Part shown: piece after piece, positions 1-64,000 of the stretch
Layout of the letters: every line of letters begins with the position of its first letter
How positions within the stretch are numbered: position 1 is the first letter of the stretch
Notes under the pieces: model-generated
What the model was told of the DNA's origin: nothing
Seen by the model: the letters and a program-made list of their open reading frames with translations, nothing else
Databases searched by the model: none
Program-made: the position numbers and the translations under genes
Assembly (NCBI GenBank): GCA_038227875.1
Contig: JBBRPR010000027.1
Span: 41,153 to 105,152, forward strand
Source of the DNA: Planctomycetota bacterium
GTDB taxonomy: Bacteria > Planctomycetota > SZUA-567 > H5-PLA8
Length of the DNA stretch: 64,000 nucleotides
Reading direction: 5' to 3'

Positions 1-2
1 CC

Positions 3-176
3 GGCATCAAAGGCAAACACCCGCTGCTGGGCGAAGTGCGGAGCACCCAGCGCCTGTTCGTCGCCTGCGGCCACTACCGTAATGGCCTGACCCTAGCTCC
101 CGCGACGGCGGAGCTGCTCAACGCTGCGATCCAAGGTCGCGAGACTGCCGTGGGGATTGAGGCGTGGCGGGTGTAG
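3..176 (+). CDS. C-terminal fragment of an FAD-dependent oxidoreductase (glycine oxidase ThiO / D-amino-acid oxidase family); the 5' end lies outside the window
   Basis: Frame-3 translation reads ...GIKGKHPLLGEVRSTQRLFVACGHYRNGLTLAPATAELL...W R V and ends at TAG 174-176. The HYRNG(I/L)xLAP motif is typical of the C-terminus of ThiO/DadA-type flavoproteins. Confidence 0.5.
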   Translation, partial: GIKGKHPLLGEVRSTQRLFVACGHYRNGLTLAPATAELLNAAIQGRETAVGIEAWRV

Positions 177-183
177 CGGATAG

Positions 184-612
184 TTATTGCGTTGGAACCC
201 AAGGCGTGCCGTCTTCATTCAAATAGTCCGGTCCCACTGACATATGAATCCAGAAGTTTCCAAGATCACAGGTAAGAAGCTCATCTGGCGGACCGAGATA
301 CCCCGGCGCACCAAAACTACTCATTATGAATTTGGGCGGCGGGCGAAGTTTTGCGATTACCCTGAGTAGATTTGCCGTAACAGTTCGACCGCGAGCGTAT
401 GAAAAGAGACGCATGCGCTGAGGCGACGTAGTTCCCATCTCAATGTAGAGTGTATTTTGAGGCTTTTGAAAACCGAATTCCTCCACCTTCGATTGAAGTA
501 GTTTTTTCTGTTCGAAGGAATAGCTTGGAAAATGGGTGGTTATTGCTCCAATGAGAGTAATTAGAGCGACGATGATTTGTCTGCCCTTCTTCAGCGCTGG
601 AATATCGCTCAT
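184..612 (-). CDS. Hypothetical protein, C-terminal paralog of the adjacent gene; ends in ...DGTPWVPTQ
   Basis: 142-aa ORF. Its ATG overlaps the stop of the upstream gene (ATGA at 609-612). Its C-terminus matches the ...DPDTNWVPTQ end of the 609..1577 protein. Local GC (about 47%) is below the window average. Confidence 0.5.
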   Translation of the reverse strand: MSDIPALKKGRQIIVALITLIGAITTHFPSYSFEQKKLLQSKVEEFGFQKPQNTLYIEMGTTSPQRMRLFSYARGRTVTANLLRVIAKLRPPPKFIMSSFGAPGYLGPPDELLTCDLGNFWIHMSVGPDYLNEDGTPWVPTQ

Positions 613-1577
613 TGTGTCGGCACCCAGTTTGTATCGGGATCGAATTCGGTCGTTGCCGCAGCGACGAAGGGTGTGTTTGGACCGAGATCGCGCTCAAAGA
701 TGGTTCCGTTCTGATTGATGATGTAGCAAACTCGCCCGGTTTCAGTGTATTTGGATGGAATCGCAATTAGCGCGTATCCAAGCGTCATTTTGCCGCTGGC
801 ATCAATATACGAACGGCGTCCGCCTGGAGCACTGGGGCCTTGGGCCGTGAGTACTTTGAAATAATATCCTGCCTTGGGTTGCATTTTTGAGCCGCCAATC
901 TCCGCGTGCGCGAGCGACGAATCAATGAGCGATAATTTGCCCTTGTCGCCCCATAAAATATTCAGAGAGGTGGCATATTGGATGCCCGTTTCGGAATAAT
1001 CGGTGCGATGATAAACTTCCTGTGCTTCCGCGAAAGCGCTGCAATCCCATGAAGGTCCTCCACAACTGCACGCATATCGCCTCAGCAACAGAGGTGGCGC
1101 GATTGTGCATAGTATTTCACCATACATTGCAATGGATACGAGAAAGAGTGGTAGCTGAGGAACATTGCGGGAGCCGTCCACGCGAGATCGGAGCCTGATC
1201 GTGTATCCTAACAAGACGAAGAGCGGAAGCCCCAAGAGAACAACCTTGAATGCGCGTTCGTGCCAGCCGGTGGAAACAGCGTGTGTGATCACCACTATCC
1301 AGAACGTCAGCATCCAACCCGTAAGGATGCCCCCGATAAACCACATTTTCCGATTCGAACACCCCGATGAACAGGCGATCAAACCTATTAAAGCACCGAC
1401 TCCTGTTCCAAGTATGACAATTAAGCACGCGAGTATTCGGGAGTCCTTACTAACGGTAGGTTCATAGAGCGCCATGCCAAGAAATGTCATCGCCACGAAT
1501 AGCAGTAATTCCGCCAGTGTGAATTGCAGCCGTGCACGTTTGTTCTTAATAGGTAGCGAGTCGACATTATTTGTCAT
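609..1577 (-). CDS. Hypothetical membrane-anchored protein with a pseudopilin-like N-terminus (QFTLAELLLFVAM) and a C-terminal DUF2950-like domain ending WVPTQ
   Basis: 322 aa. The N-terminal hydrophobic segment resembles the type IV pilin N-methylation region but lacks the Gly before Phe. Four predicted TM helices follow, then a soluble C-terminal domain (YYFKVLTAQGPSAPGG...). The gene sits in lower-GC DNA. Confidence 0.55.
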   Translation of the reverse strand: MTNNVDSLPIKNKRARLQFTLAELLLFVAMTFLGMALYEPTVSKDSRILACLIVILGTGVGALIGLIACSSGCSNRKMWFIGGILTGWMLTFWIVVITHAVSTGWHERAFKVVLLGLPLFVLLGYTIRLRSRVDGSRNVPQLPLFLVSIAMYGEILCTIAPPLLLRRYACSCGGPSWDCSAFAEAQEVYHRTDYSETGIQYATSLNILWGDKGKLSLIDSSLAHAEIGGSKMQPKAGYYFKVLTAQGPSAPGGRRSYIDASGKMTLGYALIAIPSKYTETGRVCYIINQNGTIFERDLGPNTPFVAAATTEFDPDTNWVPTQ

Positions 1578-1660
1578 GACAATTAGTTATTAACAAATGC
1601 GTTGCCAAACCGGAGGCAGTGCCTTGGCAGGAGTGAAAGATATCGGTAGATTGGTGAACC

Positions 1661-2338
1661 ATGGCAAGAACCTTGGAAGAATTGATCGAAACAAACGATC
1701 CCGCGTGGCCCGTCCTACAGGAGTGGATCGCGACCGCCGAAGTGCCGGTCGAAGTACTCCCTCCGGATTTAGGGGCGCGCGAGACGTGTTTGCTGGAGAT
1801 ACAAGTAACCACACGCAGTCCCATGGGCGCGGTCGTCTATGAAACCGGCGGGCTGCTCATTGATCATGGCTGGCTCCGCGTTCTCGGTTCCGGTCATCCT
1901 CGTTTCCCGCGCACACTTCCCGGTTGGAACGCTTTCGCGCGCAAAGAATTGGAGGCGGATGATCCCGGATTCCTCTTTATTGCCGACGATGTTTTGGGCG
2001 GCTTCTTTGCATTGGATTGTGGCGGGTTGGGTGACGCTAAGGGCGAAGTGTTCTACTTTGGACCTGATACGTTGCGATGGGAAAATCTGGAGGTGAAATA
2101 CAGTGCCTTCCTTCAGCAGATGATGAGCGCATCATTACAAAAATTCTACTCAAACGTGCGGTGGGATGGTTGGGAAACGGAAGTATCCAGCGTTCAAGGC
2201 GCGCGATCAATCATGATGTATCCATTTCTTTGGACCACGGAAGGTAAAGATCCGTCGAAAAATAAACGATCAACCGTTCCAATCACTGAAACGTTTGGAT
2301 TGCACCTCATTGAATTTCCTAAACAATTGGGCTCCTGA
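1661..2338 (+). CDS. Conserved hypothetical protein, possibly DUF2625-like
   Basis: 225-aa ORF with good coding character (YFGPDTLRWENLEVKYSAFLQQMMSASLQKFY). It is transcribed divergently from the 609..1577 gene. Confidence 0.55.
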   Translation: MARTLEELIETNDPAWPVLQEWIATAEVPVEVLPPDLGARETCLLEIQVTTRSPMGAVVYETGGLLIDHGWLRVLGSGHPRFPRTLPGWNAFARKELEADDPGFLFIADDVLGGFFALDCGGLGDAKGEVFYFGPDTLRWENLEVKYSAFLQQMMSASLQKFYSNVRWDGWETEVSSVQGARSIMMYPFLWTTEGKDPSKNKRSTVPITETFGLHLIEFPKQLGS

Positions 2339-2572
2339 ATGCTCTGGAGTTACGCATTCCCACGGCTCACGCCGTGGGCTACTTTATTTCGCCACTCCGT
2401 GGCAAATGATGGATTGTTTTCTCGGAGTTAATCGCGATTCCACTGCGATCGCACTGGCAAGGCCGGAGTTTCGCTTCGCTCAAATCCATCCGTGCCAGTG
2501 GTACCAGGATCTCTCGGTAAAGCGGTGACTCTCCGCTCCCAAGAGCCACGAGCTAACAGCCAAGAGCCGCCG

Positions 2573-4084
2573 CTACGCACCGACCATTGCGCGGCCTACC
2601 GCTTCCTTTGCCACGCCGCGGGGGCCGACTTCTTTGATCTTGCCGCGGTAGAGGACGCTGACGCGGTCAGAAAGCAGGAGGATTTCGTCGAGGTCGGAGG
2701 AGATCAGTAACACGCCGGCTTGCTGTTCGCGCGCGGCGGTGAGCAGACGCTGATGCACGTCGCCGGTGGCCCCGACGTCCAGGCCGCGCGTCGGATTGCA
2801 GGCGACGATCAGCGCGGGGGCGCAGGAGAGTTCGCGGGCGATCACGACTTTCTGCTGGTTGCCGCCGCTGAGTGAACGCGCGGGAAGATCGGGCTCCGGC
2901 GGGACGGCGCCGTAGTCGCGGAGCAGCTCGGCACCGCGCGAGGTCATCGCGGCGTGATCGAGAATCGCGACGCTGGCAAAGTTGCGCGTCAGTTGCTTGC
3001 GCGCGAACAGATTTTCGCTCAGCGAAAAATCGAGCACCAGGCCCTCGTGATGGCGGTCGGACGGAATGTACGCCAGCCCCGCGTCGCTGCGCGATTTTAC
3101 GGAGAGCGCGGCCAGCGGTTGGCTGCGCATGTCGATCGCGGCACTGGAGTCAAGTGGGTGAGGAAGCGTGCCGGCGATCGCGGCGGCGAGTTCCTCCTGG
3201 CCGTTGCCTTCGACGCCGGCGATGCCCAGAATCTCTCCGGGGCGGATTTCGAGCTGATCGATGTCGAGTACCCCAGGAAGGCGCAGGTTGCGGACGGAGA
3301 GCACCGGTGCCGTGTTCGGCGAGACGGATTGCGTGGCGACTGGCGTGGTCGGCAGCGCGCGTCCGATCATCTTTTCAGCGAGGGTCGCGGGCGTCAGGTC
3401 GCTGAGCATGCCGGAGAAAACCGTCTTTCCCCGGCGCAGCACGGTCGTGGCGCTGGCCAGCGCGAAGACTTCGTCGAGCTTGTGGGTGACGACGACGATG
3501 GTGCGGCCGGCGGCGCGCAGACCGCGGAGCGTTTCAAAAAGCGTCGCCACTTCCGGCGGAGCGAGCACGGCGGTCGGTTCGTCGAGGAGCAGAATTTTGG
3601 CACCGCGGCCGAGCGCCTTTAAGATCTCGACGCGCTGCCGCAGGCCGACGGGCAGGTCGGCGACGCGCGCGGCCGGATCGATCGCCAGGCCCGTCTGCTG
3701 CGCGAGCTCGGCGACGTGCTTTTCCGCGGTGCGCCGGTCGAAGCGCAGACCCAGCGGACTGGCGCGGATGCCCAGCGCCACGTTCTCGGCGACGGTGAGC
3801 GCATCGGCGAGGAGGAAATGTTGATGAACCACACCGATGCCGGCGGCGACGGCATCCAGCGGCGAGGAGAAATTCGCGGTCGTGCCGAAGACGCTGCAGG
3901 TGCCGGCGTCGGGCTGGAGCAATCCCGAGACGATGCCCAGCAGCGTCGACTTTCCGGCTCCGTTCTCGCCGACGAGCGCGTGAATCTGCGCGACTTCGAC
4001 GCGCAAACTGGCGTCGTCGAGCGCCGTGTTGCTGCCGAAGCGCTTGGTGATGCCGGTGCAGACGAGTGCGGGCGCGTCGCTCAT
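2573..4084 (-). CDS. ABC transporter ATP-binding protein with two fused ATPase domains (sugar-importer RbsA/MglA/XylG type)
   Basis: 503 aa. The first domain carries Walker A GENGAGKST, and an LSGGNQQKVVIARELS signature follows the second ATPase domain. The start ATG overlaps the rhomboid stop (ATGA at 4081-4084). Confidence 0.85.
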   Translation of the reverse strand: MSDAPALVCTGITKRFGSNTALDDASLRVEVAQIHALVGENGAGKSTLLGIVSGLLQPDAGTCSVFGTTANFSSPLDAVAAGIGVVHQHFLLADALTVAENVALGIRASPLGLRFDRRTAEKHVAELAQQTGLAIDPAARVADLPVGLRQRVEILKALGRGAKILLLDEPTAVLAPPEVATLFETLRGLRAAGRTIVVVTHKLDEVFALASATTVLRRGKTVFSGMLSDLTPATLAEKMIGRALPTTPVATQSVSPNTAPVLSVRNLRLPGVLDIDQLEIRPGEILGIAGVEGNGQEELAAAIAGTLPHPLDSSAAIDMRSQPLAALSVKSRSDAGLAYIPSDRHHEGLVLDFSLSENLFARKQLTRNFASVAILDHAAMTSRGAELLRDYGAVPPEPDLPARSLSGGNQQKVVIARELSCAPALIVACNPTRGLDVGATGDVHQRLLTAAREQQAGVLLISSDLDEILLLSDRVSVLYRGKIKEVGPRGVAKEAVGRAMVGA

Positions 4085-5016
4085 TCGTTGCGCCGTTCAT
4101 TCAAAACCGCGTTGGCGACGCTGCGCGGTAAGTAAATGTAGCCTTCGTCGGCGGCCTGTTCGGCATTCCAGCGTTTCAATTTATACTGCTCGATCATGAA
4201 CTCGACGAGGCGCTCTTTGTGCCAGGGTTTCGACCAGACGACAGCCTGATCGAATTCCTTCTGCTGGAGCGCCGTGTCACCGGCGTCACCCGCCAGCGCG
4301 CCCATGTGAAGATGATAGTACGGGCTGAAGATCGTCCAGCGCGCGGCGGCCACCACGCTTCCCAGCAGGACCGCGACGGTCAGTACAAGCGGAAGCGCGA
4401 GTCGTCGCTGCTTTCTCCAGATTTCAAAGAAGCCGCCGATGATCAGTCCGAAAACCAGTCCCCCGAGATGGCCCCAGTTGTCGACATTGCCCAACATTCC
4501 GCACACGCCGGCGAGGTACATCAGGACGATCCAGAACGTATGCCCACGGACTTCCGAATTGCGGTACGCGTACTTGAGCACCGGTACGCGCAGAATCGTC
4601 AGGGCCAGCAGCGCGCCCATCACGCCAAAAAGGCTGGTCGATGCGCCGATGGAATGATGGCCGCCGAAAATCTGGCTGAAGGCGATTCCTCCCACGCCGC
4701 TGAGCAGATAGAGCGTGCCGTAGTTTGCATGGCCGTACTGGACCTCCGTCGCCGGGCCGTAGCGGTAGAGGGCGATGGTGTTCAGGGCGATGTGCCAGAA
4801 TCCGCCGTGCAGAAACATCGGCATGATCATGCGGAACCATTCGCCCTGCCAGACGCGTTCGCGAACACTCATGCCCAGGCCGAGCAGTACGTCACTGTTG
4901 ACCGTGCCGAGATTTCCAGAGGCGATGCCGCAGTAAATGAAAAGCAGAATGTTGACGCTCAGCAGCAGCATCGCAACGGGCGCGATAGCGAACAGATCGG
5001 CGTTGCGCGAATTCAT
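4081..5016 (-). CDS. Rhomboid family intramembrane serine protease
   Basis: Multi-TM protein with a GxSx motif (IGASTSLFGVMGA) and a downstream GHLGGLVFG histidine motif. I chose the ATG at 5016 because it forms an ATGA overlap with the upstream gene's stop. The longer ORF reaching 5118 is an alternative start. Confidence 0.75.
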   Translation of the reverse strand: MNSRNADLFAIAPVAMLLLSVNILLFIYCGIASGNLGTVNSDVLLGLGMSVRERVWQGEWFRMIMPMFLHGGFWHIALNTIALYRYGPATEVQYGHANYGTLYLLSGVGGIAFSQIFGGHHSIGASTSLFGVMGALLALTILRVPVLKYAYRNSEVRGHTFWIVLMYLAGVCGMLGNVDNWGHLGGLVFGLIIGGFFEIWRKQRRLALPLVLTVAVLLGSVVAAARWTIFSPYYHLHMGALAGDAGDTALQQKEFDQAVVWSKPWHKERLVEFMIEQYKLKRWNAEQAADEGYIYLPRSVANAVLNERRNE

Positions 5017-5675
5017 TTTCGGCGCGCATCCCGCAGGCGCTGCGCGGCGGCAACCTTCAGCCCGGCCAGCCAGATCGGAAACGACGCCAGAAGACCAAAC
5101 AGACTGCAGTACAGCCATGCGTTGGCGTTGACAGCGGCGTTGGCTATCTCCATTGTTATTTCCGGCTGCCCGGGTTGGATGTGCTTGTTGATCTCGGTCA
5201 GCATTTCAGGGCTAATTCTGAAGACGTAGCCCAGTTGCGAGAGCAGCGGCATTGACAACGCGACCGTCAATCCCGCCGCCAGAAAAACGGTGAACGGGCC
5301 CGTGCGCATTTGCATGCGGCTGAAGGTCAGGCCGGCAATGAGCACGATATCGAAGACGACGGCGAATCCCGCGATGTCCTCCTGGCCGAGCATCATCACC
5401 ATCAAAAAAATCATCCACGACGTCGTGGCCATCACCGCGAAACGCGCGATGGAGCGCCAGATCGCGTCGGGTTCGGCCGGAGCACGGGGCCTGGGATTGA
5501 GGCGCGCGGGTGAAAATTCCTGGCCCGGCTCGCTGGGCGTCATCTCCACAGGCTGGGATGTTTGCGGAATGACGTTGCCCGTGCGGCATTCGGGACAATT
5601 CACGTGCTGACCCGCGAACTGGTCCTGCGCAAACATTTTCTTCCCGCATTTGGAGCATGTAAAATGGATTGGCAT
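5013..5675 (-). CDS. Membrane protein with an N-terminal zinc-ribbon (CxxC...CxxC) and four to five TM helices
   Basis: Start MPIHFTCSKCGKKMFAQDQFAGQHVNCPECRTG, followed by hydrophobic helices. The stop overlaps the rhomboid start. The ORF track extends it to 5939, but the N-terminal extension is low-complexity and Arg-rich. Confidence 0.55.
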   Translation of the reverse strand: MPIHFTCSKCGKKMFAQDQFAGQHVNCPECRTGNVIPQTSQPVEMTPSEPGQEFSPARLNPRPRAPAEPDAIWRSIARFAVMATTSWMIFLMVMMLGQEDIAGFAVVFDIVLIAGLTFSRMQMRTGPFTVFLAAGLTVALSMPLLSQLGYVFRISPEMLTEINKHIQPGQPEITMEIANAAVNANAWLYCSLFGLLASFPIWLAGLKVAAAQRLRDARRK

Positions 5676-5794
5676 TGGATACGTGGGTCTCACCCGGAGT
5701 TGGACTTCCGCTTCATTATCTGCGGCGGGTGCGGCGTGTCGAGTGGGGATGCTTGTTGGAGGTGTGGAACCTGGGGACGAATTCGTCTCCAGGT

Positions 5795-7114
5795 CTATTT
5801 GCGTCCGAAGACGAACACTTCCATGTGGCGCAGCGATTTGACCGCGAGATCGGCGAGATTGGCCAGGCCGATGGCGCTGAGTTCTCCCTTGTCCAGCGCG
5901 GCCGCGTTGTCCTTGTACGCGAAGGCGATGTCGACCCACGGCGCGCCGGTCTGCCTGCTGGCCGTCGCGGCGGCGGAATAGAGTCGATCGAGATTGGTGC
6001 GGTCCTTGGCGATGGAGGTCATTCCCGGCGGCGCGTTGCAGACGATCGGAATCACGCCGCTTTCCAGGGCGCGCTCCTGGATCACGCGGATCGTTTCGCT
6101 GCCCGGCGTGACTCCGTCGGCGACATCCGAATGGCCCAGCACCAGCAGCGCCATTTCCGCTTCGCTTTTTTGAAGATTATACTGGAGCAGCGTGTGCATG
6201 TCCTCCAGACCGGTGACGGGCGAACCGTCGGGAGCTTCGGCGAAGACAAAGCGGAATTCGGATTTGGCTTTCGTCTGCGCGGCGGTGAGCGCAGCTTTCA
6301 GCGGCTCGACGTCTTCCGTGCGCGACGCGAGCACCAGCACGGTCTTGGCCTTGCGCTTGCCGCGGGGAGACTTGATGGCGTTCTGCAGCGCTTCCTGTCC
6401 AATGTAGTTGAACGAATATCCATCGCGTGGGGCCATGCGGAAGACTTCGCTGCGCTTGTTTTCCACGGCCAGCAGGCGCGGCAGGACTTCGGGCGGCCGG
6501 AGGCCGTTAATGATCACAAATTCGTCGATGTAGACGGCAGTCTGCTTCGGTGTGTTCGGTTTAAACGCCACGCGGATCTGATTCAGAACTCCGGTTTCCC
6601 TCATGATCTGATGGCCGTTGTACAGTTCGGCGAGATCCATGCTGATCGTCGTCCACGTCTGCGCTTTGCCGACGGAAGTAGTCTCCGAAAACCAGCCCTT
6701 GTCGTCGCCCATGCTGGTGACGACTTTTCCGGTGGCCTCGGCCCAGATCATGAACTGCAGTTTCACGTCCGACGGGCGCAGCCCGCCCATTAGATGGAAC
6801 GGACCCAGGCCGGAGATGTTGGCTTCGCCGCGGGTGCTCTGTTCTTTTTCTTCGAAGGCGGCGAGCTTGAGGGCGTGCGAGCCGGGTGTCTGCACGACTT
6901 TGTCCTGAATCGTGCCGATGTTCCAGATGCCCGGGCCTTCGCCTTCGAAGGATTCAAAATAAAGGACCTCGGGTATTTCCTTGTACGGGCGCCACGGTTT
7001 GGGCGGATCCTTTTTCACAGGCGGATCGTCGGGCGGCGGTGTCGCTCCGAAGACAGATAAGGGGAGCGCGGTCAGCGCCAGGAGAATCGCGGCGAGCAGG
7101 CGGCGCGGCATCAT
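5795..7114 (-). CDS. Secreted protein with an N-terminal beta-sandwich (CBM-like) and a C-terminal SGNH-hydrolase-like domain
   Basis: 439 aa with a signal peptide MMPRRLLAAILLALTALPLSVFG and a LVLGHSDVADG block. It is a paralog of the upstream gene in the same arrangement. Confidence 0.5.
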   Translation of the reverse strand: MMPRRLLAAILLALTALPLSVFGATPPPDDPPVKKDPPKPWRPYKEIPEVLYFESFEGEGPGIWNIGTIQDKVVQTPGSHALKLAAFEEKEQSTRGEANISGLGPFHLMGGLRPSDVKLQFMIWAEATGKVVTSMGDDKGWFSETTSVGKAQTWTTISMDLAELYNGHQIMRETGVLNQIRVAFKPNTPKQTAVYIDEFVIINGLRPPEVLPRLLAVENKRSEVFRMAPRDGYSFNYIGQEALQNAIKSPRGKRKAKTVLVLASRTEDVEPLKAALTAAQTKAKSEFRFVFAEAPDGSPVTGLEDMHTLLQYNLQKSEAEMALLVLGHSDVADGVTPGSETIRVIQERALESGVIPIVCNAPPGMTSIAKDRTNLDRLYSAAATASRQTGAPWVDIAFAYKDNAAALDKGELSAIGLANLADLAVKSLRHMEVFVFGRK

Positions 7115-8271
7115 TCGTCACGCACCTTTCCCGCGCCGCCGTGCGTTTTGTCATCCGGCGCGTCTTTGGAGTCGCGGCCAAAAATGTGCTTCGCGGCCAG
7201 CATGGCCAGATCACCGATGCGCGCGGATGTCGCTCCGCCGGCCGCGCCTAATTCCATCACGGGGCAGTGCACGACATCGGCGGCGTGTAGCATCGCGGCG
7301 CGGACGACATCCTTCTCTTCGTTATTCACACCGACCGGCACGACGAGCACCGGAACAGCGCCGAGGCGCAGACAGACCTTGGCGAGATCCTCCCAATCAA
7401 TCCGTTCCAGGCCGGGAGGTTTGCGCGTGGGGTTGCCGTCGCCGATCAGGTAGACGATTTCCGGCTTGTCGCGGCCGATGGCTTCGGGCAGCACGGCCAG
7501 GAGCGTGCGTGGCGTCGCGTCGAGTTCCTTGGCGGTCTTCGCGGTCCAGCCGGCGGGTGGTTTGCCGTCGAGTTCCGGAATCGGCAGCCCGGGTCCGGCA
7601 AACATCATGACGCCCGGTGTGGCCTTGCTCTTTTCATGGCCCTTCTGCATTGCTTCGGCCACATCCGGTCCGAACGCGACGCCGCCCATGTCCATCTTGC
7701 GGGCTGGCGCTTTCGACGCGGCTTCGGCGAGTTGTTCCTGGCGCGTGTCGGGATCGATTTCCACACTGACAGTGCCGAACTGAACTTCACCCGCGGCGAG
7801 ATTGAGCGTGAGATTGACGCAGGCCATCGCGGAGTCCTTGTCGACGGCAGCCAGCAGCGAAAGGCGCTGCCATTCCTTGTTGTCGGACGCGGGAACCTTG
7901 GTCAGCACCTTGTCGGTGCCTTCGTGGTCCTTGGTGATGAACTTGAGCTGCGGTACGCCGTCGGGTTTGCCGTCGACCGGCTTGAGCGCAACCGGCACGC
8001 GCACGAACGCCACGATGCGAAGGTTGTGCCCGGCGACTTTGTTTAGATCCAACTGCATGGAGAGTTCCGGGTCGTCTCCGCCGCGCTGTGAGATTTTGAG
8101 CACTTTGCCACGGGTCGCGTCAGGAATGATCGCGAACTCGCCACGGAAGGTGGAGTAGCCGGTCGGGAGCGCTTTCAGATCGAGCTTATCGAAATCTTCA
8201 TTAAGCACGATCTCGCCTGCGCTGAGCGTGCGAAAGAGCATAAATAGCGGAACCCACGCGAGAATTCTCAT
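7111..8271 (-). CDS. Secreted paralog of the 5795..7114 protein (CBM-like plus SGNH-like)
   Basis: 386 aa with a signal peptide and a YLIGDGNP block. Its stop overlaps the next ATG (ATGA at 7111-7114). Confidence 0.5.
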   Translation of the reverse strand: MRILAWVPLFMLFRTLSAGEIVLNEDFDKLDLKALPTGYSTFRGEFAIIPDATRGKVLKISQRGGDDPELSMQLDLNKVAGHNLRIVAFVRVPVALKPVDGKPDGVPQLKFITKDHEGTDKVLTKVPASDNKEWQRLSLLAAVDKDSAMACVNLTLNLAAGEVQFGTVSVEIDPDTRQEQLAEAASKAPARKMDMGGVAFGPDVAEAMQKGHEKSKATPGVMMFAGPGLPIPELDGKPPAGWTAKTAKELDATPRTLLAVLPEAIGRDKPEIVYLIGDGNPTRKPPGLERIDWEDLAKVCLRLGAVPVLVVPVGVNNEEKDVVRAAMLHAADVVHCPVMELGAAGGATSARIGDLAMLAAKHIFGRDSKDAPDDKTHGGAGKVRDE

Positions 8272-8319
8272 TGGCTACGACTGTAACCTCGCTGGGGCCG
8301 AATGGCAATGGTCCCGTTC

Positions 8320-8468
8320 GTAGTCCGGGCGTCTGACGTCTTCGTTGGAAAGTTCAGGTGGATTGCGAAGCAATAATGAAGCGTGCTTTCGCGCAAAAGC
8401 GAGACTTTCGAAAGGATGTCGCTTCGTCGCAAAGGCTGCAGTTAGACCGGGCGAGACACCCGGACTAC
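8320..8468. repeat. Pair of inverted copies of a 25-nt hairpin repeat (GTAGTCCGGGCGTCT[CGCCCGGTCT]) in the divergent leader between the 7111..8271 gene and hss
   Basis: A partial copy lies at 8320-8340 on the plus strand and a full copy at 8444-8468 on the minus strand. The same 25-mer recurs at 63645-63669. Confidence 0.75.
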
Positions 8469-8647
8469 AAAAAAACTTGCGTTCCTATTTTAATTTTGTG
8501 TCTACTACCTTGACAATGCCGCACAAATAACGTTATTGAAGAATCTTCAAAACGCATGCGCAGCGAACTCACTTTTCCGCGGGCAAAATTGCCGGCGCAG
8601 GCGCGTGTTTGAAGGGTCCGGGAAGTACGGAGGCTTGAGAAAAACCG

Positions 8648-10105
8648 ATGAAATTCGAAGGCAAGATTCTGGTGATTGGGCTCGGCGCGGTGTCGCGCTG
8701 CACGCTGCCGCTGCTGTTCAAACACATCGAAGCGCCGACCAGCAGCTACACGGTCATCGATTTCGCCGACGTGGATACCAATGCGCGCTTCGTCAAGGAA
8801 GCCGGTGCACACTTCGTCAAGGATCGCGTCACTCGCGAGAACATGGGCGAACTGCTCGGCAAGTACGTCGGCTCCGGCGACATCATCATCGATCTGGCCT
8901 GGAACATCGGCTGTACCGACATCCTGCAATGGTGCTACGACAAGAACGTCCGCTACATGAATACATCCGTGGAGCTGTGGGATCCGTATGAAGGTTCGCC
9001 GACGCAGCCGCCGACGGAACGCACGCTTTACGCTCGCCAGATGATGATCCGGCGCATGATCAACAACTGGAAGCCCAAGCGCGGCGCGACAGCGGTGCTC
9101 GACCACGGCGCCAACCCGGGGCTGGTCTCGCATTTCACCAAGGCGGCGCTGGAAGATATTTCGCAGAAGTGGCTGGCAGAACACACGGAAGTCAACGAAC
9201 GGCGCAACCTGATCGAAGAAGTCTACAAGAAGCGCATGTACAACCGCATGTCGCAGCTGCTGGACGTCAAGGTCATCCACATTTCCGAACGCGACACGCA
9301 GATCAGCAACGTGCCGAAGAAGATGAACGAGTTCGTCAACACGTGGTCGATCGAAGGATTCTACGAGGAAGGCATCGCGCCGGCCGAAATGGGCTGGGGG
9401 ACACACGAACGCACGCTGCCGCCGACGGCGCAGATGCATCTGGCCGGGCCGCTGAACCAGATCTGCATGGCCAACATGGGCGCTCGCACCTGGGTCCGCT
9501 CGTGGGTGCCGTGCGGTGAGATCGTGGGCATGGTCATCCGCCACGGCGAAGCGTTCTCGATTTCCGAGAGTCTCACGGTCAAGGAAGACGGTCTGCCCGT
9601 TTACCGTCCGACGGTCCATTACGCCTATTGTCCGTGCGACGCGGCGATTGCCAGCCTGCATGAACTGCAGATGCGCCATTACAAGCTGCAGGACAACCAG
9701 CGCATCATGACCAACGACATCGTCGACGGACGCGATGAGCTGGGCGTGCTGCTGATGGGCCACGAATACAAGAGCTGGTGGATCGGCTCGCTGCTGGACA
9801 TTCACGAAACGCGGCGCCTGAATCCGGATCAGAACGCGACGACGCTCCAGGTTGCCTGCTCGGTGATGGCCGCGGTACTGTGGATGATCAAGAACCCCAG
9901 CCAGGGCGTGTGCGTGCCCGACGACCTGCCGCACCGCGAAATTCTCGGCTACGCCAAGCCGTACCTCGGGCCGTTCATTTCGCAGCCCGTCGAATGGACG
10001 CCGTTGAAGAACTGGAACAGTTCCTTCGAACGCTACGGTACGCCGCGCCCGTCGGAGGAGGACGTGTGGCAGTTCAACACGTTCCTGCACCGCGGACTGA
10101 CCTGA
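8648..10105 (+). CDS. hss: Homospermidine synthase (bacterial Hss, saccharopine-dehydrogenase-like NAD-binding fold)
   Basis: 485 aa. The N-terminal Rossmann motif KILVIGLGAVSRCTLPLL and the overall length and composition match bacterial homospermidine synthases. A GAGG RBS precedes the ATG. Confidence 0.75.
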   Translation: MKFEGKILVIGLGAVSRCTLPLLFKHIEAPTSSYTVIDFADVDTNARFVKEAGAHFVKDRVTRENMGELLGKYVGSGDIIIDLAWNIGCTDILQWCYDKNVRYMNTSVELWDPYEGSPTQPPTERTLYARQMMIRRMINNWKPKRGATAVLDHGANPGLVSHFTKAALEDISQKWLAEHTEVNERRNLIEEVYKKRMYNRMSQLLDVKVIHISERDTQISNVPKKMNEFVNTWSIEGFYEEGIAPAEMGWGTHERTLPPTAQMHLAGPLNQICMANMGARTWVRSWVPCGEIVGMVIRHGEAFSISESLTVKEDGLPVYRPTVHYAYCPCDAAIASLHELQMRHYKLQDNQRIMTNDIVDGRDELGVLLMGHEYKSWWIGSLLDIHETRRLNPDQNATTLQVACSVMAAVLWMIKNPSQGVCVPDDLPHREILGYAKPYLGPFISQPVEWTPLKNWNSSFERYGTPRPSEEDVWQFNTFLHRGLT

Positions 10106-10146
10106 GAACGGCAGTTTTGAGTTTCCACAATTCAAAACTGCTGTTC
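10106..10146. terminator. Bidirectional hairpin between the convergent hss and 10145..10738 genes
   Basis: GAACGGCAGTTTTGA...TCAAAACTGCTGTTC forms a 15-bp stem (one mismatch) with an 11-nt loop, immediately after the hss stop. Confidence 0.45.
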
Positions 10147-10738
10147 AGAAGCCATTGTTCTTCAACGTGTTCGACAAATTGCCGTTGTTGTATTGGTTGA
10201 TGGCGTCTTTGTAGCGCGAGTTGCGGTACTGCTGATCGCGCTGCTTGCGCTGCTGCTCGTCCTGCTTGGCCTGTTGGGCTTCCAGTTGAAGCTCCTGCGC
10301 GAGCTCGGCTTCCAGCTTTTTCTTCAGCGCAATGGCTTCTTCTTCGGCCTTCTTCTTGGCGGCGGCTTTTTCTTCGTCGCGCTTTTTCTTGGCGTCGGCG
10401 ATCTTCTTTTCGTCCGCGGCTTTCTCTTCGGGCTTGACCCACTTCCCCTTGTATTGAACCTTGCCGGCGGCGATGGCCTTTTCGGTCTCTTCCTTGAGCT
10501 TCTGCGCGCGGGCCTCGCGCTCGGCGATTCTCTCGGGCGTATCGGTCTCGATGCGCAGTACCTTTTCCATCGGGACGCGCATCGTTCCAAATTCGACCTG
10601 CAGTTCGATGTACTCTGCGTTCGATTTAACGATCGTGCCGTCGATGGTCTCGAGTGTTTTCATCACGACCGTGTCGGCGCGGGCGCTGAGGCCTAATAAG
10701 GTGGTGACGAGCACGAGGGCGAGTTTTGAAATTTTCAT
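10145..10738 (-). CDS. Secreted Lys/Glu-rich coiled-coil protein of unknown function
   Basis: 197 aa with a signal peptide MKISKLALVLVTTLLGLSARA followed by a long KE-rich helical region. Confidence 0.55.
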   Translation of the reverse strand: MKISKLALVLVTTLLGLSARADTVVMKTLETIDGTIVKSNAEYIELQVEFGTMRVPMEKVLRIETDTPERIAEREARAQKLKEETEKAIAAGKVQYKGKWVKPEEKAADEKKIADAKKKRDEEKAAAKKKAEEEAIALKKKLEAELAQELQLEAQQAKQDEQQRKQRDQQYRNSRYKDAINQYNNGNLSNTLKNNGF

Positions 10739-10851
10739 CGTCTATTCCTGAGACGTTCACGCGGCTTCGAGATCCCGTCGCACTCCTCCAACTAACTATG
10801 CAGCCTAGTCTTAGGTCACCTAAAAAGCAAGAGGCAGGGCGCGCGGGGAGC

Positions 10852-10881
10852 TTAGAAAAAAATATTCAAGAAGTCTATAAT
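10852..10881 (+). promoter_or_regulatory. Putative sigma70-type promoter for the RHH gene (TTAGAA, 18-nt spacer, TATAAT)
   Basis: AT-rich island in otherwise GC-rich DNA, with a perfect TATAAT at 10876-10881. Confidence 0.3.
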
Positions 10882-10935
10882 AAGTGTGCCACATATTAGT
10901 TTTATGGGTGGGACCTCTGAAGAAAGGCAACCACC

Positions 10936-11166
10936 ATGAACGAGATTAAGAGCAAGGCTGGCCGCAAACCGTTGGGTGATCGTCCGATGGACGCGGTGAT
11001 GCATGTACGCATTACGCGCGATGAGCATTCGGCGCTGAAGGCGTTGGCGGCGCAGAAGGGTGTATCGATTGGCAGCCTGTTGCGCACCGCCGTCACCGGC
11101 ATGGTGGGCAAACCGGGCTCGATGGCTGCGGTTGCGGCTCCGGCAGTCCTGGAAAAGACCGTGTAG
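10936..11166 (+). CDS. Small ribbon-helix-helix protein resembling the MobC / mobilisation-protein N-terminal domain
   Basis: 76 aa. KAGRKPLGDRPMDAVMHVRITRDEHSALKALAAQKGVSIGSLLRTAV matches the RHH pattern of MobC/NikA-like proteins. There is no adjacent relaxase. Confidence 0.5.
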   Translation: MNEIKSKAGRKPLGDRPMDAVMHVRITRDEHSALKALAAQKGVSIGSLLRTAVTGMVGKPGSMAAVAAPAVLEKTV

Positions 11167-11464
11167 TTCACCCTGTTGCGTTTCGATTCGTTTAAAATTT
11201 CGCAGTGGTAAAGTTTACCCCGGTTTCAAATTTGAAGCCGGGGTCGCACACTCAAAATTCCACGAAAAAATTTCAATCGCAACTTCGAACAGCGATGTTC
11301 TGATGCGTCACGCGCAAACCCAACCCGCAGGCCCGCTTCCTTGAAAGGAGGCGGGAAAGTGGATCGGCGTGCGCTGTCGATTGATCCTGCTTTTGGCGCG
11401 CGTTCAAAAAATTGAGCTGCGCGGTTTTCAAATTTCGGTGTTTCCATAACTGGAGGACACCGGA

Positions 11465-13219
11465 ATGAAAAACTGGCGCGTTCGAATTTTACCAGCGGTA
11501 CTTTTCCTTGGTTCGGGTCTCGCCGCATGCGCGGAAAATGCGCCGCGCGTGATCGGCGATTTCGAATCGGCCGACGCGATCGCACTGATTGCAAAGAATG
11601 CCGAAGCGGCGAAAGCGGAACTTGCCACGAACAAAGGTGTGACCCACGGCAAGGGCGCACTGAAAGTGGCGTTTCAAAAAGGCGCGCAGTGGGCCTCGCT
11701 GGTATTCGACGGCGACGCGGTGAAGGGCTGGGATGCGGCGGAAGCCGTGAGCGTCGATGTCTTCAGCGACGATGAGAAATCGGTCGAACTGGTCTTCGAA
11801 CTGTTTGATGCGCGGAGCACGAACCACGGTACGCGCTGCACTTTTCCAGGAATGGCCATCGAAAAGGGCCAGCGCACACTCACGTGGAGTCTGCTGAAAG
11901 CGCGCCGCAACGAGAAGGAAAACGCCGACTGGGAATCGCTCTCCGACGCAGACAAGATCGAGCTCAAAGCGCTGACGCGCATCAAGTTTTTCACGACTCC
12001 GCCGGCCGACCACGATGCGGTTGTGTACTTCGACAACCTGCGCCTGATCCCCAAGAGCGCCGCGCGGCTGGAGGCTGAACAGAAAGAAGTCGCCGCCGCG
12101 AAGAGCGAAAAAGTCATCTACTTCAATGATTTTGAGAACGGCAAAGGCTTGCGCGGCGAAGGCGTTCCCTTTAAAGGCAGCTGGGGTCCGCTCGACGAGA
12201 ATGGCCAGGCGGAAATCGTTGCGCCCTTGGGAAAGGGCAATGATTCGCAGAAAGTGCTCTCCGTGAAAGCCGTGAAAAAAGCGCCGTCGATCTGCATGGA
12301 ACTGCCCATGCATCACACGGTCTGCGAACCGGAGCATTGGGACGCGATTGTTTCGATGCGGCTATTCAACGAGAGCTTTGACTCGTTTGAGATGACGTAC
12401 TCGCCGATCATCCCGAGCGATACGACGTTTCATCGCGTCGCGTTCAAAGCGCCGAAAGGCGAATGGACCACCATTGAAATGCCGCTGGATAAATTTCTCT
12501 TCCAGGGCCGGCGTCCGCGGCGCGGGTGTCCGCTGGAGTACCTCTGCTTCATTGGCATCGGTCCGGAACACGAAGGCAGCAGCTTCCAGCTCGATGATTT
12601 CAAAATCCGCCGCGTGATGCGCACGGGCCAGCCGGAACCGAAACCCAAAGCGGCGCTGAGCGCCGGGATGATTTATCGGCAGGACTACAATGACCCGCAG
12701 GATTTCGACATCGAAGGCTACTACCCGTTCACGAAAAACTGCAACGTCTTCCGGATTCCTGGCGGTCTTGACGGAGCAGGAAGAGCAGTCGCGCCGACGA
12801 AGGAAGACGAAGCCGCGTTTCCGTTCGGTTGTTTGACCGTCGAATGTTACGAGCCGGGACAGAATTTTCTCGGCGGGCGGAGCCTGGATTTTCCGGCCGA
12901 GGGCAACGTAATCGAATTCGATTGCCTGATGGAAGGCGCCGTCGATCTGGCCGTGGTCACGCGCGGTCCCAAGGGAAAATGGCGCAACTATCCCAAGCCG
13001 TTCCCGGCCGGAACATGGACGCATGTCGTGGTGGCCGCCGACGAATTCACATTCTTCGGCCAGCCGATCAAGGATCCCGCGCAGACCAAGCCCAGCAAGG
13101 CCGAGCGCTTTACCGCGCTGTTGTTCAGTGCGACGGCGGACAAATCGGGAACGAGTCATGTGCTGATCGACAATCTCGTCGTCCGCAAAGCCGACGCGCC
13201 GAACGAGAAGGGAAAGTAG
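11465..13219 (+). CDS. Putative lipoprotein, large secreted hypothetical (beta-rich)
   Basis: 584 aa with a signal peptide and an L-A-A-C lipobox. It shares the N-terminal GDFESAD-type beta-domain flavour of other secreted proteins in the window. Confidence 0.6.
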   Translation: MKNWRVRILPAVLFLGSGLAACAENAPRVIGDFESADAIALIAKNAEAAKAELATNKGVTHGKGALKVAFQKGAQWASLVFDGDAVKGWDAAEAVSVDVFSDDEKSVELVFELFDARSTNHGTRCTFPGMAIEKGQRTLTWSLLKARRNEKENADWESLSDADKIELKALTRIKFFTTPPADHDAVVYFDNLRLIPKSAARLEAEQKEVAAAKSEKVIYFNDFENGKGLRGEGVPFKGSWGPLDENGQAEIVAPLGKGNDSQKVLSVKAVKKAPSICMELPMHHTVCEPEHWDAIVSMRLFNESFDSFEMTYSPIIPSDTTFHRVAFKAPKGEWTTIEMPLDKFLFQGRRPRRGCPLEYLCFIGIGPEHEGSSFQLDDFKIRRVMRTGQPEPKPKAALSAGMIYRQDYNDPQDFDIEGYYPFTKNCNVFRIPGGLDGAGRAVAPTKEDEAAFPFGCLTVECYEPGQNFLGGRSLDFPAEGNVIEFDCLMEGAVDLAVVTRGPKGKWRNYPKPFPAGTWTHVVVAADEFTFFGQPIKDPAQTKPSKAERFTALLFSATADKSGTSHVLIDNLVVRKADAPNEKGK

Positions 13220-13252
13220 CCAGCGGCGGGAAGTCCGTTAGGATGCGGCAGT

Positions 13253-13894
13253 ATGAGCATGCCCAAACTTCCCCAGCGCGGTTTTGAACGCGAAGATGAA
13301 TCGCCGGATGCGCTGTTTTATCTGCAGCCGCGCCTGGTCACGCACATCGACGACGGCGCGATCGCGGCGGTCACGCAGCTCTATCGTGAATTTCTGCCCG
13401 CTGGCGGCACGATTCTCGATGCGATGACCAGTTGGATCAGCCACCTTCCGCCGGAAGTGCAATATGCGCACGTCGCCGGCCTCGGCATGAACCACGCGGA
13501 ACTCGCCGCCAATCCACGCCTCAATCGTTTCGTCGTTCACGACCTGAACCGCAATCCGGTGCTGCCCTTTTCAGATGCGGAGTTCGATGCGGCGGCGATC
13601 TGCGTTTCGATCGATTACCTCACCGATCCCGTCGCTGTGTTGCGCGATCTCGGCCGGGTCGTGCGCGCGGGCGGGCCGCTGGTGATCACGTTCTCCAACC
13701 GCTGCTTTCCGACCAAGGTGATTCGCGCGTGGCTGCGCACCGACGACGCCGGCCGCATCGAGCTGGTGAAAGCGATGCTGCGCGGCGCGGGGAATTGGGA
13801 TCGGATCGAAAGTGTCGACCGCAGCCCCGCTCCGGGGCGCAGCGATCCCTTGTATGGGGTAATTGCGCGAAATATGGGTACCGTCGTGTCTTGA
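13253..13894 (+). CDS. Putative SAM-dependent methyltransferase-fold protein
   Basis: 213 aa. GGTILDAMTSW and downstream acidic/hydrophobic blocks resemble divergent class I methyltransferases. No canonical GxGxG motif is present. Confidence 0.4.
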   Translation: MSMPKLPQRGFEREDESPDALFYLQPRLVTHIDDGAIAAVTQLYREFLPAGGTILDAMTSWISHLPPEVQYAHVAGLGMNHAELAANPRLNRFVVHDLNRNPVLPFSDAEFDAAAICVSIDYLTDPVAVLRDLGRVVRAGGPLVITFSNRCFPTKVIRAWLRTDDAGRIELVKAMLRGAGNWDRIESVDRSPAPGRSDPLYGVIARNMGTVVS

Positions 13895-14052
13895 TCGCGC
13901 AGCTTCATGCACGGATTTTCAGGCGGGACGCCTGCAAAAGTTTGCCGGACAGACACAGCCCGCCGTTGCTTGATTCTAATTCGCGTTCCTGCTCTAATAC
14001 GAACAGCAAGTTAACCACAGTGCCGCAACCGATTTCCATACTGGAGTGATTC

Positions 14053-14802
14053 ATGGCCGGACATTCACACTCAGCCAACATCGCCGTTCGCAAAGGCAAG
14101 CAGGACGCCTTGCGCGCACGCATGTTTGCCAAGCTTTCGAAGAACATCATGGTCGCGGCGCGCAAGGGTCCGGATCCGGATTCCAATTTCGGGCTGCGTC
14201 ACGCGATCGAACTGGCGCGCGCGCAGTCGATGCCCAAGGACAAGATCGACCATGCCGTGAAAAAAGGTGCGGGCCTGATCGAAGGCCAGAAGTTGTCGGA
14301 AGTCACGTACGAAGGCTTCTACGGCAATGTGGCGATCATCGTCGAAACGCTCAGCGACAACCTCAACCGCACGCGCCCCGAAATCGCCAAGATGTTTGAG
14401 CAGGGCGGCGGCCGCATTGGTGCAGCGGGCGCGGTGATGTGGATGTTCAAGCGGGCCGGATTGATTGCCGTCAAGACGGACAAGATCGCCGAAGAAAAGC
14501 TGATGGACATCGTGGTTGAAGCCGGCGCGGACGACTTAAGCACCGCCGGCGATGTTTACGAGATTCTCACCAGCGTGGAAAAGTTCGAATCCGTACGCAA
14601 GGCGCTGGCGGCGAAGAATATTCCGACCGAACTGGCCGAGCTGAAATTCCTGGCGGAAAACGAGACTGAAGTCGACGTCAAAACCGCGCGCAAAGCGCTG
14701 GAACTGATCGACGACCTCGATGGCCACGACGACGTCAACAACGTCCACCATTCCATGAAGCTGACCAGCGAACTGATCGCAGCTTTGAAAGCTGAAGCAT
14801 GA
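14053..14802 (+). CDS. yebC: YebC/PmpR family probable transcriptional regulatory protein
   Basis: Starts MAGHSHSANIAVRKGKQDALRARMFAKLSK..., the hallmark N-terminus of the YebC (DUF28) family. 249 aa. Confidence 0.9.
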   Translation: MAGHSHSANIAVRKGKQDALRARMFAKLSKNIMVAARKGPDPDSNFGLRHAIELARAQSMPKDKIDHAVKKGAGLIEGQKLSEVTYEGFYGNVAIIVETLSDNLNRTRPEIAKMFEQGGGRIGAAGAVMWMFKRAGLIAVKTDKIAEEKLMDIVVEAGADDLSTAGDVYEILTSVEKFESVRKALAAKNIPTELAELKFLAENETEVDVKTARKALELIDDLDGHDDVNNVHHSMKLTSELIAALKAEA

Positions 14803-14834
14803 TGTGAATGCAGCATACCTGTCGAGTGGAATGG

Positions 14835-14862
14835 AGCCGGAAGCATTGCTTCCGGCTTTTTA
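14835..14862 (+). terminator. Rho-independent terminator or attenuator after yebC
   Basis: GCCGGAAGC-ATT-GCTTCCGGC hairpin followed by TTTTTAATT. Confidence 0.6.
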
Positions 14863-15127
14863 ATTCCGGCCGTGCACGAATTACGCCGATAAATAGATCG
14901 TCACCGGACTACCGCGCACCACTTTCTGAGCATTGCCAATGGCGTTGGACGGAATCTCGATCGATGAATTTCTGGCCATGACATCCAGCAAGGGCGGGAA
15001 GCGGAGTAAGCGCTCTGGTGCGGCGGCGTTGCTGCCGTCGACATCGCTGCTCCCGCCGTCGGCGTCGCACCATCGCCAGACGCTCGCGCCCTCGAAACTC
15101 GCGCCGCCGCTCAAGCCGCTCCGGCTG

Positions 15128-15592
15128 ATGGGCATCGATCCCGGCACGCGGTTCGTGGGCTGGGGCGTTGTTGAGATGCAGCCGCGCGATCGCTCGCTGC
15201 GGCTGATCGACTGCGGGTGCATCGCGCCGTCGGTTAAACTGGAACTGCGCTTCCGCCTCCGCGCGATTTTCACGGACCTGGAACTGATTCTCGCTCAGAC
15301 CAAACCCGATGCAGCGGCGCTCGAAGAAACGTTCGCCGGCGTGAACATGAAATCCGCCATCGCCATGGGCGAAGGTCGCGGCGTAGCGCTGCTGTGCTTA
15401 ACGCGCGCCAATCTGGACGTACTCGAACTGTCGCCACGCTCGATCAAGCAGGCTGTTACGGGCAGCGGCGCATCGGGAAAAGCTCACGTCGCGGCCATGG
15501 TTGCGGCGCATCTGAAACTTCACAAAGCGCCCGAACCCGAAGACGTCACCGACGCGCTCGCCGCAGCCATCGCGCTGGCTCAACGACTGTAG
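15128..15592 (+). CDS. ruvC: Crossover junction endodeoxyribonuclease RuvC
   Basis: MGIDPGTRFVGWGVVE... is the typical RuvC N-terminus with the catalytic Asp. The ORF track starts at 14933 but the upstream 65 residues are low-complexity. The yebC-ruvC linkage is classic. Confidence 0.8.
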   Translation: MGIDPGTRFVGWGVVEMQPRDRSLRLIDCGCIAPSVKLELRFRLRAIFTDLELILAQTKPDAAALEETFAGVNMKSAIAMGEGRGVALLCLTRANLDVLELSPRSIKQAVTGSGASGKAHVAAMVAAHLKLHKAPEPEDVTDALAAAIALAQRL

Positions 15593-15608
15593 ATTTGAGA
15601 GTTTTGAC

Positions 15609-15644
15609 TTCTAACCACATGGCCAATTGGCCATGTGGTTAGAA
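15609..15644. terminator. 36-nt perfect palindrome (TTCTAACCACATGGCCAA|TTGGCCATGTGGTTAGAA) between the convergent ruvC and 15686..15979 genes
   Basis: Verified base by base. It could form an 18-bp hairpin (a bidirectional terminator) or a dimeric protein-binding site. Confidence 0.5.
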
Positions 15645-15685
15645 TCAGACAGTTTCGATCATGATCATTAGAAAACGACTTGGTT

Positions 15686-15979
15686 TTACGGCTCGAAGTC
15701 TGCCATCACGCGCCGCGCCGGGATGCCGTGGTGGAGCAGGAATTGAATGTAGTCGTCGATCAGCCAGGAGTACGCGCGGTACGATTCAGTCGTCAGCTCC
15801 GACGTAAAATACGTGAGCGGAATCGTGAACGAATCCGTCTCGGAATGGAGCGCGACACCGAGTTCAAACGAACCGGTGTCGAGCCCGTCCTTGTACATCG
15901 AGACGATGATCTTCGGCGCGTCCTGACCAGCGATGTGTTCGCGGCACCATTCCAGCGCATCGGTGTCGATTTCAACCAT
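15686..15979 (-). CDS. Small acidic hypothetical protein (97 aa)
   Basis: The ORF has reasonable codon usage. I recognise no motif. Confidence 0.4.
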   Translation of the reverse strand: MVEIDTDALEWCREHIAGQDAPKIIVSMYKDGLDTGSFELGVALHSETDSFTIPLTYFTSELTTESYRAYSWLIDDYIQFLLHHGIPARRVMADFEP

Positions 15980-16046
15980 GTCCGATAATGTAGGGAGCTT
16001 TTTTTCGCGCGCAAGACGTATTGATCATGGTGCAGCGCAAAACTTC

Positions 16047-17066
16047 TCAGGGCGCTTTTTCGTCGGGCTTGGCGCCCAGTTTCTTCACGAGATTGCTGGC
16101 TTCATCGAGCGTTTTTACCAGCGTGGCGGTCTGGTCGTGAAGCTGCGCCACTTCGGCGCGCAGTGACACCAATTGTTTTTCAGCATCCGCGAGCACTTCG
16201 GGAAGCGAGGCCGTCTTCGCTCTCGGAGCAAGCGCGGCCCCGGCCTCCTCGATCTGCGTTTCACCCACCAGTCCGGCGCGCTTTCGCATCATCTCGGGCG
16301 AGACGACCGAAATGGACGCAGGGGCGGGCGCTGCCTGTGGTTCAAGCGCTTTCATCAGCAGGCGGGCGCGGATCTGGATCTCCGGCTTGTCGTCGCGCGC
16401 GGCGATCTGGCTGAGGACTTCGATCGCCGGCGTTCCCAGCGCGAGCAGCGCTTTTTCTGAAGCGGCGCGCTTGTCGGCGTCATCGAGACTCAGGTCCTTG
16501 GCGAGTTTCTCCGCTTCTTTCGTCGCATCGTCCGGATCGTAGTGCATGCCGAGCACATACACATCGCCGGCTGCTTTCTGGTTGTAGACGAGCAGATCGA
16601 TCGCGCGCACGTCGCCAGAGGATTCGACGTCCTGCGTGTAATTCCAGTCGCTCGACGCGGTCTTCCAGATCTTCGCGGAGACGTCGAACTCGAGTTTGTT
16701 CCAACCGGGCTTCACCGCGACGCGCTTGGCCTCGTGATAGATGTACGCAGGGGCCGTCGACAGGGCGAGACTGACGTCGATTGCCTTCTCAGAATATACC
16801 TGCAGCGTGAACTTTCCGTTCTTCGGCAGACCCATACCGGTGTTGTGGCGGAACGCAGCTTTTTCCTTGCCAGCGGGAACGAAGATCAGTTTCATCAGTT
16901 TGCATTTCTTGGCGTCAACATGATCCACAGCGCCGGGATTGCCCCAGCCTTCGACGAGCCACTCGCCACTTTCCGGGCCCGGCGCGGCGTCGGGAACATC
17001 CGGGATCTCGATGGCCAGAACCAGTGGAGTTAAAGAGACAAGGAGCAGCAGCAGGGCAGCGCGCAT
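16047..17066 (-). CDS. Secreted protein with an N-terminal beta-sandwich and a C-terminal HEAT/PBS-like helical region
   Basis: 339 aa with signal peptide MRAALLLLLVSLTPLVLA. The HEAT-like DDADKRAASEKALLALGTPAIEVL block resembles repeats in the two downstream lectin-like proteins. Confidence 0.55.
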   Translation of the reverse strand: MRAALLLLLVSLTPLVLAIEIPDVPDAAPGPESGEWLVEGWGNPGAVDHVDAKKCKLMKLIFVPAGKEKAAFRHNTGMGLPKNGKFTLQVYSEKAIDVSLALSTAPAYIYHEAKRVAVKPGWNKLEFDVSAKIWKTASSDWNYTQDVESSGDVRAIDLLVYNQKAAGDVYVLGMHYDPDDATKEAEKLAKDLSLDDADKRAASEKALLALGTPAIEVLSQIAARDDKPEIQIRARLLMKALEPQAAPAPASISVVSPEMMRKRAGLVGETQIEEAGAALAPRAKTASLPEVLADAEKQLVSLRAEVAQLHDQTATLVKTLDEASNLVKKLGAKPDEKAP

Positions 17067-17150
17067 GATCCATTCCTTTCGTTGTGGTGAGTTGACGAAG
17101 CAGGTCCTGCTCTACATTGAATGAGCGGGCGCCAACGTTTCACAAATCAT

Positions 17151-17177
17151 AAAAAAAACCGCGCAGGCCGCGCGGTG
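17151..17177 (-). terminator. Rho-independent terminator (minus strand) after the 17211..18329 gene
   Basis: On the minus strand: CCGCGCGGCCTGCGCGG hairpin followed by TTTTTTTT. Confidence 0.6.
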
Positions 17178-17210
17178 AACTTCAGGACCGGGACTCAAAG
17201 TCTCCGTCGG

Positions 17211-18329
17211 CTATTCGCTGGGCGGGGGCAGGGAGGCTTCCTTGATGCGTGCGCCGCAGGCGATGCGGACATTATAGCGACCCCGATCGCGGCCGTTAAC
17301 GTTGCCGTTGTTCTGAAGGACTTCGTCACTGGCGTAAATGCGGAGGAAGAGGCGCTGGTTGCTATCGGGCTTCCACGTCTTTTCGTCGCCGATCAGAAAC
17401 GGTTCGCCGTCCGGCCCGAATTTTCCAATCACCGCGCCGAAGGGGAAGGGCTGGTTGTCCTGGTTGGAAATGCCAGTCGGCGTGATCTGCGTGTTGAAAA
17501 GCGTCGCATTGCCGCTGCAGTTGACGGTCATCTGTTCCCCCACGATCGAATCGATGCCGGTGTCGGTCCAGTCGCGCACGGCGACAAGCGCATCGAGCTC
17601 CAGGGTTTCCAGATCGCCGTGGGCCACCCAGCGGACGCTGGCCAGATCGATGAGCTTGATTGAGAGGTCGCCGAGCTTGCTGCTGACTTTCAGCGCTTGT
17701 ATGGCCAGCGTGCCGGCGGCCGTGAATTCGACCGTGCGGACGGTGTCGCGTGCATCCGCGTCCTCATCGGCCTGCTGGTAGATGCGCTTGAGCAGGTCGT
17801 CGAGACGCGGCTTGAGTTCCGGGGACGCGCCCGAGCGGAGCGTGAACAGCGGATCGAGACTGTTTTTGCCGGCATCGAGGAGCAAGCGGTCGGCTGCGGC
17901 ACGCTTGACCAGATCCGCGCCTTTGAAATCGTCCAGCGTCACCGCGAGCTGCTTTTCGTCCAGCGGCGCGATGCCATCGCCGTGGGAGAGCTGCAGCAGC
18001 GATTCCATGGGAAATTTCAGCACGCCGAAGCTGGTCTTCAGGCTGATCGGTTCGTTGCTTTTCAATTCACCGCGCAGCGAGGAGCCATCCTTCAGACGGA
18101 TTTCGACGGTCTGGGGATTCATGCGCTCTTTTTTGGAGGGTGCCGGAGCCGCGACTCCCGACTCCGCCGGATTTTTAGGCGAGGGCGGCTCGAGGTCAGG
18201 CATTTTCGGAAGGGTGGGCGCCGCTGCATTCTGGATCGGATCCAAATCCGCCGCGAAGAGCAACGAAGGCGCGAAGAGCAGCGTGGGGACGGCCGCCAGA
18301 GAGAGAGATAATCGGGTGATAGTATTCAT
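17211..18329 (-). CDS. Secreted protein with a C-terminal PA-IL/LecA-like (galactophilic lectin fold) domain
   Basis: Start MNTITRLSLSLAAVPTLLFAPSLLFA (signal peptide). The C-terminus GAVIGKFGPDGEPFLIGDEKTWKPDSNQRLFLRIYASDEVLQNNGNVNGRDRGRYNVRIA parallels P. aeruginosa LecA ([25 protein letters not shown]...[21 protein letters not shown]). Confidence 0.6.
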   Translation of the reverse strand: MNTITRLSLSLAAVPTLLFAPSLLFAADLDPIQNAAAPTLPKMPDLEPPSPKNPAESGVAAPAPSKKERMNPQTVEIRLKDGSSLRGELKSNEPISLKTSFGVLKFPMESLLQLSHGDGIAPLDEKQLAVTLDDFKGADLVKRAAADRLLLDAGKNSLDPLFTLRSGASPELKPRLDDLLKRIYQQADEDADARDTVRTVEFTAAGTLAIQALKVSSKLGDLSIKLIDLASVRWVAHGDLETLELDALVAVRDWTDTGIDSIVGEQMTVNCSGNATLFNTQITPTGISNQDNQPFPFGAVIGKFGPDGEPFLIGDEKTWKPDSNQRLFLRIYASDEVLQNNGNVNGRDRGRYNVRIACGARIKEASLPPPSE

Positions 18330-18375
18330 GAACGGATCCTCGCTAACTTTTCCGCCATTCGCACAGTGATGGGCC

Positions 18376-19410
18376 TTACCGTCTCGCTCGAAGGCGAGCC
18401 TGATGATTGGGAGTTCCTGTCGCGTCGCCGGAAGTCGCGGTTTCATCGGACCAGACGCCGGTGGCCACGCGAACCTTGAATTCACCCGTGGACTGGTTGG
18501 TATTGTTGTTGGCGGTGTTCTCGGCGCAGAAGATTTTGACGTACAGCCGCAGCTTGTTGGGCGTGGCCCACTGCTTCGTGGCGCCGATCAGGAAAGGCTT
18601 GCCAGTGTCGCCCAGCTTCCCAACCACCGCGCCGGTCAGAAACGGCCGGTTGCCCCAGTTGGTCGTGCCTTCTGGGCCGGTCTGGAGGTTGCCGAAGAGG
18701 TTCACGGTGCCAGTACAAGTCACGGAGATCTTTTCGCCGGGTGTGGAATCGACGCCGGTATCGAACCAATCGTCCATGCCGGTGCTGGCGTCCAGCGTGA
18801 GGCTCTTGTCGGAACCATTGGCGAGAAAGCGGATCGAATCCAGGTCTTCGAGCTTCACTTTCACGTCGCCGATGTGGCTCTTGACTGTCACAGTCTCAAA
18901 TTGCAATGTGCCGGTCGCCTCGAATTCATCGGACTTGATCGAATCGTCGAGGACCAGTTTGGGATTGTTGTCGCCGATGCGCTTGAGAATCGCATCGATG
19001 CGGCTGCGCGCTTCGGCGGAGACCTTGCCTTTGACGTCGCGCAGCACGGAAGCGGCGGCCGCACCGCGTTCTTCCAGCCGCTTCTGCGCCTGGCCGCGGA
19101 CGTTGAACTCGTCACTGTCCAGATCCTTGATCAGGGCGAGGATGTCCGTTTCGTCCTGCTTGGCCAGACGGAATCCCGCGCGCACGCGGAGCACATGATT
19201 GAGGGGAAAGTTAAGCGTGCCGTAGGGCGTTTTTAGTGAGAGCGCATCGACGCCGGAAATTTCGCCCAGGAGCATCGAGCCATCGCGAAGATGAACTTCC
19301 ACCTGGTTGGGCGCGAACTTTTCGTCTGGAGTATCGTGATCGGTGGCGCCGCCGGCGAAGGCTGGAACGCAGAACATAAAGGCGGAAATCAGCAGTGCCA
19401 ATCGCTTCAT
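18376..19410 (-). CDS. Secreted paralog with a C-terminal PA-IL/LecA-like lectin domain
   Basis: Start MKRLALLISAFMFCVPAFA. The C-terminus TGAVVGKLGDTGKPFLIGATKQWATPNKLRLYVKIFCAENTANNNTNQSTGEFKVRVA has the same architecture as the downstream gene, which is 46 nt away. Confidence 0.6.
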   Translation of the reverse strand: MKRLALLISAFMFCVPAFAGGATDHDTPDEKFAPNQVEVHLRDGSMLLGEISGVDALSLKTPYGTLNFPLNHVLRVRAGFRLAKQDETDILALIKDLDSDEFNVRGQAQKRLEERGAAAASVLRDVKGKVSAEARSRIDAILKRIGDNNPKLVLDDSIKSDEFEATGTLQFETVTVKSHIGDVKVKLEDLDSIRFLANGSDKSLTLDASTGMDDWFDTGVDSTPGEKISVTCTGTVNLFGNLQTGPEGTTNWGNRPFLTGAVVGKLGDTGKPFLIGATKQWATPNKLRLYVKIFCAENTANNNTNQSTGEFKVRVATGVWSDETATSGDATGTPNHQARLRARR

Positions 19411-19588
19411 ATCACATCCCTCCAATTTGTATCGGCGTGTCGTTTAAAACCTCGCGACCTGTTTTGATGAATTCGAATTTAAACTTTTCTAAATTGGACT
19501 CCATGGGTTGACGAAAGTTACGATCGCTCCTTCAATTCGAAAATAGTTTCTTTGCTCGCATTTGATCTTCCTCGAACAATACACAATA

Positions 19589-19680
19589 AACAGCTCGTTC
19601 ATAAGCCCCTCGGCAAACGCCTCTACAGCCAGGCGTTTCACGGAGAACATTGGCAGAATGAAACTTTCCCCCGAGCTGTT
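19589..19680. other. Copy 1 of a structured sequence motif: outer stem AACAGCTCG/CGAGCTGTT enclosing inner hairpin AAACGCCT-CTACAGCC-AGGCGTTT plus conserved CACGG(A/T)GAA
   Basis: It lies in the divergent intergenic region between the lectin-like gene (start 19410, minus strand) and fmt (start 19790). See copy 2 at 38003..38088. Confidence 0.45.
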
Positions 19681-19789
19681 AGATAAGCACCACAGTCACG
19701 TGGTTACACAAGTTCAACGAGAACTGACACGAATAATTACGCACTTTTTGACAATTGCTTTGAGCATAAGTTCGTTGTCCAATAATCAC

Positions 19790-20764
19790 ATGCGCATCAT
19801 TTTCTGCGGAACTCCTGAATACGCCGTACCCTCACTCCAACGCCTCGCGGCCCTTGCGCCCACGCATGAAGTTGTGGCGGTCGTCTCTCAGCCGGATCGT
19901 CCCGTCGGACGCTCGCGTGCACTGACGTCACCGCCTGTAGTACAAGCCGCGCGGTCCTTGGGAATTCCGCCCGAGCGCATTTTTCAGCCCAAAAGCATCA
20001 ATAAGCCGGACGTATTGAATGCCCTCAGGGCGCTCGATTCCGATCTGCTCTGTGTCGTCGCCTACGGCAACCTGCTCAAAGCCGAGGCACTCGCCCTACC
20101 CAAACTTTACCCCATCAACGCACATGGATCGCTATTACCGCGCCATCGTGGAGCTGCTCCGATTCAGGCCGCGCTGCTGGCCGGAGACGCCGAGACCGGC
20201 ATCACGATCATGCGCATGGAACTGGCGTTGGATTCCGGGCCGATGATGCTCACGCGGTCAATTCCCATCCGACCCGAAGACGACGCCGGGACGCTTCACG
20301 ATACGCTGGCGCAACTCTCGGCGGCGTGTTTCGTGGAGGCCGTCGAGCAAATTGCCGCGGGGACCGCGCAGTTTACGCCGCAGGACGAAGCACGGGTGAC
20401 CTACGTTTCGAAGCTGGAGAAGGATTCCGGACAGATCGACTGGAACAAGGACGCCGAATTCCTCGGCCGCTTCGTCCGTGCGATGAACCCGTGGCCGGGC
20501 GCGTGGACGCGCGTGAGCGCCTCCGACGGCAGCGCGACGCTGCGCGTGCGGATCGCTCGGGCGCTTCCGGATTCCACGCCAACCGGCCCAGCCGGCGACG
20601 GCGTTCTGGAGGGAACCGGCGACGCGACCGTGTTTCGCATTGCCTGCGGTTCGGGAAGTCTGCGCGTCAGCACCGTGCAGCCGGAAGGCAAGCGCGAAAT
20701 GCGCGTCGCGGAGTTCGCGCGCGGATCAGGGAAGAAGTTCGCGCCGCATTCCAAGTGGGCTTAG
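19790..20764 (+). CDS. fmt: Methionyl-tRNA formyltransferase
   Basis: MRIIFCGTPEYAVPSLQRL...SQPDRPVGR...INAHGSLLPRHRGAAPIQ shows the formyltransferase N-domain with the SLLP/HxSLLPxxRG motif. The ORF track starts at 19562, but the first in-frame Met with Fmt homology is at 19790. Confidence 0.85.
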   Translation: MRIIFCGTPEYAVPSLQRLAALAPTHEVVAVVSQPDRPVGRSRALTSPPVVQAARSLGIPPERIFQPKSINKPDVLNALRALDSDLLCVVAYGNLLKAEALALPKLYPINAHGSLLPRHRGAAPIQAALLAGDAETGITIMRMELALDSGPMMLTRSIPIRPEDDAGTLHDTLAQLSAACFVEAVEQIAAGTAQFTPQDEARVTYVSKLEKDSGQIDWNKDAEFLGRFVRAMNPWPGAWTRVSASDGSATLRVRIARALPDSTPTGPAGDGVLEGTGDATVFRIACGSGSLRVSTVQPEGKREMRVAEFARGSGKKFAPHSKWA

Positions 20765-20773
20765 AATTCAAGC

Positions 20774-21736
20774 ATGCGTACCTGGCTTCCCATTCTGGTG
20801 ATCTTCAGTCTCTTCCTCGGCGTCTATACGTGGCGGCGGGCGAAATCGCAACCTGTGCCCGTGGCGCGCGCGCCTTTTCCGGGAGCGCAAGTGCCTGAGG
20901 GCGCGCTGCTGCCAGGCAGCCAGGTCACGGCGCGGATGATTCGCGGCGGGTTGCTGGTCGACGGCGATCTGGCCGATCCGCTTCAAGAGATCGACGCCGT
21001 CCGCGTCGGCACGCCGGAGAAACCGGAAGAGAAGGTGACCTTCAGCGGCGGCTGGACCTCGCCCGTGCGCGCGATCTGGTTTTTCGACGTCGATCCGGCC
21101 GCGAAGTACCGCGTAAACATCCGCACGCGCCACCGTTCCATGGCGGAGGTACTGACACCCGGAAAGACCGAGCCCCTGGAATTGCAGCGCGTCCGCGTGC
21201 ATGTCAAAGCATCAGAAGGTGGCGGCAAGGCCGTCGTCGCGAACTTTTCTCCCGATGGGGCGTGGCTGGCTGTTGGCACCAACGCGGGGGATTTGAAGCT
21301 GGTGTCGACGCCGGGAGATCAGACGCGGATTGATCTGCATGGGTTGGGGAAAATTGCGCGCCTTTTTTTTGCGTTCGATTTCAAAACTCTTTTCGTGTTT
21401 TCGAACGACAACGAATTTCGCACATTCGACATCGCCACTGGAAAGGAGTCACCCGAAAAGGTTGCCTTTCCTAAAATCAGTTTGACCATTCAAACATTCG
21501 ACGCGAACGTGATCGGGCATTCCGACGATGGGCGCTGGCTGGTCAAGACAGGAGCAGCCGCAGGCTCGATGGCGTTGTTCGATACTAAATTGGATAAACC
21601 GACTAAACCGGTCTACGCCATCGCCCACCCGTTCGCGGCGCTGTCGAGCGACGGACGTTATCTGGCCGTGATCGACGAGCGCAATCTCGCCACGGAGCCG
21701 GAAGAAGCGGATGTGGATGTGATTGTCGAGCACTAA
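20774..21736 (+). CDS. Membrane-anchored beta-propeller-like hypothetical protein
   Basis: 320 aa with an N-terminal TM helix. The repeated FSPDGAWLAVG and SSDGRYLAV blocks are WD40/PQQ-like. It starts 10 nt after the fmt stop. Confidence 0.5.
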   Translation: MRTWLPILVIFSLFLGVYTWRRAKSQPVPVARAPFPGAQVPEGALLPGSQVTARMIRGGLLVDGDLADPLQEIDAVRVGTPEKPEEKVTFSGGWTSPVRAIWFFDVDPAAKYRVNIRTRHRSMAEVLTPGKTEPLELQRVRVHVKASEGGGKAVVANFSPDGAWLAVGTNAGDLKLVSTPGDQTRIDLHGLGKIARLFFAFDFKTLFVFSNDNEFRTFDIATGKESPEKVAFPKISLTIQTFDANVIGHSDDGRWLVKTGAAAGSMALFDTKLDKPTKPVYAIAHPFAALSSDGRYLAVIDERNLATEPEEADVDVIVEH

Positions 21737-21872
21737 GAATTGGGAAGGGCGCCACCCTGTCACGAATTCGTTACAGGGTGTCTACTTTTAACGAGCGCGT
21801 AAATTTTCACACAGCGTTCTGCAACTCGAACTCGTATTCATCACTCATCATTCAAAATTCATCGTTTAGTTG

Positions 21873-23540
21873 TTACGCGCTTTGTTTCACCAATTGCGCC
21901 ACGACTTCCGTCAGCGTGGCCGGCTCGACGGGCTTGGCGAGGTGCCGCTGGAAACCTTCAGCCAGCGCGCGTTCGCGGTCTTCGGTCCGTGCGAACGCCG
22001 TCAACGCCACGGCCGGCATGTTGAAGCCGCGCTGACGCAGTTTCTGAATCAGCACGTAGCCGTCCTCGTCGGGCATGCCGATATCGCTGACGATGATGTG
22101 CGGCGTGAATGTGTCGAGGCGTGTCAGGGCGGCGGCGACGGACTCGGCGTGCAGCACTTCAGCGCCATACTTCTGGAGCACGAACGAGACGAAATCGCGC
22201 GCGTCGGGTTCGTCGTCGACCACCAGCACGCGCACGCCGGAGAGCACCGACTTGGCGTGCTCTTCGGTCATCAGGGTGGGCGGAGGCGCCGGATCGAGGT
22301 TGACCGCAGGGATCGGAAGGCGGATGGTAAACGCCGCGCCTTGGCCTTTTCCGCCGCTCTCGGCGGACACGCTGCCCCCGTGAAGTTCAATCAAATGCTT
22401 GACGATGGACAGGCCCAGTCCCAAGCCGCCGTAGCGGCGCGTGGCGGAACTGTCGAACTGGCTGAAGCGGCGGAAGAGCATCGGCATATACGACGGCTCA
22501 ATGCCTTCACCGGTGTCGCTCACGCGCATAAGAATGTGGGATTCCTGCCGCGAGAGGCGCACTTCGACGTTGCCGCCGCGGGGCGTGAACTTGATGGCGT
22601 TGTTGAGCAGATTCCAGACGGCCTGCTGCAGACGGTTGAAATCGCCGCGGATCGGGCCGACGGATTCTTCCATTACGAAGCGGACTTTGATCGCCTTGGC
22701 GTCGGCGGCGGAGCGGACGACGTCCATCGCGGCTTCAACCACCTGCGCCAGACCGACGGGCTTGAGATCGAGCTTGAGTTTTCCCGCGACGATACGGCTG
22801 ACGTCGAGCAGTTCCTCGATGATCGCGGCCTGCGCCTTGACGTTGCGCTCAATGATGCCCAGCGCGCGTTCCAGCTGCGGATTGCCGTGAAAATCCTCGA
22901 GCAGCACCTTGGTCCAGCCAAGAATGGGCGTGAGCGGCGTGCGCAGTTCGTGGCTGACCACGGCGAGGAATTCATCCTTCACGCGGCTGAGTTTTTCGGC
23001 TTCGTCGCGCGCGGCCTTGGTCTCGCGGAGTTCCAGCGCGCGCAGGTAAATTTCCGTCTCCATCTCCTCGGCGCGGTTTTCGAGCTCGTTCTGCTTGGCG
23101 CGTTGAGCGGCTTCCTGTTGCTTGAGCAGCACGTACTCGGTCACGTCTTCCACGCGGTGGATGATGTAGATGACCCGGTTGGCGGCGTCGAGCACCGGGG
23201 AATTCCGGGGACTCCAGTAGCGCACCTCAAACGTGCCTTTTTCCGGCGAACGGATGTCGTACTTCTGCACCGGCATGATGTCGGAGACGCGGCTGGCGAT
23301 TACGCGCTGCAGCGAAGCGCTCAGGTTTTTGACGCCGCTGGCGTTGGGGTCGTTCGGGTTGTCGGGGAATACGTTGAACAGATGACGCCCGATGATCGCT
23401 TCGCGCGCCGTCATGGTGGCGCGCAGGTAGGCCTCGCTGACCGCGACGATGGTTAGATCGGGCCGCAACACCAAGTACAGCCCCGGGGAGGATTCAAACA
23501 ATCGTTGATAATCAGTCGAAGGAAGGGGCGGTAGCGCCAT
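21873..23540 (-). CDS. Cytoplasmic hybrid sensor histidine kinase (PAS, HisKA, HATPase_c, receiver)
   Basis: H-box [10 protein letters not shown] boxes in [11 protein letters not shown]...DTGEGI, and a C-terminal receiver VLVVDDEPD...DIGMPDEDG. Confidence 0.85.
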
Positions 23541-23629
23541 GGTTTCATCCCGGGTGAACAGCCATTCCGACTCCAGCGGAGTGTATCACGAGGGTGAAAA
23601 ATGCAAGAAGTTCGTAGAACCCAGCGGGG

Positions 23630-24133
23630 TTAGTCCATTTCTTCCGCGGGTTGAATGTAGGACGGGAAGTTGCCCTTGTATGCGTTCCAGGGAAAGCACT
23701 GGCTCGCAAAATTCTTCAAGGAGTTGCTCTTCGCGACGATAATTTTTGGGCGCAGCACCGCCGCGTACGTGTTCAAGAGCGCAATGGCATCCAGCAGCGA
23801 GCGGTACCCGCTCATCCCGGACATGTCGATATATATTTTGGTGAACGGCATCCCAAAATCCAACGCCGCGCGGACATCGAAGCCGTCGAGCACTTCAAAG
23901 CGCACGTGCGGATACTTTTCGCGCGCTCGGTCCAGGCATTCGGCGCTGATGTCCGTGCCGAGAACCTCTCGCGAAGCCTCCGCCAGCAGCGCCGTGGTGA
24001 TGCCGAACTCGCAACCGATCTCCAGGACCGTGTCGTCCTTGTTGACGCAGGTGGCGATGGTCTCCCTGTATTCATGCACGTTCTTCGTCGCGACGAATTT
24101 CGTGCGAATCCGGTACGGCTTTTCGGGTGTCAT
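23630..24133 (-). CDS. Small class I SAM-dependent methyltransferase-like protein
   Basis: 167 aa with motif I VLEIGCEFG. Confidence 0.5.
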   Translation of the reverse strand: MTPEKPYRIRTKFVATKNVHEYRETIATCVNKDDTVLEIGCEFGITTALLAEASREVLGTDISAECLDRAREKYPHVRFEVLDGFDVRAALDFGMPFTKIYIDMSGMSGYRSLLDAIALLNTYAAVLRPKIIVAKSNSLKNFASQCFPWNAYKGNFPSYIQPAEEMD

Positions 24134-24164
24134 GAAAAAATTCCTTGGACGAGCTCACTGCACA

Positions 24165-25946
24165 CTAGCGGTGGTTGTCGAAGATCGTGCCCTTGAACGG
24201 ATCGGTGGGCGTGCGGCGCTTGGCCGCATGCTTGCGCAGCTTCGGCGGCGGCGCGGGCTGTTCACCGCGCGCGAAGCGGTCGAGCATGTCTTTAAGTTCT
24301 TCGCGCAGGCTGGGCTTTTCAATCAACTCTTCGCAATCCTTTTTCGGCACGGTCTGGTCCGCGTCGGAGAGCTGCACAATATAATTCTCGCCCTTCTCGT
24401 CGAGGCGGATGCGGCCGTGGAATTCCGTGCCATCCTTCTTGACCAGCACTTGCGTGTGGAACATGCGGGGATCGCGGTAGCCGAGCTGCGCGGAACGGTC
24501 GAAGGCGTTGAGCGCGATGTGGCATTCGCTCTCGTCGCGCTGCAGGGCCGCCAGCGCCGTGGCGAGGCCGAAGTTCGCCGATCCGGAATCGGGATCGAGG
24601 ATCAGAATCTTTTTGAACACCGCCGCGGCCTCTTCCCACTGCCCGAGTTCCAGCAGCACCGCGCCCTGTTCATTCAGGGACGCGAGATTGAACGGACTGG
24701 CCACGATCGCCGCTTCCAGATATGTCCGCGCCGGGGCGTAATGTCCGGTGATGACGTTGCATAGCGCAAGTTGATACGCGGCCTGATGCAGGCGGGGATA
24801 GATCTGCAGAGACGCCGAGAACCACTTCAGCGCTTCTTCCCACGTATCGAAGCTGGGCTGATTGCTGAGTAAATCTCCCTGTTCGCCACTGCCCCAGCCG
24901 CTACGGTCGCGCGCCATGGCCTTGACGAAGCTGGCGTCTTTCAACGCGCGGTCCTTGAAGTTCAAGCCTTGGTCGAAGTCATAAAGCGCGCGGGCCATCT
25001 CTTCGCGTTCGTCGGGAATCAGCGGCTCGTGCTTCTTCTTGCGTTCGGCGTTTTCTTTTTCGCGCGCAACGGCCTTGTCTTTCAGCGCATCGAAGAAATC
25101 CTGCAACCGTTCGATCGACAACGACGCCAGGTCTAGCACGCCCGTCGTATCCTTCGGGCCGGCTTCAAGAGCAAGTTTGCGGGCGACGGTGTAGCTTTGC
25201 AGCGCGTCTTCGTAGAAGCCGGTCTCTTCCTGCGCCACGGCCAGCGTGTAAACGCCCAGCGCGCGAATCTCCGGTTGTTTCGGCACGCCGACGCCCTGGC
25301 CGTCCTCGTTCCATCCCTTGAGGAGCTTGATTGCTTCCTGCGGTCGGCCGTACGCGGCCAGCGCCACGGCCAGCGAGATGCGCGTCTTCGCATCAGTCGG
25401 GACCAGATCGAGCGCCTGATAATAGGAGACGATCGCCGCGTCGGTTTCTCCCGCGCGTTCCAGCACCGCGCCGAGCGAGCGTCGCAGATCGGCTTTGAAC
25501 TCCGCCTTCTCCTCGTCGGTGTAGGCGCTTAAATGTTTGAGCGTTTTGTCGTCGGCGTACTTCAAGGCCATTTCAAGCGCCGCGCGGGCATGGACAAACT
25601 GGCGCTGGCCGATCCAGAAGCGCGCGTACTCCGCGAGTGCGCGCGGGTTCTTGGGGTCTTTCTCCAACGCGGCGCGGAACGCTTTCTGGGCGTCCTTGTA
25701 ACGGTCCAGCTGCTGGTCGCGCAGCTCGATCTGCTGCTCGGGGTTGTCGATGGAAACTTTGTGGGCCTGCTCGCCGAGGCGGTCGCCATCCAGCGCGGCC
25801 TTTCGCGCAGCGGCCAGGTCGTCGGAGATATCGGCGGTCAGCGGTTCGCTTGTCTGCGCGGCGCGGGCCACAGTGATGCTCGCACACAACAGAAACGCGG
25901 CAAGTACTGCCCGGCGGAGTTGCAGAAGTGAAAACACGTTGGGCAT
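24165..25946 (-). CDS. Secreted tetratricopeptide-repeat protein
   Basis: 593 aa with a signal peptide and multiple TPR-like helical pairs. Confidence 0.7.
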   Translation of the reverse strand: MPNVFSLLQLRRAVLAAFLLCASITVARAAQTSEPLTADISDDLAAARKAALDGDRLGEQAHKVSIDNPEQQIELRDQQLDRYKDAQKAFRAALEKDPKNPRALAEYARFWIGQRQFVHARAALEMALKYADDKTLKHLSAYTDEEKAEFKADLRRSLGAVLERAGETDAAIVSYYQALDLVPTDAKTRISLAVALAAYGRPQEAIKLLKGWNEDGQGVGVPKQPEIRALGVYTLAVAQEETGFYEDALQSYTVARKLALEAGPKDTTGVLDLASLSIERLQDFFDALKDKAVAREKENAERKKKHEPLIPDEREEMARALYDFDQGLNFKDRALKDASFVKAMARDRSGWGSGEQGDLLSNQPSFDTWEEALKWFSASLQIYPRLHQAAYQLALCNVITGHYAPARTYLEAAIVASPFNLASLNEQGAVLLELGQWEEAAAVFKKILILDPDSGSANFGLATALAALQRDESECHIALNAFDRSAQLGYRDPRMFHTQVLVKKDGTEFHGRIRLDEKGENYIVQLSDADQTVPKKDCEELIEKPSLREELKDMLDRFARGEQPAPPPKLRKHAAKRRTPTDPFKGTIFDNHR

Positions 25947-26008
25947 GGGAGTAAGGCTACTCCCATTTTCTTCTTGTCAAGGCGCGTGAAGAGGGATACT
26001 TAACGTGC

Positions 26009-27118
26009 ATGGCAACAGCGCCCACGTCACCTTCCAATCCAACTCCAGGTTCCGCCGGTTCCGGAGGCGGTGGCGGCGCACGTCCCGCCGGCCGTCCAAA
26101 TGCGCCCGGGGCTGCGTTTCGCCCTGCGACGAATGCGCCCGGCGGCGCGCGTCCGGCCTCTTCAGTGCCCGGCTCCAGCGCACCCAAACCGGACATTAAA
26201 CCGGTGGCGCCCGACGCGTCCGATAGCGACCGCATGCGCAAGCCCGGTGCGGCGATGCGAAACAACACGGCCAGCACCGCGCCCACGGCCAAGCACCCGC
26301 CGGTCAATCCCAACGCCATCTCCGGCAACTTGCCGAAAGCCGTGAATCCCAATTCTGTTTCCGGCACACTGCCGAAAGCGGTGAATCCCAATTCCGTCTC
26401 GGGCAACTTGCCGAAAATCGGTGGGCGACCGCCGTCGGGCAAAGCTCCGCCGTCCGACCTTGCCGCGCGCCGCGAAGCGCTCGGACTTTCTTCAATGAAG
26501 CCCTCCGAAATGATCGCGGGCCTGGATGAAGCGGCCGCACGCGCGGAGAAGCTCGAAAAGCGCGAAGAAGCCAAACGCAAAGGCGGCGGCAACACCCTCA
26601 ACACCGCGCTCCACGTCGACGACACCGGCAAGAAATGGTCGCGCATGGTGTTGCTGTCGCTGGCGGGCGTGATCGCGCTGGTGGTGCTGATCGGCGCCGG
26701 GATGATTTATCTGTCCAACCGCAAGTCGCTCTCGCCGGCCGAAGGCAACCAGTTGACCCGCCAATGGGTGCGCGATTTGGGCCTGATCGCTCAAAAAATG
26801 AAACCCTTCGAACTGGATGAGAAACCTCCATTGGACAAGGTGAAAGAGCGCCTGACCGAAGGCATCAATGCGGAATTGGACGATGTCAAAGCGACTATAA
26901 AGGCTCAGGAGGACGTGCACCGGCCTCCCAGCAGCCGCGACATTGAATGGAAGGAAGAACTGCTCGAATTGCAGAAATATCAGGATGCCTGGGCTCAACC
27001 GTTCATGTTCAATTTGGACGACGACAAGCTGACGATTTCCGCCAAGGGCAAGTCCGAGCCCGGGCGTTCAATCGACCCGGTAATCGTGAAGCTCCCCCGC
27101 CGCAAGCCGTCTAAATAG
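26009..27118 (+). CDS. Pro/Ala-rich single-pass membrane protein with three tandem 13-aa repeats
   Basis: It has a low-complexity N-terminus, a 3 x 39-nt tandem repeat (26303..26419, VNPNxxSGxLPKA), one TM helix and a charged C-terminal domain. The start codon is uncertain. Confidence 0.45.
   Translation: MATAPTSPSNPTPGSAGSGGGGGARPAGRPNAPGAAFRPATNAPGGARPASSVPGSSAPKPDIKPVAPDASDSDRMRKPGAAMRNNTASTAPTAKHPPVNPNAISGNLPKAVNPNSVSGTLPKAVNPNSVSGNLPKIGGRPPSGKAPPSDLAARREALGLSSMKPSEMIAGLDEAAARAEKLEKREEAKRKGGGNTLNTALHVDDTGKKWSRMVLLSLAGVIALVVLIGAGMIYLSNRKSLSPAEGNQLTRQWVRDLGLIAQKMKPFELDEKPPLDKVKERLTEGINAELDDVKATIKAQEDVHRPPSSRDIEWKEELLELQKYQDAWAQPFMFNLDDDKLTISAKGKSEPGRSIDPVIVKLPRRKPSK
26303..26419 (+). repeat. 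3 x 39-nt in-frame tandem repeat inside the 26009..27118 CDS
   Basis: gtcaatcccaacgccatctccggcaacttgccgaaagcc / gtgaatcccaattctgtttccggcacactgccgaaagcg / gtgaatcccaattccgtctcgggcaacttgccgaaaatc. Confidence 0.8.
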
Positions 27119-27141
27119 CCGTGCTTCCCAGCCCGAAATTC

Positions 27142-29715
27142 ATGAGGATCGCCGTCTCGTTGCTCGCAATTAGTGCGAGCGCGGCGTCGTTTTCCTGTGG
27201 TGCCGAAAAGTCGCCCAAGCCTGAAAAGCCCGAGAAACCTGACAAGAGCGACGCCGACAAGGCGGAAAAGGAAAAGGCCGACCGCGAAAGGGCGGAGAAG
27301 GATAAGCCGAAAGGTCCGCCGGAAATCCGCATGGACGCCGACGGCCATGTCGTGCTCAGTCGCGACGGCAGACTTCTGGCGGTGCTGGTGCTGCGAAAAG
27401 TGACGGCCGGCGAGCAGTCTCCGGCGGTGATGACGCCGGATGCGGCTCAGGCTCTGCTGAAAGATGCGAAACTCGCGCCGCTCAATGATGGCGAAGAAAA
27501 AGCGTGGGCTCTGGAAGTGCCACTGCCGACCGGCGACCGCAAAGACACCGTCAGCGTCATGCTCAACGCCAAGCGCGTGTCGCAAGGTACGCGCATTCTG
27601 GTCAACAGCAACGTCTACGGACTGGCGCGCGCGTATCTCGCCCCCGGGGAATCGCTGCCGAAAGCTGAAGAGCTGGAAATCGCGGTGCAGCTTTTTAAAG
27701 ACGCCGAAGGCGCGCTGCCAAATCTGGCGAACTTGAACGGAAAGCGCGGCCCGGCTCCGCCCGAGACCACGGCGCTAGTCCGGAATCGCTTCTGCGACTT
27801 CGAAGGGAAGGGCGGCTACCGCGTGAATCTGACGCGGTCGGGCCCCGCGGATTGGTCGATCCAGAAATTGCCGGATAGTATGGTGCTGCGCTCGAAACTG
27901 CGCCCCGATCCGCACGAACTCGGCGCGTTCGGTTCGTTCATCGTGTACCTGGGTGGCGGAGCCGATGAAGCGCCGCCGGAACTCTCGACACTCAAGCTGA
28001 CTCACGCCCTGACGCCGGCGCGCGATTTTATTGAAGGTTACATCCGGGTCTACGCGTCCGGCGCCAATCCGTACATTCTGTCGGAACTCGCCGTGGTCGC
28101 GGAGATCGCCTGCCCGCCCGCCACCGACGGCACCGTCTCGATCAAACGACTGCCATGCTTTTTCTGGGAAGCGCCGTCCAGTGACCCGGCGGAAGGCGAA
28201 TTCCGTTTCCGCTTCGCCGCGCCGACGGAAGACCTGTACGGCGCGCGGCTGGCCGTGATTACGAACACCGGCGAAGCGCACGCCGACGCGCTGCCGCTGC
28301 GTTCAGGCAGCCCCGCCTCGCGCGGCTTCGCACGACTGAAAGGCTCGGCGTTGAAGCTCGACGACGGTTCGCTTTTCGTGCCGGTGGGCTTCAATCTTGA
28401 TTTTCCAAACGCCACGCCCAAGCTCGACGACTACCGCACGCAATTCACCGCCATCGCCCGCGCCGGCGGCAACTGCGTGCGTATCTGGCTGACGGACCGC
28501 GGGCTCTCGCTGGAAGGCCCGAAAGCGGGCAATTTCGATCCAGACACGATGGCGCAGATCGATGCGGTGCTCCGCGCCGCGCAGGCCCGCGATATCCGCG
28601 TGATTCTCACACTCGAAAGCGGCACGCGCCTGGGCAAGCGCTCCGATCAGCATCCGTACTTTCACGAACTCGGCGGACCGCTGCTGGCTGCGCCCGAGTT
28701 CTTCCGTGACGTGCCCGCGCGCAAGCTCTTCCAGGCGCGGCTGACCTACGCCGCCGCGCGCTTTGGCGCCTTCCGCTCGGTGCTTGCGTGGGAATTGATG
28801 GACGACATCGATCAGGCCTGGGCGGCGCTGCGCAACAATCCCGAAAACGTGAAACTCTCCGCCAGCGAAATGGATCTCGCCCGCCGCGCGCGCCGCGATG
28901 TTCAGGACTGGGTCGAAGAGATGGCGCTGCATTTAAAAGGGATGGATCAGTTCGAACATCCCGTCGGCGTCTCGACGCGCACTTCACCCGACGCGCCGTG
29001 GAAGGCGCTGGAATCGCTGGAGCATCTCGATTTCACCAGCACCGAAGGCCTGACCTTCAACGCCGACGAAAAGCGCGACGGCGACGAGGCCGCGCGGCTT
29101 TACGCGTGGGCAGCCGCCGCCAAGGAACCGGGTCGCGGGCACAAGGGATACTTCGTCGGCTCGCTGCTCGACCGGACCACGAAAGCCGGCGAGAACGCCG
29201 CGCTGCTGGAACACAACGCGATCTTCGCCAGCCTCGCCTGCGGGCATTTGCTCGTGCCGCTGCTCGATGACAACTTGATCAAACCCGCGGCTGAAAATCC
29301 GTCCGATGTGCTCGCCGCCACGGAATTCGCGGCCGGACTTTCCGAAATTCAGCGCGGCACTCAGAAGGAGCCGCCGCGCGATATCGTCAGCGCCGCCGAT
29401 GCCGCGGACGGCGCGCATCTGCGCATCGCCGGACGCGTGGCGCGCCGTGGCCTGGCCGTGTGGATTCAGGACGCGCGTTCGACCTGGGTCGAGGGTGCCG
29501 AGAGTCCGGAAGTGGCGGAGACCGAAGTGCGCCTGCCCGCGCTGTCGGAAGGTTCGTACGGCGTCTACTGGCTCGACACGCGAACCGGCGCGTACATTTC
29601 CAGCGCGACGTACGCCGCGCCGGCCAAGCAGATCGACCAGGCGGCGCAGCCGTTCGTGATCAAGACGCCGCGCTTCAAGCGCGACATCGCACTGATCGTG
29701 ACGTTGAAGCCGTAA
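27142..29715 (+). CDS. Secreted large protein with a TIM-barrel glycoside-hydrolase-like region (GH5-like) but a non-canonical motif
   Basis: It has a signal/lipobox-like N-terminus and a KE-rich linker. GGNCVRIWL...VILTLE...LAWELMDDID resembles the clan GH-A beta4 region, but MDD replaces NEP. The ORF track uses GTG at 27121. Confidence 0.45.
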   Translation: MRIAVSLLAISASAASFSCGAEKSPKPEKPEKPDKSDADKAEKEKADRERAEKDKPKGPPEIRMDADGHVVLSRDGRLLAVLVLRKVTAGEQSPAVMTPDAAQALLKDAKLAPLNDGEEKAWALEVPLPTGDRKDTVSVMLNAKRVSQGTRILVNSNVYGLARAYLAPGESLPKAEELEIAVQLFKDAEGALPNLANLNGKRGPAPPETTALVRNRFCDFEGKGGYRVNLTRSGPADWSIQKLPDSMVLRSKLRPDPHELGAFGSFIVYLGGGADEAPPELSTLKLTHALTPARDFIEGYIRVYASGANPYILSELAVVAEIACPPATDGTVSIKRLPCFFWEAPSSDPAEGEFRFRFAAPTEDLYGARLAVITNTGEAHADALPLRSGSPASRGFARLKGSALKLDDGSLFVPVGFNLDFPNATPKLDDYRTQFTAIARAGGNCVRIWLTDRGLSLEGPKAGNFDPDTMAQIDAVLRAAQARDIRVILTLESGTRLGKRSDQHPYFHELGGPLLAAPEFFRDVPARKLFQARLTYAAARFGAFRSVLAWELMDDIDQAWAALRNNPENVKLSASEMDLARRARRDVQDWVEEMALHLKGMDQFEHPVGVSTRTSPDAPWKALESLEHLDFTSTEGLTFNADEKRDGDEAARLYAWAAAAKEPGRGHKGYFVGSLLDRTTKAGENAALLEHNAIFASLACGHLLVPLLDDNLIKPAAENPSDVLAATEFAAGLSEIQRGTQKEPPRDIVSAADAADGAHLRIAGRVARRGLAVWIQDARSTWVEGAESPEVAETEVRLPALSEGSYGVYWLDTRTGAYISSATYAAPAKQIDQAAQPFVIKTPRFKRDIALIVTLKP

Positions 29716-29717
29716 GT

Positions 29718-31994
29718 TCAGCGCTCATTGCGTTCGGAGAACGAACTCTCCGGATCGCCGCAGTAGTCGACGTGCTTCAGGAATTTTCCATCACCGATTT
29801 TCTTCCCGGCTTTCTTCGTGACAAACAGCCGCACGACCGCGCAATTTTTGTAGCCTTCCAGCGGCACGTAGATCATCGTGCCGTCGAACTTGAATTTTAC
29901 CGTGCGCATCTTTTTGTCGCCGGGCGTCATCACGCCGGCTTTCGTGACATCGTGTCCGCGTGCGACGCGGAAGACGGCGTACGGCGTCTTCTTGTACGCG
30001 ATCTTGTCGTCCTCGCCGCCGAGGTCCGAGATGATTCCCGCCACGTAGTCGTCGCCAATGGTAAACAAACGTCCCCGTGAAAAATTCGGCGCGCGCAGGG
30101 GATCGGGCTCGAAACACAGCACGCGGCGGCGGAAATGTTCGTACAACGGCAGATAGCGCTGGAAGAGCGCCTTATTCTGCGCGTAGGACTTTTTCGGATC
30201 GGCGTCGTACTTCGGAAAGCTGCCCGCGTACACGGCGCGGCGCAGATTTTCGTCGATGGGCTTGGCATTGCTCGTCCACATGAAGAACAGCGGCTTGGCA
30301 ATGCACGCCCAGAAAAACTTCTCTTCGTGGATGTTGCCGTCGCCTTCCAGCAGCACGCCGTCGGAAAAGCGCATCGAGCGGATCGACTGCGGTTTGTTGG
30401 CGAACGTCGCGCGCGTTTTCTTCGTGATATTCTTGCGGATAAACGCTTCGATGTCGTCGTATGAAAAGTTCATGCTGTAAGCGGGCTTGTGATTCACGAC
30501 CGTGATCCCGTCGTCGTGGGCAAAGTCGATTTCGAAGTGCCGGAAACAATCGAGGAAGAAGCCGTTGAGCATCGGGTAGGTTTTGAAAATCTTGTACGCG
30601 CTGTCGATCATGAATTTTCCGAACGAGTACTTCGGATCGGCATTCATATTGTGGCTCATGTGCCAGCCGCTGGGTTGATACGAGCCGTCTTCGTTGCGCG
30701 CGATGGAGTCGGGAAATTTCGGCTCGACATTGGCGCGGAATCCGTCGGTGTAATTGAAGTACCAGTAAAGCCCGATCCCCGCCTTCGCCAGCTTGGCCAG
30801 CCGCGCTTTAACATCGGAGCGTTTGTGGCGCACGCGGCCGATGGCAATACCCAGGTCCGCGGCGATCTGTTCGTCGGTGTGCGTGTCGAAGTATTTCTGG
30901 ATCTGGTACGCGTCGGCCTTCTTTCCCAGCTTGTGAAAATAACCTTCTTTGGTTTCCAGCGAGATCCAACTGTCCTTGCCGTCCTGAAAGTAATCGCTGT
31001 AGTGTTCGAAATGTCCGTGAACTTCCAGTGTCTTGATGCCGAAATCCTTGCAGCGCTGAATTTCGTCGGAGGTATGAATGCCTTCGCAGGTGAATGTGCC
31101 TTCATATTTGTAGATCGTGTCGGAATTCGGCACGAAGAACTCTTTCCACTTCTTGAAAACCTTGCCCACGCCGGGCCGCCAATCACCCTCGTGGAACATC
31201 AACATCACCTTGGTGTTCATCGGGCGGTCGGCGACCAGGCCGATGTAATAATTCACCGCTTCAAGCACCGGCACGGAACGGATGTCCTTGGTCATCGAGC
31301 CCCAGTTGAAACACTTTTCGCCATTGGCGAACTGGAACTTCGCGGCCGGCACTTTCGCGTCGATTGGCTCCATCATCGAGAAGCCCACGTCAAGCTGCGG
31401 GTTGTAGTGCGAGACCATCGGCAGCAGCATTTCCTTGTTCGAAACGTACGGCAGCTGCACGTACATGTACTCGAAGGAACTCATGCCATCGAACGTGAAC
31501 TGTGCGTCGAATGCCGGCGCCCAGAAATCCCAGCCGGCAATCAGCGGCAGGAAAAAATAGACGCGCAGCGAGCGGTCGGAAACGTTGGTGCCGTTCTTCA
31601 CCGCGCCGACTTCCCAATGGAGCGCGTCGGCTTCGAGATTCAGCGTGATCGTGAGCGTGAAGGGCGCTTCGGAGAATTGCTTGGTGAAGCTAACGGAGTT
31701 GCCGTTCTGCTTCGCGTTCGAAACGGTGAAGGAATCGTTGAGGTCGCTGTACCAGCGCTCATCGCGTTCGTCGTAAATGCGCAGGCCGCCGATGTAGCCG
31801 GGCAGATTCTGGCGGACTTGCTTAAAGAGGTCGACGTTCTTCGCCTTAAACAACAGCGAGCGGATGTGGCCGGTGTCCTTTTCGATGTCGAGCGAGACGT
31901 CTTTGTTTTCGATTTTCCAAAGTGCGATGCTGTCGAGCGGTCGAAGGCTGATGGCGGGCACGAAGGTTCTCCTGAAGGCCGAAAAAATTCGCAA
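29718..31994 (-). CDS. Large hypothetical protein (758 aa), possibly a carbohydrate-active enzyme. It contains an internal sigma70 region-4-like HTH segment.
   Basis: Long ORF with consistent codon usage. Residues around 370-400, TDEQIAADLGIAIGRVRHKRSDVKARL, closely resemble sigma-70 region 4.2. Confidence 0.5.
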   Translation of the reverse strand: MRIFSAFRRTFVPAISLRPLDSIALWKIENKDVSLDIEKDTGHIRSLLFKAKNVDLFKQVRQNLPGYIGGLRIYDERDERWYSDLNDSFTVSNAKQNGNSVSFTKQFSEAPFTLTITLNLEADALHWEVGAVKNGTNVSDRSLRVYFFLPLIAGWDFWAPAFDAQFTFDGMSSFEYMYVQLPYVSNKEMLLPMVSHYNPQLDVGFSMMEPIDAKVPAAKFQFANGEKCFNWGSMTKDIRSVPVLEAVNYYIGLVADRPMNTKVMLMFHEGDWRPGVGKVFKKWKEFFVPNSDTIYKYEGTFTCEGIHTSDEIQRCKDFGIKTLEVHGHFEHYSDYFQDGKDSWISLETKEGYFHKLGKKADAYQIQKYFDTHTDEQIAADLGIAIGRVRHKRSDVKARLAKLAKAGIGLYWYFNYTDGFRANVEPKFPDSIARNEDGSYQPSGWHMSHNMNADPKYSFGKFMIDSAYKIFKTYPMLNGFFLDCFRHFEIDFAHDDGITVVNHKPAYSMNFSYDDIEAFIRKNITKKTRATFANKPQSIRSMRFSDGVLLEGDGNIHEEKFFWACIAKPLFFMWTSNAKPIDENLRRAVYAGSFPKYDADPKKSYAQNKALFQRYLPLYEHFRRRVLCFEPDPLRAPNFSRGRLFTIGDDYVAGIISDLGGEDDKIAYKKTPYAVFRVARGHDVTKAGVMTPGDKKMRTVKFKFDGTMIYVPLEGYKNCAVVRLFVTKKAGKKIGDGKFLKHVDYCGDPESSFSERNER

Positions 31995-32075
31995 TCAAAT
32001 GTGGTAGCAAGTACAATTTACCTCATCGCAGCGGGGAACGCAAATTTTCGCCATAACTCGAACGAGGACCTTGAG

Positions 32076-33083
32076 ATGACGGGTGAAACCGGAGCGCTCG
32101 AACGGAACGCGTGCCTGCTGGCGACGGCACAGAGCAAAGTCGGGTGTAGCGAACGCCCGCTGGAAGCGCTGCCGTCGGATAAAATTCGCGTCAAAGTCGA
32201 AGTCTCGATGGTCAGCACCGGCACGGAGCTGTATCACATCCAGCAGACGCACACAAAGTCGTCGAGCTTTCCGCGCTCCACCGGTTACATCTCGGTGGGA
32301 AGGATCGTCGGCATCGGCTCCAGTGTTACAAATGCCACACTCGGCCAGCGCGTGCTGGTGCAGCAGGGGCATTTCGCGTTTCACAACGCCGATCCAAAAC
32401 AGGTGAAAGCCGTGCCGGAAGGCGTGAGCCCCGAAGACGCATGCGCGGCGATACTGCTGGGAATTTCCCTGCGCGGCATCCGCGGCGGCCAGGTGCGGCT
32501 GGGCGATTCGGTGGGCGTTTTCGGCCTCGGCGTGATCGGCCAGTTCGCGGTCCATCTGGCGAAGATTTCCGGCGCGTATCCGGTGATCGCCGTCGATCCC
32601 GTCGCGAAACGCCGCGACATCGCCGCAAAAATGGGGGCGGACGTGACGCTCGATCCCTTGCAGCCCGGCTTCGCCGCCGCGTACCGCGCCGCGACGTCCG
32701 GCGAAGGCACGCGCGTTTCCATCGACGCCAGTGGCACGCCGCGCGTCATCGCCTCACTGCCGGACGTGACGGCGGAATACGGACGCGTCGTGGTCCTCGG
32801 CGGCGTGCATGGACTCGTCGAGTTCGATCTCTACACGCGTTTTCAGAAAAGCAACCTGACCATGGTCGGCTGCGGCTCCGCGTACCCCACGGATTTCCCC
32901 CACGACGCCGAACGTAACGAAACGACACTGCTGCAGATGATGAAGGCCGGAATCGTCCGCCCGCGCCCGGTGCTCACGCATTTCGTGCCGTGGCGCGAGG
33001 GGCCGGAAATGTACCGCCTGCTGATGGAGGAGAAGGACAAGGCGATTGGCGTCGCGTTCGATTGGTCGGCGCAGGACAGTTGA
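32076..33083 (+). CDS. Zinc-type medium-chain dehydrogenase/reductase (sorbitol/threonine dehydrogenase-like)
   Basis: GroES-like N-terminus followed by a Rossmann motif VGVFGLGVIGQFAV. The ORF track fuses it to an antisense ORF starting at 30489. The first Met with a plausible RBS is at 32076. Confidence 0.7.
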   Translation: MTGETGALERNACLLATAQSKVGCSERPLEALPSDKIRVKVEVSMVSTGTELYHIQQTHTKSSSFPRSTGYISVGRIVGIGSSVTNATLGQRVLVQQGHFAFHNADPKQVKAVPEGVSPEDACAAILLGISLRGIRGGQVRLGDSVGVFGLGVIGQFAVHLAKISGAYPVIAVDPVAKRRDIAAKMGADVTLDPLQPGFAAAYRAATSGEGTRVSIDASGTPRVIASLPDVTAEYGRVVVLGGVHGLVEFDLYTRFQKSNLTMVGCGSAYPTDFPHDAERNETTLLQMMKAGIVRPRPVLTHFVPWREGPEMYRLLMEEKDKAIGVAFDWSAQDS

Positions 33084-33114
33084 CAGGCCTGCAGCGCTGA
33101 ACTACAGACGAGTC

Positions 33115-34005
33115 ATGGCCCACCTCGTCCCGTGCTTGCTGCTGCCCGAAGGAACTCCCACGTTCAGCAATTCCATGGGCCGCTATGTCACCGCGCCCGG
33201 GGAACTGCCGGTCCAGTTGCTCCATCACGACTACGATATTTTCTGGGTGCAGTCCGGCGAAGCGGAATGGAAATTCCGTGACGGAACGTTCATCCGCGCC
33301 ACGAAAGACCAGTTTATGGTGCTGCCGCCGTACGTGCCGGTATGGGTCAACGAAATCCAGCCGCCGATGACGTTCTGGTATTGCCACTTCGCCTTCCGCC
33401 CACTGCCCGAACGCCTGCCGCCGCAGCGGCACCCGGATTTCGCCGGGCCGGGAAAGCAGGCCAGCGTGCCGATGTTCTTTACGCGCAAGGACGCGCCGAA
33501 AGTCCACCGCGCCTACCGCGACGCGACGGAATTGAGATTCGACCCGCTGCGCGAACCGTGGCAGCTGGAACGCGCGATCATCACGCTGATCGCGGAACTC
33601 GCCAAGTTTGCGCTGAGCCTCAAAGCCGAATCGCCGTCAGCGCCGTCGCGCTTCGAAACCGAGCCGCTCGACGCGCGCGTCGCAGAATTGCGCCGCATCA
33701 TCGACGAGAACCCGACACGCTCGTGGCTGGTGACGGAACTGGCCGCCACCGCGGGCATCACGCCGGGTCATCTTCACGCGCTCTGCCGGCGCGTGCTGGG
33801 CAAACCGATCAAGCGCTACCTGATCGAAGCCCGCCTGCGCCACGCCATGAAGCTGCTGAAAGAAAAGCGCAACGGCGAACTGCCATCCGTTTACGACGTG
33901 AGCGAAGCGTGCGGCTTCTCATCGCAGCACTTTTTCAGCCGCCAGTTCAAGGCGTATTTCAACATGACGCCGCTGGCGTTCCGGAACGGCAGCACGCTCT
34001 CGTAG
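33115..34005 (+). CDS. AraC family transcriptional regulator (cupin sensor plus AraC HTH)
   Basis: C-terminus LVTELAATAGITPGHLHALCRRVLGKPIKRYLIEARLRHAMKLL...GFSSQHFFSRQFKAYFNMTPLAFR is a canonical AraC-type HTH pair. Confidence 0.8.
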   Translation: MAHLVPCLLLPEGTPTFSNSMGRYVTAPGELPVQLLHHDYDIFWVQSGEAEWKFRDGTFIRATKDQFMVLPPYVPVWVNEIQPPMTFWYCHFAFRPLPERLPPQRHPDFAGPGKQASVPMFFTRKDAPKVHRAYRDATELRFDPLREPWQLERAIITLIAELAKFALSLKAESPSAPSRFETEPLDARVAELRRIIDENPTRSWLVTELAATAGITPGHLHALCRRVLGKPIKRYLIEARLRHAMKLLKEKRNGELPSVYDVSEACGFSSQHFFSRQFKAYFNMTPLAFRNGSTLS

Positions 34006-34036
34006 CGTCGATCGAATTAAATCTTCGGCACTGCAA

Positions 34037-35032
34037 TCAGCAGTGCGCCGCCGAGGGTGTATGCCGCCAGCACGACCAGAAGCACGCGCGGTCGATTTTC
34101 TGCGACAACTCCACTTTGCCCGCGACAAACAACCGCAGCGAGACGATGGAGACGCAGACCGAGACGAAAATCGCCGAGAGCGCCAGCACGAAGAACATGT
34201 CGGCGGTGGTCATGCCCGTGTCCTTGGGCAGCGCGTTGGAGATGACGTACGCGTTGGCCATCGCCGCGAAGAGCGCGCCGGTGCCCAGGCCGAAACGCGG
34301 GCCGTCGGTGGGCTTCAGAAACATCGGGACCAGCGCGATCAACATGGCGATCAACAGGCCCCAGCAGAGCTTGAAAAAGTAACCGTAGCCGGCGCGTTCG
34401 GCGTGAATGTTGACGCAGAAGCGCGACCAGACCGATTTGCTGCCCGAGGGGAGCGAGGTGTCGCCGTAATTTGAATTGTACTGATGCTCTTTGACTTCAT
34501 AGGTCGTGTTGGTGATCTGCCAACCCGGCAGCCGGACGCTCGGATCGATCGCGCAGTTTTCCGTGTCGGGCAGAAAGATGAGCGTGCCGACGTCGTTCTC
34601 GTTGTCTTCAAATTCCAGTGCCAGGTTCTGCTTGTCGAACGGAAAGTTGCGCAGATCCCAATGCTCCTGGAACGTGGCCGTCACACGGCACGAGGCGTAA
34701 TTCCAGTCGCCGATTTTCTTCTCGACGACGCCGTCTTTCTTATTGATGCGGCCGTTGGCCGTTTGAAACGTGGTGAGCGGCTTCAGCGCGCCCTTCCAGC
34801 GGAACCAGATGTAAACATCCGCGTCGAATTTGTAGTCGGCCAGGCTCACGCCGAAGATGTCGTTGATGTACACGCCGACGTAAACTTTCTGCGCTTCGGC
34901 TGGGACAGCGGGCGCGGCGGGTTCAGCGGGTTTTGGCGGCGTCGCTTTTTCTTCTGCCGCGAAGGTGGAGCTGAAAAGGAGTGTGCCGAAAATCAAGGCT
35001 GCCACGAACTGTCGCGGTGTGGAAATGCTCAA
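34037..35032 (-). CDS. Prokaryotic pentameric ligand-gated ion channel (Cys-loop receptor) homologue, apparently lacking the M4 helix
   Basis: Signal peptide. The ligand-binding domain has YVGVYINDIFGVSLADYKFDADVYIWFRW and the hallmark Cys-loop region RNFPFDKQNLAL. M1 (YFFKLCWGLLIAMLIALVPMFL), M2 (GLGTGALFAAMANAYVISNALPKD) and M3 follow. Only about 30 residues follow M3 and there is no room for M4 before the convergent araC-like gene. Confidence 0.7.
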   Translation of the reverse strand: MSISTPRQFVAALIFGTLLFSSTFAAEEKATPPKPAEPAAPAVPAEAQKVYVGVYINDIFGVSLADYKFDADVYIWFRWKGALKPLTTFQTANGRINKKDGVVEKKIGDWNYASCRVTATFQEHWDLRNFPFDKQNLALEFEDNENDVGTLIFLPDTENCAIDPSVRLPGWQITNTTYEVKEHQYNSNYGDTSLPSGSKSVWSRFCVNIHAERAGYGYFFKLCWGLLIAMLIALVPMFLKPTDGPRFGLGTGALFAAMANAYVISNALPKDTGMTTADMFFVLALSAIFVSVCVSIVSLRLFVAGKVELSQKIDRACFWSCWRHTPSAAHC

Positions 35033-35378
35033 AGCGTGCTCCTTGCCAGAGTCGGAAAGCGAATGATGTTTGGACGCGCTGATTTATCACAAACAACGGC
35101 GGGAAGGGCATTAAGAATCGCTAAAATCGTCGCACGAGTGCAGGGGAATTTCCTCGCGGGAACAAAGCCTGGTTTTAACCGTCGCAAATTTGAGAATTGG
35201 TTAGGAGCCAGCACTTTTAAATCGGAATTTCAATCCGCGGGCAAATTGAACCCGACTTCGAGCAATTTGCTCCGCGCCGCCTGCGAATTGACACGGTTGG
35301 ATTTCTTTCTGACAGGTCGAAATGTTTTCATCTCGACTGATAATCCCTCAGCAGAAACCAATGTTGCTGGGAGGCACC

Positions 35379-35783
35379 ATGATCATGACCACCGCAGAAA
35401 AGTTACTCGGACTCACTCGAACGGACAAACCGACCGTGATGATGGTCGACGACGAAGAACTCTTGACGGACATGGTTTCCGAATCGTTGAGCGGACACGG
35501 TTACTCAACCGTCACGTTCAACCACAGCGCATCGGCGATCCAGTTTTACGAAAGCGAATTCCAGCACGTCGACCTGGTCATTCTCGACATGATGATGCCG
35601 AACATCGGCGGCAAGGCCACGTTCGCGGCGCTGAAGCGGATCAATCCCCATGTTAAAGTGCTGCTTTCGTCCGGGTATTTCGCCGGTTCGGAAACAGAAG
35701 AGTTGCTGGCCGCCGGCGCGGTGGGATTTCTGCAAAAGCCGTTCAAGTTGTCGGACTTGGTGCTGCGGATCGCGGAACTCTAA
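35379..35783 (+). CDS. Stand-alone response-regulator receiver domain protein (CheY-like)
   Basis: MMVDDEELLTDM...VDLVILDMMMPNIGG...KVLLSSGY...K shows the D-D-K receiver signature. GGAGG sits 5 nt upstream of the ATG at 35379. The ORF track starts at 35322. Confidence 0.75.
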   Translation: MIMTTAEKLLGLTRTDKPTVMMVDDEELLTDMVSESLSGHGYSTVTFNHSASAIQFYESEFQHVDLVILDMMMPNIGGKATFAALKRINPHVKVLLSSGYFAGSETEELLAAGAVGFLQKPFKLSDLVLRIAEL

Positions 35784-35795
35784 ACGCATTCGGGA

Positions 35796-37463
35796 CTACT
35801 CGTAGCGCAGCTTCCAGATTTCGCAGCAGGCATCCGAATAGACCACCGTCGCCAATTTTTGCAGCTGCGCGCCAAACCCGCGTGGAATTGGCGACGTGCG
35901 CCGCCAGAACACGTAGTCGGGGCGGAAGTGTTTCAGCGACTCCACGTAGGTTGCAACCGGCATGGTCATGCCGAAGGTGCCGTAGTGAAGCATGGTGGCG
36001 TTGTGCAGATCGGTCGTGCTGATCGAATTGACGTAGAGCCGCTCGGTGTAAACGCAGCGCCGCCGCGCGACCAGCATGAACATCTCCGCGCGATCCCAGG
36101 TCAGCGTTGCGGCGTAGGTGCGGAACGACACGTCCTTCTCGACCTTGCTCCAGTCCAGGCCGTCATCCACGAGAAACAACGCGTCTCCGGCCGTGTTCGC
36201 GGCCACCCATTTGTAAGCGGAGACACAATCGGCATCGATTTTTAAGATCAGGTGATTGGAATTGCGGTCCGCGTCGAAATTATACACTGCTGTGCGCGCC
36301 GCCACCGCCGCGCTTGCGACCAGCGCCGCCGCCGCCAATCCACGCAGCCAGCGAATCAACGTCTTGTGTCCGGCGTGGCCGCGCCACGATTCGCTTGCTT
36401 GCGCCACGAGAAATAGGCCGGCGAGCAGCAGGGCCGGAACAAACAGACTGCCCCAGCGGTCGTAGATGTTCAGCATCTGCACCCGCAGCGGCATCATCCC
36501 GCTGATAAACGGTGCGGCCGCTGCTGTCAGCGCCAGGGACACGACAAACGCGCGCCACGGATTGCGCAGGCGCCACCCGGCGACTGCCAACACCGCCGCG
36601 ACCGCCAGATGAACCGGCCAGCGCGAATGAACCTGGTACCCGCCGGCGCCGCTGAAGTAGCGCGCCAGCCACGTTTGATATTCCGGCGAGAGTCCGTTGA
36701 GGTGCATGTGCCACAGCATCGGCAGCAGCAGGATCAGAAAGGCCATGCCCGAGAGCAATGTCGTGCGCCAGAGAATGACGCCTCGCAAACTTAGATACAG
36801 CACCGTAAGGGCCACCGGCGGTCCGCAGCCCACGACCGAATAAGGCCGCGCATACGTGAGCAGCGTGAGCATGGCGATGACAATCAGCGCGCGCGGCAGT
36901 TCCGGCTTGCGCAGAAAAAAAACGAACACCGCGAACAACAGCACGGTTAATACAAATTCGATATTCGTGGGGATGCGGTCCAGGTACGCATGCATGGGAA
37001 AGAACGGCATGATGCAATCGTAGATAAAATAGAACAGCGGCCACACGGCGGCGGCGGCAACGAAGACCATCGCCCGGTGCCAATGCTTGTCGGTCCGGCG
37101 CAGACAGGTCGCCGTCATCAGCAGCAGGCTTGCACCCATGGCGATGGGAAAAGCGAGGCGCCAGATCCAGAACAGCGTGATCGCGGAGACACCGGTCACC
37201 GTCAGCATGCGGCGGAGCAGCATCTCCAGGTAGAATTGCGGCGTGAATGTATTCTCAGAAAAGCCGTTCGACCAGTTGGCGTCGTTGGTCTTTTCCATCA
37301 GCGGCGCGAGATGCTGCGCGTACACGCATTCGTCGGTGACGTACGAAAAGTTGTAGTAAGACGCACCGGGCTCCGTGGCGAGGCGGTAGGGAATAATCCA
37401 AAGGGAAATAGTAGTAATAAAAATCAGAAACAGAACGGTTGATAGTACGCGCGCTTTGGACAT
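35796..37463 (-). CDS. Polytopic membrane protein (about 12 TM), possibly a GT-C-type glycosyltransferase / YfhO-like
   Basis: 555 aa, overwhelmingly hydrophobic helices with a C-terminal soluble domain. There is no diagnostic motif. Confidence 0.5.
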   Translation of the reverse strand: MSKARVLSTVLFLIFITTISLWIIPYRLATEPGASYYNFSYVTDECVYAQHLAPLMEKTNDANWSNGFSENTFTPQFYLEMLLRRMLTVTGVSAITLFWIWRLAFPIAMGASLLLMTATCLRRTDKHWHRAMVFVAAAAVWPLFYFIYDCIMPFFPMHAYLDRIPTNIEFVLTVLLFAVFVFFLRKPELPRALIVIAMLTLLTYARPYSVVGCGPPVALTVLYLSLRGVILWRTTLLSGMAFLILLLPMLWHMHLNGLSPEYQTWLARYFSGAGGYQVHSRWPVHLAVAAVLAVAGWRLRNPWRAFVVSLALTAAAAPFISGMMPLRVQMLNIYDRWGSLFVPALLLAGLFLVAQASESWRGHAGHKTLIRWLRGLAAAALVASAAVAARTAVYNFDADRNSNHLILKIDADCVSAYKWVAANTAGDALFLVDDGLDWSKVEKDVSFRTYAATLTWDRAEMFMLVARRRCVYTERLYVNSISTTDLHNATMLHYGTFGMTMPVATYVESLKHFRPDYVFWRRTSPIPRGFGAQLQKLATVVYSDACCEIWKLRYE

Positions 37464-37527
37464 TAAATCTCAACCGGAATAATTTTTCAAAATGATACCG
37501 GTTTGAGCGGTCAATTGAAGGCTATTT

Positions 37528-37794
37528 TCAAACGGTGAGGCGTCTCTGGTGCTCCGCGGTCGTCTGCTGCGCTGGCAAACGCGCTGCTTCCTGATGGCGC
37601 TCGATTCCACTATGAGTCAGCATGATGGCAAGCCGTCGGTCTAAGATCAATTTCTCATCGCGAAGCTTTGCCTGTGCATCCAACACTTCGATTTCCAGAA
37701 GTGAACATCGCTTTTCGAGTGCCAGGCAGCGCTCGTGAGACCTGCCCCATAGAATTCCTACGCCAAAGATCATCAGTCCATAGATCAGTTCCAT
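37528..37794 (-). CDS. Small membrane protein (88 aa), hypothetical
   Basis: An N-terminal TM helix and then a coiled-coil-like segment. Weak call. Confidence 0.3.
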   Translation of the reverse strand: MELIYGLMIFGVGILWGRSHERCLALEKRCSLLEIEVLDAQAKLRDEKLILDRRLAIMLTHSGIERHQEAARLPAQQTTAEHQRRLTV

Positions 37795-38002
37795 TCAGCT
37801 CCTTTCGTTGATGCCTGTGCCACGATCTTTACTCCAGCTTCAATGACAAAACCATACCCACATGCGCAAAGCAATGGACCAGGAAGTGAATGTTCACTTC
37901 TCACCATTCCTTAACAATAACCGGGCCTGTGCCCGCCGCTGCGTGTCGGTTCGCAGCGGCGTTGCACAGGTCCCGGCTGGATTCCAGATTCACGATACAC
38001 TT

Positions 38003-38088
38003 CAGCAGCCCGTTGATTAACCCTTGGCCTACGCCGCGAAACGCCTTTACTGCCAGGCGTTTCACGGTGAAATCTAACGGGCTGCTAG
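38003..38088. other. Copy 2 of the structured motif: outer stem CAGCAGCCCGTT/AACGGGCTGCTA enclosing AAACGCCT-TTACTGCC-AGGCGTTT plus CACGGTGAA
   Basis: It overlaps the stop codon of the flotillin gene and lies upstream of the 37528..37794 gene. The outer stem differs from copy 1 by compensatory changes. Confidence 0.45.
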
Positions 38089-40358
38089 TTCACGGTCGCG
38101 GTCAGCTTCGGGACTTCCTTTTCGCCGGGCAGCGCGGCCGCAGGTTCCGCGGCCGTGCCGGTGGCGTACTTCTTGGTCAGTTCGCGGGCGAGGGTTTCCA
38201 ACTCTTCCATACCCTTGCCGCCGTCGCCGATGTTGACGCCAGCTTTCTCCGCCAGCAGCAGCGAGACCAGTTGTCCCATCACTCCCGTCGGCGCAACATC
38301 CATGCCGCCGGAATGACCGTTACCGTCGCCGTTCCCGTTCGAACCTCCGCCGCTGCCGCCGACCATGAAGAGCCGTTCGGGGACCAGCGGTTGAGCGCTC
38401 TTGGAGAACTGCTCGCCGACCAGGTTGAGCGCGAACAGCCTCGGGTCGCCGTAGGCGCGGATCTTCTGGAGGAAGACCGCGGCTTCGGAAAGTCCCGTCT
38501 GAGCGATGCGCGCCGCCTCGCCTTTGCCGATCAGTTCCTTGGCGCGGGATTCCGCCAGCGCCAGGTTGGTCTTCGACGTGGCTTCGGCTTCGGACAGCAG
38601 CACCTTCATCCGTGAATCGCCTTCCGCCAGCAGCACTTTCGTGCGGGCCTCGCCTTCCGCTCGAGCGATGTCGCGTTTGGCCAGGCGCTGGGCTTCCGCT
38701 AACTGCGCGTCGGCCTTATTCCCGGCGATCTCGACACCGATCTTCGTCTGCGTCAGTTCGGCCTGTTTGTCGGCGGCGGCCTTGGCGTTGTTCAGTTCAC
38801 GCTGCTTGACCGCGGCCTCTTCCTGCTTGGCGTACGTGGCGATCTGTTCCTCGGCCAGGCGCCGGACGCGCAACTGGTCAAAGAGCCTTTCGATCGGATC
38901 TTCACCCATCGCCTGACCGGCACGCACTTTCGATTCCGGGCGTCCGATCAGCACGGCGATGCAGTTGATGTCGTAGAGCATGAAACGCTTGGCCAGTTCT
39001 TCGGTCGCGCGCTTCTGGATTTCGTCGCGCTTGGTCAGCAGGTCCAGCATGTGCGATCCCTGCGCGATGTCCCGGAAGTAGCTCGACAGAATCGGGTCCA
39101 GCGTCTGGTTGATCAACCGCTTCACATCGCCGAAGCGCTGAATCACGCTCGGCGCCTTTTCGTAGTCGATGTGCAGCACCAGCGAGAGCGGCAGTACGGG
39201 TTCATAACCGTCGGCCGTGATCAGGTCGATGCTGTTCAAGTCTTCGTCGTAATGGTGGGACTCCACTTGTCCCGTGATCCAGCGCAGCACGAAGTTGACC
39301 GTCGGGACCAGCTCGATTTTCTGCGCGTAAGGATTGAGCGCGTACTTGCCCGGAGGCAACGCCCGCTTCCACACGCCTCGCTGGCCCGGCTCGACCTGCT
39401 CGCCGTAGCGGAACCCCGCTCCGGTCAGATCCTGTCCGGCCGCGCCGTGGTAGGAGACCACCACGCCGACGTAGCCGATCGGGACCATCGTCTTGGGATG
39501 AATTTCCACGGTCGCGAACCAGCGGTTGATGAAGTACGTGCCGTCTGTCAGCACCTGCAACTGCTTGCCGCGCCGTCCGTTCATCGCCAGGAACGCTTCG
39601 GGGTCCTGGAAGTAATTGTGGTCTTTCTCTCCTTTCTCGTCTTTGACTTCCGGCGCGATGATGTCGCCGGATTCGATCGAAAAACCGTCGTGAACCGTGA
39701 CGACGCCGATGGTGTCCGACGGCATCAATTCACCCGTGGCCGGAGCCTGTGTGGTCTCGCCCTGGATTCCCGAATGTCCGATGACCACGGGAAAGAAGGC
39801 GTTGCTCTGCTGCAGTTCTTCCTGCCACGAGAGATAGCGCCGGTCGTCGGCGTCGCGGATGGGACCGGTGTAGACCCGGTCTTCCGTGATCACCACAAAC
39901 AACGCCGTGTTGATGGCGTACACGCCTTCGCGCAGAATCGCGCGCTGACGTCCGCGCTGTCCGCCACCTCCGAGGAACGAAACCGCGTCCTGGAACGAAT
40001 TGCAATTCACGCGGTGAGCCAGCGTCTGCGTCGGCGACAAGGGCGAACCGTCGCGCGCGTAGACGTAGCCGATCTTGCTTTCGCTGATGACCACCAGCGG
40101 TTCGGTGTGCACGCGGTACTGCCAGGGGAACAGCCCCCACTGCAGGCCGCCGCGCAGGATCTCCGCCTGGAGACCCGCCCGTCCACCGACGGCGATGATC
40201 TGGCCGCTCTTCAATGAGCCGTTGCCGGACCACAGCTTTTCGACGATGCCTACTCTGTTGTGCGGGATGTACCGGATTCCCAGCAGCCACGAGAGAAACA
40301 TGACGGCGGGAATACTCCCCGCGAGGCATACGGCGATGACGACAAGAAAGTCGTGCAT
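38085..40358 (-). CDS. Flotillin / SPFH (band-7) family protein (YqiK-like) with a Gly-rich C-terminal extension
   Basis: N-terminal TM (MHDFLVVIAVCLAGSIPAVMFLSWLLGI), an SPFH domain, and a long coiled-coil (AEAQRLAKRDIARAEGEARTKVLLAEGDSR...). The ATG at 40358 has a GGGAGGG RBS. The ORF track extends to 40742. Confidence 0.7.
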   Translation of the reverse strand: MHDFLVVIAVCLAGSIPAVMFLSWLLGIRYIPHNRVGIVEKLWSGNGSLKSGQIIAVGGRAGLQAEILRGGLQWGLFPWQYRVHTEPLVVISESKIGYVYARDGSPLSPTQTLAHRVNCNSFQDAVSFLGGGGQRGRQRAILREGVYAINTALFVVITEDRVYTGPIRDADDRRYLSWQEELQQSNAFFPVVIGHSGIQGETTQAPATGELMPSDTIGVVTVHDGFSIESGDIIAPEVKDEKGEKDHNYFQDPEAFLAMNGRRGKQLQVLTDGTYFINRWFATVEIHPKTMVPIGYVGVVVSYHGAAGQDLTGAGFRYGEQVEPGQRGVWKRALPPGKYALNPYAQKIELVPTVNFVLRWITGQVESHHYDEDLNSIDLITADGYEPVLPLSLVLHIDYEKAPSVIQRFGDVKRLINQTLDPILSSYFRDIAQGSHMLDLLTKRDEIQKRATEELAKRFMLYDINCIAVLIGRPESKVRAGQAMGEDPIERLFDQLRVRRLAEEQIATYAKQEEAAVKQRELNNAKAAADKQAELTQTKIGVEIAGNKADAQLAEAQRLAKRDIARAEGEARTKVLLAEGDSRMKVLLSEAEATSKTNLALAESRAKELIGKGEAARIAQTGLSEAAVFLQKIRAYGDPRLFALNLVGEQFSKSAQPLVPERLFMVGGSGGGSNGNGDGNGHSGGMDVAPTGVMGQLVSLLLAEKAGVNIGDGGKGMEELETLARELTKKYATGTAAEPAAALPGEKEVPKLTATVN

Positions 40359-41088
40359 AGAACCCTCCCTTCGAGAAAGTCCGTGCGTTCTTGCGTGACT
40401 ACGCAGTTGGACTATGGCCTGATGGCTACAGTCCAAGTATATCACGCTGCGGCGGACTTTGGTTTTTGTGGGTAAAGTTGGACGGGCAGAGATGCCCGGC
40501 ATGCGGCGAGGAGGAGGAGCCGTATGCCGGACGATCTCTACTCCGCCAGATTGGCAATACGCGGACGACCTGGGCTGGGAGTCCCGAGTCGGCCAGTGCC
40601 GCGCCGCGAGGTGTGTGCCCGCGACGCGGAGTTTGCGCACTGCCACAGCCGGCTCAGAAGCTTTTGGTGGTTGCAATCCTGAGAATGCCGAAGGCATCTC
40701 TTGATTGGGGGCTTGATTTGAACAGGATGGAGCCCACATCACAGGCGGAGCGCCTGTGCCACAGAAGCCTCTGAGGATTAAAAGTGGGCGCGAACGTTTG
40801 TTGCGACGCCCTGAACAAGCCTACGAGGTTAGCTGACGGGTTAGGGACTTCAGGTACCCTTCCTGCTTAAAACCGCAGGATACACCCCAACTGATTGGTT
40901 CCCCCGTTTCAGCCCTACGAGGACTGAACTCGGCGCTGTTGTGTTACGTCCGTAAGAAACCACGATTCCGATCTAATGTCAATATAATAGTAGGGGCTTG
41001 TTTGTAATCGCTGTGCACGTGTGGTGTAGCGCGACGGGACTTCGGATAATCCTTGCTGATTGTCACACAGGAATTATCGTCGACATCC

Positions 41089-41781
41089 ATGCAAAAACTC
41101 ACCGCGGCGGTCTTAACCATGGTCTTGTTCCTCGCTCCGAATCTCCGTGCCGAATCCGCTCCAACACCGCCGGCGCTCACGCTGCACACCCTCGACAATC
41201 TGAAAGCCGGCAAGCCTCAAGTCATCGTGACCTACGGCACCAGCCTCACGGCCGGCGGCGCGTGGGTCGCGGGTTTGGATGCGGCGTTGACCCAGCGCTT
41301 CGGCAAAGCTTCGAAGGTCGTCAACTGCGGCATGTCCGGCAAAAATTCCGACGATGGCGTCAAGCAGATCCAGACCGTGCTGCAGGCCAACCCCAATCTC
41401 GTCTTCGTGGAATTCGGAATGAATGACGCGGTGCTGCGCTTCAACATCTCTGTCGAAGACGCGCGCGCCAATCTGGAAAAGATCATCGAGAAACTACGCG
41501 CGCAGAATCCCGCCGTGGAAATCATCTTGATGACGATGAACCCGCCCATCGGCAAGGAACGCGACGGCAAGCGGCCCGAGATCGAAAAGTATTATCAGAT
41601 GTACCGCGACACCGCGCAGAAACTGAAACTGCCGCTGATCGATCACTACGCGGCCTGGCAGAAGCTCCTGACCGATGACCCGAAGAAATTCAACGCGCTG
41701 GTTCCCGACGGCCTGCATCCCAATGCCGAAGGCAGCACGACGATCACACTGCCGGCGGTGAAACACGCGCTGGGATTGTAG
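41089..41781 (+). CDS. Secreted SGNH/GDSL family hydrolase
   Basis: Signal peptide. Block I VIVTYGTSLTAGG (the nucleophile Ser lies in GTS), block III FGMNDA, and block V DGLHPNAEG (catalytic His). Confidence 0.75.
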   Translation: MQKLTAAVLTMVLFLAPNLRAESAPTPPALTLHTLDNLKAGKPQVIVTYGTSLTAGGAWVAGLDAALTQRFGKASKVVNCGMSGKNSDDGVKQIQTVLQANPNLVFVEFGMNDAVLRFNISVEDARANLEKIIEKLRAQNPAVEIILMTMNPPIGKERDGKRPEIEKYYQMYRDTAQKLKLPLIDHYAAWQKLLTDDPKKFNALVPDGLHPNAEGSTTITLPAVKHALGL

Positions 41782-41786
41782 ATGCT

Positions 41787-42086
41787 TCAGCTGCGGCGAA
41801 TGTAGATCCACCACGTCTCGTCGTCAGGTACGTCGCTCTCGATAATCCGCACGACTTCCAATCCCGGCCGGTCCGCGACGGCGTACGGCACTTCGAATTT
41901 GCTCCCCGGCCAGTCGCCGACCACTTCCAGAATCTCGCCGGCCGTCATCGCCTTGCTCCGCTCCAGACTTTTCAGCGCCGGCATCGGGCAGGTCATGCCG
42001 CGGCAGTCCAGGTGTTGCGTGATCGTAAAGAGTTTACCCTCGTCGTCGGTCTGTTCGCCGTGGAAGGGCAGAGCGGGGGAGTCCAT
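41787..42086 (-). CDS. TusA-like sulfurtransferase / sulfur-carrier domain protein
   Basis: 99 aa. LDCRGMTCPMPALKSLERSKAM carries the CPxP motif of TusA-family proteins. Its ATG overlaps the stop of the upstream DGC gene. The ORF track's long N-terminal extension (to 42767) is an out-of-frame artefact. Confidence 0.65.
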   Translation of the reverse strand: MDSPALPFHGEQTDDEGKLFTITQHLDCRGMTCPMPALKSLERSKAMTAGEILEVVGDWPGSKFEVPYAVADRPGLEVVRIIESDVPDDETWWIYIRRS

Positions 42087-42088
42087 GC

Positions 42089-43420
42089 TCACTTTCCTTC
42101 CGCCGACGGTGTGGAGGGCGGCGGCGGCGCTTTGGGCTTGGGTTTGAAAAGATTGGAGATCACGTTCTTCCCCGTGATGCACGCCACGCCGATCGACGCC
42201 GGTTCTTCCACGGGTTTGGGTGGCGGAGGCTGGGGGACTGTCGGCGCCGAAGTCGAAGCCGCTCGTTCCAACTGCTGCTTCGCCAGCTGCACGAGATAGC
42301 CCTTGCCGGAATCGGCGAAGCCGGTCATCGCGTTGATCTTTCCCGGCTCGTGGATCAGGCCATGCAGATTCACTTTCGCCGGCGCCCACGGAATTTCCTG
42401 ATCGAGCAAGCCTTCGACTGAAGTGGTGATCGCATCCGCGAGCTTCGCCGACTCCGCCACTTCCGCGGGCGTGAGGTCCGGCTCCAGGCAGTACGTCTCG
42501 CCATTGAACGCCGGATCGAGCTGCGCGAGGTCCACGTGCGCGACCGCCGGAATGCCGTAGTGCTCCGCCGCCACCGACGCGCAACGCAACCCGCAGCCGT
42601 TCACCGCGACGCTCGGAAACTGCTCGAGCATGTCGACGTCTTCCTGTACACCCGCCGCCAGCGCCGAAATACACAGCACCTGCGAGCGCCCAAGAAAGCG
42701 ATCTTCGACCACCGTGTACGCCGCGCGCTGCGTAATCCGCCCGCCCGTGCGCTTGATCCCCTGGCACGGAATCACCGTGACCGATTTCACCCGATGCTTG
42801 CCCGTCGCAGTCTGCTCACCAGCCGGTCCGCTCTGGCACACGCCGGTTGTGGCGGCGGCTTCGGCGATGGCCGCGTCTTGTTGAGCTCCCCCCTTCGCGC
42901 TGTTTTGCAACGACGCATCGCTACTCAAAAACGCAACTGGCCGATGCGGACACCCTGCCCCCGCATCCGGCGGAGGTTCGGAGAGATCGTCGACGGGCAC
43001 GAAGCTCGCCTCAACGCCCGCGTCATGCAGCGCCTGCAGCACGCGGTCGGCGGTGAAATCTGAGAGCCGCTTGCCAGTCTCTTCGAGTTCCTTGCGCGTC
43101 TTGCCCGGGCCGAGCTTCTTCTCTTTCATGACCTGATTGACTTCGACTTTCGCGACCGGCTCAACGCCAAACTGTCTGAAGATATGCGCCGCGCAGCGCA
43201 GCGCGCAGCCGTCGATGGCGATCACCGGATGGTTCTGAATCAAGTCGCGCTCGTGTGGATCGCCCGCCAGCAGCGCCGGCAGCGAGAGCAGTTCCACTTC
43301 ATCCGGGCACTGCGCCTGAATCAAATACGACGCGCGCCGCGTGACATTGGCCACGATCTTGCCCACACCCATGCAGGGGGCGAGGACGGTCTTTTGTTTG
43401 GGGGGCGCGCTGTTATCCAT
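42089..43420 (-). CDS. Protein with two tandem DGC (putative zinc-binding, Cys-rich) domains
   Basis: LAPCMGVGKIV...IAIDGCALRCA and VIPCQGIKRTG...VAVNGCGLRCA, each with conserved Cys spacing and the D/NGC motif. I chose the start at MDNSAPP (43420) because the ORF-track N-terminus is translated from the heptamer repeats. Confidence 0.6.
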   Translation of the reverse strand: MDNSAPPKQKTVLAPCMGVGKIVANVTRRASYLIQAQCPDEVELLSLPALLAGDPHERDLIQNHPVIAIDGCALRCAAHIFRQFGVEPVAKVEVNQVMKEKKLGPGKTRKELEETGKRLSDFTADRVLQALHDAGVEASFVPVDDLSEPPPDAGAGCPHRPVAFLSSDASLQNSAKGGAQQDAAIAEAAATTGVCQSGPAGEQTATGKHRVKSVTVIPCQGIKRTGGRITQRAAYTVVEDRFLGRSQVLCISALAAGVQEDVDMLEQFPSVAVNGCGLRCASVAAEHYGIPAVAHVDLAQLDPAFNGETYCLEPDLTPAEVAESAKLADAITTSVEGLLDQEIPWAPAKVNLHGLIHEPGKINAMTGFADSGKGYLVQLAKQQLERAASTSAPTVPQPPPPKPVEEPASIGVACITGKNVISNLFKPKPKAPPPPSTPSAEGK

Positions 43421-43450
43421 GCGATGGCGCCTTTGCAAGAAACGGGAAGA

Positions 43451-43594
43451 TTGCGGATTGCGGATTGCGGATTGCGGATTGGACGGCAAAGCTCGCATTG
43501 AGAACCATACACAGTGCTCCGAAATTTCTTGCACGCTCTTCTGTCTTGAAGCTACCGCATTCTAATCCGCAATCCGCAATCCGAAATCCGCAAT
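43451..43594. repeat. Inverted tandem heptamer arrays: (TTGCGGA)x4 at 43451-43480 and (AATCCGC/AATCCGA)x4 at 43564-43594, separated by 83 nt
   Basis: Read directly from the sequence. The arms can pair as a roughly 30-bp stem. They fill the intergenic gap between the GcvH-like and DGC genes. Confidence 0.85.
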
Positions 43595-43600
43595 AAAAAA

Positions 43601-44053
43601 TCACGCCTGGCCCTTCAACATCTTCACCGTCTCTTCCCAGCCGCTCGCAAGGAACGCGACGTAGGCAGCCGCGTCCAACGGCCGGTCCGGCTTGCCTTCG
43701 AATTCCAGCAGCCAGTGTTCGTAAGGATCGACGGTGAGCAGCGACGGGTCGTTCACGGCGGCCTGATTGATGTCCGCGAGCTTCCCCGTCAGCGGCGCGT
43801 AAAATTCCGATGACGCCTTGGTGCTTTCGACTTCCCCCAGCACCTGCTCGTACTGAATCGCTTCGCCGACGTAGACCTTCCAGTCGATGCGGAACAGATC
43901 GGAGAGCAGCCGCGCCGCGTATGCCGAAATGCCGCTGCGCGTATTACCGTTGGGCAGCGTCTGAAACCAGAAATGGGACTCGCAATACTGCAAGTCGACC
44001 GGAAACGTCGCCTTGTACAACCCCATTTCAAACGTCAGCCGTTCCGCCGCCAT
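43601..44053 (-). CDS. Glycine-cleavage H-protein family (lipoyl-carrier) paralog
   Basis: 150 aa. VGEAIQYEQVLGEVESTKASSEFYAPLTGKLADINQAAVNDPSLLTVDPYEHWLLEFEG aligns with the GcvH lipoyl-lysine region (ES-x-KA). No gcvT/gcvP is adjacent. Confidence 0.7.
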   Translation of the reverse strand: MAAERLTFEMGLYKATFPVDLQYCESHFWFQTLPNGNTRSGISAYAARLLSDLFRIDWKVYVGEAIQYEQVLGEVESTKASSEFYAPLTGKLADINQAAVNDPSLLTVDPYEHWLLEFEGKPDRPLDAAAYVAFLASGWEETVKMLKGQA

Positions 44054-44073
44054 CGCTGCATCCCGAACCGGGT

Positions 44074-45798
44074 CTACATTTTTACGTCGAACCGTTTCAC
44101 GGACATCGGCGCCAGCTCAATCTCGATCTTCCCGCCCTTGACCGCAAGGTCCGGATCGACCTGGATCGACTTGGGCGCCGTGTCGTTATATTCATACACC
44201 GGAACGCTCTGTTCGGGCAGCGCGTTCTTGAGATTCAGCACCACTTTGGCGGGCTTCGTCCCGCGCTTGTTGATGAGGATCAGCGTCAGCATCCCCGTCT
44301 TCGAATCCTTCGCCGCATGCACGGAGACATCCTCCGGCGCGCTGACCGTCGCGTTCAGGTACGTATCGCCGAAAGCTGTGTGCCGGCCGTCGGGGTTGCG
44401 GAACATGCGGAAGCCGAAGTAAATCGGCGTGCCCTTGTTTGGCGCGAACCAGTAGAAGCCAAAGTCGAGCTTCTCGCGCGCGAAGACGCCCAGCAGTTCG
44501 GCCTGCGTCACGCCGCCCGACGCATCGTCCTGTCCTTTGAAATCGTACTCGCCGATCGCCAGCTTCATTCCCGGATTGGCCTCGGCGATCCAATCGCGCA
44601 TTAGCGGAATCACGCGCAAGACCTTGCCGGTCTCCGAACCCATCCAGCTCGAATCCTTGAACGTCGGATCCCACATCACGCGCGTCTCCTGGACGCGCTT
44701 TTCCATCACCGCCGGATCGTGCGGTTTGCCGTCGACGTTGGCCTGCGGATAAAAATGGAAATCGAGAATGTCGACCAGTCGCACGCCATTCTTTTTCTCA
44801 TACTCGTTCAATTGCTGGAGGTACCACTTCGTCAGCGGCACTTTTCCATGAGCCGTGAAATCCGGCGGCTCGTTCCACGTTCCCTTGCCCTGTCCAATCA
44901 GCTGCGCGTCGAGCCCGGAGTAAAAATACTCCGTCCAGCCCCAGGAGGTCGGTCCGGCGAGCTTCACATTCGGATCGATCTTCTTCAGCGCAATCGCGTA
45001 ATCGCGGGTGCGCTGCCAGAGTTCATCGTAGCCGCACGCTTTGGGGTGCATGCCGAAATGCGACGTGTGCCAGAGTCCCGGCTCGTTATCCAGCGCGATG
45101 TAGTTCACGCCACCGGCACCGGCCTTGCCGAATTTCATCTCGTTGATCGTGAAGTCGAGCAGCTTCACCTGCTCCTCGAGCGGCATCTCGACGGACGTGT
45201 CGTCGGGATTCGGCTCCAGCGCCTTGATGATCGGCTTGCCCTTGTCGTCGAGCTTCGGCGTGCCGTCCTCGCCGACTTCAAACTGCTTACCGTTGCCCGC
45301 GTAGGCGTAATCCCAATCTGCATGTTCCTGCCCGATCCACTTTTCCTGATGGGGATATTTCTTGATATCGAACGCGACCGACGTCCCATCCTTCGCCACG
45401 CGCCCCATCATCGGAATCGTGAGGTAACCTTCCAGCCCCGCCTCCTTGTTGCCCTGATGAAACGCGACCCACCAATTCTTCTCCGGCCCAACCGGCTTGC
45501 CCGTGTTGACGTACCACCAGTCCGCGCCGCTCGAGGTAAAGCCCGCTTTCCAGTTGTACGGCGTACACGGATTGCCGCCGAGCCGCCGCACCGACACGCC
45601 CATCTCCAGCGCCAGCTTCGGATCCGCCTGGGCGATGCCGTAAATGTACGGACTGATCGGCGTGCCGGCCGCGTCCGTATCGAGCTCCACGGTCACAACT
45701 TCAACCGCGGGCGGCGGCGCTTTCGGTTCTTCCGCTGAGAGTATGGAGCCGAGGGAGCAGGCAACGAGCACGGCGGCGAGCGCGAACGCATGACGCAT
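44074..45798 (-). CDS. Secreted glycoside hydrolase (TIM-barrel; family uncertain, possibly GH44-like)
   Basis: Signal peptide. YIYGIAQ...RLGGNPCTPYNW block, many aromatic/acidic residues typical of GH, and length 574 aa. Confidence 0.55.
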   Translation of the reverse strand: MRHAFALAAVLVACSLGSILSAEEPKAPPPAVEVVTVELDTDAAGTPISPYIYGIAQADPKLALEMGVSVRRLGGNPCTPYNWKAGFTSSGADWWYVNTGKPVGPEKNWWVAFHQGNKEAGLEGYLTIPMMGRVAKDGTSVAFDIKKYPHQEKWIGQEHADWDYAYAGNGKQFEVGEDGTPKLDDKGKPIIKALEPNPDDTSVEMPLEEQVKLLDFTINEMKFGKAGAGGVNYIALDNEPGLWHTSHFGMHPKACGYDELWQRTRDYAIALKKIDPNVKLAGPTSWGWTEYFYSGLDAQLIGQGKGTWNEPPDFTAHGKVPLTKWYLQQLNEYEKKNGVRLVDILDFHFYPQANVDGKPHDPAVMEKRVQETRVMWDPTFKDSSWMGSETGKVLRVIPLMRDWIAEANPGMKLAIGEYDFKGQDDASGGVTQAELLGVFAREKLDFGFYWFAPNKGTPIYFGFRMFRNPDGRHTAFGDTYLNATVSAPEDVSVHAAKDSKTGMLTLILINKRGTKPAKVVLNLKNALPEQSVPVYEYNDTAPKSIQVDPDLAVKGGKIEIELAPMSVKRFDVKM

Positions 45799-45916
45799 TC
45801 AGGAGTTCTCCGGAGAAGGATGCTGAAATTGTGAACACCGATTCTTCAGAGATGTTGAGGCAATTCCACCGGAGAACGCAACGGTTTCACCGGCGGAACA
45901 AAGTGGAGCGCTGTAC

Positions 45917-47992
45917 TCAGGCGATCAGATCGCCATCTATTTCGTCGCTGCCTTCCACTTTCAGTCCGCGGCGGAACGCTTCTTCGCGGTAGTGGCCGGC
46001 GAGATTCCAGAGACCTTCGTTTTCAAGCTGCGACACCAGCGCTTCGATTTTCGATGGGCTGGGGTTGCTGCCGAGCACGCGGTCGAGATGCGTGATCGCT
46101 TCGCTGTAGCGCCGGTCGCGGGCGAACGTCAGCCCAATATGCAGCGCCACCTTCGGGGGATGCGCACCCAGCTCCAGCGCGCGCCGGAACGCCGCGTGCG
46201 CGTGCGCCGACTGATTGGTGTTGCGGTGCATCTCGCCCAGCACCAGCCACCAGTACGATTCCTTCGGTTCGAGCACCGTCAATTCCTGCAGTAGCTTCGC
46301 CGCTTCGCCGTGCGCCTGCCGTTGCATCAGGCAGAGCACCAGGTTGTAGCGCGACGAGAGTTCCTTGGGCTGCTCAGCCAGCGCGCCGCGGAAATGCTTC
46401 TCGGCGTCGCCGTCCTTGTGTTCGGCCAGCGCCGTCAGGCCGGAGCAAAACGCGCGGTCGTGGCGCAGGTACGATTCACGCACCGTCGGCCACCACTTCT
46501 GAAACACCTCGCGCGCCCGCAGGCGTCCAAAGCTGCGCCCAGTCAGCGTCTTCAGCAGCCACGGCATGTCGAGGTTCAATTCCAGCGGGTAGCGCGTCCA
46601 CAGGTCGCTGATGTAATCGACCAGCAGCACGCGCTGCATCAAGCGGCGCGCGACCTTGCGGACGGGCATGCCCAGATTTTCGAGCACGTGCGAGTCGGCG
46701 TGGAGCAGGCCGAAGGCGTCCGTGCATTCTGGATACAGCAACAAGCGCTGCGGCTGCCGGAAGAACGTGTCGACCGGATCCTTCTCGCGCAACGCCCGCT
46801 GCATGCCGTTGAGAAAGAGAATCTGCGCCGAAAGTTCCTTCAGCAGCGGCTCCTCGGCGGGGCCGGCCATCTTCTGCGCCAGCGCGTCAGCAGCCGCGTC
46901 GCAATCCAGACGGATAAAGCGCGCCACGATGGAGACTGCGGCCGAGTCGCCGGTCCAGTCGTCGCGGCGTTCGTCCCACCATGCCGCCCAGTTGTCGCCG
47001 GGATTGAAAGCGAAGGCGTGTCCGGTGATTCGCGTGAGAATGCTGTCGGCCTGGTTGTGGAAATGGCTGGCCGGATCGAGCCCCGCCGCGACGAGCATGT
47101 CCATCAGCGCCGTGCGCGCATCGATCAGCACGCGCAGGCTGTCGCGGTTGGATGCGGTAACGAAGGAGGTCATTGTCTTCGCGTCGATCACGGTGACTTT
47201 AAAATCGTGGTCCATCATCAGGCGGCGGAAAGCGCGCGCCCCGTCGCCGGGCCGGTTATCGACCAGCGCGGTCCAGTCCGACACGGCGCTCAGCAGCCGC
47301 GTGGATTTGTGCGCCAGCGCTTCGGGCGAGAACATGGCCAGATGGAAATTAACCGATTCCATGTCGCGGTCGCTGAGCGCCCGGCAGGCCTGCTGCCAGG
47401 CGTGTTTTTCCGCGGGCGGAAAACCCGGTTCGATGCGCGGGAACCAGCGCTGCCATTGCTTGCGCGCGCCTTCTTCCAGCAGCAGGCTGTACAGCGCGTA
47501 GGTGGCCACGCCGGTGCTCGCCGCCAACCCCAGCGGCGCTCCGGAAAGCCGCGCCAGCACTGCGGCGACTACGCCGAGACTCAATTCCAGCACATCCAGC
47601 AGGCAGAGATTGAATTGCGTCCGCGAACGCGCCGGCGCTTTCTCGTCGGGCGTCTTCCGCGCGCTGCAGCACAGCCGCTCCGTCGAAGGGCTCTGCAGAT
47701 ACGTGATCATCCACGCGCAACCCATCGGGTATGCCGCGTGCAACCAGAGACTGCCTTCGCGCGGGCCGGAGAAAAGTTGAACTAAGTGATCGAGCGCCTG
47801 AACGCCAAGCAAGGTGAGGCAGGCCAGCCGGCCGATCTGCACAAACTGGAGCAGGAGAAACGTCCCGACTAGCAGCGCCGAAGCCGACGCCGCCAACACC
47901 GCCAGATCGAAAGGCACATGGACATGCGTGCGAAGGGTGAATGCATCAGCTGCAGAGATCAGGCAGAACGCGCTGACCCACCAGAACTCCAT
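45917..47992 (-). CDS. Membrane protein with an N-terminal multi-TM region and C-terminal TPR repeats
   Basis: Hydrophobic N-terminus. C-terminal TPR-like blocks (AHAAFRRALELGAHPPKVALHIGLTFARDRRYSEAITHLDRVL). The start is uncertain (47992 or 48007). Confidence 0.5.
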   Translation of the reverse strand: MEFWWVSAFCLISAADAFTLRTHVHVPFDLAVLAASASALLVGTFLLLQFVQIGRLACLTLLGVQALDHLVQLFSGPREGSLWLHAAYPMGCAWMITYLQSPSTERLCCSARKTPDEKAPARSRTQFNLCLLDVLELSLGVVAAVLARLSGAPLGLAASTGVATYALYSLLLEEGARKQWQRWFPRIEPGFPPAEKHAWQQACRALSDRDMESVNFHLAMFSPEALAHKSTRLLSAVSDWTALVDNRPGDGARAFRRLMMDHDFKVTVIDAKTMTSFVTASNRDSLRVLIDARTALMDMLVAAGLDPASHFHNQADSILTRITGHAFAFNPGDNWAAWWDERRDDWTGDSAAVSIVARFIRLDCDAAADALAQKMAGPAEEPLLKELSAQILFLNGMQRALREKDPVDTFFRQPQRLLLYPECTDAFGLLHADSHVLENLGMPVRKVARRLMQRVLLVDYISDLWTRYPLELNLDMPWLLKTLTGRSFGRLRAREVFQKWWPTVRESYLRHDRAFCSGLTALAEHKDGDAEKHFRGALAEQPKELSSRYNLVLCLMQRQAHGEAAKLLQELTVLEPKESYWWLVLGEMHRNTNQSAHAHAAFRRALELGAHPPKVALHIGLTFARDRRYSEAITHLDRVLGSNPSPSKIEALVSQLENEGLWNLAGHYREEAFRRGLKVEGSDEIDGDLIA

Positions 47993-48435
47993 TGGACGAC
48001 GCCGCATAATGGTAGGAAGCCCCGCACTGGAACCCGCACGCGTGACTGAAACTGGCTCGAATTAAGATAACGCCCTTCGCACCGTGAGCAACACTTTCAT
48101 CGTGAAAAGATCATCAAAAAGTGAGTCGCCGATAAAAGCTATAAAATTAGCGGCAGGAACTATGCCGTAGATGCCCACGCCAACGATAACAGATGGGATC
48201 GGGGATCTGGCATCGGGCATCTGCTTTTTGGGAGGCACGTCCGTAATGCCCAATCGGAGAGAAATAACGTTGTAATACGGTGCGCCCACAAAATGACCGA
48301 TGCCAGATGCCCGATCCCCGATGCCATTAGTTGGCGTCGAGCCCGACCCCTTCACTAGAATCTTCCCCGCCATCCGCTATCTTTATCGTTTCCGTCGCGA
48401 CACGACGGCACAGACCATTTTCACTTGGAGAAGCC

Positions 48436-49677
48436 ATGGACGCTGCACTTCGTACGGCGCTGATTCGCGCCGCTGAAACCCAGGGGACGCCGGTTTACGT
48501 CTACGACAAAGCCACCATCGTCACGCGCTGCGAGTCGCTCAACGCCGCGATCACCTACCCCAAGAAGAAGCTGCTCTACGCGATGAAAGCCAACTCCAAC
48601 CAGGCCGTCGTCAAGACGATCCTCGGCACCGGATTCGGACTCGACTGCGTCAGCCTCGGCGAAGTGCAGTTCGGCTTGAAGCTCGGCGCCGATCGCGTGC
48701 TCTACACCAACAACAACGTCTCCGACGAAGAGTTCAACGCCGTCGTCAAGATTGGTAAAGAGACCGGCAAGATCTGGATCAACTGCGACAGCCTGCAGCG
48801 CCTCAACGACCTGCCCGAAGGCACCGCCTGCTTCGTCCGCATCAACGGCCCCGTCGGCGGCGGACATCACGACCATGTCATCACCTGCGGCCCGGAGAGC
48901 AAATTCGGCGTGCCGTGGGAACACGTCCCCGACGTCCTGAAGATCGTGACCGAACGCAAGCTCAAGCTGATCGGCGTCCACCAGCACATCGGCTCGGGCA
49001 TCCGCGAAGTCGAGAAATTCGCCGAAGCGATGGAAGTGCTCCTGAGCGTGCTGCGCAAGAACAAGCTCCCGGATCTGGAGTTCGTCGACTTCGGCGGCGG
49101 CATCGGCGTACCGTACCGGCCGACGGAAAAACCGATCGACCTGAAAGCCTTCGGCGCGATGCTCTCGACGCGCTTCACCCAGTTCTGCAAGGACGCCGGA
49201 AAAGAGCTGACCCTGGTGCTCGAACCCGGCCGCTTCCCGGTCGCCGAGAGCGGCTATCTCGTCGCCAAGGCCAACACGATCAAGGAGACGCCGTACAGCA
49301 AAACCTTCGCGGGCATCAACACCGGCTTCAACCATCTCGTCCGCCCGACGATGTACGGCAGCTACCATCACATCACGAACCTGAGCAACCCCGACGGTGC
49401 GCAGAAGCCCTATTACGTCGCCGGCAACATCTGCGAAAGCGGCGACATCTTCACGCGCGGCGACGGCGACGAAAACAGCGCCGCCTCGCGCACGCTCCCC
49501 GAAATCCGCCGCGGCGATTTCCTCGCCATCCACAACGCCGGCGCCTACGGCTACGCGATGGCCTCCGAATACAACATGCGCCCTCGCCCGGCCGAACTGC
49601 TGCTCGACAAGGGCGAACTGATCGTCGCCCGCAAAGCCAAGAGCGTGGAAGACGTGGTGCGGGAGTTCATGGGCTGA
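48436..49677 (+). CDS. lysA: PLP-dependent fold-III decarboxylase, best fit diaminopimelate decarboxylase
   Basis: Motifs TPVYVYD, AMKANSN (PLP lysine), GGGIGVPY, EPGR and GNICESGD. GGAG RBS before the ATG at 48436. The family also includes carboxynorspermidine decarboxylases, so the substrate is inferred. Confidence 0.7.
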   Translation: MDAALRTALIRAAETQGTPVYVYDKATIVTRCESLNAAITYPKKKLLYAMKANSNQAVVKTILGTGFGLDCVSLGEVQFGLKLGADRVLYTNNNVSDEEFNAVVKIGKETGKIWINCDSLQRLNDLPEGTACFVRINGPVGGGHHDHVITCGPESKFGVPWEHVPDVLKIVTERKLKLIGVHQHIGSGIREVEKFAEAMEVLLSVLRKNKLPDLEFVDFGGGIGVPYRPTEKPIDLKAFGAMLSTRFTQFCKDAGKELTLVLEPGRFPVAESGYLVAKANTIKETPYSKTFAGINTGFNHLVRPTMYGSYHHITNLSNPDGAQKPYYVAGNICESGDIFTRGDGDENSAASRTLPEIRRGDFLAIHNAGAYGYAMASEYNMRPRPAELLLDKGELIVARKAKSVEDVVREFMG

Positions 49678-49682
49678 GCGCG

Positions 49683-50232
49683 CTTAAGCGCGCTGACGCG
49701 CTGACGCGCGAGGGCCAGGGGTCAGGGCCAGGGGTCAGAGATGGGCGCGCGCAAGGGCACTTGAAGGAGAATCAGCGCGCGATGGTGGCCGCGCGGATGT
49801 TGCCGCACTTCGAAGAGGAAGCATTCCTGCGCAGGAATGTCAAAGGAGTGGTCAAAAGCCAACATGGGGACTGTAGTCCCCATCCTGACCACGGTCGAGC
49901 GAAGGACCACGCAGGAAGAGTCCTTAACATTTCCGGTAAGAGTGTGAGCTTTGCACGCAATCTCTTGGACCATGGCATCCCTGCTCGACCGAGGCGTGGT
50001 CGTCATCCGCAGCGACGACGCGGAAAAGTAGCGTGTCTCTATGAACGTTGAGTAAAGCAGACGACGGGTGGCCCGGCCTCTAAGGCCGGGTCGCTTGGCG
50101 ACAAGAGGCTCCAGGACAATCGTTGCGATCAATAGAGCGCAACGATTGTCCGCGAGTGCTTCGAAGTCGGATAACTTTTCGTGCGCGCCCCCACCTCTGG
50201 CCCTGACCCCTCGCGCGTCAGCGCGCCGCGCG
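49683..50232. repeat. About 550-bp intergenic element bounded by 30-nt terminal inverted repeats (CGCGCTGACGCGCGAGGG[G]TCAGGGCCAG...) and containing several perfect internal hairpins
   Basis: Left TIR at 49690-49740, with internal direct duplications. Right TIR at 50186-50230. Internal hairpins: GGGGACTGTAGTCCCC, CCCGGCCTCTAAGGCCGGG, CAATCGTTGCG...CGCAACGATTG. GC is lower than the flanks. Confidence 0.6.
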
Positions 50233-50234
50233 CG

Positions 50235-51335
50235 CTAGAGCTTCGTCTTCAGGTCCACGCGCCGTCCGGTCTTCGCGGACTCCAAACCGGCGAGCAGGAT
50301 CTCGGTGATGTGGCGGGCGGTGCGGGCGGTTTCGAAGCCGACGGGCGCGCCGGTGCGGATCGAGTTGATCCACTGCAGGTGCGGGTCGACGTAGGCGTGC
50401 TTCTTGCAGTCGATATCTTTGCGCTTGGCGGCGACGTCTTCGGATTTCTTGCTGGCTTGCTGGTAGAGCGAGATTTCGGCGCCCGCGTAGCCGGGGAATT
50501 CGGCGCGACCCAGCGTGCCGTGGACCATCAGGCGGCCGGAGCGCGCGCCGTCGCACCAGCCAGTTTCGGCTGAGGCGATCGCGCCGTTGGCGAACTGGAT
50601 GATCAGCGTCGCGGTGTCTTCCACCGCGCTGGGCTTGTCGAGAATCGCGGTCATGCCCATCACGGATTTGGCCGACCCGAGAATCGCGACGAGGCGCGCC
50701 ACGGCGTAGACGCCCATGTCGAAGAGCGCACCGACGGCGGCTTCGCCGGCTTCGAAGAACCAGAGTTTCTCGCCCGGCTTCAGCGGCGGTTCTTTCAGCA
50801 ACTGGCGGATGCCGGCGTAGTAAACTTCCGGGCCGCCGTGCGAGAAGCGGCAGTGCGCGCCGGAGATTTTGCCGAGCAGGCCTTCCGCGATCAGATCGCG
50901 CATGGTCAGAATCTGCGGAAACGTGAGCTGCGGCAGGCAGTAGACGACCTGCTTCGAGGCTTCCGCGGCCTTCACGAAGCGGTCGGCTTCGTCCATCGTC
51001 GGCGCCAGCGGCTTCTGCATGAAGACGTGCTTGCCGGCCTTGAGCGCCGCCAGTCCGAGGTCGACGTGATGCGGATGCGGCGTGGCGATCACGACCGCGT
51101 CGATCGACGGGTCTTCGATCACGGCGTTGTAATCGGTGAACGCCTTGCCGCCGTGGCGGTCGGTGAGCACTTTAAGCCGCGACATTTTGCGCCCGGCCAG
51201 CGCGGCGATCTTGACGCCTTTGATTTTTTCCAGCTGCGGCAGATGCATCTTCGCCGCGATGCCGCCGGCGCCGATGATGCCGATCGAAATGGGCTCGTCC
51301 AATTCCGCGGGGATCCGGCGTGACGCTTTGGCCAT
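50235..51335 (-). CDS. Gfo/Idh/MocA family NAD(P)-dependent oxidoreductase
   Basis: N-terminal Rossmann ISIGIIGAGGIAAKMHLPQL and the central EKPLA-type motif (FMQKPLAP). Confidence 0.8.
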   Translation of the reverse strand: MAKASRRIPAELDEPISIGIIGAGGIAAKMHLPQLEKIKGVKIAALAGRKMSRLKVLTDRHGGKAFTDYNAVIEDPSIDAVVIATPHPHHVDLGLAALKAGKHVFMQKPLAPTMDEADRFVKAAEASKQVVYCLPQLTFPQILTMRDLIAEGLLGKISGAHCRFSHGGPEVYYAGIRQLLKEPPLKPGEKLWFFEAGEAAVGALFDMGVYAVARLVAILGSAKSVMGMTAILDKPSAVEDTATLIIQFANGAIASAETGWCDGARSGRLMVHGTLGRAEFPGYAGAEISLYQQASKKSEDVAAKRKDIDCKKHAYVDPHLQWINSIRTGAPVGFETARTARHITEILLAGLESAKTGRRVDLKTKL

Positions 51336-51410
51336 GCTGTATTAGTCCTCGACTAGCCTGTTTTGGAATGCGAAAACGCGATGATAGTGAAATGCGCGTG
51401 CCCCGCAATC

Positions 51411-51449
51411 GGTGAAAACAAAACCGGCAAGCGCGTATGCGCTTGCCGG
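51411..51449 (-). terminator. Rho-independent terminator after tex (minus strand)
   Basis: On the minus strand: CCGGCAAGCGC-ATAC-GCGCTTGCCGG followed by TTTTGTTTTC. Confidence 0.6.
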
Positions 51450-51478
51450 TTTCCACTGCTCAACTTTCACGACTCAAC

Positions 51479-54241
51479 TCACTTATCCGTATCGACGCCC
51501 GCCTGCTTCAAGAGATCGGCCAGCGACGTGCCAGTCGACTGCTGTTTGCGCATCACTTCGCGGACTTCGTCGCGGGAGGCGCCGTCGGCGTTGCCGGGGC
51601 GCTTTTCGCGTTCCTTTTCTTTGCGCTTGCCCTTCACGAAGAACTTCGAGTAGTCGGGCTTGCCGGGCGCGGGCTTCGGGGGCGTGCGTTCGTGACGTTC
51701 TCCGCCGCCACCACCACCGCTGCGACCTCGTCCGCCAGCACCACCACCGCCGCCGCTACCGCCGCCAGGACCGCGGTTGCGGTCAAAGCGCCGTGCGCCG
51801 GGTTTCTGTGAAGCATCGGCCGGAGCGCCGGATCCGGGTGCGCCGGGCGTGCTGGGTGCGCCAGCCGTTGCGGGCTGACCGGGTGTGCCTTGACCTTGTC
51901 CCTGGCGTGGCGGACGCGAGCCACGATCGAAGCGACGCGGCGGCCGGGACTGTTGCGTCGACGCGGTGCCTTCCGCACCCGGCGTTCCGGCAGCAGCCGG
52001 AGCGCCAGCGACAGCCGGCGTCGTTCCGGACGTGCGCGCGGGGCGCGGACGCGGAGCGGGCTTGGGCTTGCGCGGTTCGCGGACCGGCGCTTCCTGCAGC
52101 GCCTTGATCGAGAGGCTGATGCGCTTGCGCTCGAGATCGACCGAGAGCACCTTCACCTTCACGTGCTGGCCGATGGCGAGGGCTTCGGACGGATCGCGGA
52201 TGAACTTATGCGTGATCGCCGAGATGTGGACCAGGCCGTCCTGGTGGACGCCGACGTCGACAAACGCGCCGAACGCGGTCAGGTTGGTCACGACGCCGTT
52301 GAGCGCCATGCCTTCCGTCAGGTCCTTGACTTCGTGAACACTCTCGTTGAATTCCGGATTGACGAACTGGTCGCGCGGATCGCGGCCGGGCTTCTTCAAC
52401 TCCTCAACGATGTCCTTTAAGGTGTAGTCGCCGATCTGGTCGGACTTGAACTGATTCAGATCGAGCTTGGCCAGCGCATCGGCGTTGCCGACGAGTTCCT
52501 TCACGCCCACGCCGGCGGCCGCGGCCATCTTTTCGACGACAGGGTAGGCTTCCGGATGGACGGCGGAGTTGTCGAGCGGGTTTTCACTGCCGCGCACGCG
52601 CAAGAATCCGGCGCACTGTTCAAACATCTTCGGTCCGAGGCCCGGGATCTCCAACAGGTCCTGGCGCGACTTGAACCCGGACTTGGCGGTGCGCGTGTCG
52701 ATCACGCTCTTGGCCAGCTTCGGTCCGATGCCGGCGATGTAGCGCAGCAGCGGCGCGCTGGCGGTATTGACGTCCACGCCGACATGATTTACGCAGCTTT
52801 CCACGATCTCGTCGAGCTTCTGCTTGAGCAGCGTCTGGTCGACATCGTGCTGGTACTGTCCGACGCCGATGGTTTTCGGTTCGAGCTTCACCAGCTCGGC
52901 CAGCGGGTCCTGCAAGCGGCGGCCGATGGAGACGGTGCCGCGGACGGTGATGTCGACGTCGGGCAGTTCTTCGCGCGCGACGGGCGATGCGCTATAAATC
53001 GAGGCGCCCGATTCGCTGACGATGACGCGGATGATGCCGGTGATGCTCGCCGATTTCAGCACGTCGCGGATGAACGCGTCGGCTTCGCGGCCGCCGGTGC
53101 CGTTGCCGATGGCCAGCGCCTGGACGCCGTGTGCCTGGATCAGCTTCAGGATCGTTTCGCCGGCGGTCTTGCGTTCCTCGTCGCTCTTGTCGGGGTAGAT
53201 CACGGCGTGTTCGAGCAGCTTGCCGCGCGGATCGAGAATCGCGATCTTGCAGCCGGTGCGCAGGCCCGGGTCGATGGCCAGCACCATCTTCTCGCCCAGC
53301 GGAGCCTGGAGCAGCAGTGCGCGCAGATTCTTGGCGAAGACTTCGATCGCTTCGAGGTCGGCGCGATGCTTCAGGTCCTGGCGGAGTTCGTTGTCCATCG
53401 ACGGGGCGAGGAGGCGGTCGTAGCTTTCCTCGATCGCCAGCACCAGTTCGGGGCGCAGGATCGCGTCCTGATTTTTGACCACCAGCGTTTTGATCTCGCT
53501 GAGGATTTTTTCGCGGGGCGCTTCGAGCACCAGCGAGAGCTGTTTTTCCGACGCGCCGCGCATCACGGCCAGAATGCGGTGCGCGGGAATCTTGTTCAGC
53601 GGCTCGGAGAACTGCGCGTAGTTGGCGAACTTGCCCTTGGCCAGGTCGACGCCTTCGCGGGCCTTGGTGACGACCTTGCCTTCGTTGATCAGCGCTTCGC
53701 GGGCGATCTTGCGGCAGGGCGCGTCTTCGGCAATGCGCTCGGCGACAATGTCGCGCGCGCCGGCCAGCGCTTCGGCCATGTCCTTGACGCCCTTTTCGGC
53801 GTTGATGAACGGGGTACAGATTTCTTCGGGGCTGCCGGTGGCGACTTCCTGCTTCCAGATCAGGTCGGCCAGCGGCTCGAGTCCCTTCTGCTTGGCGGCC
53901 GTGGAGCGCGTGCGGCGGCGGGCGCGGAAAGGCATGTAAAGGTCTTCGAGTTCGACCTTGGTCGTCGCGGCCTTGACGGCGGCTTCGAGTTCCGGCGAGA
54001 GCTTGTTCTGCTCGCCGATGGTTTTCAGCACCAGCTCGCGCCGCTGTTCCAGCTCGGTCAGGTACTTCAAGCGGTCCTTGATCTCGGCGATCTTGACCTC
54101 GTCGAGCCCCCCTGTCCTTTCTTTGCGGTAACGCGCAATGAACGGCACGGTGGCTTCGTCGCGAAGCAACGACACCGTACCCTCGACCTGGGTTCGTCCA
54201 AGTTTCAACTCACTTGAAATGCGATCAATCACGTCCAGCAT
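51479..54241 (-). CDS. tex: Transcription accessory protein Tex (HhH, YqgF, S1 domains) with a long Gly/Pro-rich C-terminal extension
   Basis: N-terminus ...TVPFIARYRKE, a YqgF/RNase-H-like region, and an S1 domain (GMALNGVVTNLTAFGAFVDVGVHQDGLVHISAI). About 190 C-terminal residues are low-complexity. The ORF track starts at 54460. Confidence 0.85.
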   Translation of the reverse strand: MLDVIDRISSELKLGRTQVEGTVSLLRDEATVPFIARYRKERTGGLDEVKIAEIKDRLKYLTELEQRRELVLKTIGEQNKLSPELEAAVKAATTKVELEDLYMPFRARRRTRSTAAKQKGLEPLADLIWKQEVATGSPEEICTPFINAEKGVKDMAEALAGARDIVAERIAEDAPCRKIAREALINEGKVVTKAREGVDLAKGKFANYAQFSEPLNKIPAHRILAVMRGASEKQLSLVLEAPREKILSEIKTLVVKNQDAILRPELVLAIEESYDRLLAPSMDNELRQDLKHRADLEAIEVFAKNLRALLLQAPLGEKMVLAIDPGLRTGCKIAILDPRGKLLEHAVIYPDKSDEERKTAGETILKLIQAHGVQALAIGNGTGGREADAFIRDVLKSASITGIIRVIVSESGASIYSASPVAREELPDVDITVRGTVSIGRRLQDPLAELVKLEPKTIGVGQYQHDVDQTLLKQKLDEIVESCVNHVGVDVNTASAPLLRYIAGIGPKLAKSVIDTRTAKSGFKSRQDLLEIPGLGPKMFEQCAGFLRVRGSENPLDNSAVHPEAYPVVEKMAAAAGVGVKELVGNADALAKLDLNQFKSDQIGDYTLKDIVEELKKPGRDPRDQFVNPEFNESVHEVKDLTEGMALNGVVTNLTAFGAFVDVGVHQDGLVHISAITHKFIRDPSEALAIGQHVKVKVLSVDLERKRISLSIKALQEAPVREPRKPKPAPRPRPARTSGTTPAVAGAPAAAGTPGAEGTASTQQSRPPRRFDRGSRPPRQGQGQGTPGQPATAGAPSTPGAPGSGAPADASQKPGARRFDRNRGPGGGSGGGGGAGGRGRSGGGGGGERHERTPPKPAPGKPDYSKFFVKGKRKEKEREKRPGNADGASRDEVREVMRKQQSTGTSLADLLKQAGVDTDK

Positions 54242-54460
54242 AAGCTCTATTCTTCCCGTACGGCGTGGCGCGTCCGAAAGTGGTGCGCCGAAGCGTGCGT
54301 ACCCTACCACAGTGACATTGGAGATTCGAGTTTCGATTTGGAACGGGCGGTTTTGGCGGTGCGCAAGGGGGTTGCCGGCGGGACCTGTACCACAATTGTG
54401 AAGTGCGCCGCCGCGTATTGTGGTGCAGGCGTCCCGCCTGCAAACGTTACGTGCCCCCAA

Positions 54461-55387
54461 CTACTTCCACGCTTTGCGCAGCGCCTGGGCCAGCGCGCGG
54501 AAGGCGATGCTTTCTTCCTTTCCCGAACGGTAGAGCAAGCCGAACGGCAGCGCGCCGCCTTTGAGCTTCGTTGACATGTCGTACGCAATGGTGTGGGGCT
54601 CGCGCGGGAGTTCGGATTTGGCGGGCATGCCTTTTACGCCGCTCAATAGATAAGGGACGAAAGCCGGCGCGACGCCTTCGCGCACCAGGCCGCGCATGGT
54701 CTGTGAGAAGGTGACTTCGGCGGCAACTTTCAACGTGACACCGGATTCGCGGAAGAGGCGCTCGGTAAGTACGCGGCGCGGCGAAGTCGGGCCGTAGACG
54801 ATCAGGGCGTGCTGTGCGATTTCGGCCGGCGTGGGCAGGCGGCCGAGTTTCGCCAGCGCGTGGCGCGCGGGAATCAACAGTGCGACACCGATGCGGCCGA
54901 GCGGTTCCCAATTGATGCCGCGCGGCGTGTCGGAAAGATGGACGAGTCCCGCATCGGTGTCACCCTGGACCACGCTGCGAAGAATGCCTTCGCCGGTCTG
55001 CTCGTCAATGCGCAGGCGGAAGTCGGGATGGGTTTCGCGCAGCGTGTTGAGCACGGCGGGGAGTGCTTCCATCGCCAGGAATTGATCGGCGGCGAGAACC
55101 AGCGGCTCGGCGATGGCGCCTTTCATCCGCTCGACGAGGTTCGGCAGTCCATCAAAGAAGGGCGAGATGAATTCGTAGAGCGCGCGGCCTTCGGGCGTGA
55201 GTTCCGTGCGGCGCGGCCCGGCCTGGACGACCAGCGTCACGCCGAGGTCCTCCTGAAGACCGCGCACCTGCTGGTAAACGGCCGGCTGTCCGATCGGGTA
55301 CGAAAACGCCTGCGTGGCCTTGGTGTAGCCGCCGTGCCGGGCGACGTGAAAGAAGCCTTCGAGCTGGTGCAGGCGGATGCTGGCCAT
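54461..55387 (-). CDS. LysR family transcriptional regulator
   Basis: N-terminal HTH MASIRLHQLEGFFHVARHGGYTKATQAFSYPIGQPAVYQQVRGLQEDLGVTL and a periplasmic-binding-like co-inducer domain. It is divergent from the giant membrane protein gene. Confidence 0.85.
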   Translation of the reverse strand: MASIRLHQLEGFFHVARHGGYTKATQAFSYPIGQPAVYQQVRGLQEDLGVTLVVQAGPRRTELTPEGRALYEFISPFFDGLPNLVERMKGAIAEPLVLAADQFLAMEALPAVLNTLRETHPDFRLRIDEQTGEGILRSVVQGDTDAGLVHLSDTPRGINWEPLGRIGVALLIPARHALAKLGRLPTPAEIAQHALIVYGPTSPRRVLTERLFRESGVTLKVAAEVTFSQTMRGLVREGVAPAFVPYLLSGVKGMPAKSELPREPHTIAYDMSTKLKGGALPFGLLYRSGKEESIAFRALAQALRKAWK

Positions 55388-55516
55388 TCGTATTCCTCCG
55401 TTTGAGAATGTAGTGATCTATTCATTAAAGTGATAATACTATTAATTTCAATTGAATTTCAATCGGCGCTCTCCGTGGTTGAATAAATATGTGAACAACA
55501 GCGGAGGGGTGCCGCG

Positions 55517-58500
55517 ATGGACAATTTCTTGATCGTGATGGTGGTGCTCGCGTTTTTAGCGTGCACGGTAATCGGGTTCTTCTGGTCCGTGGTCAAAATC
55601 CTGGGCTTCCTGGGGAAGCTTCTGGAGGGTGGATCGCCGACAGTTTCCACCCCGGCTTACGTGAAGCGGCCGGCGTCCCCACCACGGCCAGAAGTCCCGG
55701 TTTCCTTCCTATCGTCCACACTCGCGCGGAGCGAAAACGATGCCGCGCGGCACACGACGCGCAAACTGGCGCTGCAGACGGTGCGCTTTGAAGTGCAGCG
55801 CGCGTTCAATCTCGGCCTGATCCCGCGCGACACGTATCTGGCGATGGGCAGGTATCTCGATCGCGAAAAACTAGCCGTGAACGGCGGCGCCGAGATCGCG
55901 CCGACGCCGGACGTGATCCCAGAGTCGCCGCCGCAGCCCCAGCCCATGGCGCCAGCAACGGCCTCGGCTCCGGCCGACCCGCTTCCCTTATTGGAGCTTA
56001 TGGAGACTGCCACACCCAGTCCGACTCCGGAACCGACACCGGAGGCCGTACCGCCCGTGCCCGTTGCAGAAACCGTTCCCGCGGCGCAGACGGCTGCGGT
56101 GCCAGAATTGCAGCCGGTGCAGGAATCCGCCGCACCCGTCCCGGTCCCGTTCGAAGATGAAGCATCGGCAAAAAACCTGGCGCGCGTGCGCTCGGCGATC
56201 GCGAAACTTCACGAACACGCGCAGGCGCCGGAGGAGCCTGCGGCATCTCTCTCTCAAGACGCGGAGGCGATGGAGGCGCGCGTTGCGATTTCGGAGTCGC
56301 TCGCGCCTTCACCGCTGCCGCAGCCGGCGGAGAGGGAGGTGCCTGCGGTAGCGACGCCGGCGCCAGCTCTATTTAAAGGTGAGAAATCGTCGGCGATCAA
56401 AAAGTCGTGGGCCGAACGCCTTTTCACGCCGGAGAACGTGCGCATTCTGCAGAGCCTGGGCATCTGCATCATGTTCATCTCCGCCGTCGCGTTTGTGCGT
56501 ACGCAGATGTGGAACGACGCGCTGCCGCTGACGCGCATGCTCATTTTGCTCGCGGGTACGGTCGCGTGTTCGGGCACCGGCTATGCGCTACGCCGCTGGC
56601 TCAGTTTGCGGATCACGGGGCTGGGCTTCCTGATTCTCGGGCAGCTATCAGTCGTGCTCGACGCTTACACGGTCCTGCTGACTCCCGCCATGAACGGGCA
56701 TCCGATCTATCCGTATTCTCCCGCGTCGCTCTGGACGGTCTCGTTCATCGTCTTCGCAATCATCGCGGCGGTGAAAGCGCGCGTGCTGAAGGAACCGCTC
56801 TTCGATGCCTTCGCGTACTTCGGCGGATTGGCGGCGTGGGGCGCGGCGGCCTTGTGGGCGGGCGTCGATCCGTACTTGCTGCCGGCGACGTTCGTGCCCG
56901 CGCTGCTGGTCTCCGCGCTTCTGGCACAGTTCGTGAAGCCGAAGAGTTTTCCCGCCAAACCCACCGGAGCGGACGCGGAGAACGAATCGGCCGAACCGGC
57001 GCTGCGCGTGCCTCGCTGGTCGATGCCGTGGTGGCTGGCGGCCGGCTTTGAGTTCGGCGCGGTGCTGCTGGCGGTGATTCTGCCCGTCGCCGCCGAATTG
57101 AGCGGAGCGCGCGCGTTGTCCGCGCACTTTGCCGCGCACGCCAGCGCGATGGTGGGACTGGCGCTCTCGATCTTCGTCGTCGCGCAGGTCCAGATTCGCA
57201 ACGGACAGCGCAAACTTCACTCGTCGATCTTCCACGCGGCAGCGCTGCTCCTGCTGCTACCCGCGCCGATGGCGGCATGGGCGTTCGCGTGGAAATTTCC
57301 GGAACTGACGGCGGCGTTCGCGCTGCCCGGCGCGTGCCTGGCCCTGGTGGGACTGGGCCTGCAGCGGCTGTGGAAATCGGAAGCGAACGACACGCCGCAG
57401 GCCACGCTCGCGCCGTGGGGCCTGGCGGCGACGGTGCTCGGCGTCGCCGGTGCGGCGGTGTTGCGTTGCCAGGGCCATGCGGATCCGGCGCTGCTGCTGA
57501 GCGCGGGGGCGGCGCTGAGCGTGGCGCTGGCCTTCGCACTCTGGCGCGATGAAATGTGGGGACCGTTCCTCGCGACCTTCAGCGCGGCGCTGATGGCGTC
57601 GATCGTTCTGGAGCGCGCACATCTGCCGTCGACGTGGATTCCCGTGGTCGGCGGCGTGCTGGCGTTGCTGAGTCACGCGGGCTGGACGGCGCTGAAGCGG
57701 ACGGTCTCGCCCGAAGGTCGCATGTCGAGCGACGTTGTGGCGCTGCTTTCCGGTCTGGCGTTGCTCACCTTAGCGCCGTTCTTCCCGACAGGAACTGGCG
57801 CGATGGTGGGTGCGACCGCGCAGGTCAGCTTCGGCTGGCTGGCGCTCTTCGCGTTCGTGCTGGCGACGTCGCTCTGGGATTTCACGCCGTTCCGGCGCGG
57901 GCTGGGCATCGCGCTGAGCGCGCCGGCGCTCGCGTACACGTGTTACCACGCGGGATTTCTGTACGGCAGCCCCGCGCCGTGGCTGGCGGTGCTGGCGCTG
58001 GCGGCGGTGGTGCTCTGCCACTTCTTCTCGATCGACGAAGGCAGCGGCTTTGGCGTGATGGCGATCTTCGCGCACGGCACTCTGCTGGCCGGGTATCAGT
58101 TCGTGAACGGGTTTTACGCTCCGGCGGCGCTCTCGTTCGGGTTGTTGGCGCTGGCGCTGCTGGTCCACTCGCAGTTCCAGCGCGCGCGGCACAAAAACGC
58201 GTGGGCGGCGATCTGCGAAACTGGAGCGCTGGGCTATCTGAGTTTCTCCGGCGTCTGCTTGACGGAATGGTCGGGACTCGATGCACTGCGCTGGCCGCTG
58301 GCGCTGACGCTGCTGGGCGCGGCGGTGCTGGTGTTCGCGAAGATCGGCGAAATCCTCAGCGTGAAGTTGCACGCATCAACCCACGAAGGCGAGCGGCCAT
58401 TCCGCGCGGCGGCTCCGATTGTGGCGCTGGCGCTCTCCGCGGCGGCTTTTGTGAAGCTGCTGATTCTCTACAGTTGGAGCATGAGCGATTCTGCGATGTT

Positions 58501-61192
58501 GCTGACGCTGTCGTGGAGCTGCGGCCTGCTGCCGCTGTTCATCGCCTTCCGCACGCAGGTCTTTGAGACGCGCAAGGTGTGCAAGGTCTCCGCGGATGCG
58601 ACGCTCTCCTTGAGCGCCGTCGGCGGCGCGCTGCTGGCGGCGGCGTTTGGATTCGTGGCGACGTTGCAGCTGCTCCGAGCGGAATTCTGGCTGCCGATGC
58701 CGGCGTGCACGCCGCAACTGCGGCTGGCCTGCGCGGCGTACCTGGCGGTAATTCTGCTCGTGTCGGTGCTCGGCACATTGAGGAACGTGAAGCCCGCAGC
58801 GATTCCCGGAATGCTTGCGTCGCTGGGTTTGATTGGTTGCGCCTGCGGGCAGTGGACTGTGCCGGACCAGATCTTTGCGCTGGGTGCCGCGATGCTGGTC
58901 TATGCGGCGACGTGGTTGTCGTGCAGGGAGAACGAGGCCGAGCAGCACGACGCGAGTTTTGAAACCGCGGCGTGGATCGCGTCGGGCTTCGCGCAGTTCA
59001 GTCTGACGGCCGGCTTGCTGTCGTGGTCCGTACGCGGCACGCAGTACCTGGCGGTCGCGGCGTGGCTGGTGCTCGCGGCGGCGCGCTGGCAGAAGGCCGA
59101 GAAACGGCGCTACGCGGCACTGGCGATGGCGGCGATTGCTTTCGCAGTTGCGCACGGCATGCGCTGGATGGGCTTGGAATTTCACCAATTCGGACCGGGA
59201 CTGGTCGGCACGGCGCTGCTGATTCTCGGCGCGGCCGAGGGCATTCGGATGTTCGACTGCGCCGCCGCGGTCGACGAGCCGCGCAGAACCGGGCCGTCAC
59301 GCGCGAATTCCATTATTCTCGTGGCGGCGCTGACAGGTGTGGCCGGAACCGTACTCGGCTTTGTCGGCGGGATGAAGGGCCAGATGTGGCAGTGGAGCGC
59401 CACGCTGCTGGAATGTGCGCTCGGTGTGGCTGCGGCGACATTGATCGTCAGACGCAATCAGGCCGCATCTGGCAACGCATTGCCGGAGAAGCGCGTGCTG
59501 CTGCTGGAATTGAGCGCGTGGCTGCTCCTGACGTTCTCACTGATCGCGGCGGCGAATGTTAACGCCGCGAACATCCCAGTGTCCGGGCCGACGTGGGCGC
59601 TGATCGCCGCGGCGTTCCTGCTGCTGGGCATGGCGGCGGAAGCGATCGTCGGTGCGCTCACCGGCGCGCAAGATTCCCAGAAGTCGCCGGCGTTTCTGGA
59701 ATCGCGTCATCTCGCGGCGCTGGGCATTGGGGCCGTCGGTCTGATATCGGCGTTCTTCCATGGGAACGGCGGCGATATCCATCTGCTCTGGCGCACGTTG
59801 CTAGCGCTGACCACGCTGGCCGTCTATGGCGGCTTCGCGCGCATTTCTTCCCGGGAAAAGTGGAACGATCTGGCGCAGAAATTCAGCGGCGGCTTGGCGT
59901 ACGTGGTGCTGCTGCCGCTGGGCTATCTGAATTTTCTGAACGCGCATTCCAACGGCGGGCCGTGGGGCGGGATGTACTTTATGCTGCTCTGCCCGATCTT
60001 GCTGGCCGCGCAGTATGTGCTGCGTCGCGAAAAACGCGACGACCAGGCCGCGCTGGCGAATTTCGGCGCGTGGATGGTCAGCGCCGGAGCCGTGGTGCTG
60101 GCGTTCGTCGGAAACCGGCAGGAACTTTCTGCGGTCCCCGCCGCGGTGCTGGCGGTGTTGGCGCTCCAATTCCTGGCGACGCGCGCGATGACCGGCAAGC
60201 GCGGGTACACCACGGCGGTGTGTGCTGCAGTCGTGGGCTCGACGTACTTTGCGCTCCAGGCGCTGGTCGGATTCCCGCTCTTCGGCAGCCACAATCCGTG
60301 GGCGTGGCAGATGCCGCTGCTGTCGCTGCTGGGCGTGGCGATGATCATGCTGGGCGGCAGCGCGAAGCTGGATGAAATTCCGCTTGAGAGTGGCGTGCGC
60401 GGTAAGCCGGCGCAGGGGAGTATCGTCGCGCTGAGTGGATTGGCGACCACGGGCCTCGCGCTGATGATGTCGGTGTTGTACGTCTTCGGATTCGGAGTGC
60501 GCGCACACTTCCCCTTATATGCAAACATGGGCTATCTCGACGCGGTGATCGCGTCCACGCTGCTGTTGGCAGCGGCGACGCTGTGTGCGAAGCGCTGGCT
60601 GGCCGACTGGAGCTCGGTGGAATTCGTTGGCAAGTATCTGCCGCCGGTCGCGACGCTCGCCGCGTACCTGATGTTCGTCCTGAAAGCTCCGCCGCACGCG
60701 GCCGAGTGGTACAGCGTGCCGATGGCCGTGTTCTTCTTCAGCTGGGCCTGGCAGTCGATCGCCGAAGCGGAAAAGCGCGCTGAATCCCGGCATGAAAAAC
60801 ACGACGAGCGCGAAGCCGCTGTGCTGCTGATGATCGCCAGCGCGCTCACCGTGATTCCATCCTTCATCCAGGAACTGCCGAACAACGCGGAAGGCACGCA
60901 TCACTTCTTCGCGATGCTGGGGCTCTCTATTGCGATGGTCTTCGGCGCAATGCTCTCCCGCCGCAAAATTCCGCTGCTCGGCGGCAGCGCGGGCGTGGTC
61001 GTCGGCACGATCATCAAGTGCGCGCAGTGGGCTCATCATCACGACGGCGTCGGCCCGTTGTTGGGCATCCTGGTTGGCTTGATTCTCGTCGCCGGCTCCA
61101 CGCTGCTCGAATCGCGCATGAATCAGGCGTTCCGGAAGGTTGTCGACCGCGCGCGGGCGGAAGCGCGGATGTTCTGGGTCTCCTGGCAATGA
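55517..61192 (+). CDS. Giant polytopic membrane protein (1891 aa, more than 40 predicted TM helices), function unknown
   Basis: An N-terminal TM, a Pro/Ala/Glu-rich linker (residues about 130-260), then an almost uninterrupted series of hydrophobic helices with short loops. It is a single ORF with uniform codon usage. Confidence 0.6.
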   Translation: MDNFLIVMVVLAFLACTVIGFFWSVVKILGFLGKLLEGGSPTVSTPAYVKRPASPPRPEVPVSFLSSTLARSENDAARHTTRKLALQTVRFEVQRAFNLGLIPRDTYLAMGRYLDREKLAVNGGAEIAPTPDVIPESPPQPQPMAPATASAPADPLPLLELMETATPSPTPEPTPEAVPPVPVAETVPAAQTAAVPELQPVQESAAPVPVPFEDEASAKNLARVRSAIAKLHEHAQAPEEPAASLSQDAEAMEARVAISESLAPSPLPQPAEREVPAVATPAPALFKGEKSSAIKKSWAERLFTPENVRILQSLGICIMFISAVAFVRTQMWNDALPLTRMLILLAGTVACSGTGYALRRWLSLRITGLGFLILGQLSVVLDAYTVLLTPAMNGHPIYPYSPASLWTVSFIVFAIIAAVKARVLKEPLFDAFAYFGGLAAWGAAALWAGVDPYLLPATFVPALLVSALLAQFVKPKSFPAKPTGADAENESAEPALRVPRWSMPWWLAAGFEFGAVLLAVILPVAAELSGARALSAHFAAHASAMVGLALSIFVVAQVQIRNGQRKLHSSIFHAAALLLLLPAPMAAWAFAWKFPELTAAFALPGACLALVGLGLQRLWKSEANDTPQATLAPWGLAATVLGVAGAAVLRCQGHADPALLLSAGAALSVALAFALWRDEMWGPFLATFSAALMASIVLERAHLPSTWIPVVGGVLALLSHAGWTALKRTVSPEGRMSSDVVALLSGLALLTLAPFFPTGTGAMVGATAQVSFGWLALFAFVLATSLWDFTPFRRGLGIALSAPALAYTCYHAGFLYGSPAPWLAVLALAAVVLCHFFSIDEGSGFGVMAIFAHGTLLAGYQFVNGFYAPAALSFGLLALALLVHSQFQRARHKNAWAAICETGALGYLSFSGVCLTEWSGLDALRWPLALTLLGAAVLVFAKIGEILSVKLHASTHEGERPFRAAAPIVALALSAAAFVKLLILYSWSMSDSAMLLTLSWSCGLLPLFIAFRTQVFETRKVCKVSADATLSLSAVGGALLAAAFGFVATLQLLRAEFWLPMPACTPQLRLACAAYLAVILLVSVLGTLRNVKPAAIPGMLASLGLIGCACGQWTVPDQIFALGAAMLVYAATWLSCRENEAEQHDASFETAAWIASGFAQFSLTAGLLSWSVRGTQYLAVAAWLVLAAARWQKAEKRRYAALAMAAIAFAVAHGMRWMGLEFHQFGPGLVGTALLILGAAEGIRMFDCAAAVDEPRRTGPSRANSIILVAALTGVAGTVLGFVGGMKGQMWQWSATLLECALGVAAATLIVRRNQAASGNALPEKRVLLLELSAWLLLTFSLIAAANVNAANIPVSGPTWALIAAAFLLLGMAAEAIVGALTGAQDSQKSPAFLESRHLAALGIGAVGLISAFFHGNGGDIHLLWRTLLALTTLAVYGGFARISSREKWNDLAQKFSGGLAYVVLLPLGYLNFLNAHSNGGPWGGMYFMLLCPILLAAQYVLRREKRDDQAALANFGAWMVSAGAVVLAFVGNRQELSAVPAAVLAVLALQFLATRAMTGKRGYTTAVCAAVVGSTYFALQALVGFPLFGSHNPWAWQMPLLSLLGVAMIMLGGSAKLDEIPLESGVRGKPAQGSIVALSGLATTGLALMMSVLYVFGFGVRAHFPLYANMGYLDAVIASTLLLAAATLCAKRWLADWSSVEFVGKYLPPVATLAAYLMFVLKAPPHAAEWYSVPMAVFFFSWAWQSIAEAEKRAESRHEKHDEREAAVLLMIASALTVIPSFIQELPNNAEGTHHFFAMLGLSIAMVFGAMLSRRKIPLLGGSAGVVVGTIIKCAQWAHHHDGVGPLLGILVGLILVAGSTLLESRMNQAFRKVVDRARAEARMFWVSWQ

Positions 61193-61218
61193 GCGCGGTG
61201 ATGCGGAATGGGAACAGA

Positions 61219-61428
61219 ATTGCGGATTGCGGATTTCGGATTGCGGATTAGCGAAGGGGATCGGTCCGTTTTTGCGCGGGAGTCATTCGAGATCGGGAGC
61301 AACGGAGACGAATAAAAGAAAAGCGTGCGCGCTAAAATTCGTGGGTAGGATTTTGATCTCGGAATTCACCCCGCGTAACGGACCAGCAACCGTCGCTAAT
61401 CCGCAATCCGCAATCCGAAATCCGCAAT
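61219..61428. repeat. Second pair of inverted heptamer arrays: (TTGCGGA/TTTCGGA)x4 at 61219-61250 and (AATCCGC/AATCCGA)x4 at 61397-61428, separated by 146 nt
   Basis: The right array is identical, as a 32-mer, to the right array at 43563-43594. It lies between two convergent genes. Confidence 0.85.
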
Positions 61429-61432
61429 GCCG

Positions 61433-62137
61433 TTAGAGGTACCCGAGGTCTTCCAATCTCTTCTGAATTTCCTTTTCGTCTTCGACGCTGTAGCCGCTGG
61501 CGCGGTCGACGGTGGATTCCAGGCGTGCGCCTTTGAGCGTCGCGGGGGCTTCGACGTTGAGCCAGGCGAGGACCGTGGCGAGGACGTCTTCGATGGGGCG
61601 TTCTCCGCCGTCGCCGGACTTGAGGCCTTGGGTGTGGCAGAGCCACTTCGCGTCACTCATGCCGCAGAGCGTAATGACGGTGCCGACGTCGGTCGGTTGC
61701 GCGGCGAGGAACGTCGCGAGATCCTTGGCGAACATTTCGGCATCCGCGGGAAGCGGCAGGGAAATTCCGAGGAGATCCCACGGTTCTTCGGCGGACAATT
61801 TTTGCGCAACGGACAGCGGCGTGGGTAATGCTGCCAGCGTCGCGGCGACGCGCGCTTCACTGCTGGGCTGCAGGCAGCGCCATTTTCCGTTCTCAGTGAA
61901 CACCGCCAGGGCGCGCGAACGCACCGGCGCGGCGTCGCGCCAGTCGGTGCCGACGGTGACGCGCGACAAGCGCGCCGCGGCGACGGCCTGGATCCATTCG
62001 GCGCTGAACAATCTGCCGCGCGCACTCGCGCCGGCCAGCACCGTGCCGCTCAGGCTGTGAACGGAGAGCTGCTGCCACTGGGCCGTGAAGTCCGACGGCT
62101 CTCCGTGTACGACGACAAAGATGACGCGCTGCGGCAT
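61433..62137 (-). CDS. Hypothetical protein (234 aa)
   Basis: Starts immediately downstream of the sulfatase-like gene on the same strand. No motif recognised. Confidence 0.4.
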   Translation of the reverse strand: MPQRVIFVVVHGEPSDFTAQWQQLSVHSLSGTVLAGASARGRLFSAEWIQAVAAARLSRVTVGTDWRDAAPVRSRALAVFTENGKWRCLQPSSEARVAATLAALPTPLSVAQKLSAEEPWDLLGISLPLPADAEMFAKDLATFLAAQPTDVGTVITLCGMSDAKWLCHTQGLKSGDGGERPIEDVLATVLAWLNVEAPATLKGARLESTVDRASGYSVEDEKEIQKRLEDLGYL

Positions 62138-62215
62138 CGAACTCGCTCCAGGTGTGACTGTCCGCGGGCGGTCGCGATCGGCCCGTTATTCCGGACAGTG
62201 GAATGCCGCGCTACT

Positions 62216-63631
62216 TTACTTCAGATCGTCGTGATCGGCCATCGTCTTCACGGGACCGACCTTTTCCGGCTCGCGGAAAAGCTTCGAATCCTTGGGCACG
62301 GCGGCGTCCATCTTGCCGATGCGCCGCAGCGGAATCGGCTGCGTGGTGAACGGATCCTGCGGAAGCCCCGTCGCCTTCAAGCGTGCGGCGACGTACTCTT
62401 CGAGCTGCTTGCGAAATTGGGCGGTCTTCTCCGGAAGCTTTGTGGCGAGGTTGTGTTTCTCGCCGGGGTCGTCGGTGAGATTGTAGAGTTCCTCTTCGGG
62501 GAATCCGTGGATGTCCGGTTCCAGCGCGCGGATGTACTTCCATTCGTGCGTGCGGATGCCGCGCTTGCGCATCCACGTGTTCTCGGTGATGTGAATGAAA
62601 TCGCGCGTGCCCCGCGAGACCGAGCTGCCGTTCGTCACCATCGGCAGTACCGACTTGCCGAGCATGTTTTCCTTGGCCGCGAGTTCCGTCAGGACGACCG
62701 CGTCGAGCACCGTCGGCGCGATGTCGTAGAGCGTCACGAAGCCGCCCGGCCGCGAGCCGGCGGAGATCTTGCCCGGCAGATGCAGAATCAGCGGGATGTG
62801 AATGTTGGTGTCGTAGAGCCCGTGATGGTCGAACCAGCATTCGTGCTCGTCCATCTCTTCACCGTGGTCGGCGGTGAAGATCAGCAGCGTGTCTTCCATC
62901 AGGTTGAGCGCCGACAAGCGCGCGAAGATGTGCGCCAGGCAGGCGTCGAGGTACGCGATTTCGGCGTCGTACTGCGCGATCACGAATTCGCGGTCGGTGA
63001 CGCCCGGCATCCATTCGTGGAAGTACCATTTGAAATTCTCGAACGTCCACATCTTGTCGAGCGAGTGGTTGGAGGGATCCTTTTCGTTGCCTTCGTAAAA
63101 CATGCGCGAGAACGGCGGCGGCGGAAGGTAGGGCGTGTGCGGATCCCAATAATGGAAGAAGAGGAAGAACGGCTTGTCCTGCGCGGCCGCGGAGTTGATC
63201 ACTTTCAACGCCGCGCCGTTGACCGCTTCGCCTTTGCGCCATTCGTCTTTGACGTCGGTCTTCCACGAGTACGGTTCGGTTTGGTGGAAACCGTTTTTGA
63301 ACCAGCGCCCGAGATTGTCCGCAGCGCCGCAATGGAAACCGTTCTGCGCGAGGAGTTCGGCGAGCATCTTCACGTTCGCCGGCGGCGTGTAATTGTCGCC
63401 GGACTGCCCGGTGATGTTGTGCGCGTACGGGTCCTTGCCGGTGAACATGGTCGTGTGGCCGGGGTACGTGGGAATGTGCGGACTGAAACACTCCGTGAAG
63501 ACCGCGCCGTTGGCCGCGAGCTTGTCGAGATTCGGGCTGGTCGGCCGCTTGTAGCCGTAGCAGCTCAAGTGGTCGGCGCGCTGGGTATCGAGGGAGAAGA
63601 GGATGACGTTTTTGGCGAAAGGTTTTTTCAT
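62216..63631 (-). CDS. Sulfatase-like (alkaline-phosphatase superfamily) hydrolase lacking the C-x-P-x-R formylglycine motif
   Basis: N-terminus ILFSLDTQRADHLSCYGY is the metal-binding Asp block. Where sulfatases carry CxPSR this protein has SPHIPTYPGHTTMFTGKDP. Length 471 aa. Confidence 0.65.
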   Translation of the reverse strand: MKKPFAKNVILFSLDTQRADHLSCYGYKRPTSPNLDKLAANGAVFTECFSPHIPTYPGHTTMFTGKDPYAHNITGQSGDNYTPPANVKMLAELLAQNGFHCGAADNLGRWFKNGFHQTEPYSWKTDVKDEWRKGEAVNGAALKVINSAAAQDKPFFLFFHYWDPHTPYLPPPPFSRMFYEGNEKDPSNHSLDKMWTFENFKWYFHEWMPGVTDREFVIAQYDAEIAYLDACLAHIFARLSALNLMEDTLLIFTADHGEEMDEHECWFDHHGLYDTNIHIPLILHLPGKISAGSRPGGFVTLYDIAPTVLDAVVLTELAAKENMLGKSVLPMVTNGSSVSRGTRDFIHITENTWMRKRGIRTHEWKYIRALEPDIHGFPEEELYNLTDDPGEKHNLATKLPEKTAQFRKQLEEYVAARLKATGLPQDPFTTQPIPLRRIGKMDAAVPKDSKLFREPEKVGPVKTMADHDDLK

Positions 63632-63644
63632 GGCGCTCCGTTTC

Positions 63645-63757
63645 GTAGTCCGGGCGTCTCGCCCGGTCTTCTTGAAAATTCACATGTTCCGTCCCCGACG
63701 ACGCGACTCTTGCAACGACGCGTCTGTCCGACGCAGACCGGGCGAGACGACTGGTCT
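63645..63757. repeat. Second pair of the GTAGTCCGGGCGTCTCGCCCGGTCT repeat, immediately upstream of the sulfatase-like gene start
   Basis: Full copy at 63645-63669 on the plus strand and a partial inverted copy at 63735-63757, followed by TTTTT. On the minus strand the motif ends 14 nt before the ATG. Confidence 0.75.
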
Positions 63758-63896
63758 TTTTAATTCCGATTCTCCTATCGTCAAGCGCGCACGCTCGCAA
63801 ATAGAGGAACAAAAGAGTAGAACATTAAAACTTCCCGGTTATAGTCCGTTTGGCCGAGCCAAAACGGAGTTAACCGATGCCGAAATTGACAGAATA

Positions 63897-64000
63897 TCCC
63901 GGCGTGACGTTGGGACAAGCCAAGAAGGCTGGTTATCCCTTATCGCTGATCTGGTTCCATCCTTTGCTCAATGGCGCACGCGTCAAACGATCCATCAGGA
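63897..64000 (+). CDS. 5' end of an unknown gene that runs off the window
   Basis: MPKLTEYPGVTLGQAKKAGYPLSLIWFHPLLNGARVKRSIR... is open to the window end. Confidence 0.3.

What the first reader, a model, noticed from the sequence alone, without database searches (positions are those of the whole stretch)
16047..19410. Three consecutive secreted proteins sharing HEAT/PBS-like linkers, two carrying a C-terminal PA-IL/LecA-like lectin domain
The two downstream paralogs (17211..18329 and 18376..19410) end in domains that parallel the P. aeruginosa LecA galactose-binding lectin block by block (GAxxxKxG...G...LxxW...Q..L...Y.D......N.G.F.V.I). The upstream protein (16047..17066) shares the HEAT-like D-x-D-xx-KR-xx-A-xx-AL segment. 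A tandem duplicated lectin-tipped secreted array suggests adhesion or glycan sensing. LecA-like domains are mostly known from a few Proteobacteria, so their presence here is unexpected.
Basis: partly seen in the sequence, partly recalled or inferred. Interest (0 to 1): 0.55.

Follow-up and report, generated by a model that had tools for sequence, protein, structure and literature searches.

The report
Divergent LecA-fold secreted protein pair
Two adjacent genes encode secreted proteins whose last 120 residues are predicted to adopt the fold of the Pseudomonas sugar-binding protein LecA but lack its calcium- and galactose-binding residues, so they are a new, uncharacterised branch of a known lectin family and not a second LecA.

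Summary
Three minus-strand genes lie at 18376-19410 (pA, 344 aa), 17211-18329 (pB, 372 aa) and 16047-17066 (pC, 339 aa). pA and pB are paralogs, 36% identical.

Three parts of the interpretation need correcting.

1. Pfam PA-IL itself does not hit pA or pB.
2. The canonical Ca2+ motif is absent. It is missing in 0 of 75 domains with this architecture, against 89 of 113 in other relatives. The galactose-contact loop is also missing. LecA-like galactose binding is therefore unlikely.
3. The domain is not rare: 3263 clusters match.

The real unit is the pA-pB pair. It forms two orthogroups, is tandem in 4 of 5 other loci, and ends at a terminator. pC has a CBM-like sandwich, a HEAT segment and a long helix, and is a separate, non-syntenic neighbour.

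This is a new variant of a known kind, of moderate interest.

The parts
18376..19410 (-). pA, 344 aa, the A-type member of the pair. Order of domains: signal peptide, small beta-barrel, four-helix HEAT/PBS-like segment, second small beta-barrel, PA-IL-fold domain.
   Evidence: ORF and gene calls. RBS. AF2 model with pLDDT 78.8. Orthologs at 56-74% identity in L012, L014 and L015.
19351..19410 (-). Predicted Sec signal peptide of pA (MKRLALLISAFMFCVPAFA|GG).
   Evidence: Read from the sequence. AF2 pLDDT is below 50 for residues 11-29. No predictor was run.
19177..19308 (-). pA small five-stranded beta-barrel 1 (aa 35-78), Sm/SH3-like.
18967..19161 (-). pA HEAT/PBS-type four-helix segment (aa 84-148).
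18823..18948 (-). pA small beta-barrel 2 (aa 155-196).
   Evidence: Strands 156-195 in the model. Sequence similarity to barrel 1 is not significant.
18457..18813 (-). pA PA-IL/LecA-fold beta-sandwich (aa 200-318) with a non-canonical apex: E297, an Asn run at 301-305, and Q306-S307 in place of the N-N pair.
17211..18329 (-). pB, 372 aa, the B-type paralog with the same architecture and a longer Pro/Ala-rich stretch after the signal peptide.
   Evidence: 36% identity to pA, E 2e-62. Orthologs at 47-66% identity form a separate orthogroup. AGGA RBS and a 46-nt gap after the pA stop codon.
17247..17621 (-). pB PA-IL-fold domain (aa 237-361), with the conserved loop S-D-E-V-L-Q-N-N and R-D before the invariant Gly.
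   Evidence: Profile hit to the pB cluster representative P0024, residues 237-361, E 6.6e-42. Alignment to LecA.
17158..17176 (-). Intrinsic-terminator-like hairpin (8 bp stem, 6 of them G-C) followed by T8. It lies between the pB stop codon and the pC start codon.
16047..17066 (-). pC, 339 aa, a separate secreted protein. Order of domains: CBM-like beta-sandwich (aa 34-178), HEAT/PBS-like segment (aa 181-241), disordered linker, long C-terminal helix (aa 288-331).

Best explanation
pA and pB form a conserved two-gene operon. They encode paralogous Sec-exported proteins of an uncharacterised family with the architecture small beta-barrel, HEAT/PBS-type four-helix segment, small beta-barrel, C-terminal PA-IL (LecA)-fold beta-sandwich.

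The C-terminal domain descends from the PA-IL lectin family. It has replaced that family's calcium-ligand pair and lost its galactose-contact loop. It still has strongly conserved, Asn-rich loops at the same apex of the sandwich.

The most likely mechanism is this. The two proteins act together, probably as an A/B hetero-oligomer, outside the cytoplasm. The apex of each PA-IL-fold domain binds a ligand, most plausibly a glycan of the cell envelope or the environment. The chemistry differs from LecA's Ca2+-bridged galactose binding. The barrel-HEAT-barrel module provides assembly or anchoring contacts.

Shown here: the gene structure, the paralogy, the pair synteny, the predicted fold of pA, the remote homology, and the loss of the canonical motif. 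Inferred: export, hetero-oligomerisation, and ligand binding.

pC is an independent neighbouring secreted protein. It shares only the HEAT-like segment and carries its own CBM-like sandwich.
For: **Predicted fold (model of pA)**
- Foldseek: LecA E 6e-7, TM 0.74, and the top 11 hits are all PA-IL.
- The model has pLDDT 78.8, and 80-92 across the domain.

**Homology**
- The C-terminal profile against PDB ranks five PA-IL proteins first, with PllA at E 7.9e-4.
- hhalign against the LecA subfamily gives probability 86%, E 4.9e-6 over 98 columns.
- 37 of 114 profile-found relatives match Pfam PF07828, down to 1.3e-15.

**Architecture family**
- 54 of the top 150 cluster representatives have barrel-HEAT-barrel plus one PA-IL domain.

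**Loss of the motif**
- 0 of 75 domains with this architecture have the motif, against 89 of 113 in other relatives.

**Pair**
- The A and B orthogroups are each 47-74% identical within the group and 34-41% between groups.
- They are adjacent in L012, L014, L015 and L020. L019 has a single gene.

**Operon**
- There is a 46-nt gap with an RBS between pA and pB.
- A terminator follows pB.

**Conserved apex loops**
- NLFG, TNWG and E-N-x-x-N-N-N in the A type, and [DE][DE]VLQ[NG]N in the B type.
Against: - No binding, oligomerisation or localisation was tested.
- Loss of the calcium-ligand pair could mean the domain no longer binds sugar at all.
- L019 has a single gene, so a partner is not obligatory in every lineage.
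- Loop alignments to LecA differ between methods. E297 aligns to Asp100 in HMMER and MAFFT, while N298 does in hhalign. A rearranged calcium site built from the Asn run therefore cannot be excluded.
- Model coordinates could not be inspected.
- Signal peptides were judged by eye.
Confidence: 0.6

Rival explanations
1. One reading: pA and pB are LecA-type lectins that bind galactosides through a protein-bound Ca2+ ion, and they act as adhesins.
For: The fold and remote homology to LecA, PllA and EclA. An acidic residue is retained at or next to the Asp100 position in most family members. Asn-rich loops could in principle rebuild a Ca2+ site.
Against: The [D/N]-N pair that supplies two of the three side-chain Ca2+ ligands is absent from pA (Q-S), from pB (R-D) and from all 75 domains with this architecture. 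It is present in 79% of other relatives. The ligands are taken from PMC11875179. The His50-Gln53 loop that reads galactose O6 is shortened and not conserved. Pfam PA-IL does not reach these proteins. Even EclA-N, which keeps the Ca2+ site, does not keep the galactose-contact residues of LecA and PllA, and no carbohydrate ligand is known for it (PMC11875179).
Confidence: 0.1
2. The PA-IL-fold domain here is no longer a lectin. It serves as a protein-protein interaction or structural module. Together with the HEAT segment it would form a periplasmic or surface scaffold.
For: The canonical sugar/Ca2+ motif is lost completely across the architecture family. HEAT repeats and small SH3/Sm-like barrels are typical protein-binding modules. 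The conserved A/B pairing suggests protein-protein contacts.
Against: The loops at the former sugar-binding apex remain among the best conserved parts of the domain in both orthogroups. Asn-rich and acidic loops are typical of carbohydrate sites. The neighbouring pC carries a CBM-like fold, though it is not syntenic.
Confidence: 0.25
3. All three genes form one functional secreted array, with pC as a third subunit or partner of pA and pB.
For: The three genes are adjacent, on the same strand, all have signal peptides, and share the HEAT-like segment.
Against: A strong terminator-like hairpin with a T8 tail lies between pB and pC. In the closest other lineage (L014, pA 74% identical) the pair is followed directly by the 97-aa ORF and ruvC, with no pC. 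pC homologs in L016, L017 and L018 have no pA/pB-like neighbour. L015, which carries a pair, and L017, which carries a pC homolog, come from the same assembly but lie on different scaffolds.
Confidence: 0.08

Closest known systems
LecA / PA-IL galactophilic lectin of Pseudomonas aeruginosa (PDB 1L7L, 3ZYB; Pfam PF07828)
   Different: LecA is a free-standing 121-aa cytoplasmic or surface-associated homotetramer with one Ca2+-dependent galactose site per monomer (PMC8350385). Here the domain is the C-terminal quarter of a 344-372 aa exported multidomain protein. The N107-N108 pair and the His50-Gln53 loop are not conserved. Identity is 18-20%. Pfam PF07828 does not detect it.
PllA (Photorhabdus luminescens; PDB 5ODU) and related PA-IL lectins (PDB 30EW)
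   Different: They are single-domain Ca2+/galactose lectins with the canonical motif.
EclA of Enterobacter cloacae (PDB 6YGQ, N-terminal LecA domain fused to a fucose-binding domain)
   Different: EclA-N still binds Ca2+ through Asp114, Asp121 and Asn122. Its fusion partner is a second lectin domain, not a barrel-HEAT-barrel module. [quoted passage not shown] The present family, and the tandem arrays seen, show that many more fusions exist in metagenomes.
HEAT_2 / PBS-lyase HEAT-like repeats (Pfam PF13646; CpcE/F lyases; designed alphaRep proteins)
   Different: There are only about two repeats (four helices), flanked by beta domains, in exported proteins. Pfam HEAT_2 is below threshold for the window proteins.

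Membership tests
PA-IL / LecA lectin family (Pfam PF07828) | An approximately 120-residue jelly-roll beta-sandwich superposable on LecA. | tested here: met
PA-IL / LecA lectin family (Pfam PF07828) | A match to the curated Pfam model at its threshold. | tested here: not met
   No hit at E<=1 for pA or pB. Among 15 family members, one hit at E 0.013.
PA-IL / LecA lectin family (Pfam PF07828) | Sequence homology detectable with profiles. | tested here: met
   C-terminal profile against PDB: PllA 7.9e-4, EclA 8.7e-3, 30EW 0.013, LecA 0.64. These are the only top hits. hhalign against the LecA subfamily: probability 86%, E 4.9e-6. 37 of 114 relatives found by the profile match PF07828, the best at 1.3e-15.
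PA-IL / LecA lectin family (Pfam PF07828) | Ca2+-binding side chains: Asp100, Asn107, Asn108 in LecA, and Asp114, Asp121, Asn122 in EclA. | tested here: not met
   Only the acidic residue is kept (E297 in pA, D in pB). The pair before the invariant Gly is Q-S in pA and R-D in pB. The full motif is present in 0 of 75 domains with this architecture and in 89 of 113 other relatives. EclA ligands are from PMC11875179. LecA numbering is from my own knowledge of Cioci et al. 2003. A rearranged site was not excluded.
PA-IL / LecA lectin family (Pfam PF07828) | Galactose-contact loop (His50, Pro51, Gln53). | tested here: not met
   The loop is shorter and aligns to T-N-W-G-N in pA and S-N-Q-D-N in pB. 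The role of His50 is taken from PMC8350385.
PA-IL / LecA lectin family (Pfam PF07828) | Homotetramer and carbohydrate binding. | not testable with these tools
   This needs SEC-MALS, a crystal structure and glycan arrays.
HEAT_2 / PBS-lyase HEAT-like repeats (PF13646) | Tandem helix-turn-helix repeats matching the HEAT_PBS consensus. | tested here: met
Carbohydrate-binding module (beta-sandwich CBM4/22/35-like), for pC aa 34-178 | A CBM-type jelly-roll fold with a ligand cleft. | tested here: inconclusive
Sec-exported proteins | An N-terminal signal peptide with a type I cleavage site and no lipobox. | not tested
   Judged by eye from the sequences. No predictor was available.

The most novel reading that the evidence does not exclude
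pA/pB-type proteins are a widespread, previously undescribed class of exported hetero-oligomeric receptors in PVC-type bacteria. At least 54 clusters at 50% identity have this architecture, and at least one is in a Planctomycetota genome. In this class the PA-IL lectin fold has been re-tooled for Ca2+-independent recognition of a new ligand, and paired A and B subunits are required together.
Probability: 0.3. Interest if true: 0.55.

Novelty: new variant of a known kind. Interest (0 to 1): 0.4.

Why it matters
LecA is a drug target and a model bacterial lectin. Its family has been described almost entirely from single-domain proteins of a few Proteobacteria, and EclA was published in 2024 as the first fusion.

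This locus, and the searches it prompted, show four things:
- The fold is common in environmental bacteria.
- It occurs in long tandem arrays that keep the calcium motif.
- A distinct branch is fused to a barrel-HEAT-barrel module and has uniformly lost that motif.
- That branch is usually encoded as an A/B gene pair.

This gives lectin biochemists a defined, testable subfamily in which to ask what the PA-IL scaffold binds when the Ca2+ site is gone. It also warns annotators that a LecA-like fold does not imply galactose binding.

Tried and rejected
- **Pfam and NCBIfam scans** of the three proteins gave nothing usable.
- **Single-sequence phmmer** of pA against PDB gave only noise.
- **The word-indexed protein search** found just 14 relatives of pA and 8 of pC, which suggested a very rare family. 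The exhaustive profile search overturned that impression.
- **The genome-collection scan** failed with the 15-sequence alignment. With a narrower alignment it returned nine Planctomycetota loci. Only L003 has the full architecture. The others share just the HEAT-like segment inside large unrelated proteins.
- **The window's own organism** could not be identified.
- **pC against the neighbouring 584-aa secreted protein:** tested for relatedness, and there is none.
- **Barrel 1 against barrel 2:** tested as sequence repeats, and the similarity is not significant.
- **The 30-aa ORF** abutting the pA start is called by gene finders. It is absent upstream of the ortholog in L012, so I treated it as spurious.
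- **Ten representatives scanned with Pfam** while I looked for the source of the SCP2_2 matches seen among relatives; all ten scanned have the barrel-HEAT-barrel module, and none gave any hit.
- **Literature searches** for PA-IL in Planctomycetes, and for PF07828, found nothing relevant.
Full report
**What is there**

Three ORFs lie head to tail on the minus strand:

| Name | Coordinates | Length |
|---|---|---|
| pA | 18376-19410 | 344 aa |
| pB | 17211-18329 | 372 aa |
| pC | 16047-17066 | 339 aa |

Transcription runs pA, pB, pC.

Gene calls on two independent public contigs of the same organism give the same three products. pA has a GGAGG ribosome-binding site. pB starts 46 nt after the pA stop codon, behind an AGGA. 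Each protein begins with a typical type I signal peptide and has no lipobox. This was read by eye and not run through a predictor.

**Paralogy**

pA and pB are 36% identical over 314 residues, E 2e-62. pC matches them only in one 50-residue helical stretch.

**Domain make-up of pA and pB**

Pfam and NCBIfam find nothing. An AlphaFold2 model of pA, built on a 15-sequence family alignment, is confident: mean pLDDT 78.8, and 80-92 over the folded parts. It shows four domains:
- a five-stranded small barrel (aa 35-78);
- four helices (aa 84-148);
- a second five-stranded small barrel (aa 155-196);
- a beta-sandwich (aa 200-318).

**The C-terminal domain is a PA-IL fold**

- Foldseek against the PDB returns LecA, EclA-N and PllA as the top 11 hits. 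LecA scores E 6e-7, TM 0.74.
- I confirmed that the LecA sequence I used is identical to PDB 3ZYB.

The sequence evidence agrees with the fold evidence:
- A profile of the C-terminal domain alone ranks five PA-IL entries first in the PDB: PllA 7.9e-4, EclA 8.7e-3, 30EW 0.013, LecA 0.64.
- hhalign against an alignment of close LecA relatives gives probability 86%, E 4.9e-6 over 98 columns.
- The exhaustive profile search of 1.84 billion cluster representatives finds 3263 proteins at E<=1e-3 and 596 at E<=1e-10.
- Of 114 of the best 150 hits, 37 are recognised by Pfam PA-IL, down to 1.3e-15.

The window proteins are thus transitively tied to the curated family. Homology and fold are established. 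The curated Pfam model does not reach pA or pB themselves.

**The LecA functional site is not conserved**

In EclA-N the Ca2+ ion is held by Asp114, Asp121 and Asn122 plus two main-chain oxygens (PMC11875179). The equivalent residues in LecA are Asp100, Asn107 and Asn108. That numbering comes from my own knowledge of the 2003 structure, and the positions were checked on the sequence.

I anchored on the invariant glycine of the G-x-[FY] strand, which needs no loop alignment. The two residues that should be [D/N]-N are Q-S in pA and R-D in pB.

| Domains from | Full [D/E]...[D/N]-N motif |
|---|---|
| Proteins with the barrel-HEAT-barrel module | 0 of 75 |
| All other relatives | 89 of 113 |

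These counts come from 188 domain instances taken from the top 150 representatives and the pA family.

The loop carrying His50, Pro51 and Gln53 gives LecA its galactose specificity (PMC8350385 for His50). Here it is shorter and different.

What remains is an acidic residue at or next to the Asp100 position, together with conserved Asn-rich loops:
- A type: C-A-E-N-x-x-N-N-N-N-N.
- B type: [DE]-[DE]-V-L-Q-[NG]-N.

The N-L-F-G and T-N-W-G loops, which map to the same apex, are also conserved. I therefore infer a ligand site at the ancestral position with changed chemistry. A rebuilt Ca2+ site cannot be excluded, because I could not inspect coordinates and the loop alignments differ by one residue between methods.

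**The functional unit is the pair**

In three other lineages, genes homologous to pA and pB are adjacent in the same order. They fall into two orthogroups. Within the A group identity is 56-74%, within the B group 47-66%, and between groups 34-41%.

A more distant locus (L020) also has a tandem pair, and one (L019) has a single gene. The duplication is therefore old, and both copies are usually kept side by side. This is the basis for proposing a hetero-oligomer, which is an inference.

No other neighbour is conserved across these loci.

**pC is separate**

- A hairpin with an 8-bp stem, 6 of them G-C, followed by T8 lies between the pB stop and the pC start.
- In L014, where pA is 74% identical, the pair is followed directly by the conserved 97-aa ORF and ruvC, exactly as in the window but without pC.
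- pC homologs elsewhere have unrelated neighbours.

The pC model is weaker, with pLDDT 64. It shows three parts:
- A HEAT-like segment homologous to that of pA and pB (hhalign 94.6%, E 7e-8; alphaRep E 0.038).
- A 44-residue C-terminal helix.

**Distribution and taxonomy**

Among the top 150 representatives:
- 54 share the full pA architecture;
- 81 are tandem arrays of 2-5 PA-IL domains without the barrel-HEAT-barrel module. Some of these proteins exceed 1,000 aa, and two are annotated as PKD-repeat proteins.

One array protein is from a Saprospiraceae genome. The only genome-collection locus with the full architecture is a Planctomycetota MAG (L003). The window's own organism was not identified. 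An Acido-Lenti-1 RNA, and relatives in Planctomycetota, suggest the PVC group, but this is an inference.

The claim that the domain is unexpected outside a few Proteobacteria is not borne out.

**Comparison with the known**

By fold and descent these are PA-IL family members. By the family's functional definition, a Ca2+-dependent galactose site, they fail two tested features.

EclA was described as the first LecA domain fused to another domain (PMC11875179). This family is a second, different and much more numerous fusion. All relatives I looked up are unnamed or "hypothetical". Literature searches found no description.

**Verdict**

- This is a new variant of a known kind, of moderate interest.

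Noticed in passing
window 2359-2404 (+): A full-length match to the Rfam Acido-Lenti-1 small RNA (51.8 bits, E 8e-9). This may hint at the lineage of the organism.
   Followed up: no
window 40802-40945 (-): A c-di-AMP (ydaO-type) riboswitch, 84.7 bits, lies directly upstream of an 885-aa ORF (38085-40742, minus strand) whose only Pfam match is an SPFH/Band 7 domain. This looks to me like an unusual gene to sit behind this riboswitch.
   Followed up: no
window 15686-15979 (-): A 97-aa ORF with no family match is 86% identical to an ORF at the same position (between the lectin-fold pair and ruvC) in the related contig L014. It is a conserved small protein of unknown function.
   Followed up: partly
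window 19412-19504 (-): A 30-aa ORF ends one base before the pA start codon. Gene finders call it on two public contigs of the same organism, but it is absent upstream of the ortholog in L012. It is probably spurious.
   Followed up: partly
window 55517-61192 (+), 27121-29715 (+), 8465-10135 (-), 11465-13219 (+): Four large ORFs (1891, 864, 556 and 584 aa) have no Pfam match at E<=1e-3. The 584-aa one has a signal-peptide-like start and is unrelated to pC.
   Followed up: no
proteins P0023, P0025-P0027, P0030, P0039: In metagenomes there are proteins of 534 to 1756 aa with 4 to 5 matched stretches of the PA-IL domain profile. Examples are a Saprospiraceae protein, NNE28472.1, and two proteins annotated as PKD-repeat proteins. 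The domains of P0023 and P0025 that were inspected keep the calcium motif. I found no description of such LecA-domain arrays in the papers I searched.
   Followed up: partly
relatives in alignment A5: 15 of 114 proteins that carry the PA-IL-like domain also match Pfam SCP2_2 (sterol carrier protein domain), the best at E 7e-8. All ten proteins I rescanned, each with the barrel-HEAT-barrel module, did not. The source of this match is unexplained.
   Followed up: partly
L004-L011 (Planctomycetota genome loci): The HEAT/PBS-like segment of pA recurs inside large (190 to 1490 aa) open reading frames in loci from Gemmataceae, Planctomycetaceae and Pirellulaceae, without the PA-IL domain.
   Followed up: partly

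Follow-up and report, generated by a model that had tools for sequence, protein, structure and literature searches.

A conserved gene module of a GcvH-like protein, a tandem DGC-domain protein and a TusA-like protein in Planctomycetota, with a possible further role for lipoate

The window analysed here is a stretch of 64,000 nucleotides (64 kb) from a member of the Planctomycetota. It contains three consecutive genes on the minus strand, which encode a GcvH-like lipoyl-carrier paralog of 150 residues (GcvHL; 43601-44053; Pfam GCV_H, E 5.6e-18), a tandem DGC-domain protein of 443 residues counted from the ATG of MDNSAPP (DGC2; 42089-43420; Pfam DGC, E 2.7e-29, two matched stretches) and a TusA-like sulfur-carrier protein of 99 residues (41787-42086; Pfam TusA, E 2.6e-12). 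All three families were thus matched in the profile searches, and the identity, order and strand proposed for the genes in the initial annotation proved to be real. A detail of that annotation has to be corrected: the ATG of the TusA-like gene (42086-42084) had been thought to overlap the DGC2 stop codon (TGA, 42091-42089), while 2 nt lie between them. An in-frame GTG at 42092 is an alternative start, which would overlap the stop codon as GTGA. The gene upstream of GcvHL, described before as a secreted GH-like gene on the same strand, is a GH44 gene (44074-45798, minus strand; Pfam E 1.1e-51), and its end is 20 nt from the ATG of GcvHL. Its identity and position hold, while secretion is judged from the appearance of the N-terminus, which resembles a putative signal peptide when read from the translation. 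The presence of this GH44 gene beside the module is not conserved. Horizontal acquisition of the module was considered and rejected, as a GC anomaly is absent.

GcvHL matches the GCV_H fold with 65.5 bits (threshold 22.2) and carries the lipoyl-lysine in an E-S-x-K-A motif. The lysine is K79 (codon 43817-43819) in the context VESTKAS, in agreement with the ESTKAS context noted before. Residues E76, S77, K79 and A80 are invariant in 27 aligned sequences, canonical GcvH included. Although fold family and lysine motif are the same as in canonical GcvH, GcvHL is only 31-42% identical to it, has extra segments at both termini and scores below both NCBIfam GcvH cutoffs (NF002270, 79.5 bits versus 117; TIGR00527, 68.3 versus 115.85). 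The clade alignment revealed specific extensions, FEMGLYKA at the N-terminus and GWEETVKMLKGQ at the C-terminus, both of which are present in the window protein (FEMGLYKA..., ...GWEETVKxLKGQ). A sharp gap in score separates members of the clade, with at least 162 bits, from canonical GcvH proteins, with at most 76 bits, and in the profile search canonical GcvH covers only positions 17-138 of the profile. Judged by its sequence, GcvHL is a divergent H-protein paralog and a member of a larger clade, so far unannotated, whose lipoyl-lysine is invariant. The single cysteine of GcvHL, C24, is not maintained across the clade alignment. Fusions of GcvHL among the library representatives were not informative: those seen were tandem GcvH repeats, N-terminal extensions that are uncharacterised and, by eye, a gene call which seems to have been merged with that of a winged-helix regulator located upstream.

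DGC2 scores 101.7 bits against the DGC family (PF08859; gathering score 27), distributed over two stretches, and its halves are 30% identical to each other (E 3e-16, internal repeat alignment). All 69 homologs are from Planctomycetota or are metagenomic. The family is marked by four conserved cysteines including a (D/N)GC...C motif, and this mark is present. Both domains had been described as Cys-rich. This applies fully to domain 2 (42386-42787, minus strand; approximately residues 212-345), in which C219, C250, C276 and C280 are each conserved in 47/47 sequences according to alignment column counts. Domain 1 (43001-43396, minus strand; approximately residues 9-140) has three such cysteines, C16, C72 and C76, and S46 takes the position of the fourth Cys of domain 2 (47/47 for each of the four residues). 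Cys157 in the linker (42950-42952) is also invariant and is a possible candidate for the fourth ligand of domain 1. In total, DGC2 has eight invariant cysteines over two repeated domains. In the secondary structure of the AlphaFold2 model (pLDDT 81.8) the cysteines are placed directly after consecutive beta-strands, a topology from which their spatial clustering may be inferred. No sequence relative with a solved structure was found in the PDB. The annotation of the DGC domain reads only ‘putative zinc-binding’, and our literature searches, which were dominated by papers on diguanylate cyclases, returned a single mention of DGC function, in an unexplained ars-operon context. The single-domain DGC proteins of those arsR-arsP-arsE-DGC operons have the PF08859 domain and four conserved cysteines in common with DGC2 (bioRxiv 10.1101/2022.10.17.512643). 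DGC2 differs from them by its tandem duplication and its Cys-bearing linker and tail, and by being paired with GcvHL and TusA and not with arsenic-resistance genes.

The TusA-like protein (Pfam TusA 46.9 bits versus 28.6) contains the CPMP motif reported before, in the form TCPMP, with C33 (41988-41990) as putative active-site residue. C33 is conserved in 9/9 aligned relatives, and the pattern TCP(M/Q)P is invariant. The best NCBIfam match is YedF (42.6 bits versus 79); TusA gives 20.7 versus 78, and both are under the equivalog cutoff. While the protein shares the TusA fold and the CPxP cysteine with TusA and YedF, its N-terminus is extended by a segment of its own, PFHxxQxDDxG, and its gene does not adjoin yedE/yeeE, dsrE or tus genes. 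An EVV-D-P-S motif is also present, which resembles that of YedF in an alignment with E. coli sequences.

To survey the window, Pfam scans were performed on approximately 46 candidate open reading frames picked across the 64 kb. Among these there was no gcvT, gcvP or lpd, no hdr or dsrE, as had been stated before, and no lplA, lipA or lipB; nor did any carry a Radical_SAM or Fer4 domain. Hdr/CCG-domain genes were found neither in the window nor in related loci, and gcvT, gcvP and lpd were not found beside members of the GcvHL clade in about 100 loci.

Analysis of gene neighbourhoods covered 21 distinct loci, all from Planctomycetota and with flanks that are unrelated to one another; GcvHL and DGC2 are direct neighbours in 19 of them. 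The TusA-like gene follows in 8 of the 16 evaluable loci. In Gemmatales the GcvHL stop and DGC2 start codons overlap, one lineage (P0043) has a natural DGC2-TusA fusion, and two loci (L031/L032) contain GcvHL-TusA pairs without DGC2. Three loci (L005, L026 and L034) have the gene order GcvHL-DGC2-TusA-Fer, Fer being a ‘ferredoxin family’ protein with two [4Fe-4S] clusters, whereas L011, syntenic with L005 on the upstream side, has the order GcvHL-Fer. The adjacency, the fusion, the GcvHL-TusA pairs and this comparison of gene orders indicate functional linkage. The grouping is not due to chance: the three genes are a conserved module of Planctomycetota and are probably co-transcribed. The data support a conserved functional unit which is unrelated to glycine cleavage.

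The three-gene set represents a lineage-specific form of a far broader module which is likewise based on the GcvHL clade and which was missed in the initial annotation. The usual partners of the clade are Fer and a radical-SAM enzyme which is HemN/HutW/STM4012-like. Among 69 loci of the broad family, 44 have the radical-SAM gene immediately upstream of GcvHL, as does the DGC2-containing operon of Gemmatales. In the latter, DGC2 occupies the exact slot which Fer holds in the broad family; an hhalign comparison detected no homology of the two proteins by which such a swap might be explained. Different phyla have kept GcvHL next to DGC2 or Fer. DGC2 and TusA are lineage-specific additions to a GcvHL-Fer system (with or without the HemN-like radical-SAM enzyme). 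Queries with Fer, CobW-like and a second, NirJ/SPASM-like, type of radical-SAM protein gave no tblastn match in the window, and the genes for Fer and the HemN-like enzyme may be located elsewhere in the genome.

Literature searches did not find a description of the GcvHL-DGC2-TusA module, consistent with the earlier suggestion that it may not be a described system. Among the nearest parallels are two known non-canonical lipoate systems. One is the sulfur-oxidising heterodisulfide-reductase-like (sHdr) system, where TusA and the lipoate-binding protein LbpA are physiological interaction partners (PMC11094781, PMC6067878). Like LbpA, GcvHL is paralogous to GcvH, carries a conserved lipoyl-lysine, is encoded apart from glycine-cleavage genes and lies beside a TusA-type carrier and Fe-S proteins, with radical-SAM genes in the vicinity at related loci. 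However, LbpA is marked by two strictly conserved cysteines near the N- and C-termini which are absent from GcvH (PMC6067878), and GcvHL does not have them. Its loci contain no hdr, dsrE, rhodanese, sLpl(AB) or LipS1/S2 genes, DGC2, Fer and the HemN-like enzyme are unrelated to Hdr subunits, and the hosts, Planctomycetota, are not known to oxidise sulfur. Membership of GcvHL in the LbpA/sHdr system was rejected, as the two defining cysteines and all hdr/dsrE/LipS genes are missing. The second parallel is the GcvH-L/SirTM/macrodomain/LplA2 oxidative-stress operon of Staphylococcus and Streptococcus, in which a second H-protein not serving glycine cleavage, encoded in its own small operon, is used as a lipoyl-based redox carrier (PMC4518038, PMC12440151). 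GcvHL differs by its H-protein clade and its phylum, and its locus lacks sirtuin, macrodomain, LplA2 and oxidoreductase genes. This assignment was likewise rejected, since the linked sirtuin, macrodomain and LplA2 genes are absent from the window.

Our preferred reading, to which we assign a probability of roughly 0.4, is that the module acts as a lipoyl-arm relay for thiols or persulfides and electrons. GcvHL would be a lipoylated swinging-arm protein which does not serve glycine cleavage. Its competence as a carrier is suggested by the lipoyl-lysine motif, which is invariant in the clade, and a housekeeping role is opposed by the scores under the cutoffs, the clade's own extensions and score gap, and the lack of gcvT/P/L among the scanned frames of the 64 kb. 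DGC2 would be the partner with which the dithiol/disulfide arm of GcvHL exchanges reducing equivalents and perhaps also sulfane sulfur, and the putatively flavodoxin-like domains of DGC2 may hold two sites at which cysteines bind a metal or an Fe-S cluster; the eight invariant cysteines and the occupation of the Fer slot in Gemmatales point to such a redox or metal protein. The TusA-like protein would dock on DGC2 and deliver or remove persulfide sulfur via Cys33; the TusA-LbpA interaction of sHdr systems is a precedent. Where present, Fer would provide the connection between module and electron pool. The whole may be derived from the GcvHL-Fer system, with or without the HemN-like enzyme, by insertion of DGC2 and TusA beside or in place of Fer. 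Since half of the evaluable loci lack TusA beside DGC2, and most loci, the window among them, lack Fer, the relay cannot be an obligate four-part machine with all its genes in one place. Two further points count against the relay: a structural Zn site in the DGC domain would not transfer electrons, and there is no conserved nearby gene which supplies or consumes sulfur (rhodanese, DsrE, Hdr or a sulfite-forming enzyme). Moreover, since the commonest partner in the broad family is the HemN-like radical-SAM enzyme, a role of GcvHL in modification or biosynthesis is at least equally indicated.

A rival explanation, which we consider unlikely, is cofactor assembly, in which the neighbours would build or repair the prosthetic group of GcvHL: TusA would supply sulfur, DGC2 would be an Fe-S or sulfur scaffold, the radical-SAM enzyme and Fer, encoded elsewhere, would insert or modify, and GcvHL would be substrate or hub. 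GcvH of B. subtilis is known as a hub for lipoyl relay. The frequent radical-SAM gene upstream of GcvHL, also in the Gemmatales operon, fits this explanation, Fer is a plausible electron donor to that enzyme, and FabA-like, KR and ACP genes adjoin GcvHL-Fer in one locus (L108). Dedicated radical-SAM lipoyl synthases also belong to LbpA systems (PMC6067878, PMC10332631). However, the enzyme of the GcvHL loci is not LipA- or LipS-like, the conserved neighbour clusters include neither lipoate ligase nor octanoyltransferase, and a radical-SAM partner is absent from the window by tblastn with the NirJ/SPASM-like type and by the Pfam scans for any radical-SAM domain.

Still less probable is a biosynthetic carrier, with the arm of GcvHL passing a carbon intermediate between enzymes and DGC2 and TusA as lineage-specific accessories. 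Candidate enzymes, from other lineages, are aldehyde and alcohol dehydrogenases, the radical-SAM protein, a polyprenyl synthase and a terpene-cyclase-like protein. De novo clustering of neighbours revealed families of aldehyde-dehydrogenase-like, Fe-ADH, beta-propeller, SHC-like (terpene-cyclase-like) and DUF116-polyprenyl-synthase proteins, in 6-18 loci each. None of those enzyme genes is present in the window or adjoins close DGC2 loci, however, and the sole universal partner, Fer, is an electron carrier and not a carbon-handling enzyme.

Handling of metals or metalloids is similarly improbable. DGC2 would here be a Cys-rich chaperone for Zn, Ni, As(III) or Se, and dihydrolipoyl-GcvHL and the YedF-like TusA would help to bind, reduce and hand over the thiophilic element. 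The zinc-binding annotation of the domain fits, as do the resemblance of the DGC fold to the Ni-recognising HybD and the DGC gene at the end of the P. mercurii operon arsR-arsP-arsE (bioRxiv 10.1101/2022.10.17.512643). In two loci (L009/L106) a CobW-type metallochaperone GTPase is found in the DGC2 slot, with a C-terminal FKPK tail in common with DGC2. The top NCBIfam matches are the selenium-linked YedF and ‘CobW-related selenoprotein’, but both are far under their cutoffs. Neither the window nor the DGC2 loci examined contain genes of the ars, czc, znu or selenium type, and the ferredoxin and radical-SAM partners are left without explanation. Finally, an ordinary housekeeping H-protein placed beside unrelated genes by accident was rejected as highly improbable: the Pfam match, the conserved lysine and the name ‘glycine cleavage system H protein’ given to clade members by several database sources would agree with it, but not the sub-cutoff scores, the distinct clade with its extensions, the DGC2/Fer adjacency kept across phyla and the consistent lack of gcvT/gcvP alongside in about 100 loci.

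Lipoate has very few known roles, and the earlier lipoyl-protein systems, LbpA in sulfur oxidation and GcvH-L in oxidative-stress defence, each uncovered new chemistry. A distinct H-protein clade with an intact lipoyl-lysine and consistent Fe-S, Cys-rich and sulfur-carrier partners makes a testable case for another. We tentatively propose a third non-canonical lipoate system, after sHdr-LbpA and GcvH-L/SirTM, in Planctomycetota and Acidobacteriota: the lipoyl arm of an H-protein paralog may be served by Fer and/or a tandem Cys4 DGC protein plus TusA, either in a relay for sulfur and electrons that is not yet described or in a radical-SAM pathway which depends on the lipoyl group. The DGC domain gains conserved partners and a natural TusA fusion, and, if the proposal is true, this orphan domain would receive its first functional context. 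The components are small soluble proteins, so that lipoylation, metal content and persulfide transfer are open to direct in vitro assay.

Most of the 180-nt spacer between GcvHL and DGC2 is occupied by an inverted-repeat element of heptamer arrays (43449-43594, no strand assigned), which confirms the long heptamer-repeat hairpin described at this place. Tandem Repeats Finder identified its arms as 4.7 copies of GATTGCG (43449-43481) and 4.4 copies of the complement (43564-43594), and the RNA fold has an energy of -74.7 kcal/mol (z -4.6). An intrinsic terminator was rejected, as there is no U-tract in either orientation and the terminator scan yielded no convincing candidate, and so was a known RNA, as an Rfam match is absent. 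The hairpin pattern gave 12 matches versus 0.14 expected, and a second copy at 61219-61428 has the same arms around an unrelated loop. The hairpin is thus one copy of a repeated intergenic element and is not specific to the GcvHL-DGC2-TusA operon. Logan contigs of the same organism break at this element.

Three consecutive genes on the minus strand encode a GcvH-like protein of 150 aa (GcvHL; 43601–44053; Pfam GCV_H, E = 5.6e-18), a protein of 443 aa with tandem DGC domains (DGC2; 42089–43420; Pfam DGC, 2.7e-29, in two stretches) and a TusA-like protein of 99 aa (41787–42086; Pfam TusA, 2.6e-12). All three are well above the Pfam gathering scores, and ORF and profile analysis agree with the initial annotation on position and family. 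The gene directly upstream, correctly described as GH-like and on the same strand, encodes a GH44 glycoside hydrolase (44074–45798), the N-terminus of which resembles a signal peptide on reading of the translation; GcvHL starts 20 nt past it. The TusA-like gene lies 2 nt beyond the DGC2 TGA. Its ATG had been reported to overlap this stop codon, which applies only to an in-frame GTG at 42092. A GDSL lipase gene on the opposite strand converges on the TusA stop. Pfam scans of about 46 hand-picked candidate ORFs of the window revealed no glycine-cleavage T, P or L, lipoate ligase or synthase, Hdr, DsrE or arsenic-resistance genes, as already noted for gcvT/gcvP/lpd, hdr and dsrE, and no radical-SAM or 4Fe-4S domains. 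Homologs of the CobW-like GTPase and of the two-[4Fe-4S] 'ferredoxin family protein' (Fer) found at related loci gave no tblastn match in the window.

Linkage was counted from gene-context look-ups and from ORF calling and phmmer searches that we ran on the fetched loci. GcvHL is located directly upstream of DGC2, or divergently within about 1 kb, in 19 of 21 distinct DGC2 loci, and TusA comes after DGC2 in 8 of the 16 loci having downstream sequence; the genes flanking GcvHL–DGC2 vary between loci. In Gemmatales the stop codon of GcvHL and the start codon of DGC2 overlap, DGC2 and TusA are fused as one protein in one lineage (P0043; L007/L008), and two loci (L031, L032) contain GcvHL–TusA pairs without DGC2. 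Members of the TusA-like clade are tightly conserved: they have their own N-terminal extension and carry the invariant motifs TCP(M/Q)PALK and EVVGDWPGSK. The gene triad is thus more than chance. The 69 DGC2 homologs found all come from Planctomycetota MAGs or from metagenomes, only 12 loci among 185,579 species-representative genomes match, and every named relative belongs to a Planctomycetota MAG. The module is real, conserved and restricted to Planctomycetota.

The two halves of DGC2 are 30% identical (E = 3e-16). Two DGC domains were found as annotated, but their cysteines, taken before as alike, are not equivalent: C16, C72 and C76 of domain 1 align with C219, C276 and C280 of domain 2, and S46 falls in the column of C250. 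These eight positions are invariant across 47 sequences (for C16, across the 43 reaching it). Cys157 in the disordered linker, present in 46/47 sequences and often as CxC, may complete the fourth ligand of domain 1. In the AlphaFold model, which is good (pLDDT 81.8, pTM 0.75), each domain is predicted to adopt a flavodoxin-like alpha/beta fold with cysteines right after consecutive strands.

Screening of metagenomes with a profile of the GcvHL clade detected at least 477 relatives, and 80 loci were fetched. Among the closest 11 (L024–L034) the arrangement with DGC2 and/or TusA prevails. The remaining 69, analysed as the broad family, show a different, very regular cluster: a BamB/PQQ-like beta-propeller (18 of 69), a HemN/HutW/STM4012-like radical-SAM enzyme (44 of 69), GcvHL, and Fer (50 of 69), in which a flavodoxin-like N-domain is combined with a two-[4Fe-4S] domain and an acidic tail. 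Upstream there are often genes for aldehyde-dehydrogenase-like proteins and for Fe-ADH. The window module is part of this broader GcvHL–ferredoxin–radical-SAM family, of which, as seen at L021 (4945–9113, a Gemmatales MAG) and L035–L103, we found no description. Some lineages add further genes in the variant order GcvHL, CobW-like GTPase, Fer, second radical SAM, SHC-like protein and DUF116–polyprenyl-synthase fusion. The Fer family is large (6,410 matches) and annotated as ferredoxin only; a GcvHL–Fer pair is present also in a Blastocatellia (Acidobacteriota) MAG. Three loci (L005, L026, L034) have the order GcvHL–DGC2–TusA–Fer, and L011, which shares upstream synteny with L005, has GcvHL–Fer. 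In the Gemmatales order beta-propeller–radical SAM–GcvHL–DGC2, DGC2 takes the slot of Fer, which is absent within 8 kb; the two proteins are not homologous. In a set of loci with L108 (2488–7363) and L106 (696–5434), GcvHL–Fer at some directly follows genes for FabA/ApeI-like dehydratases, a ketoreductase and ACP, and at another has 2-oxoacid:ferredoxin oxidoreductase and acyl-CoA dehydrogenase genes nearby, which hints at a dedicated acyl supply.

Sequence data point to GcvHL as a lipoylation-competent H-protein paralog, conservedly coupled in genomes to a protein with two predicted Cys4-type sites, to which a TusA sulfur carrier is sometimes fused, and to Fer as the ancestral partner. Tentatively (probability about 0.4), we propose a relay GcvHL–DGC2–TusA(–Fer), in which the lipoyl arm would exchange electrons, possibly also sulfane sulfur, with Cys-ligated centres of DGC2, TusA C33 would feed or drain persulfide and Fer, where present, would be the link to the electron pool. 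The logic is that of the sHdr–LbpA–TusA system (PMC11094781), with different parts. The initial annotation had suggested an undescribed module outside glycine cleavage; its conservation stands and literature searches found no description of GcvHL–DGC2–TusA, and its lipoyl/persulfide function is inferred. The module is best filed as a previously undescribed variant among non-canonical lipoyl-protein systems.

The radical-SAM partner, ubiquitous in the broad family, could instead indicate that neighbouring proteins assemble or modify a prosthetic group on GcvHL; this is unlikely, as the enzyme is HemN-like rather than LipA/LipS-like and no ligase was found. Somewhat less probable still is a GcvHL carrying a carbon intermediate of an unknown biosynthetic pathway. 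We give equally little weight to DGC2 as a metal or metalloid chaperone, with which the zinc annotation of the DGC domain, the HybD-like fold and weak YedF/'CobW-related selenoprotein' similarities are consistent. So is an ars-operon context: the sole mention of PF08859 found in the literature lists it as the unexplained last gene of an arsR–arsP–arsE operon (bioRxiv 10.1101/2022.10.17.512643). A CobW-like protein in the DGC2 slot with a common C-terminal FKPK tail also fits. Long-form DGC2 proteins, including that of the window, end in the conserved tail C-x-(E/Y)-N-P-G-L-K-x-V-x3-(L/M)-F-K-P-(K/R), and the CobW-like GTPase between GcvHL and Fer (L009 8467–9657; L009/L010) in ENPCQILRDVFKPKRG; the tail is possibly a docking peptide common to both. 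Alignment of the DGC2–TusA fusion puts TCPMPALQ, the active site of TusA, at the position of this motif.

That GcvHL is the housekeeping H-protein is highly improbable, and its sequence marks it as a distinct paralog. Against NCBIfam GcvH models, the cutoffs of which are 117 and 116, it reaches 79.5 and 68.3 bits. Database searches gave about 60 close relatives (52–98% identity, at least 162 bits, about 150 aa), followed by an abrupt step down in score to the canonical GcvH proteins of 127 aa (at most 76 bits). The clade has an N-terminal FEMGLYKA segment, a C-terminal GWEETVKxLKGQ helix and an invariant E-S-x-K-A lipoyl-lysine motif. Among 1.84 billion representatives, a few dozen 50%-identity clusters matched the full-length profile including both extensions, whereas canonical GcvH proteins matched only positions 17–138. 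LbpA of sHdr systems is defined by two conserved cysteines (PMC6067878); GcvHL lacks both in the alignment and is not an LbpA. Gemmatales loci contain a second, still more divergent GcvH-like gene (L021 4570–5019, minus strand), which encodes 149 aa and scores 52.6 bits with the GcvH model. It is found some 2.5 kb upstream of GcvHL, on the other strand, and overlaps the start of the beta-propeller gene in the radical SAM–GcvHL–DGC2 operon.

The heptamer-repeat hairpin noted between GcvHL and DGC2 is indeed an inverted repeat of GATTGCG, filling almost the whole 180-nt spacer; a terminator-like U-tract is missing, and Rfam gives no match. Corresponding spacers in close relatives are between a few nt and 111 nt long and are free of the element. 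An intergenic element at 61219–61428 has the same arms and an unrelated 150-nt loop, and another at 48194–48326 has other heptamers (GGCATCG/GGGATCG type). The operon hairpin is a repeated intergenic element that was inserted in the operon and does not belong to the module, and these elements look like a REP/MITE-like family. Independent short-read assemblies of the same organism (Logan contigs) break at them.

Two further RNA features were detected. A c-di-AMP riboswitch (RF00379; 40802–40945, minus strand; 84.7 bits, E = 2.7e-18) lies in the leader of a gene for an 885-aa SPFH/Band_7-domain protein (38085–40742, minus strand), an unusual target for this class; on a related contig the Band_7 gene follows TusA in the same orientation. 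An Acido-Lenti-1 sRNA motif (RF01687; 2359–2404, plus strand; 51.8 bits, E = 8.4e-09) is located just downstream of a DUF2625 gene.

Follow-up and report, generated by a model that had tools for sequence, protein, structure and literature searches.

The spacer between the convergent genes for diaminopimelate decarboxylase (lysA) and an oxidoreductase in this member of the Planctomycetota is a real yet ordinary feature, namely the scar of a pseudogene flanked by palindromes. Most probably, although with considerable room for doubt, it is a composite and non-mobile scar, in which the relic of a ParB-like gene, the palindrome of the corresponding family, a hairpin module of the lysA flank and a local inverted repeat have come together. 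The core of the spacer is a recently inactivated pseudogene fragment of a ParB-like gene of the type found in phages, plasmids and genomic islands. The window, i.e. the whole stretch of DNA that was analysed, comprises 64,000 nucleotides, and all positions are counted from its first letter unless another sequence is named.

The left flanking gene, lysA (48436-49677, plus strand; Pfam Orn_Arg_deC_N and Orn_DAP_Arg_deC), probably has its true start at the ATG at 48436. Its C-terminus is intact (..VVREFMG and stop, as in relatives), and an identical LysA product of 413 amino acids is found on record. To the right lies the gene for a protein assigned by Pfam to the GFO/IDH/MocA-family of oxidoreductases (50235-51335, minus strand), and the identical product is encoded on a Logan contig of the same strain. 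The spacer between the two convergent stop codons covers positions 49678-50234, with a GC content of 0.555-0.585 compared to 0.64-0.71 in the flanks. The surroundings of the locus (Tex, LysR, TPR protein and GH44 genes) are of the housekeeping type, and no recombinase was found among the neighbouring genes that were checked. Elsewhere in the window Rfam 15 recognises a c-di-AMP riboswitch and an Acido-Lenti-1 RNA. An earlier note on this DNA, made from the sequence alone, had described a hairpin-rich, low-GC spacer of about 550 bp between convergent lysA-like and oxidoreductase genes, and all of these features were recovered at this position. The end of the segment at the oxidoreductase stop agrees with a terminal hairpin overlapping that stop codon; its start, however, had been placed 6 nt past the lysA stop, whereas the structure actually begins at the last base of this stop codon.

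The origin of the interior was revealed by comparison with protein sequences. Positions 49746-50048, translated in the frame of the ATG at 49782, were used as query for phmmer against 1.84 billion representative proteins. This search yielded 88 proteins (best E = 2e-16), all matched only at residues ~100-175 of proteins of ~300 amino acids. The closest protein, P0212 (332 aa), shows 79% identity in tblastn over its residues 96-193 (98 aa), and from the motif HLKENQ onward the identity to the relic amounts to ~92% over 76 aa. Protein similarity seemed to reach back as far as 49662, within the end of lysA, but this is spurious, since the C-terminus of LysA is not only intact but also typical. 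Two segments of the relic can be distinguished on the plus strand. Segment A (49758-49985) codes for HLKENQRAMVAARMLPHFEEEA...GRVLNISGKSVSFARNLLDHGIPA, equivalent to residues ~118-193 of P0212, which comprise the linker and the helix-turn-helix, and has 84% nucleotide identity over 190 nt to the homologous locus L011. Segment B (49981-50031) is read in another frame and encodes LLDRGVVVIRSDDAEK plus a stop, the C-terminal end of the family; in blastn its element positions 304-342 match positions 6892-6930 of a second homologous locus, L136 (90%), and in tblastn it matches residues 298-310 of the protein P0125 (92%).

Members of this ParB-like family are built from an N-terminal ParB-type domain (..VIDGRHRL.AC..), a block LKENQRAMVAARMLPHFEEEA, a variable linker, a helix-turn-helix (..LNISGKSV..AR.LL..GIP) and a C-terminal motif (..LLDRGV.V.R..), in this order. 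According to the alignment the N-terminal DGRHR domain is missing from the window, and the C-terminal motif LLDRGV..IRSDD is present in a frame other than that of segment A. Nucleotide matches place the two segments ~350 nt apart in the intact L136 gene, and their junction in the spacer marks an internal deletion of ~350 nt, located at a short microhomology. Of the protein, residues ~118-193 and the ~16 C-terminal residues are all that is retained, in two frames. Because significant similarity to the family is combined with truncation, deletion and a change of frame, the core of the spacer has to be regarded as a pseudogene fragment. The dN/dS ratio between the relic and the corresponding part of the intact gene in L011 is 0.23, which points to a functional ancestor and to no great age of the relic. 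The earlier idea that foreign DNA is wedged between the two genes was therefore right in substance, as positions 49758-50031 represent a ParB-like fragment of the mobile-element type.

PHROGs assign the family to phrog_21315 and phrog_4715 ('ParB-like partition protein'). Relatives are frequent on IMG/VR contigs, plasmids and some phages, and fusions to MT-A70 methyltransferases are common among them. In L136, none of the genes neighbouring the intact homologue matched PHROGs, and a prophage context was not seen there. A word-index protein search with the translation of arm plus relic returned nothing. When the internal ORFs of the spacer on both strands were compared with Pfam and PHROGs, they were assigned to no family and showed no similarity to transposases; an ORF of 136 aa on the minus strand is probably spurious. 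A further ORF of 89 aa extends from the ATG at 49782, just preceded by GAAGGAG, to the stop at 50051, and its tail after GIP is frameshifted and arginine-rich. The relic is probably inert at present. It resembles other remnants of prophages and mobile genes ('grounded prophage') in being a truncated, deleted and frameshifted fragment in a housekeeping context and at a synteny breakpoint. In contrast to these, only ~275 nt are left, there are no att sites and no integrase, and a long inverted repeat surrounds the fragment, an arrangement untypical of prophage scars.

At least three perfect hairpins had been reported for the spacer, and this was confirmed. An 18-nt perfect palindrome CATTCCTGCGCAGGAATG (49822-49839) is located within the coding sequence of the relic and codes for AFLRRN as in P0212. 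The hairpin ATGGGGACT-GT-AGTCCCCAT (49864-49883) also belongs to the relic and occupies the position of the linker palindrome of the family. The perfect hairpin GGCCCGGCC..GGCCGGG is found at 50070-50090, and another one at 50109-50156 has perfect stems of 14 bp (50114-50127 / 50138-50151), its left arm being the tail of the hairpin module described below.

The hairpin at 49864-49883 is an inherited intragenic palindrome of the ParB-like family, situated in the linker before the helix-turn-helix. At the same position L011 has GGGACAATTGTCCC and L136 has GTAAATTTAC. The linker DNA of the family contains a perfect palindrome with a stem of at least 6 in 26 of 32 distinct loci and of at least 7 in 20 of 32, whereas control stretches of the same length just upstream and just downstream of the linker contain a stem of at least 7 in only 2/30 and 1/30 cases, respectively. 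These palindromes are centred on AAATTT or CAATTG and are read in three different frames (..ANL.., ..QICA.., ..PIG..), so that the DNA palindrome and not the peptide is the conserved entity. By analogy with parS and bisS, the linker palindrome is a candidate for the cognate binding site of the ParB-like protein, with ATGGGGACTGTAGTCCCCAT as the putative site in the spacer; literature on GCAAATTTGC was found only in the form of DNA-biophysics papers. A parS site is located inside spo0J of Bacillus subtilis. The ParB-like clamp BisD on ICEclc is loaded at intragenic palindromic sites, the bisS sites (bioRxiv 10.1101/2024.09.16.613209). In the ParB-like family a perfect palindrome likewise lies within coding DNA, here inside the ParB-like gene itself. 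However, the cores AAATTT and CAATTG are unlike both parS and bisS, and the copy in the window is a diverged palindrome inside a pseudogene.

A hairpin module of 58 nt, GGGTGGCCCGGCC-loop-GGCCGGGTCGC-NNN-GCGACAAGAGGCTSC (50064-50121, plus strand), connects the spacer with L005, a relative whose LysA is 83% identical and which, among the sequences compared, is the sole other carrier of the module; there it is located in the lysA 3' flank. In L005 two inverted copies of the module bound an element of 250 bp starting 9 nt after the lysA stop. The module directly follows the stop in L005, and the distance is 387 nt in the window. With a covariance model of the module, 73 bits are reached in the window, compared to 82-87 bits in L005. 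Searching 143 kb of this and related genomes with this model gave no further copies, so that the module does not look like a dispersed repeat but like a part of the lysA 3' flank. Its stems are invariant between the two genomes and its loops vary, so that there is no covariation. The earlier note had held that the absence of other copies, together with the same sequence at the syntenic site of relatives, would point to an ancestral spacer; one module of the spacer was indeed found at the lysA 3' flank of L005.

Beyond this module, the genes adjoining lysA differ in every relative examined, and in the closest relative, P0001 (90% LysA identity), a different gene follows 64 nt after lysA. This identifies the 3' flank of lysA as a rearrangement breakpoint. 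Inverted repeats with arms built from short tandem units are not restricted to the spacer. In the window, repeats with (ATTGCGG)x4 arms are located at 43450-43594 and 61213-61434, which share one arm with 33/33 identical nt and have different centres, and an inverted repeat of GGGATCG/GGCATCT units lies upstream of lysA (48183-48337). At this same position upstream of lysA, L005 possesses an inverted repeat of GGGGTCA/GGGGCCA heptamers (L005 positions 1412-1510), which matches the left arm of the spacer in 22/23 nt and is found there with no ParB-like gene, and an ATTGCGG-type inverted repeat is present in L009. Taken together, palindromes with repeat-built arms and variable centres are recurrent in this clade.

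The inverted repeat enclosing the spacer is long and imperfect, with a left arm at 49688-49750 (gapped alignment) and a shorter right arm at 50183-50233. Aligning the left end with the reverse complement of the right end gives arms of ~50 nt with 49/51 matching pairs and 12 gap positions; the score is 53, compared to 16.8 +/- 2.9 with a maximum of 36 in 2000 shuffles. The longest exact stretch between the arms is the 18-mer CGCGCTGACGCGCGAGGG. Terminal inverted repeats of 30 nt differing by a single G had been proposed before. The repeat as such holds and is even longer, but the arms are actually distinguished by a 7-nt insertion and by extra repeat units. The direct duplications seen inside the left repeat proved correct, with CGCTGACG x2 at 49691-49706 and AGGGCCAGGGGTC x2 at 49711-49736; both are carried by the left arm and are missing from the right one. 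The contents of the arms, GGGCCA GGGGTCA x2 with a period of 13 nt, were not called as a heptamer array by the array script; the repeat consists of a 13-nt unit duplicated once, plus the 8-nt duplication.

At both ends the spacer carries a GC hairpin, AGCGCGC-TTAA-GCGCGCT on the left (49677-49694), overlapping the last base of the lysA stop codon, and AGCGCGC-CGC-GCGCGCT on the right (50220-50236), overlapping the oxidoreductase stop codon. The pattern AGCGCGC N2-6 GCGCGCT has two matches in 64 kb, one per spacer end, where 0.04 are expected. These identical AGCGCGC-loop-GCGCGCT hairpins are absent from the earlier description. A hairpin followed by a T-run, as in a terminator, was found neither after lysA nor after the oxidoreductase gene; two weak terminator-like sites are located on the minus strand inside the relic, a number not beyond chance, with 1.0 expected from shuffles.

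Inverted GC-rich hairpins at the 3' ends of genes are also typical for REP dimers and BIMEs, and for REP dimers it is known that DNA can be inserted between the partners and that the two can together form a single large stem-loop (Di Nocera et al. 2013, PMC3733652). As in CGTC-REPs, CGTC adjoins each terminal hairpin of the spacer (CGTC-AGCGCGC-loop-GCGCGCT). However, CGTC-REPs have a stem of 8-9 bp starting with two A-T pairs, a loop of 4-5 nt and a CCA-like tail, whereas here a single A-T pair closes a stem of 7 bp, the loops measure 4 and 3 nt, and CAG and AGA stand in place of the tail. Furthermore, the tags of the spacer face inward (TT type, rare for CGTC), and the spacing is ~520 nt instead of 20-100 nt. 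The terminal hairpins thus deviate from the definition of CGTC-tagged REPs in stem, loop and tail. CGTC-REPs reach tens to thousands of copies per genome; in the 64 kb of the window 2 units are present, both in the spacer. The cyanobacterial STRR (short tandemly repeated repetitive) sequences were reportedly first described by Mazel et al. in 1990. According to a passage in PMC2670836, such heptamer arrays can form hairpins. Inverted short tandem units are common to STRR and the repeats studied here, most clearly the (ATTGCGG)n, GGGATCG/GGCATCT and L005 repeats; phylum and units differ, and the arms of the spacer are 13-nt and 8-nt duplications and not clean heptamers.

How the arms and the interior came together can be explained in different ways. 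In the earlier note a MITE-like insertion was proposed; in such a foldback element the arms would be terminal inverted repeats for a transposase encoded elsewhere, and the interior would be passenger DNA. This now appears rather unlikely to us. The spacer does resemble MITEs in that it is ~550 bp long, non-coding overall, located between genes and bounded by a long terminal inverted repeat. In addition, the two ATTGCGG loci with their 33/33-nt arm and different interiors show that inverted-repeat elements with variable cargo exist in this genome, and the contig with the closest full-length ParB-like homologue also carries a Y1-transposase gene. On the other hand, no further copy of the arms was found within the 64-kb window, and in a collection of 185,579 species (one representative genome each), which does not include the source genome, the arms gave only two matches, both due to chance in unrelated high-GC coding DNA of Chloroflexia and Streptantibioticus. 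Neither the arm pattern nor the module pattern was matched in IMG/VR, and the phage and plasmid collections yielded nothing when searched by blastn with the spacer. Both arms are crossed without branching by Logan contigs of the identical strain (SRR19962015): L001 extends 151 nt into the spacer and ends in the module hairpin, and L002 extends 108 nt and ends in the most conserved ParB-like stretch (49785). This speaks weakly against multi-copy arms in the sample, as contigs also end because of coverage. A target-site duplication could not be read from the flanks of the arms, since these are GCGCGC-rich palindromes overlapping the stop codons, in which no direct repeat is distinguishable from background. 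With arms that are single-copy wherever searched and an interior derived from a ParB-like gene instead of an IS or transposase, the proposal of a MITE-like insertion is not supported. There is also some small chance that the arms are younger than the insertion and were formed when a template switch or foldback repair duplicated the 5' end of the relic in inverted orientation. The left arm (..LT..TRE[WD]GQGS..) would then consist of ParB-like codons that have decayed, and the right arm would be its partial inverted copy. In favour of this, tblastn to P0212 and P0215 reaches position 49704 with TRE-GQGS in frame, 11 codons before HLKENQ (13 in the family), and the family shows hardly any variation at T80, R81 and E82 and none at W83. 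As the right arm holds the junction of the 13-nt duplication (GGGGTCA followed by GGGCCAG), it would have been copied after this duplication. However, 150 of 5000 dinucleotide shuffles score equally, so that the match is weakly significant (p ~0.03), the 11 intervening codons are without similarity although the adjacent relic is ~92% identical to P0212, and the near-identical GGGGTCA/GGGGCCA array in L005 occurs without a ParB-like gene.

Two other explanations attribute a present function to the spacer. We doubt strongly that the relic is still functional, either as an orphan parS-like site (49864-49883) for a ParB-like clamp encoded elsewhere or as an 89-aa helix-turn-helix mini-protein. The palindrome of the family has been kept in position despite a sequence unlike those of L011 and L136, and intragenic palindromic loading sites have a precedent in bisS of BisD. 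The 89 open codons and the dN/dS of 0.23 versus L011 would also be in line with a function, and one Logan contig breaks at 49785, in the most conserved stretch, as it might if the sample contained a second homologous copy. However, a full-length ParB-like gene was not found in the 64-kb window, no promoter-like site, such as an invertible promoter segment (inverton) would also contain, was found in the spacer, and the centre GT of the palindrome is non-palindromic, whereas most family members are loop-free. Moreover, the frame of the ORF is disturbed past GIP, and a low dN/dS is expected already from the divergence before inactivation. A structured ncRNA was the second possibility raised in the earlier note, and for a large RNA of this kind or a 3'-UTR element closed by a long terminal stem we see hardly any room. 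The predicted fold is very stable compared to shuffles and comprises several internal hairpins closed by a stem of ~50 bp, and the module stems are conserved in two genomes with variable loops. However, the reverse strand folds equally well (z = -9.8 and -9.9 on the two strands), which argues for DNA palindromes rather than a strand-specific RNA, the invariant module stems give no covariation, the relatives lack the structure as a whole, and half of the spacer is recognisable as a pseudogene. At gathering thresholds no Rfam model (tmRNA, RNase P, SRP, OLE, GOLLD, ROOL, HEARO and others) matched the spacer, and even at E <= 10 no family could be assigned. The permissive matches below threshold are to models of eukaryotic miRNAs, lncRNAs, snoRNAs and conserved regions and to one bacterial sRNA model (BsrF), and the best of them reach 10-23 bits against eukaryotic miRNA/lncRNA models with cut-offs of 49-120 bits. 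Based on Rfam, the folding of both strands and the coding origin of half the spacer, the proposal of a structured RNA is not supported either. The exclusion of tmRNA, RNase P RNA and SRP RNA already made in the earlier note is in agreement with Rfam and with ARAGORN, which found no tRNA or tmRNA.

For the composite scar, which we prefer, the following scenario can be envisaged. DNA of a mobile element with a ParB-like gene would have been inserted or captured within or beside a palindromic 3'-end structure, the capture site being the synteny breakpoint at the lysA 3' flank, and would then have been reduced by deletion to ~275 nt. The enclosing inverted repeat would be a local, single-copy palindromic 3'-end structure of the same class as the three other repeats in the window. 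We infer this order of events and the existence of the arms before the capture from the arrangement found today. The present role of the spacer would be at most that of 3'-end hairpins, acting in termination or mRNA protection for both convergent genes. Some observations do not fit well to this scenario. The module adjoins the lysA stop in L005 but is 387 nt away from it here, and no canonical terminator follows either gene. The arms are a 13-nt unit duplicated once instead of clean heptamer arrays, and the left arm reads T-R-E-G-Q-G-S in the frame of the relic, which resembles TREWDGQGS of the family, so that this arm is possibly derived from the gene.

With a probability that we consider low, the spacer could instead belong to an undescribed class of intergenic inverted repeats with variable cargo in these Planctomycetota, and/or represent an orphan ParB loading site. 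If such a class is real, its arms would be arrays of short tandem units, which differ between genomes at one locus yet are complementary to each other, and the spacer would be one of these elements, with a captured piece of a ParB-like gene that includes the intragenic palindrome typical of the family. In that case it might still serve a ParB-like clamp as an orphan loading site or give rise to a mini-protein consisting only of the helix-turn-helix. As a composite scar, the spacer illustrates that an eroded piece of a mobile-element gene within local palindromes can account for DNA with the appearance of a MITE or a structured RNA, which calls for caution against over-annotation. Two by-products of the analysis possibly carry more weight than the spacer itself: inverted repeats with tandem-heptamer arms recur at intergenic sites of this clade of Planctomycetota, and most of the sampled members of the ParB-like family possess a perfect intragenic palindrome.

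Genes of the phage/plasmid-type ParB-like family hold a perfect palindrome, at most 26 nt long, in the DNA that encodes the variable linker before the helix-turn-helix. The linker-coding DNA considered is that of the family loci L012-L136 and, within the ParB-like relic of the lysA-oxidoreductase spacer, window 49864-49883. These palindromes are centred on AAATTT or CAATTG and occur in three different reading frames. A stem of at least 7 is present in 20 out of 32 distinct linker loci, compared with 2 out of 30 and 1 out of 30 in the controls. Examples of such linker-coding DNA are L016 4268-4426, L012 3047-3151 and L037 868-963. A literature search with the palindrome core GCAAATTTGC found no description of this palindrome. 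We regard the intragenic palindrome as a candidate for the cognate parS-like site of the family.

Two short-read contigs of the identical strain (L001 and L002, SRR19962015) both terminate within the spacer, the former at about window 50084 in the hairpin of the 58-nt module, and the latter at window 49785, where the ParB-like sequence is best conserved. A coverage gap could produce ends inside the spacer, too; the positions are compatible with further copies in the sample of the ParB-like stretch and the module, not of the arms of the long inverted repeat which encloses the spacer.

Tandem heptamer arrays form the arms of further intergenic inverted repeats in the window and in the lysA loci of two relatives (L005 and L009), with centres of 36-106 nt. 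Two of them, window 43450-43594 and 61213-61434, are built from (ATTGCGG)x4 and have one arm identical (33/33 nt). A third, upstream of lysA (window 48183-48337; GGGATCG/GGCATCT), has a counterpart at the orthologous site in L005 (1412-1510; GGGGTCA/GGGGCCA), and another lies at L009 8078-8190. Because the architecture upstream of lysA is equal in L005 and the window while the heptamers differ, the arm sequences diverge yet remain complementary. The heptamer-arm repeats resemble the cyanobacterial STRR repeats.

Other small elements are dispersed over the window. The repeat AGACCGGGCGAGACACCCGGACTACAAAA (8444-8472) has an inverted copy at 63641-63669 (93% complementary) and a more diverged one at 63735-63757, and AAACGCCTCTACAGCCAGGCGTTTCACGGAGAA is present in two copies of 91% identity (19615-19647 and 38039-38071). 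Both repeats are hairpin-forming and may represent 3'-end elements or small repeats. A 36-nt perfect palindrome with 18-nt arms and without spacer, TTCTAACCACATGGCCAA|TTGGCCATGTGGTTAGAA, is located at 15609-15644. Structured RNAs comprise a c-di-AMP (ydaO/yuaA) riboswitch (40802-40945, minus strand, 84.7 bits) and an Acido-Lenti-1 RNA (2359-2404, plus strand, 51.8 bits).

The module, single in the window (50064-50121), recurs in L005, a relative whose LysA is 83% identical, where two inverted copies form the ends of a 250-bp element (2878-3127) starting 9 nt 3' of lysA. Each copy is directed away from the neighbouring convergent gene, and the interior has no relation to the spacer of the window. 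Among the full-length ParB-like homologues that could be retrieved, the closest, P0121, is encoded on a contig from the same sample as the relative with 90% LysA identity; this contig also carries a Y1-transposase gene. LysA homologues assign the organism to the Planctomycetota. Comparing the lysA loci of L003/L004, L005, L008, L009/L010 and the contig of P0001 (the LysA of the 90% relative) reveals a different set of neighbouring genes on both sides in each relative, even in the one with 90% protein identity. In this clade, lysA therefore lies between rearrangement breakpoints.

Follow-up and report, generated by a model that had tools for sequence, protein, structure and literature searches.

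In the window (the whole 64-kb stretch of DNA analysed), one long hairpin occupies the entire 240-base gap that separates two converging genes; its parts are listed in Table 1. The plus-strand gene encodes a protein of 1891 aa and the minus-strand gene a protein of 234 aa; the latter gene has coding-like composition (GC3 0.80, GC1 0.67, GC2 0.50), and its homologues show 68–73% identity, none in the protein database being nearer than 73%. Each arm of the hairpin is a tandem array of a seven-nucleotide unit, ATTKCGG. Specifically, the left arm reads ATTGCGG, ATTGCGG, ATTTCGG, ATTGCGG and a partial ATT, while the right arm, read on the plus strand, consists of AAT, CCGCAAT, CCGCAAT, CCGAAAT and CCGCAAT. 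Tandem Repeats Finder assigns both arms period 7, 4.4 copies and 91% matches, and the ends of the element lie within CAGA/ATTGCGG on the left and CGCAAT/GCCG on the right, the stroke marking the boundary. Reading of the sequence confirmed two placements given in an earlier note on this DNA, namely that the left arm begins at the 27th nucleotide after the stop of the 1891-aa gene, an offset of 26 nt from its TGA, and that the right arm ends 4 nt ahead of the stop of the convergent gene (61433..62137), so that, seen from the 234-aa gene, the array starts 4 nt past TAA. Judged from its sequence, the 26-nt spacer on the left is probably a decayed, older portion of the stop-proximal array; the inverted-repeat tool carries the arms outward to 61213.

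Table 1. Coordinates of the intergenic element, its flanking stop codons and the related hairpins of the window
Feature	Position	Strand	Basis
Stop codon TGA of the 1891-aa gene (55517..61192)	61190..61192	+	sequence read
26-nt spacer with degenerate heptamer-like units GATGCGG (61200-61206) and AATGGGA (61207-61213)	61193..61218	+	sequence read
Left arm, (ATTKCGG)x4.4, 31 nt, its G-rich strand being the coding strand of the 1891-aa gene	61219..61249	+	
Interior ("insert"): imperfect palindrome prolonging the stem, without heptamer periodicity, unique to the locus	61250..61397	.	
Apex: 4-bp mini-hairpin AGCG/TGCG/CGCT (61322-61333), then UUUUCUUUUAUU on the minus strand	61310..61339	-	
Right arm, minus-strand (ATTKCGG)x4.4, in the coding sense of the 234-aa gene	61398..61428	-	
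Stop codon TAA of the 234-aa gene (61433..62137)	61433..61435	-	sequence read
Sister element: same arms, unrelated unstructured 83-nt interior (z +0.7)	43450..43594	-	
Third hairpin, alike in architecture, made of the heptamers GGSATCK x about 4 and their complement	48183..48337	.	

The segment 61213–61434 folds as a single hairpin on either strand, with predicted energies of −115 kcal/mol (z −9.4) for the plus-strand RNA and −110 kcal/mol (z −8.8) for the minus-strand RNA, and of −70 kcal/mol (z −9.8) when folded as DNA. The arms had been described as enclosing a 146-nt insert. That length holds for the 148-nt spacer between the arms (61250–61397) once its flanking A and T are trimmed, but the idea of a separate cargo does not, the interior being itself palindromic and extending the stem. 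When the interior is folded alone (z −4.2), 48 of the 50 predicted pairs run between its two halves, which align at about 65–70% with indels; a test for 7-nt periodicity across 61250–61397 found none. The A-rich stretch of the plus strand (about 61312–61323) lies within the apical internal loop, and on the minus strand it corresponds to the U-run that follows the 4-bp mini-hairpin, a structure too weak to qualify as a terminator. By itself, the G/U-rich array forms only a weak fold of −4 to −8 kcal/mol. A scan of 60900–61800 for sigma-70 promoters and terminators gave 0 sites, and Rfam returned no match at the locus, either at gathering thresholds over the whole window or at E<=10 over 61150–61500. 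The insert contains no credible ORF, the overlapping ORFs being merely mechanical, and its best BLAST hit against the window and more than 240 loci with the same arms (about 2 Mb) had an E value of 0.06.

The window holds further repeats of this kind. The element had been noted as a second copy of the heptamer-array hairpin at 43451–43594, and the comparison bears this out: a 32-nt right arm, TAATCCGCAATCCGCAATCCGAAATCCGCAAT, is identical at the two loci, the left arms differ by one base, and all four ATTKCGG arms comprise 4.4 units each. The interiors of the two loci are unrelated to each other. The sister element lies 6 nt past the TGA of the gene at 43601..44053 and about 29 nt ahead of the ATG (43420) of the next minus-strand gene. 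The window contains 13 instances of the 14-mer ATTGCGGATTGCGG at up to 2 mismatches, where 1.2 are expected; 0 of 100 shuffles give 13 or more, and 12 of the 13 fall inside these two loci. The right arm is also where an independent Logan assembly (L121) of the same organism breaks, after 20 nt of the arm; the sequence up to that point is identical, which identifies the array as real and not the product of one assembler. The third hairpin places its G-rich arm first, lies between divergent genes and folds as RNA at −80 kcal/mol (z −6.8). A separate family of GTAG-tagged, REP-like pairs (8311–8471 and 63640–63757) coexists in the window with the heptamer arrays.

Relatives with about 70% amino acid identity lack the element at the orthologous intergenic site. 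Specifically, in L122, which carries a 233-aa homologue of 73% identity, the two convergent stop codons stand 1 nt apart; L123 has an 86-nt spacer occupied by a different repeat, GGGGACACGGATGA twice together with a AGCGGACT hairpin; and a JGI contig has a spacer of 113 nt. The C-terminus of the 1891-aa protein (...MFWVSWQ*) is kept in L122 and L123, and that of the 234-aa protein (...LEDLGYL*) in L121–L123. Since both C-termini are conserved and the element is missing from the relatives, the 240 nt represent a lineage-specific insertion or expansion lying strictly between the two stops. Conservation of the insert elsewhere in the genome, whose absence the earlier note had listed among its refuting outcomes, was not observed as far as the sequence shows: there is no copy elsewhere in the window or in the roughly 2 Mb of same-arm loci, and none at the orthologous site.

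Arrays of the same unit occur across many bacterial phyla and in viruses. A scan for ATTKCGG x3 in GTDB contigs, taken at one genome per species, returned at least 120 loci, with about 2 chance matches estimated from the size of the collection, and a scan of IMG/VR with the same query returned at least 120 viral contigs. Both scans were seeded on ATTKCGG and cover the matches listed, so they show breadth and not prevalence. The GTDB matches listed come from Planctomycetota, Verrucomicrobiota, Acidobacteriota, Nitrospirota, Chloroflexota, Bacteroidota, Gemmatimonadota, Myxococcota, Desulfobacterota-type lineages and others, and in one locus (L057) ATTGGGG units are intermixed in ATTGCGG arrays. 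When the window was compared by BLAST with the first 120 GTDB loci, nothing was found at E<1e-10, and there was no relatedness outside the arrays. A literature search with the array sequences retrieved only unrelated human primer papers. The arrays recur within genomes, with 2 copies per 64 kb in the window and as many as 3 per 8 kb elsewhere, and some phage contigs carry 6–8 hairpins per ~12 kb among co-directional genes, each followed by a ribosome-binding site.

The architecture of the family is regular. Among the genome matches listed, paired arrays follow the polarity (ATTKCGG)n...(CCGMAAT)n in 58 cases against 8 in reverse, and in the viral contigs listed the G-rich arm comes first in 33 cases against 5. 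Arm length shows a sharp peak at 31–33 nt, with a mode of 4 copies, in these same matches. Spacer lengths in the matches listed cover 0 to 400 nt, the mode lying near 20–30 nt, and long spacers are often extended palindromes, 12 of 29 having z<-2. Identical 20-nt interiors recur in one phage lineage; other interiors are unrelated between copies. The flanks show no target-site duplication and no fixed junction, and the pooled downstream flanks of 58 paired elements show no U-tract or T enrichment, just the G...C preference. Genes in the loci were called crudely, by GC3-based ORF scoring, which makes all gene-context numbers approximate; with that reading, 78 pairs among the matches listed comprise 45 in tandem, 9 in divergent and 7 in convergent context. 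About 15% of the pairs in the matches listed, like the third hairpin of the window, lie between divergent genes, where there is no 3' end. The 60 adjoining gene ends of the matches listed are a median of 12.5 nt away, 29 of them within 7 nt, and adjoining gene starts are at a median of at least 34 nt, again approximately and among the matches listed.

Isolated arrays reveal a stop-codon anchor that depends on the strand. The matches listed include 191 isolated arrays. When G-rich in sense, an array begins a median of 4 nt past the stop of the upstream gene, with 55 of 72 within 15 nt, while arrays C-rich in sense lie a median of 56 nt from it, with 7 of 48 within 15 nt. Stop-to-array offsets fall between −2 and +6 in 84 of 106 cases among the matches listed and peak at −1, 2, 4 and 5; offset 4 is the commonest (20/106), and at offset −1 (18/106) the array shares the A of the stop, as TG-ATTKCGG. 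TAG, TAA and TGA all occur as the preceding stop in the matches listed. The window conforms to this range with offsets of 4 (TAA-cggc-ATT, the 234-aa gene) and 6 (TGA-tttttt-ATT, the sister locus), the 1891-aa gene having an offset of 26. The same behaviour extends to other units. In the same loci, 194 arrays of unrelated heptamers, each with at least 3 mismatches from ATTKCGG and together representing 117 distinct units, lie a median of 6 nt from the stop when G-rich in sense against 63.5 nt otherwise, have a mode of 4 copies, and form inverted pairs with the G-rich arm first in 15 cases against 1. The strand rule is therefore independent of the particular heptamer. The pattern cannot be put down to a shortage of intergenic space, since it is the G-rich-in-sense orientation alone that adjoins the stop. 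Where two genes converge and each has a stop-anchored array, the arrays automatically face each other and pair.

At this locus, 2 of the 4 units are mismatched between the arms unless the register slips by 7 nt. A compensation test at the G/T position of the heptamer found agreement between arms in 16 of 28 cases against 50% expected, and arm mismatch was 11.3% with an array's own partner against 13.4% with partners swapped between loci, a difference that could reflect lineage-specific unit usage. The uncompensated G/T position and the slight own-versus-swapped difference indicate that perfect pairing is not strongly selected; pairing itself is selected only weakly. An array that lacks a recognisable partner within 400 nt shows no more pairing with the sequence downstream of it than shuffled controls show, so the hairpin cannot be the sole relevant feature.

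Collectively, these observations very probably place 61219–61428 in a class of stop-anchored intergenic repeats of about four heptamer copies that are often inverted-paired. The class is known but functionally unexplained, and ATTKCGG is a new unit of it that is not a predicted quadruplex former. The anatomy, the class traits, the strand rule, the lack of conservation and the absence of gene-like signals are established by the analysis. For the role of the element we put forward, as the likeliest of the mechanisms considered but with clearly less than an even prospect of being right, a stop-proximal RNA hairpin of REP-like action that would protect mRNA 3' ends or affect translation termination; every functional step of it is one that we infer. 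Each converging gene contributes an array on its own sense strand, the facing arrays and the palindromic interior together turning the whole 240-nt spacer into one hairpin; the element would act within the mRNAs of the flanking genes and not as a gene. The transcript of either gene would then present its stop codon, the G/U-rich arm and the C/A-rich arm in that order. Such a stable 3' hairpin could block 3'-to-5' exonucleases and leave near-zero unprotected single-stranded RNA behind the last ribosome. The stem, which starts 4 nt past the stop of the 234-aa gene, would thus lie there within the footprint of the terminating ribosome and could slow termination, as E. coli REPs situated within 15 nt of a stop do; for the 1891-aa gene, the stem would start 26 nt downstream of the stop. 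The G-first polarity, in turn, would keep C-rich, Rho-attracting RNA absent or base-paired. Taken as a whole, class identity together with an mRNA-level mechanism is the best explanation of the locus, and it has about an even chance of being correct.

The main rival, a rather unlikely one, is a selfish or neutral repeat, which fits the turnover at the orthologous site and the diversity of units. In this account, arrays would arise by slippage or by orientation-specific insertion 3' of TGA/TAA/TAG-like targets, would persist only where harmless, between a stop and the signals of the next gene, and would form a hairpin without a selected role. Absence of the element from the relatives, the different repeat of L123, which suggests an insertion hot spot, the unrelated interiors of different copies, the shared architecture of 117 different heptamers and the uncompensated K position are all in its favour, as are the 18 of 106 arrays among the matches listed that share the last base of the stop, which a target-site rule predicts, and the identical 20-nt interiors of one phage lineage, which are expected from copy-and-paste. 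Heptanucleotides are, moreover, the commonest long simple repeats in prokaryotes, a fact ascribed to slippage (Mrazek 2007, cited through PMC4679880 and PMC4692102). Against such an origin, space limits cannot produce a pattern in which only the G-rich-in-sense orientation adjoins the stop, and slippage predicts decaying copy numbers, not a sharp mode at 4 copies and 31–33 nt. Insertion would have to operate without target-site duplication, fixed junction or associated transposase, at offsets of −1, 2, 4 and 5 that are all common and behind all three stops. In addition, the arrays are dense in streamlined phage genomes, and the density seen in some phage contigs (6–8 per ~12 kb) speaks more readily for a function in gene expression than for junk.

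A distinctly unlikely variant takes the array, and not the hairpin, as the functional unit. Under it, arrays of about four units, G-rich in sense and 0–6 nt past a stop, would constitute a pan-bacterial and phage signal defined by architecture and read by a conserved component of translation termination or RNA decay. ATTKCGG would be its widest version, and the element described here would be two such signals, one per gene, pairing by chance. The reader may be, for example, the terminating ribosome or a ribosome-associated OB-fold protein in which each domain binds a single heptamer.

An intrinsic terminator consists of a short GC-rich stem with a loop of 3–8 nt, followed by a U-tract. A bidirectional, factor-independent terminator serving both converging genes would suit the position between convergent genes, the very stable stem on both strands, and the apical mini-hairpin with its U-run on the minus strand, but it is quite improbable. 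With no U-tract after the hairpin, either at the locus or in the pooled flanks of the family, the element is not a canonical intrinsic terminator; the scan of 60900–61800 likewise yielded no terminator-like site, and a stem of ~100 bp is far beyond known terminator geometry. Most members of the family, as counted among the matches listed, lie between closely spaced co-directional genes (tandem 45, convergent 7, divergent 9), and the phage gene blocks that carry arrays need read-through. Starts and stops of assembled transcripts in Xanthomonas coincide with G4-capable repeats somewhat more frequently than with control ones (PMC4692102), an observation that counts on the side of termination.

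A DNA-level element is very improbable. It would consist of sites for a protein reading 7 bp (nucleoid, partition-like or transposase-like), or of a cruciform or G-quadruplex with an effect on supercoiling or replication. The CGGATT core, constant but for its free K position, resembles a degenerate binding site more than a paired stem, the fixed four-unit length suggests a ruler, and the hairpin is very stable as DNA, too; in vitro, G-quadruplexes were shown to form from the Xanthomonas and Nostoc units (PMC4692102). On the other side, the strand-specific link to an upstream stop points to the transcript and not to a symmetric duplex, and no single sequence-specific protein explains 117 unrelated heptamers. 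Quadruplex-aware folding predicts no quadruplex for ATTKCGG x4.4, whereas it predicts one for both GGGAATC and GGGGATT. Finally, the small-RNA reading, which the earlier note suggested testing, is scarcely credible on sequence grounds. Under it, the 146-nt insert would be transcribed on its own and the arrays would serve as stems for processing or insulation; although the region is strongly structured and has a weak apical hairpin followed by a U-run on the minus strand, it has no sigma-70-like promoter, terminator-like site, Rfam match or insert homologue in the searches described above, the whole element is missing from the orthologous loci of relatives, the interior of the sister locus is unrelated and unstructured, and spacer lengths in the family run continuously from 0 to 400 nt among the matches listed. 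The locus is a repeat element, and its identity as a small-RNA gene is not supported.

The class in question had been detailed for two genera only and explained by G-quadruplexes. With a unit that is not predicted to form a quadruplex now found in many phyla and in phage contigs, it seems broader and more rule-bound, and the breadth of ATTKCGG together with more than 100 unrelated heptamers that obey the four-unit and strand rule weakens the quadruplex explanation. Attention thereby shifts to the mRNA directly behind the terminating ribosome. For the window, the result is a clarification: the gap between two stops holds a repeat element and not a hidden small-RNA gene. There is also a practical side, as these arrays break short-read assemblies (L121 ends within one) and create spurious intergenic ORFs.

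Several known systems share single features with the element. A MITE failed as an identification, there being no target-site duplication at the flanks and no relation, one phage lineage apart, between the interiors of different copies. The DnaA box, Spo0A box, NarL heptamer and P1 parS box A were set aside because 117 unrelated units share the architecture, and CsrA GGA motifs, the anti-Shine-Dalgarno sequence and integron attC were set aside for the same reason. RNase III processing hairpins lie between phage T7 genes, and intercistronic stabiliser hairpins place a protective 3' stem on the upstream cistron. Like the present family, these are long double-stranded RNA stems between co-directional genes, phages included; unlike it, those sites are without tandem repeats. 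Cyanobacterial STRR heptamers were reportedly described by Mazel et al. in 1990 as intergenic tandem repeats.

Heptamers of TAACTGA, which occur in Beggiatoaceae, Cyanobacteria and Bacteroidetes just upstream of start codons (MacGregor 2015, PMC4679880), usually number 2–6 copies; an RNA-level role was proposed for them, with S1, Csp and CsrA as candidate binders, and the mechanism of their transfer between phyla is not known (PMC4679880). They resemble the present arrays as intergenic heptamers of one unit in distant phyla, set tight against a translation signal. The TAACTGA arrays, however, are start-anchored, carry stops in the forward orientation and form an inverted pair in one case only, whereas ATTKCGG arrays are stop-anchored, open in all six frames and often inverted-paired.

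REP sequences of the GTAG and CGTC superfamilies are single imperfect palindromes of 20–40 bp; the GTAG repeats are linked to RAYT transposases (PMC3733652), and Di Nocera et al. 2013 described CGTC repeats without a transposase link (PMC3733652). Proposed roles of REPs include mRNA stabilisation and down-regulation of translation (PMC3733652, PMC12306157), and REPs that lie within 15 nt of a stop stall ribosomes, 260 of 496 E. coli REPs being that close (Liang et al. 2015, through PMC12306157). The element resembles the REPs, BIMEs and REPINs of E. coli and Pseudomonas as a dispersed intergenic palindrome, often a hairpin doublet, near or overlapping stops, presumably transcribed with the upstream gene and lineage-variable at orthologous sites. 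It differs in that it has no GTAG or CGTC tag, and REPs are not arrays of 7-nt units; no RAYT gene was seen in the 64-kb window.

The closest likeness is to the heptamer repeats of Rehm et al. 2015 (PLoS One), GGGAATC in Xanthomonas and GGGGAYT in Nostoc/Anabaena (PMC4692102). Those arrays prefer about four units and are G-rich on the coding strand, lying 0–50 bp from the stop or overlapping it, with a distance to the stop that grows on the opposite strand (PMC4692102). Xanthomonas genomes contain 70–75 convergent inverted pairs each, and Rehm et al. found no association with mobile elements or transposases, interpreted the repeats as G-quadruplex formers and left their function open (PMC4692102). 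Here too, intergenic 7-nt tandem arrays stand between two stop codons, with about four units, a G-rich coding strand near the stop and frequent convergent inverted pairs. The units themselves are related, the Nostoc GGGGATT being the rotation GGATTGG, against GGATTGC and GGATTTC in this element. The differences are equally specific: ATTKCGG has GG runs only and fails the criterion of tracts of at least 3 G, it spreads across many phyla and viral contigs instead of one genus, and at 61219–61428 the palindrome runs about 75 nt per side past the arrays.

The third long hairpin in the window is built from heptamers other than ATTKCGG, the unit that forms the arms at 61219-61428 and at the sister locus 43450-43594. 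Each of its arms carries about four copies of GGGATCG/GGCATCT or their complement, with the G-rich arm leading, and because the flanking genes are divergent, the hairpin cannot serve as a 3'-end element at this position. Among the other features collected in the table, the c-di-AMP riboswitch has the gene ending near 38085 as its downstream neighbour.

Repeats and structured RNAs in the window and in the orthologous spacer of a relative (L123)
Feature	Location	Strand	Details
Long hairpin	window 48183-48337		RNA -80 kcal/mol, z -6.8
Heptamer array	window 2539-2568		(CCAAGAG)x4.3; ~135 nt downstream of the Acido-Lenti-1 RNA match
Acido-Lenti-1 RNA match	window 2359-2404	+	51.8 bits
c-di-AMP riboswitch, ydaO/yuaA type, full-length	window 40802-40945	-	84.7 bits, E 3e-18
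Different repeat, orthologous convergent spacer	L123 1724-1809		GGGGACACGGATGA x2 (window-equivalent strand) + AGCGGACT hairpin
Inverted-repeat element, two copies	window 8311-8471, 63640-63757		common to both: TTCGTAGTCCGGGCGTCT ... AGACCGGGCGAGAC
Tandem repeat	window 26306-26416		39 nt x2.8
Tandem repeat	window 10334-10408		33 nt x2.3

In L123, where orthologues of the two genes around 61219-61428 converge, the spacer holds a different repeat, with the 12-nt direct repeat GAGCGGACTGAA at both ends; different lineages seem to gather different repeats at the same convergent-spacer site.

Elsewhere, in the related IMG/VR phage contigs L128, L148, L172 and L242 (GC 47-50%), every ~12 kb contains 6-8 ATTKCGG hairpins, placed between genes that run in the same direction; identical 20-nt interiors and GAAGA...TCTTC stem extensions occur in several. 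Sequences that read as tRNA genes lie directly downstream of ATTKCGG hairpins in two other loci (L011 ~1760-1990 and L024 ~3520-3600, both on the minus strand), suggesting that these elements may also occur outside protein-gene ends. At L063 1430-1559, the arms lie 0-2 nt from the apparent starts of both flanking divergent genes (junctions CAT gg/ATTGCGG ... CCGCAAT/ATG), so that, on these crude ORF calls, a ribosome-binding site would not fit between the array and either start codon. Beside the ATTKCGG arrays of L019, L040, L053 and L056, other short tandem repeats crowd the intergenic regions, with units including ATTTTGG, GGGGGAG, GAGGAC, GGCAGT, TCGGGTC and CTTGGCC; certain genomes seem prone to short tandem arrays in general.

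The two longer tandem repeats in the window may be coding repeats, since their periods are multiples of three. The two copies of the inverted-repeat element represent a separate kind from the heptamer hairpins; with their GTAG preceding a palindrome, they look like members of the GTAG-tagged superfamily of dispersed extragenic palindromes (REPs).
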